Virus record (IMG/VR): IMGVR_UViG_3300031885_000015
Location: 1-60,447 of that record
DNA length: 60,447 bases
Reading direction: 5' to 3' (one strand)
Source of the DNA: a virus
Lineage: Duplodnaviria > Caudoviricetes
Positions 1 through 60,447 of this stretch are shown here, in pieces (the stretch's first letter is position 1; the number at the start of each line of letters is the position of its first letter). The notes below the pieces were generated by a model. It ran no database searches. It was given only the letters and a program-made list of their open reading frames with translations, and was not told where the DNA came from. The position numbers were made by a program, and so were the translations under genes.

Positions 1-127
1 GAGCCTCTCCAGTGTTCACAGTAGTTATCTGGACTACCGCACCAGCAGCCAAACCTTCACTCCCAGCAGGCTTGTCTGGAGGTAGCCCCCAGCTTAGTCT
101 CTCGAGTCTCGTGGCAGTCTCTAGCAT
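1..127. repeat. 127-bp terminal direct repeat, left copy (circular assembly overlap)
   Basis: 1-127 is identical to 60321-60447; the length equals a common assembler k-mer and the repeat lies inside a gene. Confidence 0.95.
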
Positions 128-775
128 CTCTAGTGCTACCTTAGCTGGTAGCCGGTCTGCATGTAGCTTGAGGTACTCAACCGCTTGAGTAAACAGCTGT
201 GAGCCAGCTGATGCATGTCGACCTTCCATCTTACGTACTTCGTATGCTCTGAGATGCTCTCGCTCTAGGTCCCTGAATGCATCGTAGGCCTTAGCTCGGA
301 TACGCCAATGATGAAGCTTCATAAGTATCTCAACCACTTGATGCTGCACACTGACCAGTTCAGTTATGCGAGCTATCGATCGGTGACCCTTCGTGTACTT
401 CATTTCTCGATATATCTTAAAGAGGTCGTAGTGAGGAATCAGCTCGCCGTCTAGACGCTCCCATAGTGGGAGGCCACCCACGTTGGCATAGCCATCCACG
501 TAGCTGATCGACACAACAACTTCATCAGGTGGGATAAGAGCTGCTGGCACTGTGGTTGAGTGTTCGTGTGAGGCGACGAAGACAAGAGTCCGGTCGGCGT
601 CGATATATGCTAGAGGTAGGCCTTCTGGGGTCTGGGCTAGCTGGGCCTGGTATGCAACTACTCGCTCCCCCATTGCTCGCATTGCTCTCATCTTCCCTTG
701 GTCCCAGGCCAAGGGATCATCATGCTCTACTTGCAGAGGATCTTCATGTGCTACTAGAGTTGCTTGCTCAAGCAT
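1..775 (-). CDS. terS: Terminase small subunit-like protein, 5' part (continues across the join to 60151; ~314 aa)
   Basis: Manual translation is open from ATG 775 (AGGTGG RBS) across the join; LWERLDGE..YDLFKIYREM..RSIARI..HWRIRAKAYD; directly upstream of TerL. Confidence 0.7.
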   Translation of the reverse strand, partial: MLEQATLVAHEDPLQVEHDDPLAWDQGKMRAMRAMGERVVAYQAQLAQTPEGLPLAYIDADRTLVFVASHEHSTTVPAALIPPDEVVVSISYVDGYANVGGLPLWERLDGELIPHYDLFKIYREMKYTKGHRSIARITELVSVQHQVVEILMKLHHWRIRAKAYDAFRDLEREHLRAYEVRKMEGRHASAGSQLFTQAVEYLKLHADRLPAKVALEMLETATRLERLSWGLPPDKPAGSEGLAAGAVVQITTVNTGEA

Positions 776-832
776 TGTTGCCACCACCTAGACTGCAGTT
801 TGACGGCTCAGTTTCTATAGCTCTCCAATATA

Positions 833-862
833 AGTATACCATAAAGATCCCGGGTTCGTCAA
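833..862 (-). promoter_or_regulatory. sigmaA-like promoter for the packaging/structural operon
   Basis: TTGACG-18-TATACT upstream of terS. Confidence 0.55.
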
Positions 863-918
863 CGGTTCTCGTCTAGATTTTCTTTTCTGTGCATGTTTGG
901 ATGGATAACTACTGCGTC

Positions 919-1005
919 TTCCCGTGATCTAAAATCCTGGTGTGATTTTTTTGACCCCATAGTCTAGATTCCGGTGATCTGAAATCCTGGTGTGATTTTT
1001 TGACC
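919..1005. repeat. Two ~37-bp direct repeats at 50-bp spacing
   Basis: TTCC(C/G)GTGATCT(A/G)AAATCCTGGTGTGATTTTTT(T)GACC at 919 and 969. Confidence 0.85.
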
Positions 1006-1052
1006 GCACGACGTAGAATAACAACAATTTTTTACAAACCACCACGCTTTAT

Positions 1053-1087
1053 AAAAAAAGTAGGAAGGATTTTATCCTTCCTACTTT
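1053..1087 (-). terminator. Intrinsic terminator of the 1097-1381 gene
   Basis: AAAGTAGGAAGGAT/ATCCTTCCTACTTT stem followed by a U-run on the minus strand. Confidence 0.8.
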
Positions 1088-1096
1088 ACCAACTAT

Positions 1097-1381
1097 TTAC
1101 TTCTTACTCTTTCTATATCTTTCCACCACCCCCCACACATAACTATAATTACTATTCAACTCATGACTAATCTCACCCACCGTTTTACCTACATCCCACA
1201 TTCTCCTAATCACACTACCCTTACTTTCAACCCCTTCCTTTTTTACAAATCCCTCACACTTACTTACAACACCATACACGAAACTATAATTCACCCCCAA
1301 TTCCTTACTTATCTCACTCACACTCTTACCACCAACATACAACCTCCTAAACTCCTCACTCTTACCACCTTTTCTTCTCAC
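1097..1381 (-). CDS. Tandem two-HTH DNA-binding protein (paralog 1), nearly C-free mRNA
   Basis: AAAAGGAGG RBS, own promoter and terminator; two KS..(F/I)RR(L/M)...GK.V.EIS.EL..NYS(F/Y)V.GVV repeats. Confidence 0.85.
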   Translation of the reverse strand: MRRKGGKSEEFRRLYVGGKSVSEISKELGVNYSFVYGVVSKCEGFVKKEGVESKGSVIRRMWDVGKTVGEISHELNSNYSYVWGVVERYRKSKK

Positions 1382-1413
1382 CTAACCTCAACCTCCTTTT
1401 AACCTTCAACCTA

Positions 1414-1447
1414 ATTATATTGTATCATAGAATCAATCCAAACACAA
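1414..1447 (-). promoter_or_regulatory. Promoter of the C-free gene
   Basis: TATAATTAGGTTGAAGG matches the phage -10 extension; alternatively TTGTGT-17-TACAAT with an extended TG. Confidence 0.55.
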
Positions 1448-1503
1448 CCCCAAACCAAATACTCGAAATATTCAAATTATTCCCTAAACTAACACCAACA
1501 TTT

Positions 1504-1679
1504 CAACACTTAACTAACCATCTAACTTACCCTAACTACTACAAACCCAAACATCTCAATACTTAACTAACGATAGAACTATAACTACTTCCCTTCTCGA
1601 ACGGCTTTGAAGCTCTTCAACACTTAACTAACAATAGAACTAATCACCAACAGTTAAACACTTAACTAACAATAGAACA
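1504..1679. repeat. Four copies of ACTTAACTAAC(AATAGAAC)
   Basis: Copies near 1504, 1557, 1618 and 1657. Confidence 0.8.
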
Positions 1680-1681
1680 AC

Positions 1682-1749
1682 AAAGTCAGAACATTCCGAA
1701 AGTCAGAACATTTCGAAAAGTCAGAACATTCCGAAAGTCAGAATATTCC
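1682..1749. repeat. Four tandem 17-bp iteron-like repeats
   Basis: AAAGTCAGAACATTCCG x4 with single substitutions. Confidence 0.9.
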
Positions 1750-1753
1750 AAAA

Positions 1754-2096
1754 GAAGCACCTACCCACCAATTAAAACTACACCCTGCCAGCTCCCTCCA
1801 CCCTAGAAGCACCTACACACCAATTAAAACTAGCCCTCCTCACAACACCTGCGCACCAATTAAAACTAGCCCCCACAAGCACCTGCCCACCGATTAAAAC
1901 TAGTCCCCACAACTACCTGCACACCAATTAAAACTAGTCTCCCGTAGCATGTTGGTGACTGACCTGGCGCAAAGAGTTTCGTCACGGGGCTCCTGGTCAC
2001 CAGTTTGAACTGGTCACCAGTTTGTCTACGCCAACGCCCCACCTGTACACCGGTTAAAACTCCTCTCCGACGCAACCGCACACCGGTTAAAACTCC
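1754..2096. repeat. Array of CACC(A/G)(A/G)TTAAAACT motifs, partly at 33-bp period
   Basis: Seven copies in 1754-2096; further copies near 2790 and 2902, and a partial one near 3697. Confidence 0.85.
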
Positions 2097-2147
2097 CCAC
2101 CGCAGCAGCCTTGGTTTCTGTCGCGAAAGTTGCATGTATGGAAACCG

Positions 2148-2176
2148 TTGACTTTTGCCCAGAAGTATAGTATAAT
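2148..2176 (+). promoter_or_regulatory. sigmaA-like early promoter
   Basis: TTGACT-17-TATAAT. Confidence 0.85.
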
Positions 2177-2216
2177 TAAGGTAGAAGTACAAAATAGATG
2201 AAAGGAGGTGAACAGA

Positions 2217-2516
2217 ATGGCCACCATGACGGAAGCAGCTGCAAAGAGAGTTGTTCTTGGTTGTACTAGCTGCAAGGAGTGCATAGACGACCAGAACAGA
2301 GATTGCAGCACGTGTCCAGAACAGAACAAGGAGACCAACTGCAAGTGGTGTGTGAAGCACAACGACACCAACTGCAGCAGTTGTCTTTGTGTCACCTGCT
2401 GTAATTGTTGTGACGAGCTAGCATGTAGCATCCGAGCCACAGGTCCTCCTTGTGGGCTGGTGCTACGTGAAACCCAACTAGCTACAGCACTTCTAGCTAC
2501 ACTCAACAAGAACTAA
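2217..2516 (+). CDS. Cysteine-rich small protein (16 Cys, 99 aa)
   Basis: AGGAGGTG RBS; repeated CxxC motifs. Confidence 0.75.
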   Translation: MATMTEAAAKRVVLGCTSCKECIDDQNRDCSTCPEQNKETNCKWCVKHNDTNCSSCLCVTCCNCCDELACSIRATGPPCGLVLRETQLATALLATLNKN

Positions 2517-2559
2517 CTTCACAGACCCTAAGTGCACCTGTAGGAAGGAGGAGTTGTCG

Positions 2560-2667
2560 GTGTCGACCACCAACGGGATTCGAGTTGCAATTTGCCTCAT
2601 ATGTGCACCAGTGGTCGTGACCATCCTGTACACGGCTGCACTTGCCATACAGTATCTCGCGCGTTAA
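2560..2667 (+). CDS. 35-aa hydrophobic peptide, copy 1
   Basis: AAGGAGGAG RBS; MSTTNGIRVAICLICAPVVVTILYTAALAIQYLAR; duplicated at 5758. Confidence 0.7.
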   Translation: MSTTNGIRVAICLICAPVVVTILYTAALAIQYLAR

Positions 2668-2933
2668 CTAGTAACTTCATAAACTCGAGCAGACCTGCAA
2701 CTACAGAACGCCAGGTTGTAGGAAACACTCGGGTTGCAGTTTGGGCCCCTGGTCACCAGATGCCCCCGACACATACCAACCCACCCACCCACCAGTTAAA
2801 ACTCCTGCCCGACATTTTGTTCGACCCAATCAGTCTGTTGACCAGGAGCCTTGCCCCGTCCTGCTCACCAGATGCCCCCGGCGCGTACCAACCCACCCAC
2901 CCACCAGTTAAAACTAGTGACTGGCACTAACAT

Positions 2934-2966
2934 AAAAAGAGGAAGGCTAGGATGACCTAGCCTTCC
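2934..2966 (-). terminator. Intrinsic terminator
   Basis: GGAAGGCTAGG-ATGA-CCTAGCCTTCC stem with a U-run on the minus strand. Confidence 0.75.
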
Positions 2967-2994
2967 CCTTCGACCTCTTGGGCTGCTATTAGCT

Positions 2995-3486
2995 CTAAGC
3001 TACAACCTTGGTCTGGACTGTAGCTGTCCGATCACGACGGTGCTTACTGATGACAGTATGCACGTAGGAGTAGTTGCTGTTGGTCGCGTGAGCGATCTGG
3101 CCGATCGTCATGTCACCCTCATCCCACAGCCGACGGAACAGATCAGCCTTCTCACCCTTGATACGACTGGTGATTGGCTGACCCTTGTCCTTCGCATGCC
3201 TCGTTACGACGGAGCGCACGAAGGAGTAGTTGCTGCCAGTGGCACGAGCGATCGTCGGAATGTCCTTGCCCTCGTCGTAGAGCCTGCGGAACATGTCGCT
3301 CTTCGTCTCCTTAGACTCTTCGACCACCTGAGGCTGCTCGACCTTCGGCTCGTCGGTCGCCTGTACACTGTCGGTCACCTGCACGTTGTCGGTCACTGGA
3401 CGCACGTCGTCAGCCACCGGACGCACCTCCTGCTTGTCGGTCGTTCCACCCACCTGAGACCTCTTCGACTTACCGTTGCTAGCCAT
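2995..3486 (-). CDS. Tandem two-HTH protein (paralog 2)
   Basis: AAAGGAGG RBS before ATG 3486; KSDMFRRLYDEG..IARATGSNYSFV and KADLFRRLWDEG..IAHATNSNYSYV. Confidence 0.85.
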   Translation of the reverse strand: MASNGKSKRSQVGGTTDKQEVRPVADDVRPVTDNVQVTDSVQATDEPKVEQPQVVEESKETKSDMFRRLYDEGKDIPTIARATGSNYSFVRSVVTRHAKDKGQPITSRIKGEKADLFRRLWDEGDMTIGQIAHATNSNYSYVHTVISKHRRDRTATVQTKVVA

Positions 3487-3520
3487 CTGACTGAAACCTC
3501 CTTTCGATCCTTCTAACTTA

Positions 3521-3549
3521 ATTATACTATACTTGAGAGCAAAAGTCAA
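3521..3549 (-). promoter_or_regulatory. sigmaA-like early promoter
   Basis: TTGACT-17-TATAAT. Confidence 0.85.
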
Positions 3550-3799
3550 CATGGACATAGCTGCAACTTCAAGCTCTTATACGCAATGTAGACACTGCAC
3601 CCCGGAGCTCCAAACGGCCATCGCCCCAGTCCCACTCACCAGCCACTGCTGGTAAGCCATTCGCAGCGTCGACCAGGCCGAAACTACCACAGCCCTATTA
3701 AAACTGAGCCTCGCAGCAACCACTGCAGTAACCACCACAGCAGCTAGTGTCAAGCAACAACTTCAGAGAATGCCACGAAAGTCACATGTATGGAGACTG

Positions 3800-3828
3800 T
3801 TGACTTTGAGCTCAAAATAGAGTATAAT
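3800..3828 (+). promoter_or_regulatory. sigmaA-like early promoter
   Basis: TTGACT-17-TATAAT. Confidence 0.85.
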
Positions 3829-3865
3829 TAAGATAGAAGGTACGAGATGAAGGGAGGTGACACGA

Positions 3866-4396
3866 ATGAACTACCCCAAACAGCTCAGCCGAGATCAAGC
3901 TGACGAGATCGTCAATACTCGTCACAAGGATCTCGTAGCAGGCGTGGGCGAAGGCCCATCGCTCGATGGCGACTACGAACAGACTGAAGAGAGCCACGTG
4001 TACGGGCTCGATGACGGCACTGCTCTCGTTGTGCGACACAACAAGGTTAGCTACATCGAAGGTGGCGAAGCAACTAAGCTTCTCAACAAGTTCGACTCAC
4101 AGCTCCCAGGCTTGCACAACGACGACGTGTGGTACCTTGTTCTGAGCGGCCTCGTAGCCGAAGACCTCAAGGAGAAGGGTCTCCACAAGACTAGCGTTCA
4201 AGACCTCACCTCGAAGCTGTTTTTCAACCTGCAGCAGGCACACGAGTACATGGAGCAGTGGGCTGCAGCTAGACAGCGAGAGGAAGATGCGGTGCTGTTC
4301 GCTGACGACGAGCACGACTTGCTGATTGCCAAGAACCCTGAAACCAAGCTTGAGAGGTTCTGGTACCTCATCCCTATCCGAGTAGCCTGTCGATAG
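3866..4396 (+). CDS. Hypothetical early protein
   Basis: GGGAGGTG RBS; follows a promoter. Confidence 0.75.
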   Translation: MNYPKQLSRDQADEIVNTRHKDLVAGVGEGPSLDGDYEQTEESHVYGLDDGTALVVRHNKVSYIEGGEATKLLNKFDSQLPGLHNDDVWYLVLSGLVAEDLKEKGLHKTSVQDLTSKLFFNLQQAHEYMEQWAAARQREEDAVLFADDEHDLLIAKNPETKLERFWYLIPIRVACR

Positions 4397-4625
4397 CTAG
4401 GTAGCTAACAAGCAACCACTAACAGAGACCAAACGGGAGTGAGAGTACCGTCCGTAGCGCAAAGCGCTCTATACGGAAACCACTCGGGATGCGATGAAAC
4501 GTCCTGAGCGTCCGGCCCGCCCTCTGGCAAAAACGCCAGATAGGCGTTGCTCTCCCCCACCACATAAAACGAGGAAACCTCAGCTGACTCCAGAGCCAAC
4601 CCTAAAAGTCACTCCATTGAGACTC

Positions 4626-4654
4626 TTGTCTTTTTTACACTTATGTAGTATAAT
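4626..4654 (+). promoter_or_regulatory. sigmaA-like early promoter
   Basis: TTGTCT-17-TATAAT. Confidence 0.75.
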
Positions 4655-4683
4655 TAAAGTAGGATCAGAGTAGAGCAAAGGAG

Positions 4684-5085
4684 GTGGGAACATTGACCTA
4701 CAAGAACCTTCAGCGACGCGCGAGTGAGCTAGGGCTCTCGCCCTTTGGTAAGTCGCAGACGCAACTCGAGGCTGAGATCCAGCAGGCTGGCAGTGCTACT
4801 CCCACCAAGAGCAGCCAGATCAGAGCCCTACACGACAAGGGGTACTCAGTGTCTGAGATCGCTCAGATGCTGAACCTCAACTACAGCTTCGCCTACGGAG
4901 TGGTTCAAAAGCACTCTGGTGCCAGGAAAGAAGCCACTCCTAGGCCCCCCAGCAGAAGCCAGCAGATCCGAGAGCTAGCTGAGACCGGTGTAGCAAGGAA
5001 GGAGATATGCACTCGGCTCGGAGTCACCTACAGCCTCGTGTACAACGCCTTGAACAACCCTCCGAAGGGAGGTACCAAGGGGTGA
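4684..5085 (+). CDS. Tandem two-HTH protein (paralog 3) with a short N-terminal helical domain
   Basis: KSSQIRALHDKGYSVSEIAQMLNLNYSFAYGVV and RSQQIRELAETG..EICTRLGVTYSLVYNAL. Confidence 0.85.
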   Translation: MGTLTYKNLQRRASELGLSPFGKSQTQLEAEIQQAGSATPTKSSQIRALHDKGYSVSEIAQMLNLNYSFAYGVVQKHSGARKEATPRPPSRSQQIRELAETGVARKEICTRLGVTYSLVYNALNNPPKGGTKG

Positions 5086-5234
5086 CCTATCCACAGGCGT
5101 TCCTAGTTTGCTCGCTCGCGCTGCTCGTGCTGTCGATGACAGGTCTTGCCATCGAGGACTGGCTGAAGTGGCGAAAGTACCAACCGCAGAGGCTAAAAGC
5201 CTCAAGGAGGAGCAAGCGATGCCCCACCCCCTAG
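5082..5234 (+). CDS. Small membrane protein
   Basis: GGGAGG RBS, GTGA overlap with the upstream gene, hydrophobic N-terminus. Confidence 0.55.
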   Translation: MTYPQAFLVCSLALLVLSMTGLAIEDWLKWRKYQPQRLKASRRSKRCPTP

Positions 5235-5707
5235 AACGAGACAGTAGGGTTCCAAGCTTCAACTATCCAAAGTCCACTGAGGATTACATCAAGTGGTGCA
5301 AGGCCGCCATCCTCGATGGCGGTAACCTCGGTGGATGGGACCCAGAGAACCCGCTTGCCGCAGACACCAAGTACGGCTCGTCAGTCAATGTGTTCGACGG
5401 GGTGCTGACCACGGAGCTAGGACAGTGGGCAGTCCTCATCTACCTAGGGGGCGAAGTGACCCAGAGAGATGAGACAGGGATTCCCACCTCCTACTCAAGG
5501 CTAGTAGTCAGCATGTGGGGGCCTGACAAGCTCGCCTGCCTGATCAGGTACCCCTACCAGCGGCCGTCACAAGTGGAGCTTCGAACGTGTCATTACTGCT
5601 ACAAGGAAAACGTTCCGACCGTGCAGCTATCGTTCGCCGGCCGAGCCTGCGTCGGGTGTCGAAAGAAGCTTGTGGCAGAGTACGAGTATCCAGGCTGGAC
5701 GAAGTAA
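5219..5707 (+). CDS. Hypothetical protein with C-terminal Zn finger
   Basis: AAGGAGGAG RBS; CHYC..CVGC. Confidence 0.7.
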   Translation: MPHPLERDSRVPSFNYPKSTEDYIKWCKAAILDGGNLGGWDPENPLAADTKYGSSVNVFDGVLTTELGQWAVLIYLGGEVTQRDETGIPTSYSRLVVSMWGPDKLACLIRYPYQRPSQVELRTCHYCYKENVPTVQLSFAGRACVGCRKKLVAEYEYPGWTK

Positions 5708-5757
5708 GCGCTAGGTACCTAAGTACTAGGTACCCAAGTACCAAGGAGGGGTTGTCG

Positions 5758-5865
5758 GTGTCGACCACCAACGGGATTCGAGTTGCAATTTGCCTCATAT
5801 GTGCACCAGTGGTCGTGACCATCCTGTACACGGCTGCACTTGCCATACAGTACCTCGCGCGTTAG
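5758..5865 (+). CDS. 35-aa hydrophobic peptide, copy 2
   Basis: Same peptide as 2560-2667; differs only by TAT/TAC and TAA/TAG. Confidence 0.7.
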   Translation: MSTTNGIRVAICLICAPVVVTILYTAALAIQYLAR

Positions 5866-5916
5866 CGGTACAACGCCTCGAAGCATGAGGTACCTAAGTA
5901 CAAGGAGGGCATAACA

Positions 5917-6030
5917 GTGGGTGACATACTCTGCTCCTGGTGTCTGCGTAGCGTTGATTGCAGCTATGAGGGTTGCAGCTGCGACGGGTGTCCAGGCGAA
6001 CAGTATGACGAGCTCCTAGCTACAAGCTAG
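5917..6030 (+). CDS. 37-aa Cys-rich peptide
   Basis: AAGGAGGG RBS; MGDILCSWCLRSVDCSYEGCSCDGCPGEQYDELLATS. Confidence 0.5.
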   Translation: MGDILCSWCLRSVDCSYEGCSCDGCPGEQYDELLATS

Positions 6031-6254
6031 AGGCTACGAGCTACGAGCTAAAAGCCGCGGTGGCAAAACGAAACTCGGCGGCCGCAAAACGAGAGTGCCT
6101 CACTACAAGCGGAAGTGCCTAGGCAGCCTAGGGGCCTAGGCACGCCCTTTCATTTTCGCACATTTTCGCACTTATAATTTTCGACGAAATGGGGCATACT
6201 AAAAATAGCAGGGTAAGGCTCAGATAGGCCCTGACTATTAGAGGAGGTGTCCAC

Positions 6255-6554
6255 ATGCCCCTAAAGTTCGAGGGAACCCACTTCGGCAAGCAGCCACAAC
6301 CAGTCGACTCTCCATTGTATGGCAAGGGATACGTTCCACCCAGTCCACCGAAGGTAGATGGTCCCCAGATCGATCTGGACGTCCTACACAATAAGGAGGT
6401 ACTTGACGCTCTCAGAGAAGCAGGACGGATCTATTACGAAGAGATGGTTAAGGTGGGATATTCCCCACTCACCATCGGAACCTACCACTCTCAGGTAGGA
6501 CGCTTCATTCTGTTCCTAGAGCAAGGGCAGGTACTTCCAGATCGAGAACAGTAA
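6255..6554 (+). CDS. Hypothetical protein; C-terminus resembles an integrase SAM-like domain
   Basis: AGGAGGTG RBS; GYSPLTIGTYHSQVGRFILFL. Confidence 0.65.
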   Translation: MPLKFEGTHFGKQPQPVDSPLYGKGYVPPSPPKVDGPQIDLDVLHNKEVLDALREAGRIYYEEMVKVGYSPLTIGTYHSQVGRFILFLEQGQVLPDREQ

Positions 6555-6625
6555 CTGTTAGACAGCAACAGCTACTCAACAGCTGCTCAACAGCTGCTTA
6601 ACAGCTAGTAAGCTAGCCTACCAGA

Positions 6626-6670
6626 AGGGGAGCCTCTGTAGCTGCACTAAGTAAGCTACAGGGGCTCCTC
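6626..6670. terminator. Hairpin closing the rightward early unit
   Basis: GGGAGCCTCTGTAGCT/AGCTACAGGGGGCTCCT stem; no clear U-tract. Confidence 0.55.
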
Positions 6671-6732
6671 TCTACACCAAGCAAGCTACAACCATTGGCA
6701 TAGCAATAACTGAAGATGTTCACACCTTCGGT

Positions 6733-7060
6733 AGCTATCAAAACTATCGTAACTAAAAATCGAGGAGAATTCGATAGCCCGATTTTTCCGCGAAATTTCG
6801 CGGTTCCTCGCCCTCGGGCTATCGAAACTATCGGATTTAAGTCCTACTTATATATTCTACACTTAATTCCCTAACCGTTTTAGTTTACCAGTAAGCTTAA
6901 ATCCGATAGCTTTGATAGCCGACACCCGAGGAACCCACGTTTTTCGCGGGTTTTCTCGGGCTATCGGTTTCTCGTCGACCTATAGCCTTGCTACCAAAAT
7001 CCAATAGCCCTCACCCGAGGAACCCACGTTTTTCGCGGGTTTTCTCGGGCTATCGATTTC
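6733..7060. other. Putative replication origin
   Basis: 25-bp inverted repeat (6817-6841/6896-6920) flanking an AT-rich core; identical 44-bp direct repeats at 6923 and 7012; many GCTATC/GATAGC motifs; non-coding and near the primase. Confidence 0.6.
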
Positions 7061-7248
7061 TCTTCAACTTGTCACCCTACACTTTGGAAGGCTGCAGATA
7101 TGGGTAGCCCAGTAAATCTTACGGGACCACCTCACAGTGCTACTCCTACCAAGAGCAGGAGTTTCCTGGTTGGAAGGACCTTTCAGATCTACTGAGCCAC
7201 CAAACTGCGGAGTAAGCTGTAACCTACTTAGGAAGTCCTGTAGCTTAC

Positions 7249-7860
7249 CTAGGAGGTCCTGTAGGTCTTTCCGTTCGAGAGGGTATCGTGATTGCAGCGT
7301 TCCTCCAAGCATAGTTCTCGCATGCTGCAATCTACAGGGAAAGGACAAATGCCCCGTTGGACAGCCGTCCTAACTGTACCCTTCTCGATCTTGAGTAGGA
7401 GCTTACCGCGCTGTTTGACGAACCGTGCAGCCTCCGTAACAACCTGGCAGAAGTCGTCACCCTGGAAGGTGTACATGTAGAGATTGAGTGCAGCTTCATC
7501 CTGCTGAATGCAAGCGACAGGCTCGAGGCCAGGAGTCTGCGTGTGAGGACCCGACAAGCTTGGGCCAGGCAAGTTCGGGCTGCGGACGCAGAAGCGAAGG
7601 GTTAGCACGATCCTACTATCAGTCCAGTACACCTGAGAGTGGTTGATCCTACACCACTCAAGCGCACCACGAGGACTCAGCACTCCACCCTCTGGTACGT
7701 CGGAGGGTGCAAGACCTACTGTTCTTTTGATTGTACTCCGAATGATATCTCCCCATCCAGGTGCCACGTCCTTATGAAACGAGGCTCGGACGTCCTCCTG
7801 TTGGAACACAAGTACAGCCTCAGCCTCGAAGCACTTACGCAAGGCCGTCGTGATGTGCAC
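7249..7860 (-). CDS. Hypothetical protein
   Basis: AAGGGAGG RBS; 203-aa ORF. Confidence 0.55.
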   Translation of the reverse strand: MHITTALRKCFEAEAVLVFQQEDVRASFHKDVAPGWGDIIRSTIKRTVGLAPSDVPEGGVLSPRGALEWCRINHSQVYWTDSRIVLTLRFCVRSPNLPGPSLSGPHTQTPGLEPVACIQQDEAALNLYMYTFQGDDFCQVVTEAARFVKQRGKLLLKIEKGTVRTAVQRGICPFPVDCSMRELCLEERCNHDTLSNGKTYRTS

Positions 7861-7922
7861 TTCGTCTAACCTCCCTTGATAGCCAAGCTGTTAGAGCTAG
7901 TTGTTAGAGCTAGCTTTAACAG

Positions 7923-8105
7923 CTAGCCAAGTTGTTGAAGACACTCGTCGCTACACACTGGTACCAGGTAGTCAATATCGCGCCACCAGGTAAGCTGCTC
8001 GCAGACCTGACAAGGCAGCTTCTCGATAACCAAGATCACAGATGACTGGGGCTCCTCCCAGAGCTTAGTGTCTGGGTATCTGTCATCGAACTTCATCGTA
8101 ATCAC
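7923..8105 (-). CDS. Small Zn-finger protein
   Basis: CQVC..CSDEC. Confidence 0.55.
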   Translation of the reverse strand: MITMKFDDRYPDTKLWEEPQSSVILVIEKLPCQVCEQLTWWRDIDYLVPVCSDECLQQLG

Positions 8106-8184
8106 CTCACAAAGCTACGTGTAGTGTAGGCTATCTCGTAGTGCACAAGCTACGTGTAGCGTATGGCTACCTCGTAGTGCAGGG

Positions 8185-10470
8185 CTACCTTGTAGACCAC
8201 CGGATTGCCTCCTGAGTGTTATACTCAGTGCGAAGGGGGGAATCCTTTAGCACCACCCCCAAGAAGCATAGAGTGGATACTGTACGAACCATCCTAGGCC
8301 CTTTCTGAATTCCAGCTACTCGGACTCGCTTGCCAAACTCAATCTGCCCTACAGGCTTTAGGCCACCCTCTCCACACCACTCAGAGTACACACGGTACAA
8401 CGATGCTGCTACCAGCTGGGTCTCAGCTCCGACGTGAGGTACCATGTTAAGACAGGAATAGACGAAGCCTAGGACGCTATCGTTCTCCATGCGATAGTCA
8501 AGTGCAGCTTGCTCCATGACTGCGCCAGTAGTGAAGACGTTGTTGGTGTGCAGTCTTTGTAGACCTTTGACCGCCCAGCACAGTAGGGCAGACAGAGCCT
8601 CTGGTGTACCCATAGCTGACAAGAGCTTCTGCTTAAACCTTGGGTCTACTGGGAAAACACGAGGGAACTCGACAAACCTCCACCTCGAGTACCATCCCTC
8701 GGATCTGTCTGCGACTCTCGGAAGAACGTTTGCGCTAAATATAAGGCGCACTACGGGAGTGAAGTCAAATGAGCGGCCATGCTTGTATTCTCCACGAATG
8801 GTGTCGCCAGCAATGACAGCCTTCAGTAGCCCGGTCTCATCAAGGTACTTTGGGTCAATATCGCCACACAGATTCACCAGCTTATCCTGAAGATAGGCCG
8901 TCTCGAATCTGTCAGCAATTCTATGCAATGGAATGGAGACCATGTGAGAGCCCAACAAGCCTTTGAAGACATCCAGAAAGAGCGATTTGCCGTTTGATCC
9001 CTCTCCGTACAAAAACACAGCAGTCCGGAAAGATGCGTCTGGGATCAGGCAGAGCCCTACAAACTCCTGGAGGAATGCCCTTGAGCTAGCATCTGGAATC
9101 CATTCAGCCATTACCGAGTTCCAGGTTTTGTAGGGTTCACTGTCGTCTGCCCCTTCTGGTACCCAGACTGCCGGCAGCTTGACAGTAGAGTTGGAGGAGG
9201 GATCCCAAGGACTAAGCTTTTCCGTTTCCCACTCCAGCATACCATTGGTAACATAGACTCGCTTAAGGTCGGGATGCTTGCCGATATCGAAGACGTCATC
9301 GTGCTTCTCGTCAGAGAGGTAGCTCCTCAAAGCGTCAATAACTTCGCTTACACAATGACTGCTGTCCCAGCTTGGGTTCCTTGCCACTAGTTGATGTCTA
9401 ACATCCTGCTCTGCGAACACTAGGTCGTAGGGAGCCCAAGGACCGCGTGTCACATCACACCGGTAGAACATACCTTGGCCCACAATATACTTCCATTTGA
9501 AGCCCTTTGCTTCCTGAGTAGCAATAAACAACTCGGCAAGAGGTAGAGGCCGGAGTACTTCTCCTACTGAGCTCTTCTTCTTGGCTCGCCCAGCTCGCTT
9601 CATTTGCTCCGACATAGCTATGGCTTCGACAATTGTTTCTATTTCCTTGTCCTCGAGAGGTGGGACGCAATGGTTCTCGTTCCATACCTTTAGGAAAGCC
9701 AGCGCTTCAGCCTTCGCTATCGGTCTAGAAAGGAGAGAACCAGCCAACCTTGTGAGATGGTTGTTACGCCCTCCCTCTAGAACGGTGGTTTGCCACTCCT
9801 CCTGCTCTACCAGCGGGCTCTGGGTTGGAGTAGGTCCAGGTATATACCCTGGGAGGGTCTCAACCTCTGCTGTCTTGGAAGTAAGTAGTACTCGTCTAAG
9901 AAGCCACTCTGGAGCTGCGGCTATCTCGACGTCCTCAGGGTTCCTTCCTGGTACCCATGCGTACTGCTTGCCGTTCGCGTGCATGGAAGGAGGTAGAACA
10001 GTCTGCTGTCCAGTAGCAAGCAGAGCTAGTTCTTCGTGCTTGCTACCTCCTTGTAGGGTAAACTTCTTGGTAGGAGCTCCTTCAGGCAGTCGATACAAGA
10101 GGCGCCTGCCATCTCCTGTTTTGAATTCCCATGTGACTGGAAGGTCTCCTTCACTTTGCTCCTGCAAGAGGGTCTCTCCAGCATCTCCATCCACGTCAAT
10201 GCCGATGATTCTAGAGACGTCTCCTAGAACTAGACCTATATTTACATAGGGGTTTCTTGCAAACCACACCTGGACTTCGTTATCAGAAGGTACTCCACGA
10301 CTTGTCCATTGAGCTAGAAGGGGAGTCTTACCTGGCCGAGAGCATTTCTGTTGGTGGCTAGGTCCCATCCCTCTGTGGTCTGGAGGGCAGATAGGAATAA
10401 TAGGTAGCTTAAGTCGTATGTAGCCAAGGGCCGCTTGAAGCATAGGTAGACCAGGAGCGTCCACAGGCAT
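8185..10470 (-). CDS. Bifunctional prim-pol/PriCT/SF3 (D5-like) primase-helicase
   Basis: NIGL..IDVD prim-pol motifs, EGGRNN PriCT motif, Walker A GEGSNGKS. Confidence 0.92.
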   Translation of the reverse strand: MPVDAPGLPMLQAALGYIRLKLPIIPICPPDHRGMGPSHQQKCSRPGKTPLLAQWTSRGVPSDNEVQVWFARNPYVNIGLVLGDVSRIIGIDVDGDAGETLLQEQSEGDLPVTWEFKTGDGRRLLYRLPEGAPTKKFTLQGGSKHEELALLATGQQTVLPPSMHANGKQYAWVPGRNPEDVEIAAAPEWLLRRVLLTSKTAEVETLPGYIPGPTPTQSPLVEQEEWQTTVLEGGRNNHLTRLAGSLLSRPIAKAEALAFLKVWNENHCVPPLEDKEIETIVEAIAMSEQMKRAGRAKKKSSVGEVLRPLPLAELFIATQEAKGFKWKYIVGQGMFYRCDVTRGPWAPYDLVFAEQDVRHQLVARNPSWDSSHCVSEVIDALRSYLSDEKHDDVFDIGKHPDLKRVYVTNGMLEWETEKLSPWDPSSNSTVKLPAVWVPEGADDSEPYKTWNSVMAEWIPDASSRAFLQEFVGLCLIPDASFRTAVFLYGEGSNGKSLFLDVFKGLLGSHMVSIPLHRIADRFETAYLQDKLVNLCGDIDPKYLDETGLLKAVIAGDTIRGEYKHGRSFDFTPVVRLIFSANVLPRVADRSEGWYSRWRFVEFPRVFPVDPRFKQKLLSAMGTPEALSALLCWAVKGLQRLHTNNVFTTGAVMEQAALDYRMENDSVLGFVYSCLNMVPHVGAETQLVAASLYRVYSEWCGEGGLKPVGQIEFGKRVRVAGIQKGPRMVRTVSTLCFLGVVLKDSPLRTEYNTQEAIRWSTR

Positions 10471-10559
10471 ACACTAGCCTCCCTCTAAGACGAATTCAAA
10501 AGTGGTTCTGCGAACACTAGGAAGTACTGCGGTTAGTACAATCCGAGCTAACGTGAAGC

Positions 10560-11603
10560 CTATATTCGGCACTCATGAGGGTTCTTGTCAGGGTGCATGC
10601 AGATAAAGGCTGGGTGGCGGTATGATCCATCTCGGGTTATCTCCATCGCGCGGATCTTCGCCACTTGTCCTACGTACCTACTTGGGTTCTCAGTGAATTC
10701 CTGTCGCTGCTGCTCGGTCATGCCAGAGCAAGCGCTGATCCTTACTAGGCTACCCTCTGCGTCGTACTTACCTAGAATGATCGAGCCAATCCACCCGAAG
10801 TGGTAATACTTTGTCACTGGAATACCAACACACCAGTAGGGCCATCCCTCAACGTTCTTTCCAGTATACACCCTCTCGGGCGGTTCGAACCCCATGACGA
10901 TGGCATCATCCTCGCACTCAGCCTTTACCTTGATCCAGTTCCACATGGGGCGCGTGCCTGGTACGTACAGTCCACTCAAGCTTTTGAGAACGATCCCTTC
11001 TCTCCCCTGATCTAGCAGATCCTGGAGAAACCTAGACTTGTCCTCGGTGACTACTGGGTTTAGCTGGATGTACTCGTTTCTAGGCACTATTGTGCTGTAG
11101 AGTCGCTCTAGAAGCTGGCGACGCTTGTGCCAGGGCTGATCGAGCATCCAGTCTCCGCCTGGAGCTCGAAGGACGTCAAAAATTGTGTAGTGGACGAAGC
11201 CACCACGTTCCTGTCGGCGTACCGCCTCCCTTGGTAGGCATCCTGATATCGAAGTAACGTCCTGAGACTTGCCTCCAGGAATGCATATCTCTCCATCCAG
11301 GATGAGCTGGGGCCATCCTAGTTTTGAGAGGGCAGTTGCGAGGTGAGCGAAGTGAGGTGTCTTTTCGACAGGAAGGCCTGTTGACTCTCCGTCTCTCGTC
11401 TTGATGTGAGTACTGAAGAATCGACCTCGGATAAAGAGATAGTGAGACCCGTCGATCTTAGGTTCCGCCACGTACCGAGAGCTCAGAAGCACCTGATCTA
11501 GCCTAGCTCGGTGGGCAGGGTTATCTCTGCTAACCTTGCAAGGCTTCATGACTTCGAGAACCCTGTCAAACGGATAGGGCGCCCACTCCGACGGAGTTGG
11601 CAC
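10560..11603 (-). CDS. lig: ATP-dependent DNA ligase
   Basis: EPKIDG, ILDGE, FDVL, EGIVLK, WIKVK; AAGGAG RBS before GTG 11603. Confidence 0.92.
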   Translation of the reverse strand: MPTPSEWAPYPFDRVLEVMKPCKVSRDNPAHRARLDQVLLSSRYVAEPKIDGSHYLFIRGRFFSTHIKTRDGESTGLPVEKTPHFAHLATALSKLGWPQLILDGEICIPGGKSQDVTSISGCLPREAVRRQERGGFVHYTIFDVLRAPGGDWMLDQPWHKRRQLLERLYSTIVPRNEYIQLNPVVTEDKSRFLQDLLDQGREGIVLKSLSGLYVPGTRPMWNWIKVKAECEDDAIVMGFEPPERVYTGKNVEGWPYWCVGIPVTKYYHFGWIGSIILGKYDAEGSLVRISACSGMTEQQRQEFTENPSRYVGQVAKIRAMEITRDGSYRHPAFICMHPDKNPHECRI

Positions 11604-11784
11604 GACTGTCGCTCTCCTTTTCCAATGTAGTGGCAGGGTTAGCACTAATCTCGAAGTAGCTCGCTAGAGCCATAGCGACTGCGGCACGCAGACTAAGTCC
11701 TCTTTCTGCAGCAGCAGCTTTCACACGGTTATGGAATGGTACGTCCAGATAGACCGCGAGAACCTTCTTGCCGTTGCCAGTCAC
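11566..11784 (-). CDS. Ribbon-helix-helix regulator
   Basis: VLAVYLDVPFHNRVKAAAAERGLSLRAAVAMAL. Confidence 0.75.
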   Translation of the reverse strand: MTGNGKKVLAVYLDVPFHNRVKAAAAERGLSLRAAVAMALASYFEISANPATTLEKESDSRANSVGVGALSV

Positions 11785-11830
11785 CTTGCTCCCCTCCTCT
11801 CTACATCCGTAGATTTTAGCCTCTACTACT

Positions 11831-12009
11831 ATTATACACGATTTTGAGATGTAAAGTCAACAAGCACACTACGTTCAAAAAAGTAAAAAAAAGAAAGGAA
11901 GCTTGTAGGAGAGGGTCTGAGGGGCGTGCTAAGCAAAAAGTGAGTGTTAGTTGTGCCAGAATAAAATTTCAAGACCATCTTGACTTTACATCTCTGAATA
12001 AGGGATAAT
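11831..12009. promoter_or_regulatory. Divergent sigmaA-like promoter pair
   Basis: TTGACT-18-TATAAT (minus, 11831-11860) and TTGACT-18-GATAAT (plus, 11980-12009); both contain TTGACTTTACATCTC. Confidence 0.75.
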
Positions 12010-12041
12010 AAAGGTAGAGAGTAGGGAAAGGTGGCGGGGAC

Positions 12042-12458
12042 ATGAGTGAGCCCGTCAAGCAGAACCAGCTTAGTGGCGAGTTCGTAGAAGACATACTGAT
12101 AAAGCTGAAGTCCCTGAAGCTGAGTTCCCTCTCGATTACCTTTCAGAGGATCTGTCGTGAAGGGGACAGCTGGGCAGTAGTCATAGAAGGGACAGATCCC
12201 GTTGGAGGCGGGCGGCCCTATGGGGCCTATCCTCCAGGAGTCATGGACTCTGACAAGGATCCCCTCGTAGCCCTCACGTATGCTGAGATGAGTGGTGGTA
12301 GTGCTAGAGGGCTAGCGGCGTCCTTGAGACTTGCGACACAGAGTTTCCTGAATTCTTATGTCGCCCTGCTGCAGAAGTACGAAGGCAAACTTATGGAGGA
12401 TCTTGAGGACCTCCACTGCGAGATCTCTGCGAGTACAGTGAGGCAGGCGACCAAGTAG
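12042..12458 (+). CDS. Hypothetical protein
   Basis: First ORF after a promoter. Confidence 0.7.
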   Translation: MSEPVKQNQLSGEFVEDILIKLKSLKLSSLSITFQRICREGDSWAVVIEGTDPVGGGRPYGAYPPGVMDSDKDPLVALTYAEMSGGSARGLAASLRLATQSFLNSYVALLQKYEGKLMEDLEDLHCEISASTVRQATK

Positions 12459-12555
12459 TCACGTCTGAGTTCAGCTTGTATCGCTCTGAGTCTTGGCTGC
12501 ATCGCTCTGAGTCCAGCTTGTATCATAATGATCTGAATACGGAGGAGGAAGAGAC

Positions 12556-13272
12556 GTGAATGACGTGAATGACGTGAATGACGTGAATGACGAGAAGGAA
12601 GAGGTCAAGGAGCCGAAGAAGCTGTATCACCTCAAGGATGGTACGGAAGGGTCACGGAGCGCGTATATCCGACAGGAGTTCCTGAGTAACCGGCCTCGTG
12701 GCGACATCGCTAGGGAGCTTGGAGTGTCCTACGCAGTAGTCTACGCGGCTACTGCCAACATGCACAACGAGCTCACGGAAGGCCATCCTGGTCGTGGCGT
12801 AGGACGCGGCGTGATCATGGAGGATGGACGGTCTCGTGCGGAGCATATGCGCGAGATGCTCCAGCAAGGGAAGACCCGTGGTGAGATCGCCAAGCACTTC
12901 AAGTGTCCTTACGCCACGGTGTACGCAGCCACGAAGGAGCTGCTCGCCGAGGGTAAGGAAGGAGCTCGGACTCACAGGGGCAAGGTCGTCATCACTCTCG
13001 AAGATGGCAGCTCGATTGGACGTGCGGAGCATATCCGCGCGCTCCATGCAGCAGGCAAAAGTCGCAGAGAGATAGCCGACGAGCTCAGCTGCGACTACGC
13101 CATCGTGTGGGCTGCCACCAAGAAGCCGCATTCGGAGGGCGCTGAGGTCAGCGAAGCTAGTGAAGCTAGCGGGGCTAGTGAAGCTAGTGAAGCTGACAAC
13201 AGCAACGAAGCTGATGCTGACGGCGACGACGATGTGGATGAGGCCGACGTTGACGACGTCGACGAGAAGTAA
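12556..13272 (+). CDS. Triple-HTH protein with acidic tail (paralog 4)
   Basis: Three R(S/A)..(I/M)R......R.(E/D)IA.....YA.V(Y/W)AAT repeats; D/E-rich C-terminus. Confidence 0.85.
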   Translation: MNDVNDVNDVNDEKEEVKEPKKLYHLKDGTEGSRSAYIRQEFLSNRPRGDIARELGVSYAVVYAATANMHNELTEGHPGRGVGRGVIMEDGRSRAEHMREMLQQGKTRGEIAKHFKCPYATVYAATKELLAEGKEGARTHRGKVVITLEDGSSIGRAEHIRALHAAGKSRREIADELSCDYAIVWAATKKPHSEGAEVSEASEASGASEASEADNSNEADADGDDDVDEADVDDVDEK

Positions 13273-13289
13273 GCTGACTTGACATCTTT

Positions 13290-13485
13290 GGTTGCCAGTA
13301 GTGGGTGGGCTAGGAAGTGGCATACTGTAGCCTAGAGCTATGATAAGCCACGCCGCACGGCTGTCTACGTGTGGACGCCTACCAGGGAAACTGGGTGGCG
13401 GCCCTACCCACCCACATGGCAGCCTGAAGAGGTCCTCAGGTAAGGTCTTCGTGTGGGGTTCTTATTTGGTACCCGAGATGACCTC
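13290..13485 (+). ncRNA. Candidate structured RNA upstream of the HNH gene
   Basis: Nested 8+9+4-bp outer helix (13290-13424) enclosing three hairpins, followed by a second hairpin. Confidence 0.45.
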
Positions 13486-13524
13486 GTAGTAGTGAGTCTC
13501 ATCAAGGAGGGAGGGACTGCTGGG

Positions 13525-14121
13525 ATGCCAGATGCTTCAAGAGACCTACCAGAAGGATCGAAAGCGTGTAGCCACTGTGGGGTCGTAAAGCCTCACATAG
13601 AGTTCTCGAAGCGTAGCGCTTCTAAGGATGGCCTTTCGTATACATGCAAGCAATGTGAAAGGATAGTTGCTAAGCAGAGCTACGAAAGGCTAAAGGCATC
13701 CGGAGGATCCCCCTCAAGGAAGGGCTACTACAAGAGACATAGAGAAAAGCACCTTGTTCGATGCCAGAATGATTATATCAAGCACAGGGAGGCAAGATTA
13801 GAGCAGTGTCGGGTGTACCGACAGGAACATCCAGAGGTAGGTAGAGAGGCTGGAGCTCGAAGGCGGAAGCGTATCCGCCGAGCCAGGCAAGTTTACTCCC
13901 GCGAAGCTGTCATTGAGAGGGACAGTGTAGACGGAGTTCCAATTTGTCAGATCTGCATGAAGCCTTGTGGTCCTGAGGATCTGTGGCTCGATCATGTTAT
14001 TCCGTTGAGCGCAGGAGGCAAGGACGTACTCGGGAATGTTCGGGTAACCCATAAGCGGTGCAATCTGGCTCGGCCCAAAGATGGACGTGATCTCAAGCGC
14101 CCTCGGCTCGTTAGGAAATAG
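13525..14121 (+). CDS. HNH endonuclease with N-terminal Zn finger
   Basis: CSHC..KDGL..CKQC; CQIC..LDHVIPLSAGG..N..HKRCN. Confidence 0.9.
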   Translation: MPDASRDLPEGSKACSHCGVVKPHIEFSKRSASKDGLSYTCKQCERIVAKQSYERLKASGGSPSRKGYYKRHREKHLVRCQNDYIKHREARLEQCRVYRQEHPEVGREAGARRRKRIRRARQVYSREAVIERDSVDGVPICQICMKPCGPEDLWLDHVIPLSAGGKDVLGNVRVTHKRCNLARPKDGRDLKRPRLVRK

Positions 14122-14234
14122 ATCTTGCAAATGGACTGGTTCGTTCGCCAGAGCCGGGTGTGATAGTAACTTCGTCACCAGCTCGAGGAGAGTCGTGGGG
14201 GCCTGACAATGCCGAAGCTTAGGAGGGGCTTGAG

Positions 14235-14489
14235 GTGTGGGGGACTGTTAGGGTGCGCTGGGCTTGTGGAAAGGTTGAGGAAGTACGTTACTTCAACCCC
14301 TTCGCTCCAGGCACAAAAGTCTGGAATAATTCGAACTACTGCCCTCGTCGTTTGGAGCTCCAAGGTAAGGGAAAGCAATGTAAGTGGCTTCATCTGTTCG
14401 ACTCTAATCTTGCCTTCCTGAAGAAGGGTTCAGCACCAAAGGGCATGGGAAGCGAGTATTATGCCTGCCCCGGTAAGGTTCTCAAGTAG
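14235..14489 (+). CDS. Hypothetical protein
   Basis: AGGAGG upstream; ORF track. Confidence 0.5.
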   Translation: MWGTVRVRWACGKVEEVRYFNPFAPGTKVWNNSNYCPRRLELQGKGKQCKWLHLFDSNLAFLKKGSAPKGMGSEYYACPGKVLK

Positions 14490-14502
14490 AGGAGGCATAC
14501 TG

Positions 14503-14928
14503 ATGAGTAGGTCAGTACCAGGTTCTGTAAGGTCCCTAGAATCATCCAGGGAGATCCCGGTGACGCAGCTAGATCGGCTCACAAAGAGGGTAGCTCGGGA
14601 GCTCCGTTCTTGTCCCTTCCAGGGCTGGGGGGTGCTCCTTCAGTGGATAGGGGAGCGGGTACGGGTCCAATGGGCCCCTAAGCCTAAGGAGGTAACTCAG
14701 TACGGCCCAGCAGGAGAGCAAAATTGTCTGTGGTGGCCACGAGATGCCTTTGCTACCGAGCAGGGCGTGCGACAGTCCCTTCAGATGTGGATAGATGCTA
14801 CAGCTACTGCACGAGCCGCAGCCGCAGCCGCCGAAGCTACCACACTGGTAGCAACCAATGAGAGCCTTAAGGCTATCTTGGAAGGTGATGAGAGCCTTAA
14901 GGTCGTCCTGGAGAGTGAGCCGAAGTGA
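14503..14928 (+). CDS. Hypothetical protein
   Basis: GAGGAGG RBS. Confidence 0.6.
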   Translation: MSRSVPGSVRSLESSREIPVTQLDRLTKRVARELRSCPFQGWGVLLQWIGERVRVQWAPKPKEVTQYGPAGEQNCLWWPRDAFATEQGVRQSLQMWIDATATARAAAAAAEATTLVATNESLKAILEGDESLKVVLESEPK

Positions 14929-15113
14929 CACGTTTGAGTACTATTTGCTACTTCGCCTGGTACAGATAGTAGCGAGGTAGCTGTTCGAGCTTGAGAATAG
15001 CTGTTCCTTAAGGCTTGGGCTGCGATAAGGAGGATGAGTGGTCGTCATAGCACTAGACTCTGCGTGCTCTGTCACAGATGGCTGGTGGAGATGACCAACA
15101 GGGAGGTATTCTC

Positions 15114-15617
15114 GTGAAGAAGTGGCGCAGGAGTCACATGCTCATCCTGGTTATCGCGGTCCTGCTGGCAGTGATCTGTAGTGGGTGCTCAGAAAGATCA
15201 CCTGGGGTGCCCAAGCCGGACGTTCCAGCTACTCCAGCTGCTCCAACTACTCCAGCAGAATACGAGTTCGTGACCCTAGAGGTCAACAGGGTGACCTACG
15301 AGTATGGCATCCTCAAAGTGCTTGGCACCATCCACAACGACGGCCACACTGCTATACCTAACCCTGAGATCCACCTCATGGTTTACGACAGCACCAGGGT
15401 ACTTCTGAATGATGATGTGACCTGGGCGGCCGGACGAGTGTTTGACAGGATGGAGCCAGGTGCACGCTGGGCATTCGAAGCTATCAGCTTCGTGTGTGGG
15501 GCACCTAGTGGGCATCCGAGTCCACCCTGGGATACTGCAGCAAACGAGCCAACCAACTTCGATTGGGAGCTCGTCACCTATAGCGTAAAGTCCCAGACAG
15601 TCATGGCTCTGAAGTAG
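15114..15617 (+). CDS. Lipoprotein with FxLYD-like domain
   Basis: Basic/hydrophobic signal ending SGC; VLGTIHNDG..LMVYD..MEPG.RWAF. Confidence 0.7.
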   Translation: MKKWRRSHMLILVIAVLLAVICSGCSERSPGVPKPDVPATPAAPTTPAEYEFVTLEVNRVTYEYGILKVLGTIHNDGHTAIPNPEIHLMVYDSTRVLLNDDVTWAAGRVFDRMEPGARWAFEAISFVCGAPSGHPSPPWDTAANEPTNFDWELVTYSVKSQTVMALK

Positions 15618-15662
15618 ATCTTCGAGGCTATTAGCATTGAGTGGCGAGGGGAGGAAATCAAA

Positions 15663-16070
15663 GTGCCTGATGTTACACCTGTAGTAGCCTTCTCTGAAGA
15701 TCGTCTAGTACCGATTCTGAAGCAGCAAGGGACGGTCTCTAGCTACAGTCTACAGGTTAGTGTGCGACGTGGGGATTGCCCAAAGTGGATCGCGCAGGCA
15801 ATCTTCAGCGGCAGGAGAATCCCTGCTCCGAATACTCCGGAGGGATGTCATAAAGGGTATCGGAACAGCTGCTACTGGGCGATGCTACCACAGGACAACT
15901 ACTCGGTCTGCGCACATGACCGAATGCCTTCTCGTCCTGTCTCTAAGAAGCAGATCGATGAGTACCTCGCTGCGAGGGACAAGAAGGCTGCCGCGGGTGC
16001 GTCAGCAGGTGCATCAGCGGGTGCGTCAGCGGGCGTGGAAGAGGGAGGAGACGATCGGACTCCTTCGTGA
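15663..16070 (+). CDS. Hypothetical protein
   Basis: GGAGG RBS; Cys/His motifs. Confidence 0.6.
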   Translation: MPDVTPVVAFSEDRLVPILKQQGTVSSYSLQVSVRRGDCPKWIAQAIFSGRRIPAPNTPEGCHKGYRNSCYWAMLPQDNYSVCAHDRMPSRPVSKKQIDEYLAARDKKAAAGASAGASAGASAGVEEGGDDRTPS

Positions 16071-16168
16071 TGGACAGGGCTACTGAAGCAGTCTGATACT
16101 TGTGTGATCGGCAGACTGTGTGATTAGCTACCGTACACCCAAGAGGCGACCCTTAAGGGGATAGGCTC

Positions 16169-16660
16169 ATGTCTCGAGAAGCAATACTCTATACTGATGG
16201 TGCCGTACGAGGCAACCCTGGCCCTGCAGGTATAGGCGTTTACCTGTATGATCCCGACACTGGAGAAACCATCGCTGATGGTGGGGAGTACATAGGTGTA
16301 GTTGTGGATGCGAATGTAGCTGAGTATCGAGCGCTGATTCGTGGTTTAGAGATAGCACGCACAGTAGGAGTTACAGCACTCTTAGTTCACCTAGACAGTG
16401 AGCTTGTACTGCATCAAGTCACAGGGCAATATCGCGCCAAGAACGCGACGCTGATTGTACTTCGTGACCAGGTACGGGAGCTGATGCGATCATTTAGGAT
16501 AATCCATCTAGAGTACACACCACGTGCCGCAAACGCACGGGCAGACGCTCGTGCGCAGCAGGCTACCACAGGGCGGCCTGACCCAGCGCTGCCGGTTACA
16601 GTGCGAAGGCCAAGCGCAGCCCTGCTCACCAGTAAGATTGGTGTCCAAGAGGTCATCTAG
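16169..16660 (+). CDS. rnhA: Ribonuclease HI family protein
   Basis: LYTDGAVRGNPGPAG, NVAEYRALIRGL, LDSELV, NARAD. Confidence 0.9.
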   Translation: MSREAILYTDGAVRGNPGPAGIGVYLYDPDTGETIADGGEYIGVVVDANVAEYRALIRGLEIARTVGVTALLVHLDSELVLHQVTGQYRAKNATLIVLRDQVRELMRSFRIIHLEYTPRAANARADARAQQATTGRPDPALPVTVRRPSAALLTSKIGVQEVI

Positions 16661-16906
16661 CTGCATATGATCGTCTCGTTTGTGCAAAGTGAGAGGAGGT
16701 GGGAGTATGTAAATAGCATATAACTCTTGTGCTTCCTCCAAGAGGAGGTCCAAGAGACTGAAGGTGTTCGACGAGTACTGCTATATCGCTCACACACTCA
16801 GGATACGGCCTGACGTATGGAATGGGATGGAACGCCACATCAGGGTGGCGCACAGGGACGCCGGCTGGGGAAACCGGCACGTCAGGCAGAAAGGAGGAGG
16901 TACACC

Positions 16907-17131
16907 GTGATTCTCGTTAGAGTAGGTAAGAGAAACTACTTCGCTCGTGACGAGAGCTGCAAGCAGCGTAGATGTTGGGCTCCTGGTGAATATCAACATC
17001 GTGGAGCCACCGGGGCTAGTGGTTCACGAAATACTGGTGCAGTTAGCAGGGTGTGCCTGACTCACATCTATCAGGGCTGCCCAAAGCTAGACGTTGCCAG
17101 TGTGGTGGAAGGGCAGACACAGCGGACTTAA
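16907..17131 (+). CDS. Hypothetical protein whose 3' end overlaps the tRNA
   Basis: AAAGGAGGAGG RBS. Confidence 0.5.
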   Translation: MILVRVGKRNYFARDESCKQRRCWAPGEYQHRGATGASGSRNTGAVSRVCLTHIYQGCPKLDVASVVEGQTQRT

Positions 17132-17176
17132 AATCCGCCGCCGTAAGGCATCTGGGTTCAAATCCCAGCACTGGCA
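17096..17176 (+). tRNA. tRNA-Leu(UAA), no encoded CCA
   Basis: GCCAGTG/CACTGGC acceptor stem, GCGGA-CTTAAAA-TCCGC anticodon arm, long variable arm, GGTTCAAATCC T-arm. Confidence 0.92.
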
Positions 17177-17261
17177 TTAACGTTTCAGGAACAGCGTGTT
17201 TTGTGGTTGCCTCTCTGGTACTTCAGTGTGGACTTCAGACATTTAAGGAGGAAGTTGTGGC

Positions 17262-17486
17262 ATGGTTGAAGAGGTTAGCTCCCAAGAGGTCGAGCGAATG
17301 AAGCGATGGATAGACACCGCTTCGTACGAGGATCTCCTGCGAAAGCGGCGCTTCGCAGTGAGTGGCGATCCGTTCTTCCAGGGAGAGGTAGGAGATCACT
17401 ACGTGAAGGTCATGAGTGAAAGGCGAGCTGAAGTAGGAGTCGACGAACACGTTCGGATCAGCAAGCTCGTAGGTTGGGAGAGGTAG
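17262..17486 (+). CDS. Hypothetical protein
   Basis: AAGGAGG RBS. Confidence 0.7.
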   Translation: MVEEVSSQEVERMKRWIDTASYEDLLRKRRFAVSGDPFFQGEVGDHYVKVMSERRAEVGVDEHVRISKLVGWER

Positions 17487-17622
17487 GAAAGTCCATGATC
17501 ATTACTTGGCCTCAATGGCTGATGCTTGGTCTCCTCTTACCGATCATCGTCGGAACTGTAGGGCCACTAGTGCATCTCGTCGCAAGGCTGGCGCCGAAGC
17601 AGCATCGTAGGGAGGCCTGACA

Positions 17623-18039
17623 GTGCTCGACCGTACACTTTGCGTCATTGCCGCTCATACCGAGCTCATGAGCCATACCCTGCGTGAGGTTCACTCGGTT
17701 GTCTACCTCGCGCAGACAAAAGGCGCCGACCTGGGCCTTCGCTTCTGGTACGACCCAAACGGCCCGTGGTCTAAGGAATTGTCGGAGGTCATCCATGCCG
17801 GCGAGATGAGCGCCCTGGTGGCGGTCGATACCATGGGTCATTTGAAGACTAGCGCGGCGTGCTCGTTTGTGCTGGCTGCATGTCTAGAGAGTGAGGCCGA
17901 CAGGCGGTTGAGGGAGGTACTTCCTGGCCTCATCACCCAGAAGGGCCTTTGCCAGAAGGCGACGCGGCACTATCGGAGAGTGCTAGAGGCCGCGGAAGCC
18001 GAGAAGCGAGGAGGTAAGCAGAAGTGTCCCACGCAATAG
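17623..18039 (+). CDS. SocA/Panacea(DUF4065)/YwgA-like protein
   Basis: VYLAQTKGADLGLRFWYDPNGPWSKEL resembles the YLxQ..F....GPYSxEL motif. Confidence 0.5.
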   Translation: MLDRTLCVIAAHTELMSHTLREVHSVVYLAQTKGADLGLRFWYDPNGPWSKELSEVIHAGEMSALVAVDTMGHLKTSAACSFVLAACLESEADRRLREVLPGLITQKGLCQKATRHYRRVLEAAEAEKRGGKQKCPTQ

Positions 18040-18311
18040 TTGTGACCTACTTTGAAGACCTAGTGGATGTGTCCTACGTGTTCACCAACGAGGAGCCAGG
18101 TAAGTTCCGGGCTGATGTTATCAATGCTCTAGATATCGCTGTAGCCTTTGTGGGCTTGCAAGTTCGTGGTCGCACGCGAGACGAGGCGTTAGATAACCTA
18201 CAGAAACGCATGATCCAGCTTGTTGTTTGCTACATCGAGGAGGCGCGGCGCGACTCCACGACTCAGCTCATTGTGAAGAACCTTCACGATAAGCGGGAGG
18301 AGGCGAAATAA
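18024..18311 (+). CDS. HicB-like antitoxin-fold protein
   Basis: GLQVRGRTRDEALDNLQ resembles the HicB G.T.EEAL.NL motif. Confidence 0.5.
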   Translation: MSHAIVVTYFEDLVDVSYVFTNEEPGKFRADVINALDIAVAFVGLQVRGRTRDEALDNLQKRMIQLVVCYIEEARRDSTTQLIVKNLHDKREEAK

Positions 18312-18554
18312 ATGTCTGACAAGGAGTACAAACAGCCAGTCAAGCCTATCACAGTTGAAGACATCATCACTGAGGCCGACGGCTTCTATTGGAGTCTAAC
18401 CTTCTCCGAGGCCCAGGACTTCCTACGTGAGTGTGGCCCCAAGATTGCTGAAAAGCTGTGGGATCACCTACCTGATGCCATGCAGGAGCTGCTCAGTGCG
18501 TGGCTCAAGAGAACCGGGTGTGGAAAGCCTCAGCCCATGTCGTTGGTTGAGTAG
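18312..18554 (+). CDS. Hypothetical protein
   Basis: GGAGGAGG RBS. Confidence 0.65.
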   Translation: MSDKEYKQPVKPITVEDIITEADGFYWSLTFSEAQDFLRECGPKIAEKLWDHLPDAMQELLSAWLKRTGCGKPQPMSLVE

Positions 18555-18687
18555 TGGCGCATTCCAGACCCCCTTTGGCCCTGAGGACGATGCTCGGTGT
18601 GATAGCCCCAAGATGCCAACGAAGTCGCCCAGGTGTGATGAGGATTGCCCTGGCTACGAATGCTTGTTCCCTAGCGAGGTGTAGTCG

Positions 18688-18870
18688 ATGCTTGTCCTGT
18701 CTCACTTCAAGGATGGCACCATCATTCCTGACGGCTGCCCTGACGGTCGTAGTTGGTGTTTGCAGGCTCACTGGAGTGGTCGTACAGAACGATGTCTACT
18801 ATATGGTGGGCGCGAGAGTAGCTGTACCATCTGCGAGCGCGACCAAGTTGTCGACGAGGAGGAGACGTGA
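18688..18870 (+). CDS. Small Cys-containing hypothetical protein
   Basis: GAGGT RBS. Confidence 0.5.
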   Translation: MLVLSHFKDGTIIPDGCPDGRSWCLQAHWSGRTERCLLYGGRESSCTICERDQVVDEEET

Positions 18871-18873
18871 TCG

Positions 18874-19170
18874 ATGGACAGAATCGTTATCAGACTAGAA
18901 CCAGGCATGCGAGTCGAGGTCTACACCGAACGAGTAAGATTGTTCTGCCAGCCTATCCTGCGTCTCTATCCCCACGGCGGTTTCGCATCGATTCCTAGCG
19001 AGGCTCCAGAGACACTGATCGTGTGCGAGGATCCCGAGCACGCGCGGTCCTTACTGATCGAGATGCTACAACTTCTAGACAAGGACATCCAGGAGCGAAA
19101 GGCGCGCGTCGAGGAGGAAGAGGCTGAGTCTAATATACTGGACGAGATGCCACATATCGACAACCGATAA
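18874..19170 (+). CDS. Hypothetical protein
   Basis: GAGGAGGAG RBS. Confidence 0.65.
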   Translation: MDRIVIRLEPGMRVEVYTERVRLFCQPILRLYPHGGFASIPSEAPETLIVCEDPEHARSLLIEMLQLLDKDIQERKARVEEEEAESNILDEMPHIDNR

Positions 19171-19212
19171 GAGCTGTAGACACAGAAAGTACCAGACTAG
19201 GGCAAAGGAGGA

Positions 19213-19440
19213 GTGGACGTGAAAATAGTAGCTGCCTACATCCTGCTGAATACGGACGACCCGTTGGGTGCCCCGTCCCACGGCTTTGTTAGACCCAAGG
19301 ATTGTCCCCTGGGCTACACCTTCTGTCTTGATATATCGTTTGAGGGCAAACAAAAAAGGCGCTGTATCCATCTGCGCGAGGCCGCCGTTTTTGGTGGCAT
19401 CGACTGCGGTGCCAATGAATGCGGCGCAAAGGAGGGCTAG
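19213..19440 (+). CDS. Hypothetical protein
   Basis: AAGGAGG RBS. Confidence 0.55.
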   Translation: MDVKIVAAYILLNTDDPLGAPSHGFVRPKDCPLGYTFCLDISFEGKQKRRCIHLREAAVFGGIDCGANECGAKEG

Positions 19441-19443
19441 CCA

Positions 19444-19761
19444 ATGCACATCACCATCAGGGACCACGCACGCGACAGGCTGCGTAAGTACTACGGCGAC
19501 GACGCGAAGGCACTTGAGGACATCGCCGTTAGTATGCTCTATACAGCTCTACGGCGAGGGGTCAAGCCAGAGATGTACCAAGATGGTCGCACAGGTGAGC
19601 AGTATCTCCAGATTCCCATCGCCCTGCGTGGTGAGGGTGTGGCACGATTCGCCTTGCGTAAATGGGGCGGGTATCAGCTACGCACTGTGACCCCACCAAG
19701 GGGCGCACGGCAGCGAGATCACCTAGCTACGCTGGCTCGAGCTCACGCCCTGAAGCCATGA
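19444..19761 (+). CDS. Hypothetical protein
   Basis: AAGGAGG RBS; ITIRDHARDRL start. Confidence 0.6.
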   Translation: MHITIRDHARDRLRKYYGDDAKALEDIAVSMLYTALRRGVKPEMYQDGRTGEQYLQIPIALRGEGVARFALRKWGGYQLRTVTPPRGARQRDHLATLARAHALKP

Positions 19762-19789
19762 GGAGCCACTCGTAGGGAGGAATCGAGCT

Positions 19790-20488
19790 GTGTTATCTAA
19801 GGTGATTCCTCTTCCAAGCATGCCAGAACCGGGGGTACGCCTCTCTGTCGGTGCCAGTGAAATCGCCGAAACGTTGGCAGATACCCTGTTTCAATGTCTT
19901 AAGTGTTTTCCTCCCAGTAAGAGGCGGCAGGTTGCATTCTTGTGCATCGGTGCTGGCCGATCGATAGGAGATATACTAGGACCAACGGTAGGTTCACTGC
20001 TAGTTGACGCTGGGTGGAGAGTAGGCTGCGTACCAGGTGGAGCATTTAAGCGATGTGGCGTATCGCGGGTATCTGTGTATGGTACTCTAGAGCGCCCCGC
20101 ACATGCTGGAGGCATTCCCCTATCAGGAGGGTCTCGTCGGACAACTATCATTGCCATAGGTGCGTGTCCAGGGTCACTTGAGGATATAGGCTCGATTGAT
20201 ATTAGACTCGGCCCCATCCAACCTTGTATTGGCCTCGCCACACACGTGGATTCCTTCAGGGATCTCTTACCAGTAGGCGACGTGTCTGTGGCTGGAGCGA
20301 TCGGTGTGGGGAGCATAGATCAACTCCTTGGAGCTACAGCTACTCAGGTAGGGCCACGAGTGGTACTTAGGCTCGATGAGCTCAGCGTCCAACTTAGCGT
20401 AGTTATGAGTATAGCAGCTGCCATCAGCCGTGGAGTACTTGTAGCTTTGGGGGCACATCCAAGGAATCTGCACGGAGGGAGGAAATGA
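19790..20488 (+). CDS. yyaC: YyaC (DUF1256) spore protease-like protein, divergent
   Basis: FLCIG..RSIGDILGPTVG, VYGTLERPAHA, IIAIGAC, GPIQP, LPVGD. Confidence 0.75.
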   Translation: MLSKVIPLPSMPEPGVRLSVGASEIAETLADTLFQCLKCFPPSKRRQVAFLCIGAGRSIGDILGPTVGSLLVDAGWRVGCVPGGAFKRCGVSRVSVYGTLERPAHAGGIPLSGGSRRTTIIAIGACPGSLEDIGSIDIRLGPIQPCIGLATHVDSFRDLLPVGDVSVAGAIGVGSIDQLLGATATQVGPRVVLRLDELSVQLSVVMSIAAAISRGVLVALGAHPRNLHGGRK

Positions 20489-20991
20489 GAATGGGAGGAG
20501 ACAAGGACGACCCGCTTTACGCCGCTATCGTCGCGTTTCAAGAGAGACTTCGCTGCACGCCCATCGAACAGATAATCGATGAGGTTGTGAGGAGTTATAA
20601 CAAGCATGCGGACTCTCCTGTTACAGATCGTCCCCTGATATGGGACTGGCGCCACTTGATGTGCATCAGCCAGATTGTGCATTGTGGTTCTCACAGCAGT
20701 GACCTTCTGTTGGAGTTTGCAGGTGAGACATTACAGATCGCTCTCAAGGCCGTTCCGCGCGCCATGATGGCAGAGGAGGCGCTGCAAAACGTTGTTGCCG
20801 CGCTTCAGGAAGAGAATAACCTGTGTGTGTGGTGTCCAGAGCATGAGGTCACCGCCGCAGGCCCACCTGGCTACAGGGCGCTGATTTGCAAGCGAAATCA
20901 GCCGCGCTACGACCCCGACCATATCAAGAAGTGCTTCACCGACGCGATGCTTGCCGAAGCCTACACAAAGGTGCTACAAGGAAGGAAGTGA
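20485..20991 (+). CDS. Hypothetical protein
   Basis: ATGA overlap with upstream gene; RBS. Confidence 0.65.
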   Translation: MRMGGDKDDPLYAAIVAFQERLRCTPIEQIIDEVVRSYNKHADSPVTDRPLIWDWRHLMCISQIVHCGSHSSDLLLEFAGETLQIALKAVPRAMMAEEALQNVVAALQEENNLCVWCPEHEVTAAGPPGYRALICKRNQPRYDPDHIKKCFTDAMLAEAYTKVLQGRK

Positions 20992-20995
20992 CATA

Positions 20996-21286
20996 GTGTA
21001 CCTAATCATCGCCACCATCGAAAAGGGTGAGGTTGTCGGTGAGGGCCGTGGGCGCGATTTCAAGGCCAGTGTTGAGCGGCTGTACCAGAGGTGGCATCAA
21101 CAGAAGTATGGCAAGGGCGACCGCCGACGCGTAGTGGCTCGCAGTCACCGCATCACAAGAAACGCAGACTACAGTGTGTACCGCATTCGAATGGGCTACC
21201 GACCTGATCCCTGCTTTAGCACTTACGTGTTAGACCCAGAGATCTCGGTCTACGTGAACTACAGAAATGTGATTGACCCTCGATAA
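20996..21286 (+). CDS. Hypothetical protein
   Basis: ORF track; start estimated. Confidence 0.55.
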   Translation: MYLIIATIEKGEVVGEGRGRDFKASVERLYQRWHQQKYGKGDRRRVVARSHRITRNADYSVYRIRMGYRPDPCFSTYVLDPEISVYVNYRNVIDPR

Positions 21287-21333
21287 AGTGACCTCTGATG
21301 AGCTCAGCGTGTATTGTAGAGGAGGGAACGTAG

Positions 21334-21651
21334 GTGAAGTTCGACGCGAAGTGGCCTAACCCAGTACCGGTCAAAAGCTACCTCATTAGTGGCAGGTTTT
21401 CTGATGAGGTTATCTACGTACCAACCAAAAACAAGTCGGTGAAGTGCGAACGCTGTGGCGCACTCACTGGACCTTGGTACAACCCAAGCTTCGGTGCTGT
21501 TTTCTGCTCTGAGGAGTGTCTCGTGGCAATGTGGCGTGAGTACGCTGAGGCACTCAAACAGCGGCCAGCGACGCCTGCTGAGGCAAGAGAAGTTGAGGAG
21601 GACGCGAGGCTGGAGATAGAAAATAGCGCCGAGGAGGATGATCCTAGGTAG
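21334..21651 (+). CDS. Zn-finger hypothetical protein
   Basis: CERC..FCSEEC. Confidence 0.65.
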   Translation: MKFDAKWPNPVPVKSYLISGRFSDEVIYVPTKNKSVKCERCGALTGPWYNPSFGAVFCSEECLVAMWREYAEALKQRPATPAEAREVEEDARLEIENSAEEDDPR

Positions 21652-21690
21652 CAACGGTCTGACCCGACTAGCACGAAGGAGGGAATTCAC

Positions 21691-22179
21691 TTGGAGGACC
21701 AGGTAATGGAACGCCCTTTGAAGCAGGGTGTCATCAAAGAGATCATTGAACTGACCGCAACTGGAGTAAGTACCCTCGTGTTCTCAGACAAGACCGTGGC
21801 ACACATCAGTGCGGAGGGAATGAGTGTCCTCCGCGAAACCGCCGTGGCACAGGGAATCCCGTCCCCTATTGGCCTACGCATTACGTACACCACTGACGAG
21901 CGCGGCGTCATGCTCGACTTCGCACCTGCACTAGACGACCTCACAGTGCTGGAAATCGATCGTGCAGTACACTACCTGGGCATGACACGTGTGCAGCCTC
22001 GGGTATACCAACTCATACGGTACGTCGCGGGCGTCCGGGCCGCTCTGGGAGCCAAGGACAGATCCCGTGCATTGACCCTCATCAACGCACACAACAAGCT
22101 TGTGCGTCAGCTACGCTGCGCAGCAGATAAGAGTCGTGAGGCAGCAGACAAGAGTTGTGGGGTGGGTCAGAGTAGCTAG
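21691..22179 (+). CDS. Hypothetical protein
   Basis: AAGGAGG RBS. Confidence 0.65.
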   Translation: MEDQVMERPLKQGVIKEIIELTATGVSTLVFSDKTVAHISAEGMSVLRETAVAQGIPSPIGLRITYTTDERGVMLDFAPALDDLTVLEIDRAVHYLGMTRVQPRVYQLIRYVAGVRAALGAKDRSRALTLINAHNKLVRQLRCAADKSREAADKSCGVGQSS

Positions 22180-22299
22180 TACCATGACCACGATACACAT
22201 TCAAGACTTCAAGTTTCAGCTAGGCGACGAGATCCTTGAGGTCCAAGGCCTCAGGAGCCACTTTCTAGGCCTTCTCCATGAGTCACTCCTTCTTGCATG

Positions 22300-22328
22300 T
22301 TGACTTCTCCACAAAATTATTGTATAAT
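22300..22328 (+). promoter_or_regulatory. sigmaA-like promoter
   Basis: TTGACT-17-TATAAT. Confidence 0.85.
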
Positions 22329-22368
22329 TAGAGTAGAGAGCTATATTTGGCTATGAGGAGGATGAGCA

Positions 22369-22710
22369 GTGGGTACTCCTTCTGGTACGATCCCCACGGG
22401 TAGCAACGACGTGACCTGCTTCGATCAGCTTTCGGGAGAGTTACTTGGTCACCCTCCAGTCCTAAGGTGCTATCGAGTGAACGCTCCCCTCGAGCGTCCA
22501 GTAGATGCTCGAAGGAGGTCTTATCGTGAATTGAGCGGCAGCTCGAGCTTCTTCATCGTGTTTGCACACACTCCACAAGAAGCACAACGCTTGGTAGTTG
22601 CGCATAGCAAAGAGGTGAGGGTGCTAGACCTCATAGAGACTGAGGACGAGGTTGTCGAGCTACCCTTGCAGCACGGTGTAGCGGCTGTCGCACACATAGA
22701 GGACCTTTGA
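22369..22710 (+). CDS. Hypothetical protein
   Basis: GAGGAGG RBS. Confidence 0.65.
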   Translation: MGTPSGTIPTGSNDVTCFDQLSGELLGHPPVLRCYRVNAPLERPVDARRRSYRELSGSSSFFIVFAHTPQEAQRLVVAHSKEVRVLDLIETEDEVVELPLQHGVAAVAHIEDL

Positions 22711-22738
22711 TCCTACCAAAAAGGGAGGCAGAAGAGAG

Positions 22739-22951
22739 GTGAGCACTACGACGAAGTTATACCTTGGTGACGTTTTTATGGTGGCTCAGGCTCGTTGTGG
22801 CCTGTGTCAGAGGATCATTCAGTTTGGTGCCCAAGACCTAGCAGCTGCTCAGAGTAAGCTGGCCTTTCCTATGGGTTGGCACCTAGATGATGACTACGGC
22901 TGGGTCTGTGGAGCGTGTCGCCAGACCCTGAAGCACGAAGCCGTGAGGTAG
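22739..22951 (+). CDS. Small Zn-ribbon protein
   Basis: CGLC..GW..CGAC. Confidence 0.6.
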   Translation: MSTTTKLYLGDVFMVAQARCGLCQRIIQFGAQDLAAAQSKLAFPMGWHLDDDYGWVCGACRQTLKHEAVR

Positions 22952-22968
22952 AAGAGGTGATCTCTGAC

Positions 22969-23208
22969 ATGAGGCACACAGGTGTGTTCGCCACGAACGA
23001 AGAGCAGGCTGAAATCGAGGGCCTAGTAGCCCAGGGCTGGCAACCACAGCAACCTATGGTTGCGATGTCGATAGCCGACGGCATAGCCCGAGACGAGGCG
23101 ACCGCCAATGTCCCGAAACGGTGTCACCAGATCGCTCTAACTCACGGGCTGCCAGAGATCCCAGGGTACTATGGCCTCACTCAGGATGGTGAGTTCGTAA
23201 CTGTGTAG
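22969..23208 (+). CDS. Hypothetical protein
   Basis: GAGGTG RBS. Confidence 0.55.
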   Translation: MRHTGVFATNEEQAEIEGLVAQGWQPQQPMVAMSIADGIARDEATANVPKRCHQIALTHGLPEIPGYYGLTQDGEFVTV

Positions 23209-23386
23209 GGAGATACATTGATACTTAACCTCTCGCTCACCATATCGTTAGGGGGAGTAGAGTCTGCCAAGTAAGAAGAGACCCAAGCAGCTCATCTTCC
23301 CTATGGACGTAGGTGATTCCACGGCACGAAGGAGGTACAGTAGATCTAGCCTGGTTCTCACTTCTTGGGAGAGGGGTGGGGCTCCA

Positions 23387-23785
23387 GTGATTGGGGTTAC
23401 CCTAGAGCAGTTTGGGAACATTAAGGGAGGGGCCGAAGCGCAGGAAGTACTACAGCGATTGATAGCCAACAATCCTGACCAGATGCTCGCTGACGTCTGG
23501 GACGTTCCGATCACCTTTATTCGGAAGCTTCGAAAAGACCTAGGTATCTACAAGAGTAAGTCTGGTCGGATTGCTCATGTGGAGGATGCTAGGAACGTTA
23601 CCTGGCCATCGTCCGTGTTTAGCTCGGCACCTCGAGAGGAGAGTGTAGGGTTCCGTGTTCGACTGTCTGGAATCTTTACAGGTGAGGCACTGTTTGCTCG
23701 TCTTGAGGATCTAGAAGCTCTCGTGATAGAAGGCCCTGAGAAAAGATACCGGTTTAGTATCAGCTTGGAGGAGGTGCAGGATTAG
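23387..23785 (+). CDS. Hypothetical protein, possible HTH
   Basis: QMLADVWDVPITFIRKLRKDLGI; start estimated. Confidence 0.6.
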   Translation: MIGVTLEQFGNIKGGAEAQEVLQRLIANNPDQMLADVWDVPITFIRKLRKDLGIYKSKSGRIAHVEDARNVTWPSSVFSSAPREESVGFRVRLSGIFTGEALFARLEDLEALVIEGPEKRYRFSISLEEVQD

Positions 23786-23989
23786 ATGTTGCTAGGCCCA
23801 GGCAGATACTGTTCAAATGGCGCGGGTCTGCTTGTCTTCGGTGCCGCGTGTGGGCTAGCTGGGCTCAGCTTTGGTGGGGTGATAATTGCAGATATCACCC
23901 GTGGTTCTCCCTTGTTTGGGCTCCCGTGCCTGCTTGGCAGTGTTCTCGGAGTACTAGGAGCTTGGTATGTGGCAAGGCTGATCTCCTAG
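23786..23989 (+). CDS. Small two-TM membrane protein
   Basis: Two hydrophobic segments; GGAGGAGG RBS. Confidence 0.6.
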   Translation: MLLGPGRYCSNGAGLLVFGAACGLAGLSFGGVIIADITRGSPLFGLPCLLGSVLGVLGAWYVARLIS

Positions 23990-24016
23990 CCACAACTCGC
24001 ATAGGAGAGTGAGGTC

Positions 24017-24229
24017 ATGAGATCCCCTCAATGGTTACATCCTAGGTGGCTTATAGCAAGAGACTCAAACGGTCAGCTCCTTCTTGTGCATCAAAGTACA
24101 GGAAGTGTTGTTAACTGGTCAGAGGCTCGAGAAGCCTTCGACGCGCTAGAGCTCGCTGCAAAGCTGGCTGAACGTAGTTTGGTTACCGAGGGGGAGGATG
24201 AAGATGGCAGACGAGCCTCTGGATATTGA
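24017..24229 (+). CDS. Hypothetical protein
   Basis: RBS; ORF track. Confidence 0.55.
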   Translation: MRSPQWLHPRWLIARDSNGQLLLVHQSTGSVVNWSEAREAFDALELAAKLAERSLVTEGEDEDGRRASGY

Positions 24230-24515
24230 GTTCTTCGAGGATCCAGAGGAGCTAGGGGCTTCCTGCGTCTTGAGGGCTCACAAGAGTAGACCTGGTCTAG
24301 AGACCGCCGAATTTGATCAGTTCGCCCTGATAGGCCTCAAGGGATCCCAGATAACCATATGTATCGCTGCGGACCTGAAGGATGTCGAGCGAGGGATCCT
24401 CGAGCTGCAGAAGTGTTATACCCTAGCGCTAAAGCGTCAGAAGGAGTTCGAGACCTTCTCTACGATCATGCGGCGGATAGTTGAAACTGAGGAGCCTGGC
24501 AGGCGGGGAGAGTGA
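24198..24515 (+). CDS. Hypothetical protein
   Basis: GGGAGG RBS. Confidence 0.6.
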   Translation: MKMADEPLDIEFFEDPEELGASCVLRAHKSRPGLETAEFDQFALIGLKGSQITICIAADLKDVERGILELQKCYTLALKRQKEFETFSTIMRRIVETEEPGRRGE

Positions 24516-25018
24516 AGGTCATGAACTTCCTCGATCTACTTATGCAGGTTCGAACCCGAGCTAACCTCTCCTGGAAGCCTCCTGAACGTCTCCTTTCACT
24601 AGATCCTGGGGAAACGCTCGGATGGGCCTTCTTCTGTAGTGGCAAGCTATACGAGCGGGGACAAGTCTCCTTGACGAGCTCTACCTCTCAGATCCTTCAA
24701 CTTCTAAAACGGTTCCTGCCTGCTATCGTAGTTGCAGAGGACTATCGCATCTATAGCTGGGAGGCAAAGAGGCACGCTTGGAGGGATCTCTTCACCCCGC
24801 GTCTGCTTGGTATAATCGAGAGTCTGTGCAGCCAGCAAGGAATACCTCTCTTCCTCCAGATGGCTGGCCTTCCAAAGGGGTTCTGTAAGGACAAGAGACT
24901 AAGAGAGTGGGGCTTTTACCAGAGAGGACAGCCTCATGCAAATGACGCCATTCGACACGGTACTTACTTTCTCCTCTTCGGTAGGGCAATAATCGAGGCC
25001 GTACCTCAGCTCCGATAA
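24512..25018 (+). CDS. RuvC-like Holliday junction resolvase
   Basis: LLSLDPGETLGWA, VVAED, HANDAIRH. Confidence 0.75.
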   Translation: MKVMNFLDLLMQVRTRANLSWKPPERLLSLDPGETLGWAFFCSGKLYERGQVSLTSSTSQILQLLKRFLPAIVVAEDYRIYSWEAKRHAWRDLFTPRLLGIIESLCSQQGIPLFLQMAGLPKGFCKDKRLREWGFYQRGQPHANDAIRHGTYFLLFGRAIIEAVPQLR

Positions 25019-26400
25019 TGGCACTAGCACTGAGGGAGTACCAAGTGAAAGATGTAGAGTTTATGGTGAGCCGCTCGCGTATGATCCTTGCCAATGAGCC
25101 TGGGCTCGGCAAAACAGCAGAGACCCTACTAGCTCTGAGAGCTCTCGGAGTTAGCTCCGCCCTTGTTCTAGGACCCAAGGTCAGCCTGGGAGTATGGAAA
25201 GACGAAGCTAAAAGATGGCTTCAGGTTTCCTCTCTTCTCTATATAGGGACCCCTCCACAGAGAAAGCTTATCTGGCAGGAGTACTTGAAACAAAAACCTC
25301 TGCTCCTAATCACTAACTACGCCTTGGTTGAGGAAGTACTCTCTCTTTGTCAGGGGTGGCAAGCGATCATCTGCGATGAGGTACACCTTGCAGGGCTACT
25401 TAACCGCAAAACGAGGACGTTTGCAACGCTCAAGCGGGCGTATAGTAGACACCTGTTCCTCCTCACTGGTACTCCCGTGCGACGAGGCCCTCAGGATCTG
25501 TGGGCCCTTCTGAACCTAATCGACTCTCGTAGCTTCAGTAGCTATTGGCGGTTCATAGAGGAGCACTGCATCACTTTTGAGGATCCCTTCGGACTTACTA
25601 TTGAGGGACGTCCCAAGAATGTAGTAAAGTTCGCTAGCATGCTTTCTCAATATATGGTAAGAAGGACAAAGAAGCAGGTTTTGTCTGAGCTGCCGGACAA
25701 GGTACGTCAACCCATTCCTCTACAGCTGGCAGGAGAGCAGAAGCGACTCTACGATGATCTTGCTAGCAATATGATTGCTGATCTGGGGACAGAGGGTAGC
25801 CATCTCCTCGTCACTCCTAATCGGATCTCTCAGCTCCTAAGACTAAGGCAAATTCTCGTAACCCCACGACTTGTAGGAAGCCCAGCTCTAGGTGTTGCTT
25901 TAGAAGCGCTTGAGGAGCTGGCAGTGGCTGAGCTTTCTTCTGGTAGAGCCTTGGTTGTTTTTACACCCTTTCGAAAGGCTATTCCCTTCATTGTAGAGAT
26001 CTTAGAAGCTCTGCAAGCAAGAGTTTACGTCGTCCATGGGGGACTACCTCAAGAGCAGGTGCATAGTTCGACCCAGGCGTTCCAGCTTGGCTCGGGTCCA
26101 AGAGCCCTAGTTTGTACGATCAAGAGTGGAGCCTCTTTTACTGCTCACGCAGCTAGCACAGCGATTTTCGTGGGGTGCGAGTGGAGCGCTATCGAGAACC
26201 TACAGGCTGAAGATAGGCTTCACAGACTAGGTCAGAAGGTTGCTGTACATGTATACTACCTGCTGCATAGGCAGACAGTAGATGAGGCTATATTGGAGGT
26301 CCTTAATAACAAGCAGAGAGCTGCAAACTGGATCCTTAGTCCAGAAGTGATGCTCGATCAGGTGTGGCGTGGGGCCGGTTGCAATCCAAAGCAGCCCTAA
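25018..26400 (+). CDS. SNF2-family helicase
   Basis: ANEPGLGKT, DEVH, LTGTP, QAEDRLHRLGQ. Confidence 0.92.
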   Translation: MALALREYQVKDVEFMVSRSRMILANEPGLGKTAETLLALRALGVSSALVLGPKVSLGVWKDEAKRWLQVSSLLYIGTPPQRKLIWQEYLKQKPLLLITNYALVEEVLSLCQGWQAIICDEVHLAGLLNRKTRTFATLKRAYSRHLFLLTGTPVRRGPQDLWALLNLIDSRSFSSYWRFIEEHCITFEDPFGLTIEGRPKNVVKFASMLSQYMVRRTKKQVLSELPDKVRQPIPLQLAGEQKRLYDDLASNMIADLGTEGSHLLVTPNRISQLLRLRQILVTPRLVGSPALGVALEALEELAVAELSSGRALVVFTPFRKAIPFIVEILEALQARVYVVHGGLPQEQVHSSTQAFQLGSGPRALVCTIKSGASFTAHAASTAIFVGCEWSAIENLQAEDRLHRLGQKVAVHVYYLLHRQTVDEAILEVLNNKQRAANWILSPEVMLDQVWRGAGCNPKQP

Positions 26401-26418
26401 AAAATTTTGAATCCCTTG

Positions 26419-26447
26419 TTGACAAAAGGGCGAAAATGTAGTATAAT
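26419..26447 (+). promoter_or_regulatory. Consensus sigmaA promoter of the replication/modification operon
   Basis: TTGACA-17-TATAAT. Confidence 0.9.
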
Positions 26448-26454
26448 AAAGGTA

Positions 26455-26650
26455 GGGGAATAAGGGTTCCCTAAGGACAAGTCGTGAGTCGAGACTATTG
26501 GGCTGGGCAGCCTATCCGGTGCGCCTGTCGTCTAAACTGTTCGTAGTGAGCTGCCCCAGGATACCTGCCCACCAGGCAGGAGATGTGGGTAGAGTCCCAC
26601 CAGGCGCACTAGGTAGTTTGAGGGCCAATCGAAACTGCATCCTTTGCAGG
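26455..26650 (+). ncRNA. Candidate structured 5' leader
   Basis: 10-bp helix 26518-27/26601-10 enclosing two hairpins, plus a crossing 7-bp helix 26505-11/26550-56. Confidence 0.4.
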
Positions 26651-26665
26651 AGAGGAGGCAAGTGG

Positions 26666-26827
26666 TTGAGTGAAGTCAACGACTTCCTTGTGTATCTGCG
26701 AAATAAGGGTATTCATCTTATGACCTACGACTTTCGTGCCGCGATCAATGGCATGTACATAGAGGTTGACGTACCAAAGGTCCTGAAGGAGTTCCAACAA
26801 CTCTCTGACCGAGTAGAGTCGAGCTAA
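26666..26827 (+). CDS. Small hypothetical protein
   Basis: GAGGAGG RBS before TTG. Confidence 0.55.
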   Translation: MSEVNDFLVYLRNKGIHLMTYDFRAAINGMYIEVDVPKVLKEFQQLSDRVESS

Positions 26828-26848
26828 GAGGAAGGAGAACCAACATCT

Positions 26849-28045
26849 ATGGAGGATACTGGTGGGCTTCACGCATACTTCTCCTTGGAGCAGCGACTAG
26901 CGTATGAAGCTCATTTAGCTGGGGTCAAGGAGCCTACGCAGGCCTCTACCGAGACCTCGAGAGCCATTCATACCTATGACAGGATCTCGTTTCTCAGGTG
27001 TAGGAGGCGGTGGGACCTCGAAAGTCCACTGAGGAAGGGTCTTGCTCCGAAGGGTGGAGAGGCACAGCTTGCTCCCTGGTTCGGCTCTGGCATCCACTTC
27101 GCACTGGAAGATCTTCATGGCTGGAAGAGGTTTTCATCTGCAGCTGAGGCACTAGAGGCCTACTACAAGTCATTTCCTGAGGCTGAAAGGCCAATAGATT
27201 CGGAGGCAACACTTCAGCTGGCGAAGGATATGTTGGCGTACTACCAGGTCTGGCTACAAGACAAGGACGACTATCGGACTCTCTGGTATGATGGGCAACC
27301 TCAGGTAGAGGTGAAGTTCCAGATTCCTATACCTGAGCTCAACTCAGACCTAACACAAGCACCCAAGATCTTTGCGGAGGGAACATTTGATCGGGTCGTG
27401 TTGGATGCGTACGGTAGGGTGTGGTTGATGGACTACAAGACTGCAAAGATCTTTGACACAAACAAGTTGGAGACCGATCTGCAGATTAGCACCTACCTTT
27501 GGGCAGCTGAGCAGTGGTATAGGCCTCTGCGGCGGGTCGATCAAAAGGCCAAAGTGCCTGTCGAGGGCATGATATACCTGCAGATGAAGAAGGAAGCTCC
27601 AGCAGAGCCCAGGGTCCTTAAGAATGGTGGTTTCAGCACCGACAAGAGGCAGAGAACGACCTACAAGTTGTACTACAAGGCGCTAATGGAGCGCTTTAAG
27701 AATCACCGTAACATACCTTCTTTCTACGGTGAAGTGTTGGAGGGGCTACTTGGAGAGGAGTCGCCAGAGGGAGACCGATACATTCGCTGGGATCAAGTTC
27801 TAAGGAACCCTACCTTCAGACAGTCCGTCTACCAGCACCTAGTAGCGCAGGCGAGAGAGATGCTAAACCCGAACGTAGCTATCTACCCGAGCCCAACTCG
27901 GGACTGCATCTGGGACTGTCCATTCCGCGTCGCCTGTATAGCCATGGATGATGGGAGTGACTGGGAGTACATGCTCGGTGGTGAGCTGGAGAAGCGGAGG
28001 GACCCGCGCGACTGGCGAAAGCGCATTGTATTCCCAACTGCTTGA
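26849..28045 (+). CDS. PD-(D/E)XK (RecB/Cas4-like) exonuclease
   Basis: GSGIHFALE, GTFDRV..MDYKT, QISTY, C..DCPF..C. Confidence 0.85.
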   Translation: MEDTGGLHAYFSLEQRLAYEAHLAGVKEPTQASTETSRAIHTYDRISFLRCRRRWDLESPLRKGLAPKGGEAQLAPWFGSGIHFALEDLHGWKRFSSAAEALEAYYKSFPEAERPIDSEATLQLAKDMLAYYQVWLQDKDDYRTLWYDGQPQVEVKFQIPIPELNSDLTQAPKIFAEGTFDRVVLDAYGRVWLMDYKTAKIFDTNKLETDLQISTYLWAAEQWYRPLRRVDQKAKVPVEGMIYLQMKKEAPAEPRVLKNGGFSTDKRQRTTYKLYYKALMERFKNHRNIPSFYGEVLEGLLGEESPEGDRYIRWDQVLRNPTFRQSVYQHLVAQAREMLNPNVAIYPSPTRDCIWDCPFRVACIAMDDGSDWEYMLGGELEKRRDPRDWRKRIVFPTA

Positions 28046-28079
28046 CGCTGTATCTACATATCGAGGAGGAATGATAGAG

Positions 28080-29024
28080 GTGGCAGAAGAAGAGACTTCC
28101 GCAGGCACGACTACAGGTCCTACAGGTCCTACAGGTCCTACAGATGACGCCTCACCGGCCCCAGCACAAGCCTCTCCTGCTAAGGCTCCACCGTTTACCA
28201 TTGGTACTGCAAAAAGCAAGATACGGTACGTAAAGGCTCTTATCTACGGACCGTATGGTGGAGGCAAAACCACCCTAGCAGCCCAGGCACAGGATGTCCC
28301 AGCCATGCAGGACGTGCTTTTCCTCGATACAGAGGCAGGAAGCAGAAGCATCCGCAACCGTGAGGATATCGATCTCGTCACGATTACCAGCTATGCTACG
28401 TTCGCTGAGGCGTTTAAGTTCCTTCGGCTCCACTGCAGACTCCGGGATGAAGGTAACGAAGTACTCCTAGCCAAGCTGGAGTCGATGTTCAAGCAGGTAC
28501 CAGTGAAGGAGATCAAGAGGCCAAAGCACTACAACACAGTAATTATCGACACGCTAACTGAAGTGCAGAAGCTCTCGATGTACCAGATACTAGGGGTACA
28601 GGTAAGCCAGACGGAGCTTGACATGCCTCTTAATGCTCCAGCGTACAAGGAGTGGGGACAGAGCATCGAGATGATCCGGCTCTTGATTCGGTCGTTCCGA
28701 GACCTGCCAATGCATGTCCTACTGGTCTGTGCTAGTCAGGTCGAGAAGGATGACATGAGCCGCTTCTACAGCTTTCCCGCTCTTCCTGGTAAGCTTGCCA
28801 ACGAGAGCCTCGGCTTCATGGATCTCGTAGGATACCTAGAGGCTGGAGTACCAAGGGGAGTAGAGGCTGGGGCTGCAACCTCTGAGGGGGGAGGTGGGCT
28901 TAAGCGTAGATTGTGGGTGTCGCCAGGGTACACCCACAAGGCAAAGAATCGCTTCCGCAATTTCAAGGGTGTGTACATTGACGACCCAAATATGGCTCAG
29001 CTGTGGAAGCTCAGTACTGAGTAG
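28080..29024 (+). CDS. AAA_24/Sak4-like ATPase (ssDNA annealing)
   Basis: IYGPYGGGKTT, LDTE, IIDTLTE, AKNR. Confidence 0.82.
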   Translation: MAEEETSAGTTTGPTGPTGPTDDASPAPAQASPAKAPPFTIGTAKSKIRYVKALIYGPYGGGKTTLAAQAQDVPAMQDVLFLDTEAGSRSIRNREDIDLVTITSYATFAEAFKFLRLHCRLRDEGNEVLLAKLESMFKQVPVKEIKRPKHYNTVIIDTLTEVQKLSMYQILGVQVSQTELDMPLNAPAYKEWGQSIEMIRLLIRSFRDLPMHVLLVCASQVEKDDMSRFYSFPALPGKLANESLGFMDLVGYLEAGVPRGVEAGAATSEGGGGLKRRLWVSPGYTHKAKNRFRNFKGVYIDDPNMAQLWKLSTE

Positions 29025-29065
29025 CACGCCACAGCAAGGCTAGCACCACCAAGGAGGAACGTGTA

Positions 29066-29542
29066 GTGGCTGAGGATGATTTGGGGATGCCCGGCATGGA
29101 AGCTGAAGACGGAGATATCCTTCCACTAGATGAGCTAGATGAGACTGCGAGACCAGCCTTCCAGCCCCTGCCACCTGGTATCATGATGTGTGAGATAGCT
29201 GATCATCAGTACGCAATCTCGAAGGCTGGTAATCCGATGATTTCCGTTCAGTTTCGAGTAACTGACCCGAGGTACGATGGTCGCCTCCTCTTCACTCACT
29301 TCGTGCTCAACAGTGAGTTTGGACGGGTCAACCTCAAGAAGTTCCTGGTCCGAGTGTGCCCAGAGGTCGATCTGAAGACCTTCGCACCCAAGAGATTCTG
29401 TAACGAGGGCACCGCAATCGGTAGGCCCTGTAGAGTCAGGATTCGCATCGGCGTCAACAAGGGGAAGAAGGGCAACGAGGTTAGGGAGATCCTTGCAGCA
29501 GGCGACGCCTCTGCTGACTTCCTGGATGGACTCAACCCGTAG
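29066..29542 (+). CDS. DUF669-like ssDNA-binding protein
   Basis: FQPLPPG..SKAGNPMI..NEVR; follows the exonuclease and Sak4-like genes. Confidence 0.75.
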   Translation: MAEDDLGMPGMEAEDGDILPLDELDETARPAFQPLPPGIMMCEIADHQYAISKAGNPMISVQFRVTDPRYDGRLLFTHFVLNSEFGRVNLKKFLVRVCPEVDLKTFAPKRFCNEGTAIGRPCRVRIRIGVNKGKKGNEVREILAAGDASADFLDGLNP

Positions 29543-29610
29543 ATCTCCAAGAGATGCGTGCGGCCTGGCCTCTAGTCAGGCCGCACGCGCTCAGGAGGAG
29601 GGACAAGAAT

Positions 29611-29823
29611 GTGACTGGCGACGGATCTAACGAGATGTCAGTCAAGGCAGTTGCAGCAGAGCTAGGAGTAACCTACGTTACTGCCCTAAACTATGTGAAG
29701 CGTGGGCTACTGCAAGGAAGGAGAAAGGGAGGACGGTGGAAGATAGCACAGCAGGAGTTTGACAGATTCCAGCAGGAAGGGAATTATCCTAGAAGTGTGA
29801 CTGCCCAGAAGGAGGCTCCATAA
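29611..29823 (+). CDS. Excisionase/MerR-like HTH protein
   Basis: MSVKAVAAELGV..VKRGLL..GGRWKI. Confidence 0.8.
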   Translation: MTGDGSNEMSVKAVAAELGVTYVTALNYVKRGLLQGRRKGGRWKIAQQEFDRFQQEGNYPRSVTAQKEAP

Positions 29824-29825
29824 TC

Positions 29826-30227
29826 TTGGGACCAGCAGATGGTGCTTGGGACATCGTTCAGCTAGGCTGTACCCTCACCTTCGATGCTGCTCACTACCTG
29901 CCTCGCCATGAGGGCAAGTGCAAGAGGCTACATGGGCACACCTACCAGGTGGAGGCTGTTGTGCAAGGGCACGTAGATCCCAATACTGGGATGGTAGTAG
30001 ATTTCAGCATTCTGGAGGGAGCTCTCCTTAGAGTCACCGAAAAGCTGGATCACAACTGTCTGAACGAGGTGCTGAGTTTTACTCCCACAGCGGAGAACAT
30101 TGCTGCATGGATATTTCTCCAGCTACAGGCAGAGCTAGGTTCAGCAGGTACTGGGGGACAGGAGCTAGCTCTCGTGTCTGTGACGGTACACGAAACCCCG
30201 ACCTCCTTTGCAAAGGTAGGTGCCTAG
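29826..30227 (+). CDS. queD: 6-carboxy-tetrahydropterin synthase
   Basis: FDAAH, CKRLHGHTY, GMVVDF, LDH, PTAENIA, ETP. Confidence 0.95.
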   Translation: MGPADGAWDIVQLGCTLTFDAAHYLPRHEGKCKRLHGHTYQVEAVVQGHVDPNTGMVVDFSILEGALLRVTEKLDHNCLNEVLSFTPTAENIAAWIFLQLQAELGSAGTGGQELALVSVTVHETPTSFAKVGA

Positions 30228-30999
30228 GATGTTGGAAGGCCCCTCAGGGAGTAGCTGCGTAAAAGATAAGAGGTACCCAATCAATGAGATCTTTGGGCCA
30301 ACTATCCAGGGAGAAGGACCGCTTCTCGGAACTCCCAGCGTATTTCTTCGTACCCAGGGCTGCGATAACAGCTGTGTGTGGTGTGATACACCTTACGCAC
30401 TGAAGGGTCCCTGCCGGCACATGACTGCTATGGAGATCCTGACAGAGCTCCAGCTCAAGGCAGAGGGATGCAAGTGGGTGACTATCACGGGAGGAAACCC
30501 ACTAATCCATGACCTCTTTGAGCTAATTAGACCACTCCATGGACTAGGTTTCCTCGTAGGCGTGGAGACTCAAGGTACAGTGTTCAGGGAGTGGGTTAGA
30601 GACTGCGACAGCATAGTTCTGTCTCCTAAGCCTCCTAGCTCAGGAAACGCTACTGATTCCTTTGTCGTGCAAAGGTTCGTCTCGCAGCTTCATCGGACAG
30701 GGTTATCTATCAAGCCTTGGTCCCTCAAGGTCGTGGTGTTCGACGACATCGACTACGCGTATGCCAAGCAACTCCACTCTCTCTTTCCCTTCAATCTACT
30801 GCATCTCCAGGTAGGGAACAATATACCTCTAGATGCAGTCATGGACTACCCTGCCTACATAAGCCGTTTACGGTGGCTTGCAGAGAAGGTTCTGGCTGAT
30901 CATCAGAAAGACGGTTTCTTCTGGCACGACGTAGATCAGGGTGTGAAGGTGCTACCTCAGCTGCACCTGCTCCTATACGGCCCTAAGAGAGGTGTATAG
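30220..30999 (+). CDS. queE: 7-carboxy-7-deazaguanine synthase (radical SAM)
   Basis: EIFGPTIQGEG, CDNSCVWCDT, TGGNP, SPKPPSSG, LPQLH. Confidence 0.95.
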   Translation: MPRMLEGPSGSSCVKDKRYPINEIFGPTIQGEGPLLGTPSVFLRTQGCDNSCVWCDTPYALKGPCRHMTAMEILTELQLKAEGCKWVTITGGNPLIHDLFELIRPLHGLGFLVGVETQGTVFREWVRDCDSIVLSPKPPSSGNATDSFVVQRFVSQLHRTGLSIKPWSLKVVVFDDIDYAYAKQLHSLFPFNLLHLQVGNNIPLDAVMDYPAYISRLRWLAEKVLADHQKDGFFWHDVDQGVKVLPQLHLLLYGPKRGV

Positions 31000-31001
31000 C
31001 A

Positions 31002-31850
31002 GTGGCTCTTCTCGTAGAAGTGATGGGCCCGCCTGTGAGGGTAGAAGACTTGCCGGATGTTCAGAACATCGCTGGGGACTTTAAATTCCCTGTAAAGGCG
31101 GGTATTTCAGGGGTAGTGATGCCTATCCTGGTAAAGACGCAGCAAGGTACCCTTTTCAGCACGGTTGCTAAGGTAGACATGCACGTTCTGCTACCTAGCA
31201 GACTCCGGGGAGTAAACATGAGTAGGCTACCCATCATATTGAGTGAGATGAACCAGAATAGCTGGGTGGTCGATAACCTACGGGACACTCTGAGGAAGAT
31301 GCTGATAAGACTTGAGTCTACTACTGCACGGATGCAGCTTCGATTTCCCTACTTTTATAATAAGCAATCTCCGTGCAGTCCAAACGTAGGAGTAGCTCAT
31401 GCAGACATCATCTTCGACGCTAGTCTTGTAGATACTCAGCCAGAGAGCTACTGCTTTATACTCACAGTAAAGGTACCGGTTATCACGCTGTGCCCTTGCT
31501 CCAAGGAAATTAGCTCTAACTCGGCTCATAATCAGCGAGCTGTAGTGACCATAACGGTAGCCTACGACGAATTTGTCTGGATTGAGGAGCTCATTCGCTA
31601 CGCTGAGGTGAGTAGCAGTGCAGCACCCTTTCCTGTCCTTAAGAGATGGGACGAGAAACGAGTAACGGAGGACGCCTACAAGAACCCTAAGTTCACGGAG
31701 GACGTCGCTCGAGGAGTCGCGTCTCTGCTGACAGCAGATACGAGGATTGCTGGCTTTCACGTAACAGTACGGAGCCAGGAAAGTATCCATCAGTACGACG
31801 CTGTTGCGGAGGTGAGTGGTGGCCTCCGGAACCTATGGACGCGTAGCTAG
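31002..31850 (+). CDS. folE2: GTP cyclohydrolase IB
   Basis: LPDVQ, RGVNMSR, TLCPCSKEIS..AHNQR, LKR.DEK, ESIH. Confidence 0.95.
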   Translation: MALLVEVMGPPVRVEDLPDVQNIAGDFKFPVKAGISGVVMPILVKTQQGTLFSTVAKVDMHVLLPSRLRGVNMSRLPIILSEMNQNSWVVDNLRDTLRKMLIRLESTTARMQLRFPYFYNKQSPCSPNVGVAHADIIFDASLVDTQPESYCFILTVKVPVITLCPCSKEISSNSAHNQRAVVTITVAYDEFVWIEELIRYAEVSSSAAPFPVLKRWDEKRVTEDAYKNPKFTEDVARGVASLLTADTRIAGFHVTVRSQESIHQYDAVAEVSGGLRNLWTRS

Positions 31851-31900
31851 TTAGCTTGGGAGAAGAGGGTGGGGTAGGTCACCCCAAGGAGGAGCTGGAC

Positions 31901-32332
31901 ATGAGGTGCCTCGTAGTTAGGACTCAGCTTGAGGGTGTTCACTGCTACATAGGTGCGCCCCCTGAGGTAGACTATCTTAGCCTTCCTCATCGACACGTGT
32001 TTCACATCGAAGTTGAGATCGAGGTATTCAAGGAGAACCGCGAACTGGAGCTCCTCTCAATAAAGGCAGATCTGACGCAGCACCTACGAGCTATCTTAGG
32101 TGGCCGATACCTACTTCCTAACGATCGGTCGAGCCATGCTCGAGTAAGATGTAAGTCGTGCTTGAGTAAGATGTTTTGCCTATCCCAAGATATTCACTCA
32201 AATAGCTGTGAGCACTTTGCCACCGCTATTCAGAGCTACCTTAAGATACGCTACCCATCTGAGCCTCCTCGCAGAGTAAGCGTGAGAGTGCTTGAGGATG
32301 GAGAAAACGGCTGTTACTTAAGAGAGGTGTAA
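31901..32332 (+). CDS. dpdL: QueD-like T-fold protein, DpdL-like (putative CDG decarboxylase)
   Basis: LSLPHRHVF (LxxxHRHxF), SCE and EDGENG motifs; sits within the que cluster. Confidence 0.7.
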   Translation: MRCLVVRTQLEGVHCYIGAPPEVDYLSLPHRHVFHIEVEIEVFKENRELELLSIKADLTQHLRAILGGRYLLPNDRSSHARVRCKSCLSKMFCLSQDIHSNSCEHFATAIQSYLKIRYPSEPPRRVSVRVLEDGENGCYLREV

Positions 32333-32335
32333 CCG

Positions 32336-32761
32336 ATGCCAGATGAACGTCACCAAAGCGAGCTAGGTTCAGGGACCTCCCAAGTTCTGAGTAGCCATTT
32401 ATCTCCCTATGCTGCTGATGTGTTGGCATTTGATCTGGAGCATGGACTACTATCAATCCATGAGCCGACGATTGAGAACATTAGCTACCTCCTCACTGCG
32501 ATGACAGGAGAGGTAGGGGAGCTAGCAAACGTCGTGAAGAAGATCTGGCGCGATGGAGAGAGCCCGAAGCTCTGGCGACAGTTTGATGAGGAGCTTGTCG
32601 ATATCCTGATCTACTACATTGAACTACTCGTAGCAGCTAGAGTGGACATAGACAAGGCATGGAGAGTCAAGGAGCAAGTCCTAAAGGAGCGGTGGCTGCA
32701 GCGAGGACCCTACAAGATTACCAGTCGGGGCTTGCAAACCTCGAGGGGGGAACTTCCATGA
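32336..32761 (+). CDS. MazG-like NTP pyrophosphohydrolase
   Basis: GEVGELANVVKK..EELVDIL. Confidence 0.85.
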   Translation: MPDERHQSELGSGTSQVLSSHLSPYAADVLAFDLEHGLLSIHEPTIENISYLLTAMTGEVGELANVVKKIWRDGESPKLWRQFDEELVDILIYYIELLVAARVDIDKAWRVKEQVLKERWLQRGPYKITSRGLQTSRGELP

Positions 32762-33351
32762 TCGTGATTGTAGCAGGACCAGATCGAAGTGGCAAGACTA
32801 CCCTCATGCATATCCTAGGAGAGATATTTGGAGTTACTCCTCGTAAAGCTTGTCGCATCGCAGACGATGGAGAGACGATAGCTGCTGTGGCCACCTACCT
32901 TCGAGAAGAGACAGAGCTTTACAAGCCTCTTTATAGTGGCCTGCGTAAGCCTCTGCAGCCCCCTACCCTCTGGGACCGCTGGTGGTATCCTGACGACGTT
33001 ATATACCGAGCGGTGGCGGAGGGCAGAGAATCGATCCTGCTCCCGTACGCGCAGGTAATTGAGCAGCAGCTTAAGAGACTCCAAACTGTTTTTCTCCACG
33101 TGACAGCTAGCCAAGAAACGCTGGAGGCAAGGTATAAGCAGCTAGGGGAAGACGACTACCTTCCTAAGAGCAAGCTACCAGCGCTACTTGAGGCCTACGA
33201 GAGATTCTTCCTGGACACTAAGCTTCCTGCATATCGCATCTGCACCGATGATTCTATCTCCTCGAAGCTCACTACGGTGACACGCGCATGCCGTTACGTA
33301 CGGCAGGCTACGCTGCAGTTCTTGTCGGAGGAAGGAGTGGCCACTGAATGA
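32758..33351 (+). CDS. dNMP kinase (thymidylate kinase-like P-loop)
   Basis: IVAGPDRSGKTT, WDRW..DDVIY, LEARY. Confidence 0.82.
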   Translation: MIVIVAGPDRSGKTTLMHILGEIFGVTPRKACRIADDGETIAAVATYLREETELYKPLYSGLRKPLQPPTLWDRWWYPDDVIYRAVAEGRESILLPYAQVIEQQLKRLQTVFLHVTASQETLEARYKQLGEDDYLPKSKLPALLEAYERFFLDTKLPAYRICTDDSISSKLTTVTRACRYVRQATLQFLSEEGVATE

Positions 33352-34160
33352 AAATCGCTACGATCGTGCCGACTGCATACCTCTCTCTGACCAAGGAAGA
33401 CACGTACTTTATGGCCCTGGCTCACTTGGTGGGGAAGGACCAAGCATACACGGATTTCTTTAGGCGTCAGAGTGAAGCAGGAAAGTACGTGATCATGGAC
33501 AACGGGGCTGCTGAGGGGCAGCAGCAACCAATCGAGGTTCTACTAGAGCGAGCAGCCTTGATCAAGGCTACGGAGCTTATCCTGCCAGATGTGCTCCTAA
33601 ATTGCAGGGAGACCTTGAGGCTAGGGTACTCTGCGCTAGAGGAGATAGACAAGTGTGGTGTCCGAATCGCCCTAATGGCTGTTCCACAAGGAGAGTCCTT
33701 CAGCGAGTGGATTAGGTGTGCCCGAGGGATGACAAGCTGGCCCGTTCAAGTCATCGGCATATCGAAGTTTCTCACTAAGCAGCTAGGTTCAGGCGCCCGG
33801 CTACAAGCCTTGACGATGCTAGAGACTTGCTACGAGGAAAAGGATGTTCACCTACTTGGCTGCCACCAGGATCCTCGAGAAGTGCATACCATATCAGTGT
33901 TCTACCCTTCAGGTGGCCACGTCAACAAACTAAGGGTTCGAGGAGTTGACAGTGCTATCGCATATGCGTATGCAAGGGTAAACCAGCCACTAAGGCCTGC
34001 ACACCTCCGTCCCGAGATGGAGATAGATTTCTCAGACACCAAGACCGATTCCAAATACCTCAAGTGGCAGATCCGAGCTTGGAAGTACTACTGTCGGCAT
34101 GGAGAGGAGCCCCCTCAAGTACCGCTTGCCGTCTTTCCTCCCTTCTCTATTTTTAAGTAA
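33348..34160 (+). CDS. dpdA: TGT/DpdA-superfamily transglycosylase, DpdA3-like
   Basis: LAHL..Y..FF..GKYVIMDNG..E, LPDV, AVPQG, HLLGC, RGVDS. Confidence 0.7.
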   Translation: MKIATIVPTAYLSLTKEDTYFMALAHLVGKDQAYTDFFRRQSEAGKYVIMDNGAAEGQQQPIEVLLERAALIKATELILPDVLLNCRETLRLGYSALEEIDKCGVRIALMAVPQGESFSEWIRCARGMTSWPVQVIGISKFLTKQLGSGARLQALTMLETCYEEKDVHLLGCHQDPREVHTISVFYPSGGHVNKLRVRGVDSAIAYAYARVNQPLRPAHLRPEMEIDFSDTKTDSKYLKWQIRAWKYYCRHGEEPPQVPLAVFPPFSIFK

Positions 34161-34201
34161 AGGTGCCACCTGAGGTAGCTGACTAGTAGGAGGAGAAATG
34201 T

Positions 34202-36637
34202 ATGGAGTGCTCCCAGTGTCCTTACGGAGGCTACCCTAGAATGCCTGCTCCAGTACCTCGGCCTGCTTCGTTTGCTATTGTAGGAGAGGCTCCAGGTACG
34301 CAGGAGCTAATTCGAAAAGAGGCCTTCGTCGGCATGAGCGGCCAGCTACTACGAAGGACCTTAGCAAAGGTAGGCATACCAGTAGAGGACGCCTACATAA
34401 CCAACAGTATGCTGTGCCGCCCGCCTGTAGGAAAGCCTATTAGCGTGGTTGCAGTAAGAAACTGCCAGCAGCGTGTACTAGAGGAGCTTCGGCAAGTAAA
34501 CCCAAGGGTTGTACTAGTAGTAGGAAATACTGCTCTTCGGAGTATAACCAACAACTTTAAGCTCAAGATTACTGACGAGCAGGGGAGACGCATCGAGTCT
34601 TCCTTGCTGACAGGTGTTTGCATCGTCGCAGCACTGCATCCAGCAAAGGTTCTTCGGGATTCAGGGGACTACCGAGCGTTTTACATAGCTATTGAGTACG
34701 CTGCCCAGATGTTACAGGGTGGTAGCCCCAAGGATCCTGGGGTTACGAAGTACAAGGTGGTCACCACGCTCGACGAGGCCGAGGAAGCTGTGGCATTCCT
34801 ACAGCAGTTTACTCTCGTGGCAGGAGACATAGAGGCTACGAGTCTGAATCCGTACAGAGGTAGAGTTCTTGTGTTGGGGGTTGCCTGGTCGAAAAACAGA
34901 GTCATAGTCTTCCCACGAGAGGTGCTGTCTGCCCTTAAACCTCTCTTTCTGGTACCTCACATGAAGTGGGCTTGGCATAACGGGAAGTTTGACACAGCAT
35001 TCCTTCGTAGAATCGGACTTGCTGCAGAAGTTAGTCATGACACGCTCCTCCTCTCATACTGCATTAATGAGAACCCTCCGCATAACTTGGAGTATCTAGC
35101 CTCTACCCTCCTAGGAGCTAGTGCCTACAAGGCCGACATTCAGAAACTAGCTCCCTCGAAAGCGAAGATGGGCTACGCGGAGGTCCCAAAGAAGGAGCTA
35201 TACGGCTACGTAGCTAAGGACGCAGACTACACTTACCAGCTGATGGAGGAACTCCTGCCTCAGGTAGAGGGAGATCCTAACCTTAAGAAGCTTTACTACG
35301 AGCTACTTATTCCTGCAACTCGTCTTCTGAGATTCGTGGAAAGGAAGGGCATCTACGTTAGCACCCAGGCCCTTGAAGTCCTTAGGGAGAAGTTCGAGCG
35401 GGAGAGCGAGGCTCTCCTCAACGAGATCGAGATAGTGACAGAGGGTATGTGGAGCGCTAAGGACTATAAGCTTCAAACAGGAGCGAAGTCCGCAGGTGCC
35501 AAATTCAAGCCAACCAGCTCGAAGCAGCTCGCTTGGCTCCTGTACGACAGACTGCGACTAAGACCAGCAAAGATGAGGGGACGAAGCACTGTAGAGGAGG
35601 TAATAGAGGAGCTACGAGATAGAGTACCAGTGGTGGACCTTACACTGAAACTTAGGTCCACTAAGAAGAGCCTTGCTACGTATGTGAAGGGTATACAAAA
35701 GCGACTGGATCTCGACAGCCGGGTGCACACCAGCTACCTCCTCCATGGTACCTCGACAGGTAGGCTCAGCTCTCGCGGCCCCAATGTTCAGAACATACCG
35801 CAGGATCCAACTATACGCGGTATCTTCCAGGCACCTCCAGGTCGTCTTCTGATAGAGGCAGACTACAAGGGAGCTGAGCTCCGTATGCTAGGCCACCTCA
35901 GTGGAGACGAGTTCTTCACTCAGGTGTTCGTTGAGGGACGTGACCTGCATGATGAGGTGGCAACCTTCCTCTTCGGCAAGGACTTCGGAGAGAAGGACCG
36001 TATGAAGGCCAAAACCCTCAACTTTGGTATACCCTATGGACGAGAGGCCTATTCCATAGCAATGGCCTTTGATGTGTCAATGCAGGAGGCACAGGAACTT
36101 ATCGACGGTTGGTTCCAACGTGCACCTCAAGCTGCAGCCTTTCTGCAGGAATGTGCAGCCTCCGTACGCCAGGGGCGTGTCCTTACAACTCCGTTCGGAC
36201 GGAAAAGGCGCTTTGGGCTCGTAACTCCGGTCAACCTTGAAGACCTCCAGAGGGAAGCCCGGAACTTTCCTATACAGTCGATGACTAGTGATATTGCGCT
36301 CGCATCCAGCATAAGGCTACGTGAGCTTCTCATTCCCTTCGATGCGAGTATAATCAACCTGGTACATGACAGTATCCTAATAGAGCTTCCCAGCGATCCA
36401 GAGGTAGCTCTGCAGGTAGCCCACATAGCCCGGAAGTGTATGATGGAAGTTCCTCATGAGAAGCTAGCCTCTGTGATAGTATTCGAGGTCGATATCAAAG
36501 TAGGTCAGAGGTGGGGGAGCCTTCAGAAGTTAGGCTCGGCTAAGGTAGCTGCTGGAGAAGAATCTGGAGAGCTGGAGGAGATACGCCGGATAGTGGAGAA
36601 GTGTGAGGAAGTACACTACGAGGAGGGATTAGTGTGA
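34202..36637 (+). CDS. polA: Family A DNA polymerase with N-terminal UDG family-4-like domain and 3'-5' exonuclease
   Basis: VGEAPG..E..FVG.SG, CRPP, HPA; DIEAT, HNGKFD, Y..KD; TGRLSS, DYKGAELR, KTLNFGIPYG, VHDS. Confidence 0.95.
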   Translation: MECSQCPYGGYPRMPAPVPRPASFAIVGEAPGTQELIRKEAFVGMSGQLLRRTLAKVGIPVEDAYITNSMLCRPPVGKPISVVAVRNCQQRVLEELRQVNPRVVLVVGNTALRSITNNFKLKITDEQGRRIESSLLTGVCIVAALHPAKVLRDSGDYRAFYIAIEYAAQMLQGGSPKDPGVTKYKVVTTLDEAEEAVAFLQQFTLVAGDIEATSLNPYRGRVLVLGVAWSKNRVIVFPREVLSALKPLFLVPHMKWAWHNGKFDTAFLRRIGLAAEVSHDTLLLSYCINENPPHNLEYLASTLLGASAYKADIQKLAPSKAKMGYAEVPKKELYGYVAKDADYTYQLMEELLPQVEGDPNLKKLYYELLIPATRLLRFVERKGIYVSTQALEVLREKFERESEALLNEIEIVTEGMWSAKDYKLQTGAKSAGAKFKPTSSKQLAWLLYDRLRLRPAKMRGRSTVEEVIEELRDRVPVVDLTLKLRSTKKSLATYVKGIQKRLDLDSRVHTSYLLHGTSTGRLSSRGPNVQNIPQDPTIRGIFQAPPGRLLIEADYKGAELRMLGHLSGDEFFTQVFVEGRDLHDEVATFLFGKDFGEKDRMKAKTLNFGIPYGREAYSIAMAFDVSMQEAQELIDGWFQRAPQAAAFLQECAASVRQGRVLTTPFGRKRRFGLVTPVNLEDLQREARNFPIQSMTSDIALASSIRLRELLIPFDASIINLVHDSILIELPSDPEVALQVAHIARKCMMEVPHEKLASVIVFEVDIKVGQRWGSLQKLGSAKVAAGEESGELEEIRRIVEKCEEVHYEEGLV

Positions 36638-36873
36638 AGCGCCTAAAGGAGCTCGCGCTCCTTAGCGTCGTTGTGGTAATCACAGTAGGCATCATGTCGG
36701 GTGGCGCCATAGCTGCTGCTCGGCTGATCCTGTGGGGCTGGTCCGGCGTCCTCCTGGCTGTGCTGGTCGTAATGAGCACTGGGGTCTTTACGGCGTTCGT
36801 CAAGGCTGCCCTCTGTAGGGTCTTCTTCTCTAGGAAGGAGGCTCCTCGGCGTGCCCTCCGAGGAGGTGAGTAG
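36634..36873 (+). CDS. Small two-TM membrane protein
   Basis: Hydrophobic helices; GTGA overlap. Confidence 0.6.
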   Translation: MKRLKELALLSVVVVITVGIMSGGAIAAARLILWGWSGVLLAVLVVMSTGVFTAFVKAALCRVFFSRKEAPRRALRGGE

Positions 36874-36874
36874 A

Positions 36875-37564
36875 GTGAAGATTGATATCCTAACGAAGGA
36901 CGAGATCCTTCTCCACAATCAGCAGCATGGGACACTTCGTTGGGTGCCTGTCGAGAGTGCACAGCTAGTCCCTTCAGAAGAGGTACATCACTCCCTTGCA
37001 GATGGTGGCTATGTGGGCTGCTCTCAGCTACATCCTGAAGTAATAATTGCCATTCGACGGCTTGGGGAGGTCATCGCGTACGTCTGTCGCTTCTGTAGGG
37101 AGGGGTGGACCCCAGGAGATCCATGTAACACTGGGTGGATGTGTCCTACGTGTCAGGCTACCTATAAGAAGGGTTCGAGAGCCATGAGAGTACTCGTATG
37201 TGGTAGTCGAACCTTCAACGGCAGTAGAAGGATAGGTATAGAGTTGTCGAAGCTTCCTCCTAACACAGTAATTATCCATGGAGGCTGCTCAGGAGCTGAT
37301 AGTATAGCTGGAGCATGGGCTCATCAGCTTGGGCTCGAGGCTATTGTTTTTCACCCAGGATGGGCTCAATATGGAGGAAAGGCAGGTCCTAAGAGAAATC
37401 GTCGTATGCTTGAAGAAGGCAGACCTGATCTGGTTCTAGCCTTCCTCGAAGGTACCACTAAGACCCCAGGAACTGCACACATGATAGACCTTGCAGTTCA
37501 AGCAGGTGTCAAGGTAACTGTGTTTGCAGGGCAGCCTGAGGCCAATAAAGGAGGTAGACCATGA
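36875..37564 (+). CDS. SLOG (YspA/DUF2493-like) protein with N-terminal Zn-finger extension
   Basis: MRVLVCGSR, IIHGGCSGAD, AGPKRN..ML, GTAHMI. Confidence 0.8.
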   Translation: MKIDILTKDEILLHNQQHGTLRWVPVESAQLVPSEEVHHSLADGGYVGCSQLHPEVIIAIRRLGEVIAYVCRFCREGWTPGDPCNTGWMCPTCQATYKKGSRAMRVLVCGSRTFNGSRRIGIELSKLPPNTVIIHGGCSGADSIAGAWAHQLGLEAIVFHPGWAQYGGKAGPKRNRRMLEEGRPDLVLAFLEGTTKTPGTAHMIDLAVQAGVKVTVFAGQPEANKGGRP

Positions 37565-39831
37565 ACCTCGCACAAGTTCTAAAGAGTGACCCTGCTGCCA
37601 AGGGAGTATTAGAGGCTCGGTACCTTCGCCTAGGAGAAACTCCAGAGGGGCTTCTCAGGAGAGTGGCTACAGCAGTTAGCGATGGAGAAGAAGAGACGGC
37701 ATCTCAGTTTTATGATATGATGCTTAACTTGGACTTTCTTCCCAACAGCCCTACTCTAATGAACGCAGGTAGAGCCTTTGGGCAGCTAGCTGCCTGCTTC
37801 GTAATACCAGTAGAGGATACCTTGGAGGATATATTTGAGGCAGTAAAGACCATGGCGATCGTACAGAAGTCTGGTGGAGGAACAGGCTTTAGCTTCTCTA
37901 GACTTCGGCCTAAGGGAGACCCAGTCGACTCTACGAACGGAGTCGCAAGTGGACCAGTCTCCTTCATGCGGGTGTTCAACGCAGCGACCGAGGAAATCAA
38001 ACAGGGAGGTACCAGAAGGGGGGCCAATATGGCAGTCCTCCGAGTGGACCATCCTGATATTCTCGAATTCATAAGCTGCAAGCAAGTCGAGGGACAGCTG
38101 GCCAACTTTAACATCTCTGTAGGGATCACGGACGCGTTTATGGCGGCGGTCCAGTGCGATGCGGACTTCTCTCTTAAGTGGAAAGGCAAAGGATACAACA
38201 TGCTTAGTGCTTCCTGGATCCTTAATACTCTAGCTGAGAGAGCCTGGAGGAATGGAGAGCCAGGAGTGGTGTTCTTGGACACCATCAACGCGAATAACCC
38301 TACTCCCGAGCAGGGATGCCTGGAGGCAACCAATCCTTGCGGCGAACAGCCGTTACTTGCAAATGAGTGCTGTACTCTGGGGTCTATAAACCTCGCTAAC
38401 ATGGTTCATGTGCCAACCTTCACTGAGCTCTCTGATTCACTACTAGCGCAGTCACAACGTAGGAGTAGCTCATACTGTGACGCTACTTCACATATAGACA
38501 TGGACCGGCTTGTGAGGACAGTCAAGCTGGCAGTTATCTTCCTAGATAACGTAGTGAGTGTAAACACTTTCCCGACTCCTGTGATGCGGGATATCACCTA
38601 CGCAAACCGAAAGATAGGCTTGGGAATAATGGGATGGGCTGACCTTCTAATTGCTTTGGGGATACCCTACGACAGTGAGCAAGCGCTTCTCGTTGCACGT
38701 GAGGTCATGCAGACAATACAAAAGACTGCTCTGGAGGCGTCCGAGGCACTAGGGAGGAGAAAAGGGAGCTATCTTAGTAGATGTCCTCCGAGTGCTGGGG
38801 GGACAGGCCAGGCTTCTCTTCGCAACGCCACTCGCACGACTATAGCACCTACAGGATCCTTGAGCATGATTGCAGGTGTGAGCTCAGGGATAGAGCCTAT
38901 ATTTGCGTTGACGTTCACTAAGCGAGTGCTTGGTGGGCAAGAGTTCCAATACATGAATAGAGTATTTCAGCAGGAGGTTGTACCTACTCTTTCACAGAGC
39001 GAGCTAAACCAGGTGCTTTCGACAGGTAGCTGTCAGGAGATCACTCGGCTTCCAGAGAAGGTTAGGGCCCTGTTTAAGACTGCCTCGGAAATCACCCCAG
39101 AGTGGCACATAAGGATGCAGGCAGCATTTCAGGAGTTTACCGACAATGCTGTTAGCAAAACGATTAACCTGCCACCAAGTGCCACGGTTGCTGATGTTAA
39201 GGCAGCTATCATACAGGCTCACCAGCTGAAGTGTAAGGGTCTAACCCTATATCGTAGAGGTAGTCGTCGAGAGGAAGTTTTGCTGGTACCAGGTGAGAGG
39301 GATAGTTCACCTACCGGCTCAGCAGGTCTGTGTCTTGAGGGGAGGCCTGCCAGTGTAGGAGGAACTACTACCCGGGTTTCGACAGGCTGCGGGAAGATGT
39401 ACATCACCGTGAACTCTCAGGAAGATAGGACCTTTGAGGCGTTTATTACCATGGGGGCCTCAGGAGGGTGTAGGGCCTTTGGAGAGGCCGTGGGAAGGCT
39501 GATTTCCTTGGCACTAAGGGCTGGTATACCACGAGGGCTTATTGTAGACCAACTTACGTCTGTAGTATGCCCGAACTACATGGGACGTAAGGCTCAGAGT
39601 AAGCTGCGAGGAAAGTCCTGTCCAGATATCATCGGCAGAGTTCTAGCTGAAGCAGGAGAGGCCAGCGACCACAGTAAGGTTCACTATAGTAAGGCCCACT
39701 ACGACAAGCTGCTTGAGCACCTCCCTGGTGATCACCCTCGAGAGCCTATATGTCCTTTGTGTGGGTGCCTCCTCCTCGCTGCAGAGGGCTGCTTTACTTG
39801 CCTCTCCTGTGGATGGAGCAAGTGCAGCTAG
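37561..39831 (+). CDS. nrdJ: Class II (B12-dependent) ribonucleotide reductase with TSCPD-type C-terminus
   Basis: PNSPTLMNAG, TNPCGEQPL, TIAPTG, KSCPD, terminal Cys motifs; no nrdB seen. Confidence 0.92.
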   Translation: MNLAQVLKSDPAAKGVLEARYLRLGETPEGLLRRVATAVSDGEEETASQFYDMMLNLDFLPNSPTLMNAGRAFGQLAACFVIPVEDTLEDIFEAVKTMAIVQKSGGGTGFSFSRLRPKGDPVDSTNGVASGPVSFMRVFNAATEEIKQGGTRRGANMAVLRVDHPDILEFISCKQVEGQLANFNISVGITDAFMAAVQCDADFSLKWKGKGYNMLSASWILNTLAERAWRNGEPGVVFLDTINANNPTPEQGCLEATNPCGEQPLLANECCTLGSINLANMVHVPTFTELSDSLLAQSQRRSSSYCDATSHIDMDRLVRTVKLAVIFLDNVVSVNTFPTPVMRDITYANRKIGLGIMGWADLLIALGIPYDSEQALLVAREVMQTIQKTALEASEALGRRKGSYLSRCPPSAGGTGQASLRNATRTTIAPTGSLSMIAGVSSGIEPIFALTFTKRVLGGQEFQYMNRVFQQEVVPTLSQSELNQVLSTGSCQEITRLPEKVRALFKTASEITPEWHIRMQAAFQEFTDNAVSKTINLPPSATVADVKAAIIQAHQLKCKGLTLYRRGSRREEVLLVPGERDSSPTGSAGLCLEGRPASVGGTTTRVSTGCGKMYITVNSQEDRTFEAFITMGASGGCRAFGEAVGRLISLALRAGIPRGLIVDQLTSVVCPNYMGRKAQSKLRGKSCPDIIGRVLAEAGEASDHSKVHYSKAHYDKLLEHLPGDHPREPICPLCGCLLLAAEGCFTCLSCGWSKCS

Positions 39832-39871
39832 CTGTGACGTACCTGGCGGACGTGAAGGGCGGTGAGACTGA

Positions 39872-40111
39872 ATGAGCCAGGAACTCGTCTGGGTCTGCAG
39901 TTCCTGCGGCATGAAGCGGGTTGTCATCGGCGGGCCTTCGGCTGAACCGTGGGGCTGGTGGATCGTGCGCAAGATCCCTGACTTAGAGGATGCGATGTGG
40001 CGAGGCGTAGCCGAGCTGTCGAAGGAGGATCCAACGCTCGTTTTCTGCAGCGTCGAGTGCATCCTCACCTGGGCCTTCAAACAGCAGAAGCGAGTGTCAG
40101 GCCCCAAGTAG
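39872..40111 (+). CDS. Small Zn-binding hypothetical protein
   Basis: CSSC..FCSVEC. Confidence 0.6.
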   Translation: MSQELVWVCSSCGMKRVVIGGPSAEPWGWWIVRKIPDLEDAMWRGVAELSKEDPTLVFCSVECILTWAFKQQKRVSGPK

Positions 40112-40122
40112 GAGGTAAGACG

Positions 40123-40299
40123 ATGTGTCCCTTGAATCGCCGGCCCAACGAAGAGGATTCGCCGAGACTCGGGCCACGGCCCCCCGTCGTCTACGACATG
40201 TTTCCTCATAACTCGTTCGCAGACGTTTTCCTGGCGTATTGCGACCGATGGATTCCCGCTAGCGTCAAGGGGCTGGAGCCAGACCAGGTAGATCGTTGA
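40123..40299 (+). CDS. Hypothetical protein
   Basis: AGGAGGT RBS. Confidence 0.5.
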   Translation: MCPLNRRPNEEDSPRLGPRPPVVYDMFPHNSFADVFLAYCDRWIPASVKGLEPDQVDR

Positions 40300-40312
40300 G
40301 GGGGAAAATAGT

Positions 40313-40816
40313 ATGGAGCGGCTACAAGTGGATCCACCTCTGGTACACGTCGGAGCGATCGTGCATTATGTGGATCCGTACAAAGAGCACTGTCGAGCAG
40401 AAGTCCGTTGGGTACACAAGGATGATCCCTTACTTGTGTGCCTCAGAGTTGAGATACAAAGCTTTGGGATTGCTGGGATACATGACGTAGTGTATTCAGA
40501 CCATGGCGTAATGAACTCATTGCCAAGCAAATGTGGCACGTGGCACTGGCCCGAGTGGCCGAGTGGCCTAGTGTCTTCGAGCCGAGAGGACGTGAGTGAC
40601 ATGTGTAGTGGAGACACGTGTGGCCTTACTGAGGAGAGAGCAGGCATAGACTATACGGTGGTCGCTACGCGCTATCTGGATGGGCGCGTGGGTGTAGATG
40701 TGCTCGTGTCTGGCATTATTGCAGAGTCGGAGGCACAGGCTCTTCAGGTACTGATGTGCAAGCTTCGCAACATACTCAAGAGCTCAGAACAGCAACTCAA
40801 GCTGTTGGGAAAGTAG
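40313..40816 (+). CDS. Hypothetical protein
   Basis: VGAIVHYV..GTWHWPE. Confidence 0.6.
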   Translation: MERLQVDPPLVHVGAIVHYVDPYKEHCRAEVRWVHKDDPLLVCLRVEIQSFGIAGIHDVVYSDHGVMNSLPSKCGTWHWPEWPSGLVSSSREDVSDMCSGDTCGLTEERAGIDYTVVATRYLDGRVGVDVLVSGIIAESEAQALQVLMCKLRNILKSSEQQLKLLGK

Positions 40817-40861
40817 ATAAGGGGATTAGTGGTATCAGTACCTACTTAAGGAGGGACCGGT

Positions 40862-41179
40862 GTGACGCAGGATCCCGTCGTACTGACTGACGTCGACAAG
40901 CCAATCCCGTTTGACCTGCGACGGGTGCTGGATCTCCTGGACAGATACAAGGACAGTCACCACCGACAAGCCGCGACCCTACGCAAGGAGGCGGATGGGC
41001 ACCGTGATGATTATGACGAATCGGAGTCAGGGCGCCTGCACGCCAAGGCCCAGTGCCATGCTGGGTTCGCGGGGGATCTCGTTTGCATCGCACGCAGACT
41101 GTGGGAGGAGGCGAAGAGGAAGCAGCAGCCAGTCTACGCGGCTCCCACCGTCGAACTAGTGGAGAAGGAGGCGCCGTGA
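40862..41179 (+). CDS. Hypothetical protein
   Basis: AAGGAGG RBS. Confidence 0.65.
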   Translation: MTQDPVVLTDVDKPIPFDLRRVLDLLDRYKDSHHRQAATLRKEADGHRDDYDESESGRLHAKAQCHAGFAGDLVCIARRLWEEAKRKQQPVYAAPTVELVEKEAP

Positions 41180-41427
41180 TCGTGACCATGACGCAGGATC
41201 CTGCCGTGTTGTTCCACGCGTTGAAGGAGGCGTGTTTGCTGATCGCGGAGGACGGTATCTGTCCGCAGACCCATTATGACAAGGGGTGGCCCAACTGCCC
41301 CGGCGGTGGGGATCGCCGTAGTCCCGAGTGTGATCGGGAGACCGACGCTGGCTGCTTCATCGACTACTTCATCGAGAAGGCAGAGGGGTGGAGGGTCAAG
41401 CTAGCGACGCTGCCATCGTCGACGTGA
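41176..41427 (+). CDS. Hypothetical protein
   Basis: AAGGAGG RBS; GTGA overlap. Confidence 0.6.
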   Translation: MIVTMTQDPAVLFHALKEACLLIAEDGICPQTHYDKGWPNCPGGGDRRSPECDRETDAGCFIDYFIEKAEGWRVKLATLPSST

Positions 41428-41450
41428 TGTTCTCAGCTTCTTGTGAAGAA

Positions 41451-41478
41451 TAGAGGAGGCATCTCAGTGCCTCCTCTA
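41451..41478. terminator. Hairpin between convergent arms
   Basis: TAGAGGAGGC/GCCTCCTCTA stem. Confidence 0.7.
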
Positions 41479-41507
41479 CTCTTATCAAGCAGCTTGAGTT
41501 GCTAAGG

Positions 41508-41996
41508 CTACATCCACCAGCCTGAGGGAGTTCCCCAGCGTCTTAGCTTACCCCAGTACATCACATCGACGTGAGTGAAGGTGGGATAAAGGCCTACACC
41601 ACCTGGGCCAAAGAACTCAGGTTTGGAGGCAGCCACGATAGCTACTTCTGCAGGCGTAATACCCTTGATAGTGATGTCGGCAGCTAGACCTCTAAGATGA
41701 GCGCTGTCCTCAGCTCCTCCAACGTTGGTGTTGTGAGTGGCACAACGAAAGCCACTGACGATTGTGCAGGGCTTCCTGACAAATTCGTCTGGATTGAAGT
41801 AGTCACGTAGGTTCTGTAGATGTTGAAGGAAGAACAGAAACTCTAGGGGGACGCGGACGAGCCTACAGCCACACTTGCACCGGAATTCATCTAGAGCGAA
41901 GCTCGTCGTAGTCCCGGGTGATAGGGACAGCAAGGGATAGGTGAGTTTGCCTTGCTGAGGAGCTGCTCGGTCCACTGCGCCAGGCATCGCTATCAC
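41508..41996 (-). CDS. Endolysin, peptidase M15A family
   Basis: EFRCKCGC, SGFRC..HN..VGG..SAH..AADI, THVD. Confidence 0.88.
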   Translation of the reverse strand: MIAMPGAVDRAAPQQGKLTYPLLSLSPGTTTSFALDEFRCKCGCRLVRVPLEFLFFLQHLQNLRDYFNPDEFVRKPCTIVSGFRCATHNTNVGGAEDSAHLRGLAADITIKGITPAEVAIVAASKPEFFGPGGVGLYPTFTHVDVMYWGKLRRWGTPSGWWM

Positions 41997-42031
41997 CTCT
42001 CTGTGAGGCAGATTCGTTCACTCTAGTTTGG

Positions 42032-42409
42032 CTAGGGTCCAGCTGAAGGCCCAATCAGAGGCTCTGGTGGCTGAGGCTCTGGTGGCTGAGGTCCTGGAGG
42101 GTTCAGGGCCTTGCTCTCGTAATGACCTGCTGCGGCAGCAATCAGAAATCCGTTTGCAAGCGAGAGTGCCCACACTGACCAGTCTCCTACTCTCGCACCC
42201 AGTCCTAGCTGTGCTAGAAGAAGGACAAGGAAGCCTACAAGTACTGCGTACTGATCTGTGGAGGGACGAAAACGGAGGAACCTCTGCACAAACGTATCAA
42301 CGACGTTCTTTGTGTACTGGACTATCAAGAATGTAAGCAGAGATGCTCCAGCGAGGGTGGCGAGATCCCCCCAGGTTAGTAGATTGTTGATCTCTGGCAT
42401 CTTCTTCAC
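42032..42409 (-). CDS. Holin (about 3 TM)
   Basis: Hydrophobic segments; adjacent to endolysin. Confidence 0.75.
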   Translation of the reverse strand: MKKMPEINNLLTWGDLATLAGASLLTFLIVQYTKNVVDTFVQRFLRFRPSTDQYAVLVGFLVLLLAQLGLGARVGDWSVWALSLANGFLIAAAAGHYESKALNPPGPQPPEPQPPEPLIGPSAGP

Positions 42410-42431
42410 CTCCTCTGCAGTAATCTTGGAA

Positions 42432-42734
42432 CTACTTCACTTCAGACCTAATTACACGAGTGTGTGACTGCCTCGCACGGCTTAGGAGCTCTTCCAACAT
42501 TTGCTCTTGCCGTGCTCCTGAGACGGCTATGGTACTCCTCAGAGTGTCCAGGCAGTCCTTCAGATTATTGATCGCATCAGTGTTGTTCTCTATCAAGGTG
42601 GAGAGATGTGTTACGAATGATAGTCCATTTGAAGATTGCCTTCCACTGACTCTACCCTTGACTAGCGCATATGCAAGAGCAACAACAGCTATTCCTCCTA
42701 AGCCATACTGTGCAGCCTGATCCAGGCTCGTCAT
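42432..42734 (-). CDS. BhlA-like membrane/lysis protein
   Basis: N-terminal TM plus coiled coil (IENNTDAI). Confidence 0.6.
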   Translation of the reverse strand: MTSLDQAAQYGLGGIAVVALAYALVKGRVSGRQSSNGLSFVTHLSTLIENNTDAINNLKDCLDTLRSTIAVSGARQEQMLEELLSRARQSHTRVIRSEVK

Positions 42735-42846
42735 GGAGCCACCTTCCCTCCCTTCGCTACGTGGAGGCTACTTACTTAGGTGCAGTGAGAAGGACACCAA
42801 CTGCTTTTCGAGTGCCTCCACCTGCCCTCAGCAAACAGTCTCTCCT

Positions 42847-43773
42847 CTAGCTAGTCAACTTCAAGACCTTTTTGACATTGCTGTCGCTGCAGTAGATGTG
42901 GCCATCAAGGACGGAAGATTTCAGGGCTTCGATACTGCCGCCGTAGGTAGCAGACTCACCAACCTTGACTAGGTCACTGGCATTCATTTTCCAGACTACC
43001 TCCTCTGCAAAGCCACCACCACAGTAGATGGAACTACCAAGGGCGGTCAGCTCGCAGATGATACCACCTCCTACACCATAGATAGCAGACTCACCAACCT
43101 TGACTAGATCGCTAGCATTTAGCTTCCAAACCTTGTATGGGCTGCCACCGCCACAGTAAATAAAACCCTCATGAGCAATCAGAGAATAGATAGTGCTACC
43201 GTAGTCAGCAGATTCGGCAACCTTAAGCAGAGTACCTTCAGTCAGTTTCCAGACTTTCCTGGTCGTCGCGCCAGCACAGTAAATGTGGCCATCAAGAGCA
43301 GCCAAAGCGTTGATGGTACCACCGTAGATAGCAGACTCACCAACCTTGAACAGATCAGTGGCGTCTAGTTTCCAGACTTTCTTGGTCGTCGCGCCAGCAC
43401 AGTAGATGTAACTACCAAGGGCAGTCAGGGCCATGATGGTACCACCGTAGCTGATAGACTCATTAAGCTTAAACATACCGATAGGATTGATCTTCCAGAC
43501 TTTCAGCGTTGTGTTACCGCCACAGTAGATGAAGCCAAAACAAGTAGTCAGATCCCTGATAATGTTACCATAGGCAACAGACTCACCAACCTTAACTAGG
43601 TCACTGGCGTTCAATTGCCAAACCTTGTATGAGCCAGCACCGCCACAGTAGACGTAATCGCTGAGTGCGGTCAGGGCATAGATGATGCCACCGTAGTTAG
43701 CAGATTCGGCAACCTTAACTAGAGACCCAGGTCCTCGGTGTATAGCCATTACAGGTAGGATAATTATACCCAT
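42847..43773 (-). CDS. Seven-repeat beta-propeller protein, putative receptor-binding
   Basis: Seven ~41-aa KVGESA.YGG.I.AL..YIYC.G..KVWKL repeats. Confidence 0.75.
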   Translation of the reverse strand: MGIIILPVMAIHRGPGSLVKVAESANYGGIIYALTALSDYVYCGGAGSYKVWQLNASDLVKVGESVAYGNIIRDLTTCFGFIYCGGNTTLKVWKINPIGMFKLNESISYGGTIMALTALGSYIYCAGATTKKVWKLDATDLFKVGESAIYGGTINALAALDGHIYCAGATTRKVWKLTEGTLLKVAESADYGSTIYSLIAHEGFIYCGGGSPYKVWKLNASDLVKVGESAIYGVGGGIICELTALGSSIYCGGGFAEEVVWKMNASDLVKVGESATYGGSIEALKSSVLDGHIYCSDSNVKKVLKLTS

Positions 43774-43776
43774 GAT

Positions 43777-44508
43777 TCATTCCCCCAGGTCGCCGAGTAG
43801 GCTCCACGTATCTGTAGCAACTTTGAGAAGTCCCACAACACTATACTGCATGTAGGTTTTGACCAGACTGTCCGGAGATTGTAGCGTAACGCCATCAGCT
43901 GGACTGACGGTCACCTGGCCTACGCCTTTTTGGCGAGCAAGGATCTGAGTGCCGATGATGAATTCCACGCTAGCGTTCGCTGGGACTGTAAGCGTCTGGG
44001 CGGTGGCTTTGTTCATGTCGATAACCTTGCTGTCATCGCCGATGACGAGCGTGTAAGTGTCACCGGTCTGTTCGTTAAGCAAAAGGTGTTTACCTGTGTC
44101 CACGTAATCCTTAGTCGCTGCGTCCCCTGCCGCTGCAGGGTTGGCAAATGCTGCCCTGCCATTCGCGTCTCGTAAGACAATAAGGTCTGGGGTGGCAGCT
44201 GCGGTCGCTGAGTGAGGAGCGGTAGCATCTATGTGTCCCTTGGCATCAGCAAGAGTGGTGTCAGGAGCCTCATGCCATAGCTTAGCTCCTCCCGCATGGG
44301 CAGCAAAGCGGTTTGTAATCCAATCTAGCAGCTGCCTCAGCGTACCTACGTTACCAGTAGGAGCTTCTGCCGGATCTATAGTCCGGTCGCCTGTCTCGAT
44401 GGCAGCAGAGTTACCCTCTGCACGATTCATGTCCCCGGGAACTACGACGTTGTTAGCCGCCCAGTTCGTCTTAGGAGCTTGCCACCCTACTGGTGCTGAA
44501 CCTGACAT
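43777..44508 (-). CDS. Tail fibre protein
   Basis: WQAPKTNW..DMNRAEGN, RDANGR, DAATKDYVD. Confidence 0.75.
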   Translation of the reverse strand: MSGSAPVGWQAPKTNWAANNVVVPGDMNRAEGNSAAIETGDRTIDPAEAPTGNVGTLRQLLDWITNRFAAHAGGAKLWHEAPDTTLADAKGHIDATAPHSATAAATPDLIVLRDANGRAAFANPAAAGDAATKDYVDTGKHLLLNEQTGDTYTLVIGDDSKVIDMNKATAQTLTVPANASVEFIIGTQILARQKGVGQVTVSPADGVTLQSPDSLVKTYMQYSVVGLLKVATDTWSLLGDLGE

Positions 44509-46382
44509 TAGGAAACCCTCCTTCCCTTCAACGTACTAGATAGACCTCCATCGAATTCAGTGAGCTGAGACACTGTATGATAGTCCTGGGTAGATAGGTT
44601 CTGAAAGTCTGGAACAGTAATTCTGTCTGCTAACTCGAGAGCTGGATTTCCCCTCCAAGGGAGGGTTATGTCTCGTCTGGCATCCTTGTATGACGCCACT
44701 AGGGTATCTGCAATACTCTGGGCCACACTAAGGGTCTGAACAAGAGGATTATCAGGAAAGGCATACACAATCACTCCGTTGTCTACTATACTATCTGGGT
44801 CCTGGGCAGTCACTCGCTCCTTATTCTGGACAGTTAGAGGCTTAGCATCTATGACTAGCACAAAGGTATCAGGAGCCTCCCCAAAATTCTTGACTTGTAC
44901 GACAGAGCCCCAAGCGTAGTGAATCTCGTCAATAATAGTGGTACTTGGCTCCGCGTCCTCCAAGGAGGCTGCAGCCTCAATGCAGGGGGCTTCATTAAGC
45001 ACGACGTTGAGAGTCTTGGTCTGCCCTGCAGCAATACTCACAGCACTGTTAGACCTATATACCTCCAAAAGACTGCTAGCAGGACTCAGTGGCTGGGTCG
45101 TTACCTCTATGTAATTGACTACCTGTCCCCACCGAATTGGATGATCTTTTTCTGGGTAGAAGTCATCGCGAGTTAGCACGAGCTGAGAATCTACCTGTCC
45201 TGCAAGAAAGGAGGGACCCTCAACTCGAATGGTGCCATCCCGAGCGCAATAAACTTGCCCCATGCACGCCTCGGCTATCTCTCTCAACGCACTCTTGTAG
45301 TTGGTCGGAGCAAACCAGGCATAGGGTACAACGAAATCCTGGAGTTCTAAATCGATCCAGTACTCACTACCTGCAAGACCAGCATCTTGTAAAACCGATG
45401 CTGCCAGATCGTAGAGGGTCACATCTACCATTACCTGAGAGGAAACATAGCTCATCTTCCGTAATAGTTCTAGTCGGTCTCGTCCTGTGGCAGCTACATA
45501 CAGCCCACTTTCTGGAGCCTCCCAGTCTCCCGACCAGAACATACCCAAAGGTGCATACTCTATTGTGTCGTCAGGTAGCTCCACACCAATCCAAGCTCGA
45601 ACCCGACGGTTCGCTTTTAGTAGCTCATACAGAGGGCTACCTGTATTACCTGCATCAAAGCGATGATCTCGGTTGCTTAATACAACGTCAATCTCATGAG
45701 AAGCCACGTTCCCAATTGGAAGGGACCCTTCAAATAGCTCTCGCTCCTCCAAGAGCCTAATCAGAACTACGTCATCTCCTTCGTATGTTTCCCGAATTAT
45801 AGAGATGAACTCGAGGATCTTAACTTGCCTGTCAGCGGCTGACCACCTCTGGATCTCTAGAGTCATCTTTACAATCTCAGTGTGGTCTGCAATCACGAGG
45901 AACCAGTCTACTAGGGTGTTGTCCACGATAGTTTCAGTGTGTACCAGCACATCTCCAGCCTGATAGAGCTTTACTACGAAATCCACTGGATACTCGCCTT
46001 TAGCAGAGTCACCTACTACTATCAGCATACGAATAGGTCTGGAGAAGAATACTGCAGTCAGCGTAGGGTATGGCTCAGAAAAGGCACCTTCATTACCAGC
46101 GAGGGAAGAACCCCACCACCCCATCTGCCCCTGACTAGCAGTAGGAGGAGCCAACGCTTCTCGCCCAAGTTGCCATGAGCCATCTAAGCAGGTCCACTTA
46201 TATCTTGGGTCCTTTGTACCATCCGCCACCTGGTCAGGGTAGCTTACATTTGCGTTCTCGTTCACACTAATAGATATGGACAAATCTAGAAATGTATCCG
46301 TGTAGTCTATAGTAACCCTCGCGAAAACGGCACGCGAGGCTCCCCTAATCGCAGCTTGAAACTCCTCAGACATGCCTAGCAT
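44508..46382 (-). CDS. Tail tip/baseplate hub protein
   Basis: Position after TMP and Dit; WRGNPALELAD. Confidence 0.75.
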   Translation of the reverse strand: MLGMSEEFQAAIRGASRAVFARVTIDYTDTFLDLSISISVNENANVSYPDQVADGTKDPRYKWTCLDGSWQLGREALAPPTASQGQMGWWGSSLAGNEGAFSEPYPTLTAVFFSRPIRMLIVVGDSAKGEYPVDFVVKLYQAGDVLVHTETIVDNTLVDWFLVIADHTEIVKMTLEIQRWSAADRQVKILEFISIIRETYEGDDVVLIRLLEERELFEGSLPIGNVASHEIDVVLSNRDHRFDAGNTGSPLYELLKANRRVRAWIGVELPDDTIEYAPLGMFWSGDWEAPESGLYVAATGRDRLELLRKMSYVSSQVMVDVTLYDLAASVLQDAGLAGSEYWIDLELQDFVVPYAWFAPTNYKSALREIAEACMGQVYCARDGTIRVEGPSFLAGQVDSQLVLTRDDFYPEKDHPIRWGQVVNYIEVTTQPLSPASSLLEVYRSNSAVSIAAGQTKTLNVVLNEAPCIEAAASLEDAEPSTTIIDEIHYAWGSVVQVKNFGEAPDTFVLVIDAKPLTVQNKERVTAQDPDSIVDNGVIVYAFPDNPLVQTLSVAQSIADTLVASYKDARRDITLPWRGNPALELADRITVPDFQNLSTQDYHTVSQLTEFDGGLSSTLKGRRVS

Positions 46383-46399
46383 AGTAGCACTCCCTTCTC

Positions 46400-46753
46400 C
46401 TACTGCTCAATCAGGTCGAACTCGAAGTTCTTCCAATACCACTCTCCGCCAGTCCGAAACTTTTCTCGTGGTATAGCCCCCACATACACCGTTGCAGTCT
46501 TGGTGGCTTCGTTTTCTTCGTAGCTCAGCTCGAAGAACATGTTGTCGGGGTCATCTATTATAGCCATAATCGCACTAAGGTTGGTACCCGAGATGACCTC
46601 GTACTTGAAGTAGAACTTACGCTTTTTTGCGATCAGCTCCATAGTCATCAAGCCAGAAGACATACGACTAGCCTTAGTAAGATTGTAGCTCTCTATCTTA
46701 AAATAGGATGGTGGCTTAACAACAGTACCTGCGAACTTGAAGACCGCTGCCAT
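46400..46753 (-). CDS. Distal tail-like protein
   Basis: Immediately after TMP; FDLIEQ C-terminus. Confidence 0.65.
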   Translation of the reverse strand: MAAVFKFAGTVVKPPSYFKIESYNLTKASRMSSGLMTMELIAKKRKFYFKYEVISGTNLSAIMAIIDDPDNMFFELSYEENEATKTATVYVGAIPREKFRTGGEWYWKNFEFDLIEQ

Positions 46754-49700
46754 CTAGGCCCCCCTCCTTTGATCCTCTTTTACTCTTATGAAGTGCAGTC
46801 TACGCTCAAGCTCCTTCAGAGAGCGCTCATCCGCGATAAGAGTACCGACGTAGACAGGAGGCGAACCCTCCTGACTTCCCCTTCCTGGCAAGGTAGCTAT
46901 CACTCCAGCAAGCTCTGCAGCAATAACCTGAGCAAACGGTCTCAAAGCCTCTCGAGAGAGGGGTAGAACCGCTTCCCTACGATTCCCTTCTCCAATAGCT
47001 GCGATCTGAGGCCTTGTTATAACTCCCCCAGCTGCAAGGGTAGCTCCCCCGAACCTACCACTGCCTGTCGTGGGGACTTCAGTCTTTAAAGTAGTAGTGG
47101 TTGTAGTTGTTACCTTAGCTGCAGTAGTTGCTACCTTAGCCACGGTAGTGCTTGGGGCGACGGTGCCAGGAACACCAGTAGTACCGGGATCAGGTTTAGT
47201 ACCAGTAGGGCTTGGAGCAGCAGTACCAGTAGTACCAGCAGTACCAGAGGAGGCGGAGGTAGCTACTGAGGCTGTAGTCGTAGTTGTGGCAGCAGAGCCT
47301 CCACCTGCACCTACACCTCCAGCTGTGGTACCTCCACCTGCGCCTCCCTGGGAAGCACTCTGAAGTATTGCCTTTATCCTAGCAGCAATACCTTGTGCCA
47401 GACTGATAAGACGATTTCCAAGCGACCTCAAAGCATCAATCATAGGAGCTATTGCACTCGAGAACGAAGGAACGATCCCTCGGAATACAGAGCCTATGTC
47501 GACCACCCACTGCTTAAAGGAAGCTATCGCGTTGGCACACCACGTCTTGATGGTCTGCCAAGCGGTTGCAGCCCAGTTAGTTAGAGTAGCAGAGAGGTTC
47601 GTATCCCACGTTTTCACGGTGGTCCACGTCGTCAGAGCCCAGCTACTAAAAGAGGCTATGTTATTCGTGAACCATGTAGTGAAGTTGAAGGCGGCAGTAC
47701 CAAACCAGGTGGAGAAGCTATACTGGGTGTTGAAGCACCATGTCTTGATGGCAGTCCAGGTATTTGCTGCCCACATGGTAAATGCGCCCCAAGTATTGGA
47801 GGCCCATCCAGTGAGCGTGCCCAAAGTATTTGCTGCCCAAGTACTGAATGCGCCCCAAGTATTTGCCGCCCAAGTACTGAACGTGCCCCAGGTTCCTGTC
47901 ACCCATCCTTCAAAGGAAGCCCTGGTACTAGTGACCCAAGCCTGCAGGGATGCTCTGGTACTAGTGACCCAAGACTGAAGGGTGTCTCGCACATCTGACG
48001 TCCAACCTTGCAAGGCCGCCCTAGTGCTGGTCACCCAGCTACTGAGGCTTGCTCGAGTGTCGCTGACCCAACCTCCTAGATTTGCTCGAGTGTTAGTAAC
48101 CCAAGTCTCTATTGTAGTCCACGTGCCAGAGGCCCAGTTAGCTATGCTACCTCCTACACTGGCACACCAGTTCTTAAACGTAGTCAAAGTGTCAGAGCTC
48201 CAGTTCTTAAACGTAGTCCATGTGTTAGAGCTCCAGTTCTTAAACGTGTCCCAAGTATCGGAGGCCCACTGTGTGAACTTTTGCCAGGTTCGCGAAGTCC
48301 AGTCTGCAAAGCTACTCCAAGTTCTAGCTATCCAGTCCGTGATAGTGTTGTAAGTGTCAGAGCTCCAGTTCTTAAACGTAGTCCATGTGTTAGAGCTCCA
48401 GTTCTTAAACGTGTCCCAAGTATCGGAGGCCCACTGTGTGAACTTTTGCCAGGTTCGCGAAGTCCAGTTCTTAAACGTAGTCCATGTGTTAGAGCTCCAA
48501 CTCTTGAACGTGTCCCAAGTATCGGAGGCCCAAGTCTTTACCTTGGTGTAGACGTCTACGCACCAGTTGGCGAAGCTCCCCCAGGTCCTATCTACCCAGT
48601 TATGAACACGATCGACTGTGTCTGCTACCCAATCTCCAATCGACCTAGCTGTGTTCAGCACCCATTGTTTTACATCCCTATAAACCTCTGAAAGAGGACG
48701 TAGATCCAGGGTCTCTTTCAGCCACTGAGCAAAGCTCTTCATAGGAGGTAGTGCCATGTCTCCAACTCCCTTGAAGAACTTCGCTATGTCTGGAAGTACC
48801 TCAGGAAGTTTGAAGGCATCCTCTAGGTCCTTTAGATTAAGACCTGCACTGTCCAGCTCTTCAGGAATCTGATACACCTCGTCGAACGAAGCTACCATTC
48901 TCTTGTTGGCCTTCTCAGCACTATCCGCCATCGCAGCCAGCCCTGCAGACGTGTCTCCTAGCCACTTGTTATATCTGGCTATATCATCTTCGTAGCCTGA
49001 AGCGAACACAGGTTCAAGTGCTCCTTGTGTATTGAGTCCATACAAGTCAAGTAGGCTACCAGTAAGCCGTCGGATCCAGCCCTGCACGGCTCGAGATTGC
49101 AGCGCAAGAGACAGCAGAGCTGAAGCAACAACAAGTATCAGTGCAGTAATGGGGTTCTTGGCCATCGCTATATACAACGCCTGAACGGCACCAGTAAGCA
49201 TACGTATTCCAGCTGCTGCTCCACTGGCAACATACAGCAGCTTGATAGCTCCAACAAGACCTAGAACTGCTACTCGGGTTGCTGCTGCTACCCACAGAGC
49301 ACCAAGAGCATAGCCAAACCAGCGTGCTAGAGGAGTAGCTCGAGCTAACCATTCAGCCAGCACAGCTACACTGCGTGCTGCTCCAGCTAGTATAGGTAGA
49401 GCAACCTGTAGAGTCCGCAGAAAGAGCTCACTAGCCGTACCTAGCACTGAGACTAGCGCATTGCGCAGTAGCTTGAAGCTACCAACGAGTGAGCCGACCG
49501 CCACGATAGCCAGTCGTACCGTAGCCTGAGCTTTAGGTGATACTATACTCTCAAACAGTGCTCCGACCCCACCACGACGCATCAGGCTCCTAGCCCAGTT
49601 CAGCCAATCTCTTAGCTCCTTCAGACGAACACCGATAGCTGTGTACATTCCAGTGAAAAGACTCCTACCAATCAGGAGTAGGTTATCTCTGATCGTGCTG

Positions 49701-50500
49701 ATGACGCCCTTAGTGGTCTCTGCAATTAGCGCAGAGGCACCTCCATACCTCTTCTCTATACCTTTCAGCAATGCAGCGATACCAACGTCAGCAGGTATCT
49801 TTAGCTCAGCACCGATATGCTCCATTTGGTGCGCCGTGAGCTTTAGTTCCTGCTGGAGTATCTCGAAAGCTGGTATTCCCGCTTGAGCAAGCTGAATCAA
49901 CTCACGAGCAGCTACAACGCCTCTTGTATGGATCTCACCAAAGGCTTTGGTGATCCTATTCAAGACGTCTTCTTCTGCTCCCATCAAAGAAGCAGCATCC
50001 GTGATTGCCCTCAGCGTTGGTATGACAGTCTCTGCAGCGAAGCCCATGGCCATAAGTCTCTGAGCAGCAACCTGAGCGTCCTTCATCTGAAAGGGGGTCA
50101 CAGCTGCAAAGTCTTCCAGTAAGCCTAGGAATACCTTGGCCTCAGACTTGGACCTCAGCATTAGACCAAAAGAGACCGCTGCAGCTTCCATGTCTTGACT
50201 AAATTGAAACAGCTCTGTAGAAGCTTGCCTAATCACGTTTATGAGCCGATAGAACCCCTGCGCAATCAAGATACCAGTGACGACCTTAGACATGTCCTTT
50301 ATATAGCCTCGAGTGGTCCACGTTAACCTCTCTACAGCATCGCCAGTTTTGCTGATCGCAGCCTGGGGCTGCGTCCCCAGAGAGGAGGACATCTGACTTC
50401 CAGCCTCAGCAGCTGCCTGCATTGCACCCTGAAGTCCTGCTCGAAACTCTTGAGCTCGCAGGGAGAGGTTCGCATACAGATCCCCAACTCTCATCGACAT
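46754..50500 (-). CDS. Tape measure protein
   Basis: FAAVTPF tape domain, Trp-periodic 11-aa repeats, LAAGG..IGEG..EAVLPL. Confidence 0.93.
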   Translation of the reverse strand: MSMRVGDLYANLSLRAQEFRAGLQGAMQAAAEAGSQMSSSLGTQPQAAISKTGDAVERLTWTTRGYIKDMSKVVTGILIAQGFYRLINVIRQASTELFQFSQDMEAAAVSFGLMLRSKSEAKVFLGLLEDFAAVTPFQMKDAQVAAQRLMAMGFAAETVIPTLRAITDAASLMGAEEDVLNRITKAFGEIHTRGVVAARELIQLAQAGIPAFEILQQELKLTAHQMEHIGAELKIPADVGIAALLKGIEKRYGGASALIAETTKGVISTIRDNLLLIGRSLFTGMYTAIGVRLKELRDWLNWARSLMRRGGVGALFESIVSPKAQATVRLAIVAVGSLVGSFKLLRNALVSVLGTASELFLRTLQVALPILAGAARSVAVLAEWLARATPLARWFGYALGALWVAAATRVAVLGLVGAIKLLYVASGAAAGIRMLTGAVQALYIAMAKNPITALILVVASALLSLALQSRAVQGWIRRLTGSLLDLYGLNTQGALEPVFASGYEDDIARYNKWLGDTSAGLAAMADSAEKANKRMVASFDEVYQIPEELDSAGLNLKDLEDAFKLPEVLPDIAKFFKGVGDMALPPMKSFAQWLKETLDLRPLSEVYRDVKQWVLNTARSIGDWVADTVDRVHNWVDRTWGSFANWCVDVYTKVKTWASDTWDTFKSWSSNTWTTFKNWTSRTWQKFTQWASDTWDTFKNWSSNTWTTFKNWSSDTYNTITDWIARTWSSFADWTSRTWQKFTQWASDTWDTFKNWSSNTWTTFKNWSSDTLTTFKNWCASVGGSIANWASGTWTTIETWVTNTRANLGGWVSDTRASLSSWVTSTRAALQGWTSDVRDTLQSWVTSTRASLQAWVTSTRASFEGWVTGTWGTFSTWAANTWGAFSTWAANTLGTLTGWASNTWGAFTMWAANTWTAIKTWCFNTQYSFSTWFGTAAFNFTTWFTNNIASFSSWALTTWTTVKTWDTNLSATLTNWAATAWQTIKTWCANAIASFKQWVVDIGSVFRGIVPSFSSAIAPMIDALRSLGNRLISLAQGIAARIKAILQSASQGGAGGGTTAGGVGAGGGSAATTTTTASVATSASSGTAGTTGTAAPSPTGTKPDPGTTGVPGTVAPSTTVAKVATTAAKVTTTTTTTLKTEVPTTGSGRFGGATLAAGGVITRPQIAAIGEGNRREAVLPLSREALRPFAQVIAAELAGVIATLPGRGSQEGSPPVYVGTLIADERSLKELERRLHFIRVKEDQRRGA

Positions 50501-50515
50501 GCAAACCCCTCCCTG

Positions 50516-50734
50516 TCACAGAATTTGGTCTATGAACGCAACCTTCCTCGTCTCCTGTGCCTCTGAACTAGACATGAGCTCCGTGTGTACACCACATAGA
50601 GTCTGTAGCCTACGAGGCGTACACGCCCAGAACTCTCGCTCTGACATCCTCAGTACTACAGTGCCTATATAGTAGAGGAAGGGCCAGTTCCACCCGTCGT
50701 CCTCTTCAGCGGCGACGGGGCTACTTCGTTTCCC
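50516..50734 (-). CDS. Tail assembly chaperone -1 frameshift extension (gpGT-like)
   Basis: GGGAAAC slippery site at 50728-50734; -1 frame reads WNWPFLYYIGTVVLRMSEREFWACTPRRL. Confidence 0.8.
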   Translation of the reverse strand, partial: GKRSSPVAAEEDDGWNWPFLYYIGTVVLRMSEREFWACTPRRLQTLCGVHTELMSSSEAQETRKVAFIDQIL

Positions 50735-51099
50735 CCTGCAGCTACCCTGACCGCTTCAGCTGTCTTAGCTGGAGCTGCTTCAGGAGGCTTCTCCGCAGGT
50801 TCCTCAGGAAGAGCAATCTGAGTAGCCTCCATGATCAACTCAGTGAGTTCCTTAATGCCTGCAAAGCCAACCCAAGCCCCTACGTCTTCTGGCTTAAGCT
50901 CTTTGTCCTCGTGGACCAGCCCGGCCCACAGAAGATCCCTCACCGCTCTAGCACTTCCGCTCTGTAGAGCATCGAAGACTGCAGTGATGGAGCCATACAG
51001 ATCCTCAAGGCGAGCAAAGGCGTTCAGATCATACTTCAGGTGGCGTTCCTTATCCAGTAGAACAGGAACTTGTCTCGCTAGTACTTTGCCTACGTTCAT
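50665..51099 (-). CDS. Tail assembly chaperone (gpG-like)
   Basis: LDKERHLKYDLNAF..LE; between MTP and TMP. Confidence 0.85.
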   Translation of the reverse strand: MNVGKVLARQVPVLLDKERHLKYDLNAFARLEDLYGSITAVFDALQSGSARAVRDLLWAGLVHEDKELKPEDVGAWVGFAGIKELTELIMEATQIALPEEPAEKPPEAAPAKTAEAVRVAAGGNEVAPSPLKRTTGGTGPSSTI

Positions 51100-51169
51100 G
51101 GCCACACCTCCCAACCCAAGCTAAACCTGCTGATTCTAGACAGCTCTAAGTGGCTACCTACGAGGAACT

Positions 51170-52066
51170 CTATGCGATTGTGGTGAAGTCGGTGACCTTG
51201 TTCTGAGCCAAGTGGTTACCTGCGAGATCCTTCACATTGGAGGTTGCAACTGCTATATAAGCAGTGCTGTTACCAAGACTACCCGTGGGGTTGAGGGTTA
51301 CTATAGTGTGAAGGCCGTTGATACTGAGGTCTGCAGCAACTAGAGTCCCATCAGAGGCCTTGATCAGGAAGAAGTTGCTAGAACCGACATCAGAGGCATA
51401 GATAGCCTCGCTGAAGGTCCACACCACGTTGGCGGTGATGGCGACATCTATTGCGCCATCTAGTGGCAAAATAGTGGCCGTGGGAGCAGTTATATCAGGT
51501 GCACCCTCTACTGCGAGGAACCAGTTAGTACCCGTTTCAGCAACATAGTCTGGGTGATCGGTGTCGGCCTGCTTAATCCAAGCCTCGTCGTGGTCGCGCT
51601 TCACAAACCTAGCCGCCAGAGTTGGCGTCTGGAAGTTAACCTCATCGCCTTTGGTCTCGTGCTTCATCTCAGGGACCGAGAACTTGCCCTTATGGAGCCA
51701 CACGTACCGATACGCTCCATTAGACTTAAGGGATCTGAAGCCTATGGCTACCCAAGGAGCTATGTCACTAGCTCCACGAGTCATGACTCCACCCACCACA
51801 GTGTGTCCGAGCAGAACTGCCTGAGTGTCTGTGTCGAAATCAGACGCTATGAGCTCTAGCTCGATCTCTCCCAAGATGGAAGCGATCTCCATAGGCCCAT
51901 CATCAGCGAAGAGGGTCTCCAGCTTTGGGTTCGGGTTGATGTTCGCCTGGATCGCTCCCACGACCGCCACTGGGGTGTCATACGTTACACCGCCAGTGGT
52001 GTCTGTTAGCAGGAGGGCGTAATGGAGGTCCTTCAAACCTACAACAGTACCTGGCATCTGACTCAC
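51170..52066 (-). CDS. Major tail protein (phi13 family) with C-terminal Ig-like domain
   Basis: GLKDLHYA, LFADDG, YRYVWLHKGKF; DITAPT..FSE..VKDLAGN. Confidence 0.9.
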   Translation of the reverse strand: MSQMPGTVVGLKDLHYALLLTDTTGGVTYDTPVAVVGAIQANINPNPKLETLFADDGPMEIASILGEIELELIASDFDTDTQAVLLGHTVVGGVMTRGASDIAPWVAIGFRSLKSNGAYRYVWLHKGKFSVPEMKHETKGDEVNFQTPTLAARFVKRDHDEAWIKQADTDHPDYVAETGTNWFLAVEGAPDITAPTATILPLDGAIDVAITANVVWTFSEAIYASDVGSSNFFLIKASDGTLVAADLSINGLHTIVTLNPTGSLGNSTAYIAVATSNVKDLAGNHLAQNKVTDFTTIA

Positions 52067-52071
52067 TCCTT

Positions 52072-52464
52072 TTAGTCTCGATAGGTTATGATCAAGAAGC
52101 TAAAAGCGAACACTACGCGACCGTTCTTATCAACGGTGAGTTTAAAGGGATTATGCTGTGCACTAATCACCCCCCAACGGACGCTTGTCAGCCCTACAAT
52201 CCGGTCTAGAGGCTTATCAAGTAGCCTAAAGATACTCATAATCTTATCTCGAGCTGCTGCATAGCTTGTATTTCTCACCTGGATCTGAACTGACCGAGAG
52301 ACCGCATCCACGCCAGTGGTTGTACCAAATCCTGCAGACTCGAACGCCACAACCACGTTATCTGGGGTGTCAGGCAGATTATCCCGAAAGTAATCCACCC
52401 CATCATTCAATACTATGCTATTTAACTTCAGATACGCCCCAAGATCCTGCAACAAGTTAGCCAC
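52072..52464 (-). CDS. Tail terminator / minor capsid-family protein
   Basis: Synteny; PDTPD..QIQVR. Confidence 0.7.
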   Translation of the reverse strand: MANLLQDLGAYLKLNSIVLNDGVDYFRDNLPDTPDNVVVAFESAGFGTTTGVDAVSRSVQIQVRNTSYAAARDKIMSIFRLLDKPLDRIVGLTSVRWGVISAQHNPFKLTVDKNGRVVFAFSFLIITYRD

Positions 52465-53017
52465 TTGCTACACTCCTCTGGAACGCGCGCCTGATTCTCT
52501 GACCAATCCGCGCAGACATGGTAGGCCCGAGGGGAGCCCCCCCTCGAGTCAGTACAGTCCCAGTGGAGGGCGCTGTAGTCATCTGCCTAGAGCTCCCCTT
52601 GAAGAAGCCTGCTCCACCCGCAGCATACCATATAGGATCCGATAAGTATCTCGCCTTTCCTATCGCATGAAACGCTGCCAAGTCTTCGTGGACCGTGACA
52701 GCATACTCTCTAGCATGCTGTCCTGTCTTGGGGTTGATAACACTATGCTCCCCCCCGTACCCAAAGGTCACCTTGGCTTCCTCATCATCCTGCTTAGGCG
52801 ATTCTACGTAGCCACTCTCCTGCAAGGCCCCCGTATCTACTGGGACCTCGTCGAAGCTTTTTAGCATTATTCGAATGGCCTCCTCCTCCAGGGCAGGCCC
52901 AGTAAGCTCCATAGCGTATCTCAATATTCTTCGGAGGTTAGCCTCCATACCCTGTAGCCCTTGCATCTCGAACCCTATTCGAACCCCCCGGTATCTAGCC
53001 ATACGTCTTGCCATCAT
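52457..53017 (-). CDS. HK97 gp10-like neck protein
   Basis: VPVDTGALQES, YAVTVHE. Confidence 0.75.
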   Translation of the reverse strand: MMARRMARYRGVRIGFEMQGLQGMEANLRRILRYAMELTGPALEEEAIRIMLKSFDEVPVDTGALQESGYVESPKQDDEEAKVTFGYGGEHSVINPKTGQHAREYAVTVHEDLAAFHAIGKARYLSDPIWYAAGGAGFFKGSSRQMTTAPSTGTVLTRGGAPLGPTMSARIGQRIRRAFQRSVASG

Positions 53018-53337
53018 AGATACACCTCGATGTAGTCAACGTCACCTCTCTCGTTCTTGTAAGGAGCAATGTGGAGGATCGGCGGCTGTCTTCCATCAGG
53101 TAGTACTAGCCGATCCTTCAAAGTTATGGCTCTCGTATCAGTGGTGCTGTCCAAATACACAGTCCAGTTAGACACAACTTCATTGCCAGAGTCATCCCGT
53201 ACCATGGTTTGCTTACCTTGGATAGAGCACGCAAGCTGCTTGCCCACCGCGTACGTAGCTTCTCCAGCCCCATCTACGGACTTAAGAGATTGTAGGGTTA
53301 TCGCGTCGTGGAGCCAATCAACCAAGGTCTTGTCCAC
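53014..53337 (-). CDS. Head closure protein
   Basis: Synteny and size. Confidence 0.65.
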   Translation of the reverse strand: MDKTLVDWLHDAITLQSLKSVDGAGEATYAVGKQLACSIQGKQTMVRDDSGNEVVSNWTVYLDSTTDTRAITLKDRLVLPDGRQPPILHIAPYKNERGDVDYIEVYL

Positions 53338-53367
53338 AGATAAGCACCTCTGTGTGAAAAGCTAGCT

Positions 53368-53766
53368 TTACACGTTCCTCATCAAATCCGTCGTGAATAG
53401 GGGCTGCCGGAGACTAGAATCAGCCTCGTCACTATCCTTATCTGCTACTGCCATATTACCTGCGTAGGGAACGCGACAGCCCAAGGCTTTCCTCCGTAGT
53501 TCCTTAGCGAGCTCCATGTATCTCTGCGACCTCGCTTCAGCCTCAAGCCGCAGAGATCCTAACTGCCTGGTAACCTCCCGTGCAAACTTTCTAGCCAGAA
53601 ACTCGCAGCACCGAGCCGCTGCTCCATACAGATTGGCCTCCACACTGATGGCGTACGTGATCTCGGCATCCGTGAGCTGAGGATCACTCTGGGTAGTATC
53701 ACCAATCTCCAAGCGAGTAGCGTCTATAGCGTTATTTGCAGGATCACCACCATAAGTCCAGCTCAT
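53368..53766 (-). CDS. Head-tail adaptor
   Basis: RLEIGDT..LTDAEI. Confidence 0.75.
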   Translation of the reverse strand: MSWTYGGDPANNAIDATRLEIGDTTQSDPQLTDAEITYAISVEANLYGAAARCCEFLARKFAREVTRQLGSLRLEAEARSQRYMELAKELRRKALGCRVPYAGNMAVADKDSDEADSSLRQPLFTTDLMRNV

Positions 53767-53788
53767 CTAGCTCACCCACTCTCCAGAA

Positions 53789-53812
53789 GTGGGGGAGGGA
53801 GGCCTCCCCCAC
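53789..53812 (-). terminator. Hairpin after the major capsid gene
   Basis: GTGGGGGAGG/CCTCCCCCAC stem. Confidence 0.55.
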
Positions 53813-53829
53813 CCCCTGAAGTTACCACG

Positions 53830-54807
53830 TTACGCCACGGCATCGATGAAGAACCCACCAAGCTCTGCCGCGACTACCTTCTGATCGAAGGCCATCTCGC
53901 CTTCAATTCGCTCGGTACCCAGGCCGTGGAGAGGGACCGGTATACGAAGTACCCGGTTGCCATACGCTCCAGCTCCCATCAGGCCACTCCACACGAAGTT
54001 GTAGCCTGCAGAAGGAGTCTTGAGGGCGGGCCTAGGAGCCGCATAGCACAGGAAAGCGTGCTTACCAAGGATGAAGCTGTTGGCCTCTGCAGCCTTTCTC
54101 GCTGCAGTGTTCTTGACAGACTCAGCGATAAGCACCTGCTCAACGTCGAAGAGCGCAGCAAGCAACTCAGGAGTCACAATCCCTCTCTGAGTGTACTTGA
54201 TCCGCTCCAGGATCGAAGGATGGTTCTTAAGCTGCTTGTACACTCTAACGCTCAAGACGAGCCTGTTAGCCTTCTGGCCAGTCTTCTCAAGGATGTCAAC
54301 CTGCATTGTATCAACATCCGTGATCGGAGTGGCTCCAGCCAGATGCCACTGCAAGAACTGGTTAGCTTCAGGAGCTTCTAGGACACCAGTCTTCTCTGTA
54401 TTCCACACGCCAGGCACGAAGAACTTGGAGGCCCAGAGAACCTCTCTACGAATCATCAGCTTTTGGGTGACGAACTCGGTGGCATCCTGATCAGGATTAA
54501 GCGGAACATCACTGTTCTGCCGGTCCTCTTCAGTGACATCCTTGTGGTATGCGTACTTCCTGCAGAAGTAGTTTGGGGTGTTATCAATCTCATAGTCGCC
54601 ACCAGCAGACTCCGCATCAGGAGCCCTTTCTGCAGCCTCGTCACGGAAGAAATCTTCACGCTTGTACAGGAAGTACCGATCCGACTGCTTCACTACTGGC
54701 ACGTTCGGGAAGACTCTGTCAGCAATGAATGCACTTGGGGCCTGGAAATACGCCACACTGATGTTGGTCAGCGCTTGGTCAATATGGACCTGTTGACGAG
54801 TCGGCAT
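53830..54807 (-). CDS. Major capsid protein
   Basis: HIDQALTNISVAY..FIADRVFP.VPV.KQSD.Y. Confidence 0.9.
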   Translation of the reverse strand: MPTRQQVHIDQALTNISVAYFQAPSAFIADRVFPNVPVVKQSDRYFLYKREDFFRDEAAERAPDAESAGGDYEIDNTPNYFCRKYAYHKDVTEEDRQNSDVPLNPDQDATEFVTQKLMIRREVLWASKFFVPGVWNTEKTGVLEAPEANQFLQWHLAGATPITDVDTMQVDILEKTGQKANRLVLSVRVYKQLKNHPSILERIKYTQRGIVTPELLAALFDVEQVLIAESVKNTAARKAAEANSFILGKHAFLCYAAPRPALKTPSAGYNFVWSGLMGAGAYGNRVLRIPVPLHGLGTERIEGEMAFDQKVVAAELGGFFIDAVA

Positions 54808-54874
54808 CCAACCTCACTCCTTTCTCAGAACCTTCATGTAGCTAGCAGTCAGCGAAGCCTTCAGCTTCGCAGAC

Positions 54875-55633
54875 TTACTTCTCAATCACCAGGAGCAGCA
54901 CACCAGCACCGTCGGTGAACGGGTCAGCCGTGTCAGCAACCACGATACTGATCGTATCGTCAGCCGCGAACGCGTTGGTTGCCGTGATCTCGGTGGCGTC
55001 GATAACCTTACCCAACGTATCTGGATCCGTACCAGCACCACCGACGTCTAGAGCCAGCTCTCCACCGGTCACAGGCGCAGCGCCAATCAGGAGGCTGACA
55101 ACGCAGTTACAGTCAGCAGCATCGGTGGTAGGAGTAGTCACCAGGAAGGATAGTTTCTTCAGCGACCCTGCGAAGCCTGGAGTGTACGCAGTCATGGCAT
55201 CCATATCATCCAGGCTGACGAGAGTCACCGGGATTACCAGAATGGAGGGAGCTGACGCGACGCCAGTGGTGCCTGTTGCCGTCCTGGTTACCAACAGTAC
55301 GGTGTGGACCTCGTTGAGGGAACCAGCCTCACGGGCGACTGCGATGACGCAGTCATCACCACCAGCTGTCACGAGTCTACCAGCAGCGTCGGGCGTAAGG
55401 TTCGAGCCTGCGTCAACGGCCCCTCCGTATACCGCAAAGCTCTCCCCTAGTACCATGACATTACCAGCCTGGCCCAATGCAGGAGTGTCCTGCAGGATGC
55501 CGACCGCATTCTCTCCAGCTCCCGCGAGCGCAGCCTCTCCGTTAGCGTCCAACTTCACAGCACAGTGTTGCTTGCTGCTTAGATCAGCAGCAGCAATGGT
55601 CGTGATAGCTTGAAGTGGAATCCTATACGACAC
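54875..55633 (-). CDS. Capsid decoration/cement protein with C-terminal extension
   Basis: AAADLS..AVKLD..AGAG..VGILQ; between scaffold and MCP. Confidence 0.7.
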   Translation of the reverse strand: MSYRIPLQAITTIAAADLSSKQHCAVKLDANGEAALAGAGENAVGILQDTPALGQAGNVMVLGESFAVYGGAVDAGSNLTPDAAGRLVTAGGDDCVIAVAREAGSLNEVHTVLLVTRTATGTTGVASAPSILVIPVTLVSLDDMDAMTAYTPGFAGSLKKLSFLVTTPTTDAADCNCVVSLLIGAAPVTGGELALDVGGAGTDPDTLGKVIDATEITATNAFAADDTISIVVADTADPFTDGAGVLLLVIEK

Positions 55634-56564
55634 CTGGTTCACCTCCCTGCTCCTGCTCTTTCTGGTACTCGGCGTAGAGAGCAGGATCTGCATTCATGAC
55701 CTGGGTCCGAGCCTGCTCGACCGTCAGCTTAGCAGCACTCTTCAGGACAAGCTCGTCAGCTTTCTTACAGATCTTGTCCCATGCGCTACCGACCTCACCC
55801 CTGGCATCCGTACCAACAGTCTTGAAGAGCTGACTCTTACTCAGAGCAGTGCTAGCATCTCGAAGCACTGGCTCCAGCTTAGAGTAGGCCTCAGGGGCCT
55901 TCTCAGCAAGGCTCTTCAACACCAGAGCAAGCTCCTCGGCCTTCATAGGAAGACACTCGAACTCCCGTGCCTTCTCTAGGTATTCTTTGCCAAGTCGCTG
56001 CTCTCTCTCAGCCTCAGCCAGCTTCTGAGCCTTCCCAGTGAGCTCCACCTGCTCCTCGAACCTCTTGCGGACTTCTGGATGTACGCCCTTCCAGATGTCC
56101 TCTGCCTCAGGGGCCTTGGCCTTCGTGAGGTCACCCACCTGCTTCGTGAGGTCACTCACCTGCTTCTGCAGGTTTTCTGCCTCAGTGGCCTTCTTCGTGA
56201 GGTCATCTACCTGTTTTTGCAGGGCTTCTGCTGCAGCAACCTTCTTCTCGAGCTCCTCGAGATAGGCCTTGACTGGATCAGGTAGAGCCTTCCTGATGTC
56301 TTCTGGAAGCATGAGATCACGCTCCTTTCCACCGGTAATACCAAACAGATCCTGAACCTGCTTTCGCAGGACAGCGTCCTGGAGGACACTCTTTATCAGC
56401 CCAACTGCCTTCTGAAGCACATCACCTCCTGAGCCGAGATTAGCATCTTGGCTGTCGATATCGTCGTCAGACTTTACAAGCACAACCCTAGCTTCCTCGC
56501 AGGCTGGCTCGGTCACGGATCCTAGAGTGTTGATCCTAAGGTTCCTCAAAAGTGCTGGCATCAC
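55623..56564 (-). CDS. Scaffold protein (possible internal start at 56312)
   Basis: Coiled-coil heptads; internal GGAAAGGAG RBS. Confidence 0.75.
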   Translation of the reverse strand: MMPALLRNLRINTLGSVTEPACEEARVVLVKSDDDIDSQDANLGSGGDVLQKAVGLIKSVLQDAVLRKQVQDLFGITGGKERDLMLPEDIRKALPDPVKAYLEELEKKVAAAEALQKQVDDLTKKATEAENLQKQVSDLTKQVGDLTKAKAPEAEDIWKGVHPEVRKRFEEQVELTGKAQKLAEAEREQRLGKEYLEKAREFECLPMKAEELALVLKSLAEKAPEAYSKLEPVLRDASTALSKSQLFKTVGTDARGEVGSAWDKICKKADELVLKSAAKLTVEQARTQVMNADPALYAEYQKEQEQGGEPGVV

Positions 56565-57166
56565 CCCACCTCCAACCGTGTCGCAGTCCCTGTGATCGAA
56601 AAACCTTTGTAGATCCCTTCCTTATGCTTCCTATAGACCTCCTTGTCTGGGATATGTATTCCTACGAACCAGCCTCGCTTTCCTACCGGTGGCGGAGAGC
56701 CTGGGAACATGGCCTTAAGGATGTCGTCTGTCACCACCAGAGACTGCACGAACCTGGAGGAGGGTACGATACGCCGGTGCATCTCGTCGTGCAGCGGAGC
56801 CTTCATGAACTCAATGACTGCTTTTTCTAGCTCTCTGTCCTCTACTATGTCCTTCTGCGTGTCAGTGTATGGTTGACCTCCCACTTTCGTGACCGAGCCC
56901 CATCCATACACCACTTGCTGGACATCATCGAGCTTGGAGACCTCTACGTAGGCCTCCCAATTCAAGATCTTGCTAACCCACTCACCCTTATCATTTTTGG
57001 ACCAGCCAGCGTCTTTCAGTCCACTCCAGGCTACCTGAGCTGCCTTGGCGTCATCATGATACTGCTGATAAGCGCTGTTGAATATCCTTCTCCAAGTAGA
57101 CTGAGCCTCGCCTGGTAGCGAATTTCTCACGCCTTCAGGAAGCTCCGAGTCGCTACTATACGGCAC
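56561..57166 (-). CDS. ChaB-XkdF-like prohead protease
   Basis: MPYSSDSELPEGVR..AW (ChaB); VYGW..DTQKD..EMH..YKGFSI. Confidence 0.82.
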   Translation of the reverse strand: MPYSSDSELPEGVRNSLPGEAQSTWRRIFNSAYQQYHDDAKAAQVAWSGLKDAGWSKNDKGEWVSKILNWEAYVEVSKLDDVQQVVYGWGSVTKVGGQPYTDTQKDIVEDRELEKAVIEFMKAPLHDEMHRRIVPSSRFVQSLVVTDDILKAMFPGSPPPVGKRGWFVGIHIPDKEVYRKHKEGIYKGFSITGTATRLEVG

Positions 57167-58637
57167 GTTCTACACCTCCACTAAACAGCCTACCATCACC
57201 TACTGGTTTCTTCTCAGCTGCTGCGGCTGTAGCTGCAGCTGCCTCTGCTTCTGCGGCTGGATCGACATCACCAGTACCAGCTGGATCTGCAGTACCAGAA
57301 GAGGCCGCAGCTGCGTCCAAACCCGGGGCCTTCCGGGGCAAACTGGCAGTTTCTCTCAGATGATCTTCCAAGTTACGATCTGAGGACAATTGGAAGCCAG
57401 CTCCAGACATCGCCTGGATTAGTCTAGCTAGCTCTGTGAGACTCGGGGTCTCTACCTCTCCATGAATGAGCTTAGGTATCTTCCCTAAGCCCGGAAATGC
57501 CCCCCTATTCAGCTCGAACAAGCGAGGAATTCCATATCGATTAAACACGTCCGTTATGGAGTCTAGCCAAGCTTCGAGGGCTGCTGCAAATATGCTCTTC
57601 TTCACATCTGCTAGCGCGAAGCTACCTACTTTATCAGCCCCCAGGAGAACCATATCCGCTAGCATCGTGACAGCGATCCGTTGGTCGTATCTGTTTAGAA
57701 CTGCGCTAGTGTCGAACTGCCGCTGACTACCTGTGCTGAGGAGCACTAGCTCCCACCCGAAGGGAAGAACCACACCCTCGTTATGATCCCTACGAATATT
57801 ACGAACTAGCCTCTCAGCTCTGCTTCGAATAGCGACAGCATCCACATCATGCTCATTCCAGATATCGACACCCTCGGGTGGCTTCAAAACCGGCAAACCT
57901 GCCAGATCCCGCTCGATCCCGATACCTTCCAAGATCTCAATACGCGTCTTGAAGAACCACGGACGATAGGCATTTCGGAGGGCTGAATATCCCTCTGGGT
58001 TGTTACGCGTAACTTTGGTACGAAACATCAGGGACTTATCTATAGGGATCAGAACCCGCCGATAGTTCGGAGGGGCCTCTTGATAGGCTCCTGCTATCCC
58101 ACCGTCGTCATCGAATTTCCACTCTGCCAAGGTCTCCTGAGCGCGACCTGGCAGTCTCCTCCACCCGAACAAACCATCGTTGTGCTGACTTCTTCTATGT
58201 GGGTCTCTTGTGTCGCCCCCACGAATTTTGTACACTATCTCATGCCAAGCATGCCCAAAAGGTATCATAGTGAGAACTTCGGTGATGGTATCGGTCCAAG
58301 TAGTGCTCATATCCTCAAGGCAGGACTCGAGGAAGTCCTTTGCCTTAAGATCTACACTGCTCGATCCTTTTGCCTCGACCCTCCAAGAGGTCTTTCGTAT
58401 CAATTGCTCTACAGCAAACAGAACACCACCAATGGTGGGATCGTTCGATGACATCTCTTTGTAGATCTTGGCTGCCTGGGGCCATCGTAGGATCGGGAGG
58501 AACTCCTCATACACATATCCTCCGAACCTACTTAGGCCAGAGACACCAATCTCATCTAGCCTGACTCCCCCGCTGGCTGGACCAGCTATTTCGTCGGCTG
58601 CTTTCTCAGCTGCTTCGTACATTACTTCAGTCACCAC
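57156..58637 (-). CDS. Portal protein
   Basis: Follows TerL; NPEGYSALRNAYRPW, ERDLAGLP. Confidence 0.88.
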   Translation of the reverse strand: MVTEVMYEAAEKAADEIAGPASGGVRLDEIGVSGLSRFGGYVYEEFLPILRWPQAAKIYKEMSSNDPTIGGVLFAVEQLIRKTSWRVEAKGSSSVDLKAKDFLESCLEDMSTTWTDTITEVLTMIPFGHAWHEIVYKIRGGDTRDPHRRSQHNDGLFGWRRLPGRAQETLAEWKFDDDGGIAGAYQEAPPNYRRVLIPIDKSLMFRTKVTRNNPEGYSALRNAYRPWFFKTRIEILEGIGIERDLAGLPVLKPPEGVDIWNEHDVDAVAIRSRAERLVRNIRRDHNEGVVLPFGWELVLLSTGSQRQFDTSAVLNRYDQRIAVTMLADMVLLGADKVGSFALADVKKSIFAAALEAWLDSITDVFNRYGIPRLFELNRGAFPGLGKIPKLIHGEVETPSLTELARLIQAMSGAGFQLSSDRNLEDHLRETASLPRKAPGLDAAAASSGTADPAGTGDVDPAAEAEAAAATAAAAEKKPVGDGRLFSGGVERAV

Positions 58638-58665
58638 CTACTGATACTTTCCGTGCCTGTAGCTC

Positions 58666-60120
58666 TTATAGGTACCAGCTGGCACCGGTAGTACCAGTGT
58701 TGGAACTATCGAAGCCAACTGCATCATCAGCACTACCTGTACCAAGCGAGCTCCAGTACGACCCTTCTCCCATGACCTCCACCGGTAGGGCACCTGGAAT
58801 GGCACTCTTACGTAGTACCGAAAATCCTCCGCTAAGGGCATCCACCTGGTCATCATGAGATCCTCCGGGAAATAGCTCCAGCTCATCTAGGAACTCCAGA
58901 TTCCAGGGCCCTTGGACAAGCTTGACCCGGCCATGCTCCGCAGCTGAGCTGACAGGGTTGGCACGGATCACCTTCGACCCAGTCGAGCGGCTACCTCGGA
59001 ACGCATACCCTTTTAGTACCTCTCTGGCATAGTGATCGATAGTGTTGATACCGCTCGAGCCAGGTTCCTGCTCCATCCAGATACTGGTACCGTAGCCGTC
59101 CAAAGACGCTGTAAGCTTAACCAACGTCTCTACCTCTAGAGGAGTAGCTCTGATCCGACGAACGTCATGTACGCAGTAGATCCCCTTTGCTTCACTGAGC
59201 AAGACCCCGACAGTGTAGTCAGGGTCGTGGCCTCTCTTTGGTTCGCTAGCTGCGAGGTCCCAGAATCTAACTCTCCGACCTCCGAGAGCCCGTGGAGCCT
59301 CTGGAATGATCTCGAACCATGACCTCCGAAATAGCAATCCATCATTGCGAACGTCCCAGTTTCCATCTCTGAGCTGAGCCCTAGTGATAATGTCTAGCTC
59401 AGCCAGGCTCGCCTCATATGTCTCTGCATCTAGGTAGGGATTGTCCTCCAGCTTCGCTGGGATAAAGATCCGTCCCCTTCCACGACCCTCCGTTATGAAG
59501 CGTCGCTTCACCCATTCATGGCCTATACCACCAGGGTTACTCGCAGCCCTCATCCGAAGTGGTACGTTGGCACCATAGAGCCTTCTAAGCCGGCTGAACA
59601 TGTACCTATATGCAGTCTCCTCGAACTGAGTTAGCTCATCGAAGCCTATGTACTGAAACTCTGCGCTTTGGTAGCGATACTTGTCTGGCTCATGCTCTAG
59701 ATAGCCAAAAGTCACAGTAGCCCCACTAGGGAATGTGTAAGTCTTACTCTTCTCATTCCAGTGGACTTCCTCGTGAGCACTCAGCCACTCTCTAGCACGG
59801 TCCATTAGGGCACCTGGCAAGGTTAGGTCCGAGAATGTACGTCTGAACAGGATCGCAGAGTATCCTGGAACATCCACGTACTGAAGTGCTCCCATAAGAA
59901 GAGCCTCACTCTTCCCGCCCCCTGCTGCTCCGCCATACATTGCTTCTTGTACTAGCAGTAGCAAGAAGGCAGCCTGCTTTGGAGTAGGCTCGTGCGAGGC
60001 ATACTTGGTCGCCCGAGGAGTAGTCGCGACTTGAAGAGCCAAGAGATCCTGCTTGCTGAGTCCCAGCAGGCCCTCCTCTAGAGTACTTTCTGAAGTACTT
60101 TCTGACTCTCGTAGACTCAC
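58666..60120 (-). CDS. terL: Terminase large subunit
   Basis: YGGAAGGGKS, FDELTQF, ASNPGG, WDLA, HDDQVDA. Confidence 0.95.
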   Translation of the reverse strand: MSLRESESTSESTLEEGLLGLSKQDLLALQVATTPRATKYASHEPTPKQAAFLLLLVQEAMYGGAAGGGKSEALLMGALQYVDVPGYSAILFRRTFSDLTLPGALMDRAREWLSAHEEVHWNEKSKTYTFPSGATVTFGYLEHEPDKYRYQSAEFQYIGFDELTQFEETAYRYMFSRLRRLYGANVPLRMRAASNPGGIGHEWVKRRFITEGRGRGRIFIPAKLEDNPYLDAETYEASLAELDIITRAQLRDGNWDVRNDGLLFRRSWFEIIPEAPRALGGRRVRFWDLAASEPKRGHDPDYTVGVLLSEAKGIYCVHDVRRIRATPLEVETLVKLTASLDGYGTSIWMEQEPGSSGINTIDHYAREVLKGYAFRGSRSTGSKVIRANPVSSAAEHGRVKLVQGPWNLEFLDELELFPGGSHDDQVDALSGGFSVLRKSAIPGALPVEVMGEGSYWSSLGTGSADDAVGFDSSNTGTTGASWYL

Positions 60121-60150
60121 GACTGTTATCCTCCCTTAGCAGCCAGGGTC

Positions 60151-60447
60151 CTACTCTGCACCGGAGGCACCGGAGGTACCAGATAAGAGAGCCCTAGGCT
60201 GAAGTCTTTCTCGAATAGGTAGGGGCACATCTATGGACGGCCCAGCAGAGCTGGTTAGGCCAGGCAAGGCCCCAGATCGCGCAAGTATCTCTATGATCTC
60301 CCGTATCCTAGCAGTGCTCTGAGCCTCTCCAGTGTTCACAGTAGTTATCTGGACTACCGCACCAGCAGCCAAACCTTCACTCCCAGCAGGCTTGTCTGGA
60401 GGTAGCCCCCAGCTTAGTCTCTCGAGTCTCGTGGCAGTCTCTAGCAT
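60151..60447 (-). CDS. terS: Terminase small subunit-like protein, 3' part
   Basis: In frame with 128-775 across the join. Confidence 0.7.
   Translation of the reverse strand: MLETATRLERLSWGLPPDKPAGSEGLAAGAVVQITTVNTGEAQSTARIREIIEILARSGALPGLTSSAGPSIDVPLPIRERLQPRALLSGTSGASGAE
60321..60447. repeat. 127-bp terminal direct repeat, right copy
   Basis: Identical to 1-127. Confidence 0.95.

Follow-up and report, generated by a model that had tools for sequence, protein, structure and literature searches.

Cytosine depletion in one phage gene

Why should a phage write one short stretch of its genome almost entirely without one of the four nucleotides? The window analysed here (the whole 60,447-nt stretch of DNA, an IMG/VR record of a tailed phage) has a G content of 26.3%, and a preliminary description had pointed to a segment with only three G on the plus strand, at 1165, 1182 and 1280. 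A direct count bears this out: positions 1069–1421 of that strand (353 nt) hold A 99, C 131, G 3 and T 120, with G at those three positions only. The sliding-window count that had been proposed as a check, run over the whole genome, gave a mean of 92.9 G per 353-nt window (sd 16.1) and a minimum of 60 outside this region (at 6664), against 3 within it. The genome's four longest G-free runs (141, 106, 97 and 96 nt) all lie inside 1069–1571, the longest elsewhere being 35 nt, and an independent maximal-segment scan chose 1069–1421 as the best low-C segment of the minus strand. Scarcity past 1421 had also been noticed, and holds: six G occur on the plus strand of 1069–1571 (503 nt), while the minus strand has 1.6% C and 41% T in the non-coding part of that stretch (1382–1571) and about 10% C in 1572–1950. 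Long stretches lacking one nucleotide are described as rare in natural DNA and RNA (PMC6526412, in excerpt). From here on we refer to the minus strand, the sense strand of the gene inside, and thus to absence of C. The features of the locus are:

1069–1421, minus (sense) strand: core cytosine-free segment, 3 C in 353 nt
1097–1381, minus strand: gene for a 94-aa bipartite helix-turn-helix (HTH) protein, GTG start, an ORF of 94 codons
1392–1398, minus strand: ribosome-binding site AAGGAGG, 10 nt ahead of the GTG, read by eye
1057–1087, minus strand: intrinsic terminator hairpin and T-run, 14 of 14 pairs complementary
1414–1447, minus strand: candidate promoter read by eye, with extended –10 TG-n-TACAAT (1427–1419) and a weak C-free –35
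1422–1571, minus strand: C-poor non-coding leader or upstream DNA, with two of the four copies of a 21–25-nt repeat inside
1572–1950, minus strand: transition zone of repeat arrays, 10% C
two copies within 1422–1571 and further copies at 1616–1678, minus strand: the 21–25-nt repeat (four copies, repeat search)
1665–1768, minus strand: 17–18-nt repeat, four to five copies (repeat search)
1749–1940, minus strand: repeat of about 34 nt (repeat search)
919–951 and 969–1001, minus strand: two 33-nt direct repeats, downstream of the HTH gene
862–833, minus strand: promoter-like site before terS (promoter scan)
2–787, minus strand: small terminase-like gene (terS; phrog_6299, E 1.7e–8)
2995–3558, minus strand: paralogue of ordinary composition, 45% identical to the C-free gene, 28% APQHT residues

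An open frame of 94 codons would arise at such a composition with a chance of about 5e–5. The only C's in the gene lie in a His codon (CAT, 1165), a Thr codon (ACG, 1182) and a Phe codon (TTC, 1280), and the codon and residue peculiarities that had been described are all present: the product contains no A, P or Q and a single T and H, all three Leu codons are TTG, and the Ser of both EIS motifs is AGT. Among codons offering a synonymous choice, those containing C number 1 of 66 against 32.1 expected (log10 P about –22.6), and residues that require C (A, P, Q, H and T) make up 2 of the 94 positions compared with 26.5% across a reference set of 20 genes. Within the gene, the shortfall of C is made up by G (+10 points), A (+7) and T (+5). 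The mRNA has almost no structure, at –0.047 kcal/mol per nt where 60 random windows gave –0.314 ± 0.041.

The double HTH domain proposed for the product is intact: Pfam matches exceed their cutoffs for both HTH_28 (29.2 bits, cutoff 25) and HTH_23 (26.8 bits, cutoff 24.6), and an AF2 model (mean pLDDT 85.6) has helices at 7–16, 21–28 and 32–39 and again at 54–63, 68–75 and 79–93, two three-helix units in one chain. Foldseek gave no match at E ≤ 0.001, its best matches being bipartite HTH domains (E 4.6e–3, TM 0.35). The N-termini of the Tc3 and IstA transposases, the Pax paired domain and Cbp1 likewise consist of two linker-joined three-helix units, whereas the phage protein has no catalytic domain and its structural matches are weak. 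A tblastn search with the protein against GenBank phages found no match. The paralogue at 2995–3558 has its own TTGACT promoter and its own terminator.

The ribosome-binding site and terminator claimed for the gene both stand; the promoter is visible only by eye (with an alternative –10, TATAAT, at 1419–1414), and a consensus scan of the minus strand called no sigma-70-type promoter for the gene. Three ordinary promoters nearby all read TTGACT-17-TATAAT. The C-free zone ends in the terminator loop, the first arm being without C and the second containing the pairing C's.

The dense iteron-like repeat arrays near terS are present nowhere else in the genome, and those at 919–1001 and 1488–2100 are candidate binding sites of the HTH protein. 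The 33-nt repeats with the promoter-like site ahead of terS are possibly the target of an activator. RinA/ArpU-like late-gene activators are a class placed upstream of terS; the HTH gene lies at such a place, near two direct repeats before a promoter-like site, and no RinA/ArpU-like family was among the Pfam or PHROG matches obtained. Rfam reported a single tRNA at gathering score and nothing credible in 700–2300. Elsewhere the window also encodes RNase H, a family A polymerase and a PrimPol-helicase.

Recurrence in related phages

Syntenic phages of about 60 kb carry a C-free block that likewise adjoins the small terminase gene. The block of one (G001) has 1 C in 2305 nt, 45% of it non-coding, with five small genes, and that C belongs to a conserved His codon; those of two other relatives have 6 C in 721 nt and 1 C in 662 nt. 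In the window, L047 and L048 the block lies upstream of terS, and its C-free strand is also the one that encodes terS; in G001 it adjoins terS in inverted orientation, with the opposite strand C-free. In all of these the C-free strand tracks gene direction, not genome position. The C-free zone of G001 begins directly after a terminator-like hairpin, and its in-block promoters read TTGAT[AT]-17-TATAAT, the first promoter outside the block being TTGACT. In relatives the purge takes in a number of small acidic genes, whose individual promoters are C-free as well. In the window, L047 and G001, C-freeness reaches 150–340 nt further upstream than the best candidate promoters.

Gene content varies among blocks (HTH alone; HTH with four acidic ORFs; or two other ORFs, in which case the local HTH genes have ordinary composition), and this fits a rule on the transcription unit rather than on one protein. 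The other block ORFs of G001 and L019 had no significant Pfam or PHROG family; one had a weak, below-cutoff match to DnaG_cat_HB. Blocks have anywhere between 10% and 37% G, and one of the six contains G-quadruplex motifs; what they have in common is therefore the lack of C rather than a high G content, and we dropped a G-quadruplex or R-loop sensor as a general cause.

Block-bearing genomes span 36–53% GC, and windows with at most six of a base per 200 nt occur at 4 of 29 terS-related IMG/VR loci. Orthologues at the same place form a series, from ordinary (15% C, G008) through intermediate (6.7% C and 3 of 118 APQHT residues, G007) to C-free. Among the best 150 family representatives, median APQHT content is 20.8%; 11 have 3% or less, four of these having none in 117–158 residues, and a single protein falls between 3% and 5%, so that the distribution is bimodal. 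Low-APQHT members are scattered over the family tree (6 changes; 4 of 500 shuffles were as low). The well-supported branches force no more than one origin, and we dropped the tree as an argument for independent origins, which rests instead on the orthologue series and the census of representatives.

A megablast of window positions 1–8000 against GenBank phages gave no match; the closest cultured capsid relatives (Roseobacter RDJL phages, Arthrobacter and Pseudomonas siphophages) are below 47% identity, and matches among genome contigs were to two MAGs only. We also considered, and rejected, a link to translation: the window's tRNA-Leu(UAA) reads those Leu codons that are free of C, the only such ones, which may be coincidence, and no credible tRNA was found in G001, G006, G007 or G008, the only call being one with an odd four-base anticodon in G007.

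The feature is thus a cytosine-free transcription module, comprising the bipartite HTH gene, its ribosome-binding site, leader and the first arm of the terminator, and it is wider than one gene, taking in leader DNA in the window and up to five genes in relatives. Its position, between terS and the control region of the early genes, is conserved in this family of ~60-kb siphophages. The purge overrides both codon preference and amino-acid choice and tracks the direction of transcription. Because it affects coding and non-coding DNA alike and recurs in relatives, it supports nucleotide-level selection acting on the whole transcription unit. That selection rather than drift is at work had been proposed at the outset, and the 1 of 66 C-containing codons against 32.1 expected, the C-free amino-acid alphabet, the recurrence and the bimodal family all agree.

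A proposed benefit of a transcript without cytosine

We favor, at a probability of somewhat under 40%, the explanation that the benefit lies in the C-less transcript and its synthesis, the class of causes that the preliminary description had offered as immunity to CTP shortage, to ddhCTP or to C-requiring RNases. Selection on every nucleotide would have purged the sense strand of C, and hence the template strand of G, so that host RNA polymerase could make the RNA from A, G and U without CTP. A CTP analogue could not chain-terminate such a transcript, which would present no C on which Rho could load or a C-requiring endoribonuclease act, and would be almost devoid of secondary structure. Lacking C, the module may thus be expressed under host states or defences in which ordinary C-containing phage messages fail; the HTH product, as a DNA-binding regulator, would then act on the surrounding repeat arrays.

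The codon and residue counts given above favor this reading, as do the near absence of mRNA structure and the extension of the purge to the whole unit rather than to codons only (1.6% C in 1382–1571; the 45% non-coding G001 block). The C-free zone stops within the terminator hairpin, its orientation tracks the genes, and the state recurs in orthologues. Against it, C-freeness continues for 150–340 nt upstream of the promoter candidates in the window, L047 and G001, which fits an RNA-level cause only if the leaders are transcribed. Three RNA runs contained 6% of the sampled words of the stretch and yielded four short contigs, one of them joining 1403–1581 to 1645–1673 with adapter at both ends; we rejected these as evidence of transcription, since they look like duplicated single fragments and DNA carry-over is possible; nor do the stretches that they leave uncovered carry any meaning. 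Zero C is also more than evasion of Rho or of a motif-specific RNase would need. Host RNA polymerase is less sensitive to ddhCTP than phage polymerases, a further point against, with no phage RNA polymerase among the window ORFs scanned. By sequence, moreover, 'no C in RNA' is indistinguishable from 'no G in template' or 'no non-template C'.

We looked for a phage-encoded agent such as a C-specific RNase and found none: a tblastn search of G001, G006, G007 and G008 with every window ORF of 60 aa or more revealed no gene specific to the block-bearing genomes. This points to a host-side or condition-dependent agent, which fits the patchy distribution of blocks.

Modified guanine in the template as a possible cause

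The preliminary description had also suggested that the gene can be read without meeting modified G in its template, and the window does encode homologues of the corresponding machinery:

29826–34160, plus strand: phiST-type 7-deazaguanine cluster of QueD, QueE, FolE2, three small ORFs and then a DpdA3 homologue
33348–34160, plus strand: the DpdA3 homologue, matching phiST CGPG_00065 (34.7% identity over 141 aa, E 1e–13)

Only the first 52% of the DpdA3 query aligned to CGPG_00065; the other assignments rest on QueD at 104.3 bits (cutoff 89.25), QueE at 222.9 bits (cutoff 206.1) and FolE2 at 240 bits. The three small ORFs have weak MazG-like and kinase-like matches; 31856–32332 matched an unnamed PHROG only, 32659–33351 no Pfam family at E ≤ 1e–5, and QueC was absent among the ten cluster-region ORFs scanned with NCBIfam; lack of QueC, together with a DpdL decarboxylase, marks the phiST subtype. 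In excerpts of PMC10516641, CGPG_00065 is named as DpdA3 and the DpdA3 family is placed in three phages whose guanine is completely replaced; the phiST system described there has its QueD, QueE, FolE and DpdA3 homologues in the same order in the window. By analogy with phiST, CP220 and immuto_2-6A, guanine replacement in the window phage is possibly complete as well.

On this reading, a G-free template would spare the polymerase the modified base, an intermediate of the DpdA3 exchange or damage to modified G, and the gene may report the state of modification. Several points speak for it: the cluster with its phiST gene order, the occurrence of QueE and DpdA3 homologues in all five genomes compared (the window, G001, G006, G007 and G008), and the in-block –35 boxes without C, a C whose template-strand partner G contacts sigma. 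A template lesion or adduct would exert a strong per-nucleotide effect, fitting the near-absolute exclusion. Yet the association is confounded by common descent, and G008 has the cluster without the block. The same is true of three cultured phages with DpdA3 homologues: no window with fewer than 10 C or G per 200 nt was found in phiST (whole), Youna2 (50,000 of 52,903 nt) or BSP7 (50,000 of 55,455 nt). The phiST system accounts for base modification but not for the block. Replication genes, which are read from the incoming genome, are of ordinary composition (the reference set). The biochemistry is adverse too: according to excerpts of PMC4838386, the RNA polymerases of E. coli and B. subtilis transcribe 7-deazaguanine templates very efficiently, and bulkier 7-substituents inhibit at initiation without producing shorter transcripts. 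The original proposal thus keeps its correlate but has less biochemistry behind it, and we think this reading unlikely.

Deamination and genome ends as possible causes

Strand-specific mutation at a genome end had been a further suggestion, and is disfavored: in G001 the C-free strand points the other way with respect to terS yet still tracks gene direction, and G and A rather than T make up for most of the C lost from the coding part. The record ends are direct terminal repeats as classed by IMG/VR, and position 1 lies within an ORF that runs off the record, so that we read the ends as an assembly overlap rather than as mapped physical ends.

A related account has the non-template strand exposed as single-stranded DNA, through very strong transcription, R-loops or leading-end entry, and deaminated there spontaneously or enzymatically, so that C's were erased and only C-free alleles are stable. 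The depletion is indeed strand-specific and follows transcription, and the non-coding parts are T-rich. Comparison with L017, a 93% variant of the stretch whose homology to the window breaks at about 1581 (marking the block as a mosaic unit), shows that the block has changed more quickly than the flanking DNA, with 50 differences in 513 columns where the flank has 9 in 335 nt. Six of the seven differences that involve C are T/C, and C's turn over (three private to the window, four to L017), though five are shared. Remaining C's sit where C-to-T would hurt (His, Thr), but the synonymous C of TTC at 1280 is retained in both window and L017. The replacement of coding C, mainly by G and A, is not what deamination predicts, and the use of AGT for Ser, TTG for Leu and AGR for Arg needs multi-step changes other than C-to-T. 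No APOBEC-like footprint was found, C being depleted in every dinucleotide context and the six residual C's, preceded by T or A and followed by A, G or T, showing no pattern or context preference. Animal mitochondrial DNA is the classic case of deamination asymmetry, with C skews at neutral sites; such mitochondrial and APOBEC asymmetries are likewise directional and leave one C-depleted strand, but the 0.04–1.6% C of the blocks lies below the mitochondrial neutral-site skews, and the present effect is far more extreme, confined to 0.35–2.3 kb with sharp borders and accompanied by rebuilt amino-acid usage. The depletion is limited to a single unit, yet promoters of equal strength stand before other genes of the phage. 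Altogether we judge deamination improbable.

A possible cis-acting element, or no biology

It is less credible still that the block is a cis-acting DNA element (an origin or R-loop primer site, a packaging or entry end, or a leader free of restriction sites) that happens to contain a gene. Its place beside terS and the iteron-like arrays would suit such an element, as would the phage's RNase H, family A polymerase and PrimPol-helicase. C-freeness includes DNA upstream of the candidate promoters and, with all G on one strand, no palindromic G:C-containing site is possible. But in G001 the strand has the opposite orientation to terS and still agrees with gene direction, the variable G content and rare G-quadruplex motifs mean that any propensity for R-loops or G-quadruplexes is not conserved, the borders coincide with terminator hairpins, and weak per-site selection such as restriction-site avoidance would not yield 1 C in 2305 nt.

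That there is no biology at all, only an error of assembly or sequencing, or DNA neutrally acquired from a composition-skewed donor, is barely tenable even for a mosaic block in a metagenome assembly: the stretch recurs at 99.75% and 99.4% identity in two other JGI contigs (L015 and L016) besides the 93% variant, which refutes the artefact raised in the preliminary description, at least half of its sampled words were found in seven sediment runs from seven studies (four possible sources), the reading frame is unbroken and has homology to paralogues of ordinary composition, and the state spans genomes of 36–53% GC.

Known parallels and meaning

Full-text searches turned up no account of a phage operon that naturally lacks one base. 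G-less and C-less cassettes are laboratory templates for in vitro transcription, on which polymerase halts where the missing NTP is needed. The block likewise specifies an RNA lacking one nucleotide and transcribable without that NTP, its first C-requiring position being the second arm of the terminator; it differs from the cassettes in being natural, protein-coding and evolutionarily conserved, with proteins rebuilt from 15 amino acids. ACA-less genes without MazF sites, as in the single-protein-production system, and restriction-site avoidance in phage genomes similarly remove an enzyme's target while keeping coding capacity, but they concern a motif of 3–7 nt, whereas the block does without an entire nucleotide, in coding and non-coding DNA alike. 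Any C-containing nuclease motif is necessarily absent from the C-free stretches. The pre-early and early takeover regions of T5 and T7 resemble the G001 block in tandem strong host-type promoters, small acidic proteins and an adjacent early operon, though those regions are not nucleotide-exclusive.

Exclusion of a nucleotide implies an agent that acts at a single C in RNA, or at a single G or C in one DNA strand, and that is strong enough to outweigh the optimisation of proteins. Knowing this agent would uncover a novel constraint on genomes with modified guanine, or else a novel line of conflict between phage and host, for which CTP supply, chain terminators, Rho, C-specific RNases and DNA deaminases are candidates. 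More tentatively, the block may be a three-letter bootstrap operon, its first-needed genes readable when a defence directed at C or G, or a nucleotide shortage, blocks the rest; candidates for these genes would be the regulator and, in relatives, the small acidic proteins, perhaps the one readable part, or the surviving message, of a guanine-replaced genome. If true, this would be a previously undescribed sequence-encoded principle of counter-defence and a marker by which anti-defence genes of the immediate-early class could be found in phages that have not been cultured. For work on transcription the blocks offer C-less cassettes of natural origin, and windows free of a base on a single strand are easily scanned for and could help to single out early modules, or modules against host defences, among metagenomic phages.

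A gene almost free of C

As the preliminary description had counted, the + strand of the window holds 3 G in the 353 nt from 1069 to 1421; the lowest 353-nt window elsewhere in the genome has 60, and the genome's four longest G-free runs all lie within 1069-1571. The minus-strand ORF encoded there (1097-1381, 94 codons) has AAGGAGG ahead of its start and, past its end, a 14-bp hairpin and T-run, so that the proposed ribosome-binding site and terminator are both present, and the C-free zone stops in the loop of that hairpin. Its product is the intact double helix-turn-helix (HTH) protein that had been described, with Pfam HTH_28 and HTH_23 both above cut-off; the AF2 model (pLDDT 85.6) contains two three-helix units, with weak structural matches to bipartite HTH domains.

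Taking codon usage in 20 reference genes from the window genome as expectation, a C-containing codon should occur 32.1 times among the 66 positions where both C-containing and C-free synonyms exist; it occurs once, as TTC at 1280. Only 2 of the 94 residues belong to the C-requiring kinds, those whose every codon has a C (Ala, Pro, Gln, His, Thr); in the reference genes their share is 26.5%. This shortage was also noted previously, as was the ordinary make-up of paralogues, of which the one at 2995-3558 has 27% C in its HTH part and 26-28% C-requiring residues. The probability of so long an open frame in sequence of such composition is ~5e-5. The predicted message is nearly without structure (-0.047 kcal/mol per nt versus -0.314 +/- 0.041 for 60 random windows), a direct consequence of a sense strand lacking C.

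The window genome and its deazaguanine cluster

The window is a complete IMG/VR virus record of 60,447 nt, to which IMG/VR assigns terminal repeats; position 1 lies inside an ORF running off the record, so we read the ends as assembly overlap rather than mapped virion ends.

Features of the window genome
2-787, - strand: small terminase gene (terS), phrog_6299 match
Minus strand: structural and packaging genes by homology (terS, then large terminase, portal, capsid and tape-measure homologues)
919-1001, 1488-2100 and 2790-2916: direct repeats, four families
+ strand: replication and nucleotide genes (PrimPol-helicase, ligase, SNF2 helicase, PD-(D/E)XK nuclease, AAA_24, RNase H, family A polymerase with UDG domain, ribonucleotide reductase)
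29826-34160, + strand: deazaguanine cluster (QueD, QueE, FolE2, unnamed ORF, MazG-like ORF, kinase-like ORF, DpdA3 homologue)

QueC was not found among the cluster ORFs scanned. The window has a homologue of CGPG_00065 of Cellulophaga phage phiST, in the same gene order; PMC10516641 names this protein DpdA3 and reports complete guanine replacement for the three DpdA3 phages analysed there. By its gene content the cluster predicts guanine replacement of dDG or dCDG type, possibly complete. The phiST genome is markedly skewed between its strands, with 12.6% G and 17.6% C on the record strand and most genes on the other strand; it encodes its own RNA polymerase and has no base-free window.

Other genes of the window include the family A DNA polymerase (34202-36637, +), whose UDG-superfamily domain is N-terminal; a DUF1256 (YyaC/spore-protease-like) gene (19790-20488, +), which hints at a spore-forming host; and, as first ORF past the early TTGACT promoter, a very cysteine-rich protein of 102 aa (2208-2516, +) with no Pfam or PHROG family. 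The phage's only tRNA, tRNA-Leu(UAA) (17095-17177, +), reads UUA and UUG; no other codons for Leu lack C, and in the reference genes these two account for 14% of Leu. The C-free gene has TTG at 3 of 3 Leu. No tRNA was found in three related genomes (G001, G006, G008).

Recurrence in close variants, related phages and the protein family

That the region is no artefact is borne out by its recurrence in two further JGI contigs at 99.75% and 99.4% identity; a third carries a variant at 93%, and at least half of sampled words are present in seven sediment runs from seven studies (four possible sources). When the window is compared with this 93% variant, the C-free block (gene plus leader and other non-coding DNA) differs in 50 of 513 columns, and the adjoining 335 nt at nine positions. 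C is involved in seven of the 50; each lineage has 8-9 C, five in common, so C's come and go, yet their level holds near 1.6%. An RNA-library contig (run X10; 292 nt, window 1403-1673, adapter at both ends, nominal depth 219) is a ~94% variant of the block's non-coding upstream part minus one 63-nt repeat unit; it may represent either a discrete RNA or one fragment that was duplicated.

A terS alignment search yielded 29 IMG/VR loci, four of which include, in each case near terS, a 200-nt window with no more than six of one base. These are G001, L047 (721 nt with 6 C), L048 (at best 1 C in 292 nt, in an AT-rich island) and one partial case at a contig edge. In the metagenome contig L019, two small ORFs lie in a stretch of 662 nt that contains 1 C, both adjacent HTH genes being ordinary. 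G001, a distant syntenic relative (62 kb, 41% GC, proteins 30-59% identical), has one C in 2305 nt beside terS, in the His codon of a conserved HYSF-type motif of the HTH gene. Its block, 45% non-coding, contains five small ORFs, four of them strongly acidic with no C-requiring residue in 56-85, and five promoter-leader-RBS cassettes that by eye are near-identical; copies of one imperfect palindrome lie at both borders (contig L021, 2134-2170 and 4458-4680). Promoters inside read TTGAT[AT]-17-TATAAT, whereas the next one outside reads TTGACT-17-TATAAT, as do the window's three ordinary promoters. The leader of this block has a run of G5-7 + TATATAG repeats.

Orthologues at the same position are graded: that of G008 is ordinary (15.4% C, C-requiring residues 22/135), that of G007 intermediate (6.7%, 3/118), and L047, L048, the window and G001 follow. 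In the family at large (clusters at 50% identity), 11 of the best 150 of 1220 representatives have at most 3% C-requiring residues, four of these none, and one lies between 3 and 5%; the median is 20.8%. This bimodal distribution fits a distinct regime and not compositional drift, in line with the selection originally proposed, and since low-C members are of both G-rich and AT-rich type the rule holds across GC contents. Seven long family proteins (P0090, P0119, P0141, P0145, P0146, P0155, P0178; 465-1557 aa) match the double-HTH module repeatedly, in 3 to 12 stretches each.

With G varying between 10% and 37% from block to block and G-quadruplex motifs in one of six, what is conserved is that the sense strand lacks C, and not that it is rich in G. 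The strand without C is that of terS in the window, L047 and L048, and its complement in G001, but in every case the sense strand of the enclosed genes; replication or packaging polarity, and with it the suggested strand-specific cause at a genome end, is thus unlikely, and transcription likely.

Possible role of the HTH protein

Repeat arrays of three or four families occur in the terS/early control region and nowhere else in the genome. One family is a 15-nt core in 10 copies (0.85 expected by chance), all on the + strand and nine in 1766-2916; the direct repeats probably serve the four HTH paralogues as operators or iterons. Since the bipartite HTH gene lies between terS and region-specific arrays, its product would most simply be a regulator of that region. 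The gene lies directly upstream of a promoter-like site with two direct repeats before terS, so that the protein may be a late activator; it is also arranged divergently from the early operon, as would suit a switch protein.

What selection may act on

RNA without C, template without G and non-template strand without C leave an identical sequence signature. We tentatively prefer a benefit from RNA lacking C (probability roughly 0.38), with selection that would act on the C-free transcript. It would fit a C-free state that spans the whole unit and ends at the terminator, a variable gene content and a patchy, host-like distribution; comparison of window ORFs with the relative genomes revealed no gene specific to block-bearing phages. 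Against it, the best promoter candidates have a further 150-340 nt of C-free DNA on their upstream side, and escape from Rho or motif-specific RNases would not need an RNA with zero C. The agents considered for this reading are Rho, MazF-type toxins and viperin products.

That the template is kept without G, as in the earlier suggestion of modified G, we consider unlikely. The part of it that stood is the DpdA3 cluster, present in all five compared genomes of the phage family; G008, however, has the cluster without a block, as phiST and the cultured phages Youna2 and BSP7 (50,000 nt scanned of 52,903 and 55,455) have DpdA3 homologues without one. Moreover, according to PMC4838386, 7-deazaguanine templates are efficiently transcribed and bulkier substituents affect initiation, not elongation. 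Quite improbable is an exposed non-template strand kept without C: the faster evolution of the block than its flank would fit, as would its turnover of T and C and the high T content where it is non-coding, but the coding part gained G and A, codon shifts need multiple steps, and one unit alone is affected, with no sequence context. A cis-acting DNA element is a remoter explanation still, and an artefact or neutral import of this recurrent region scarcely credible; what probability remains we leave to causes not thought of.

A full-text literature search found no natural base-free transcription units in phages; its matches to 'C-less' concern laboratory templates, whereas the unit in the window is natural.
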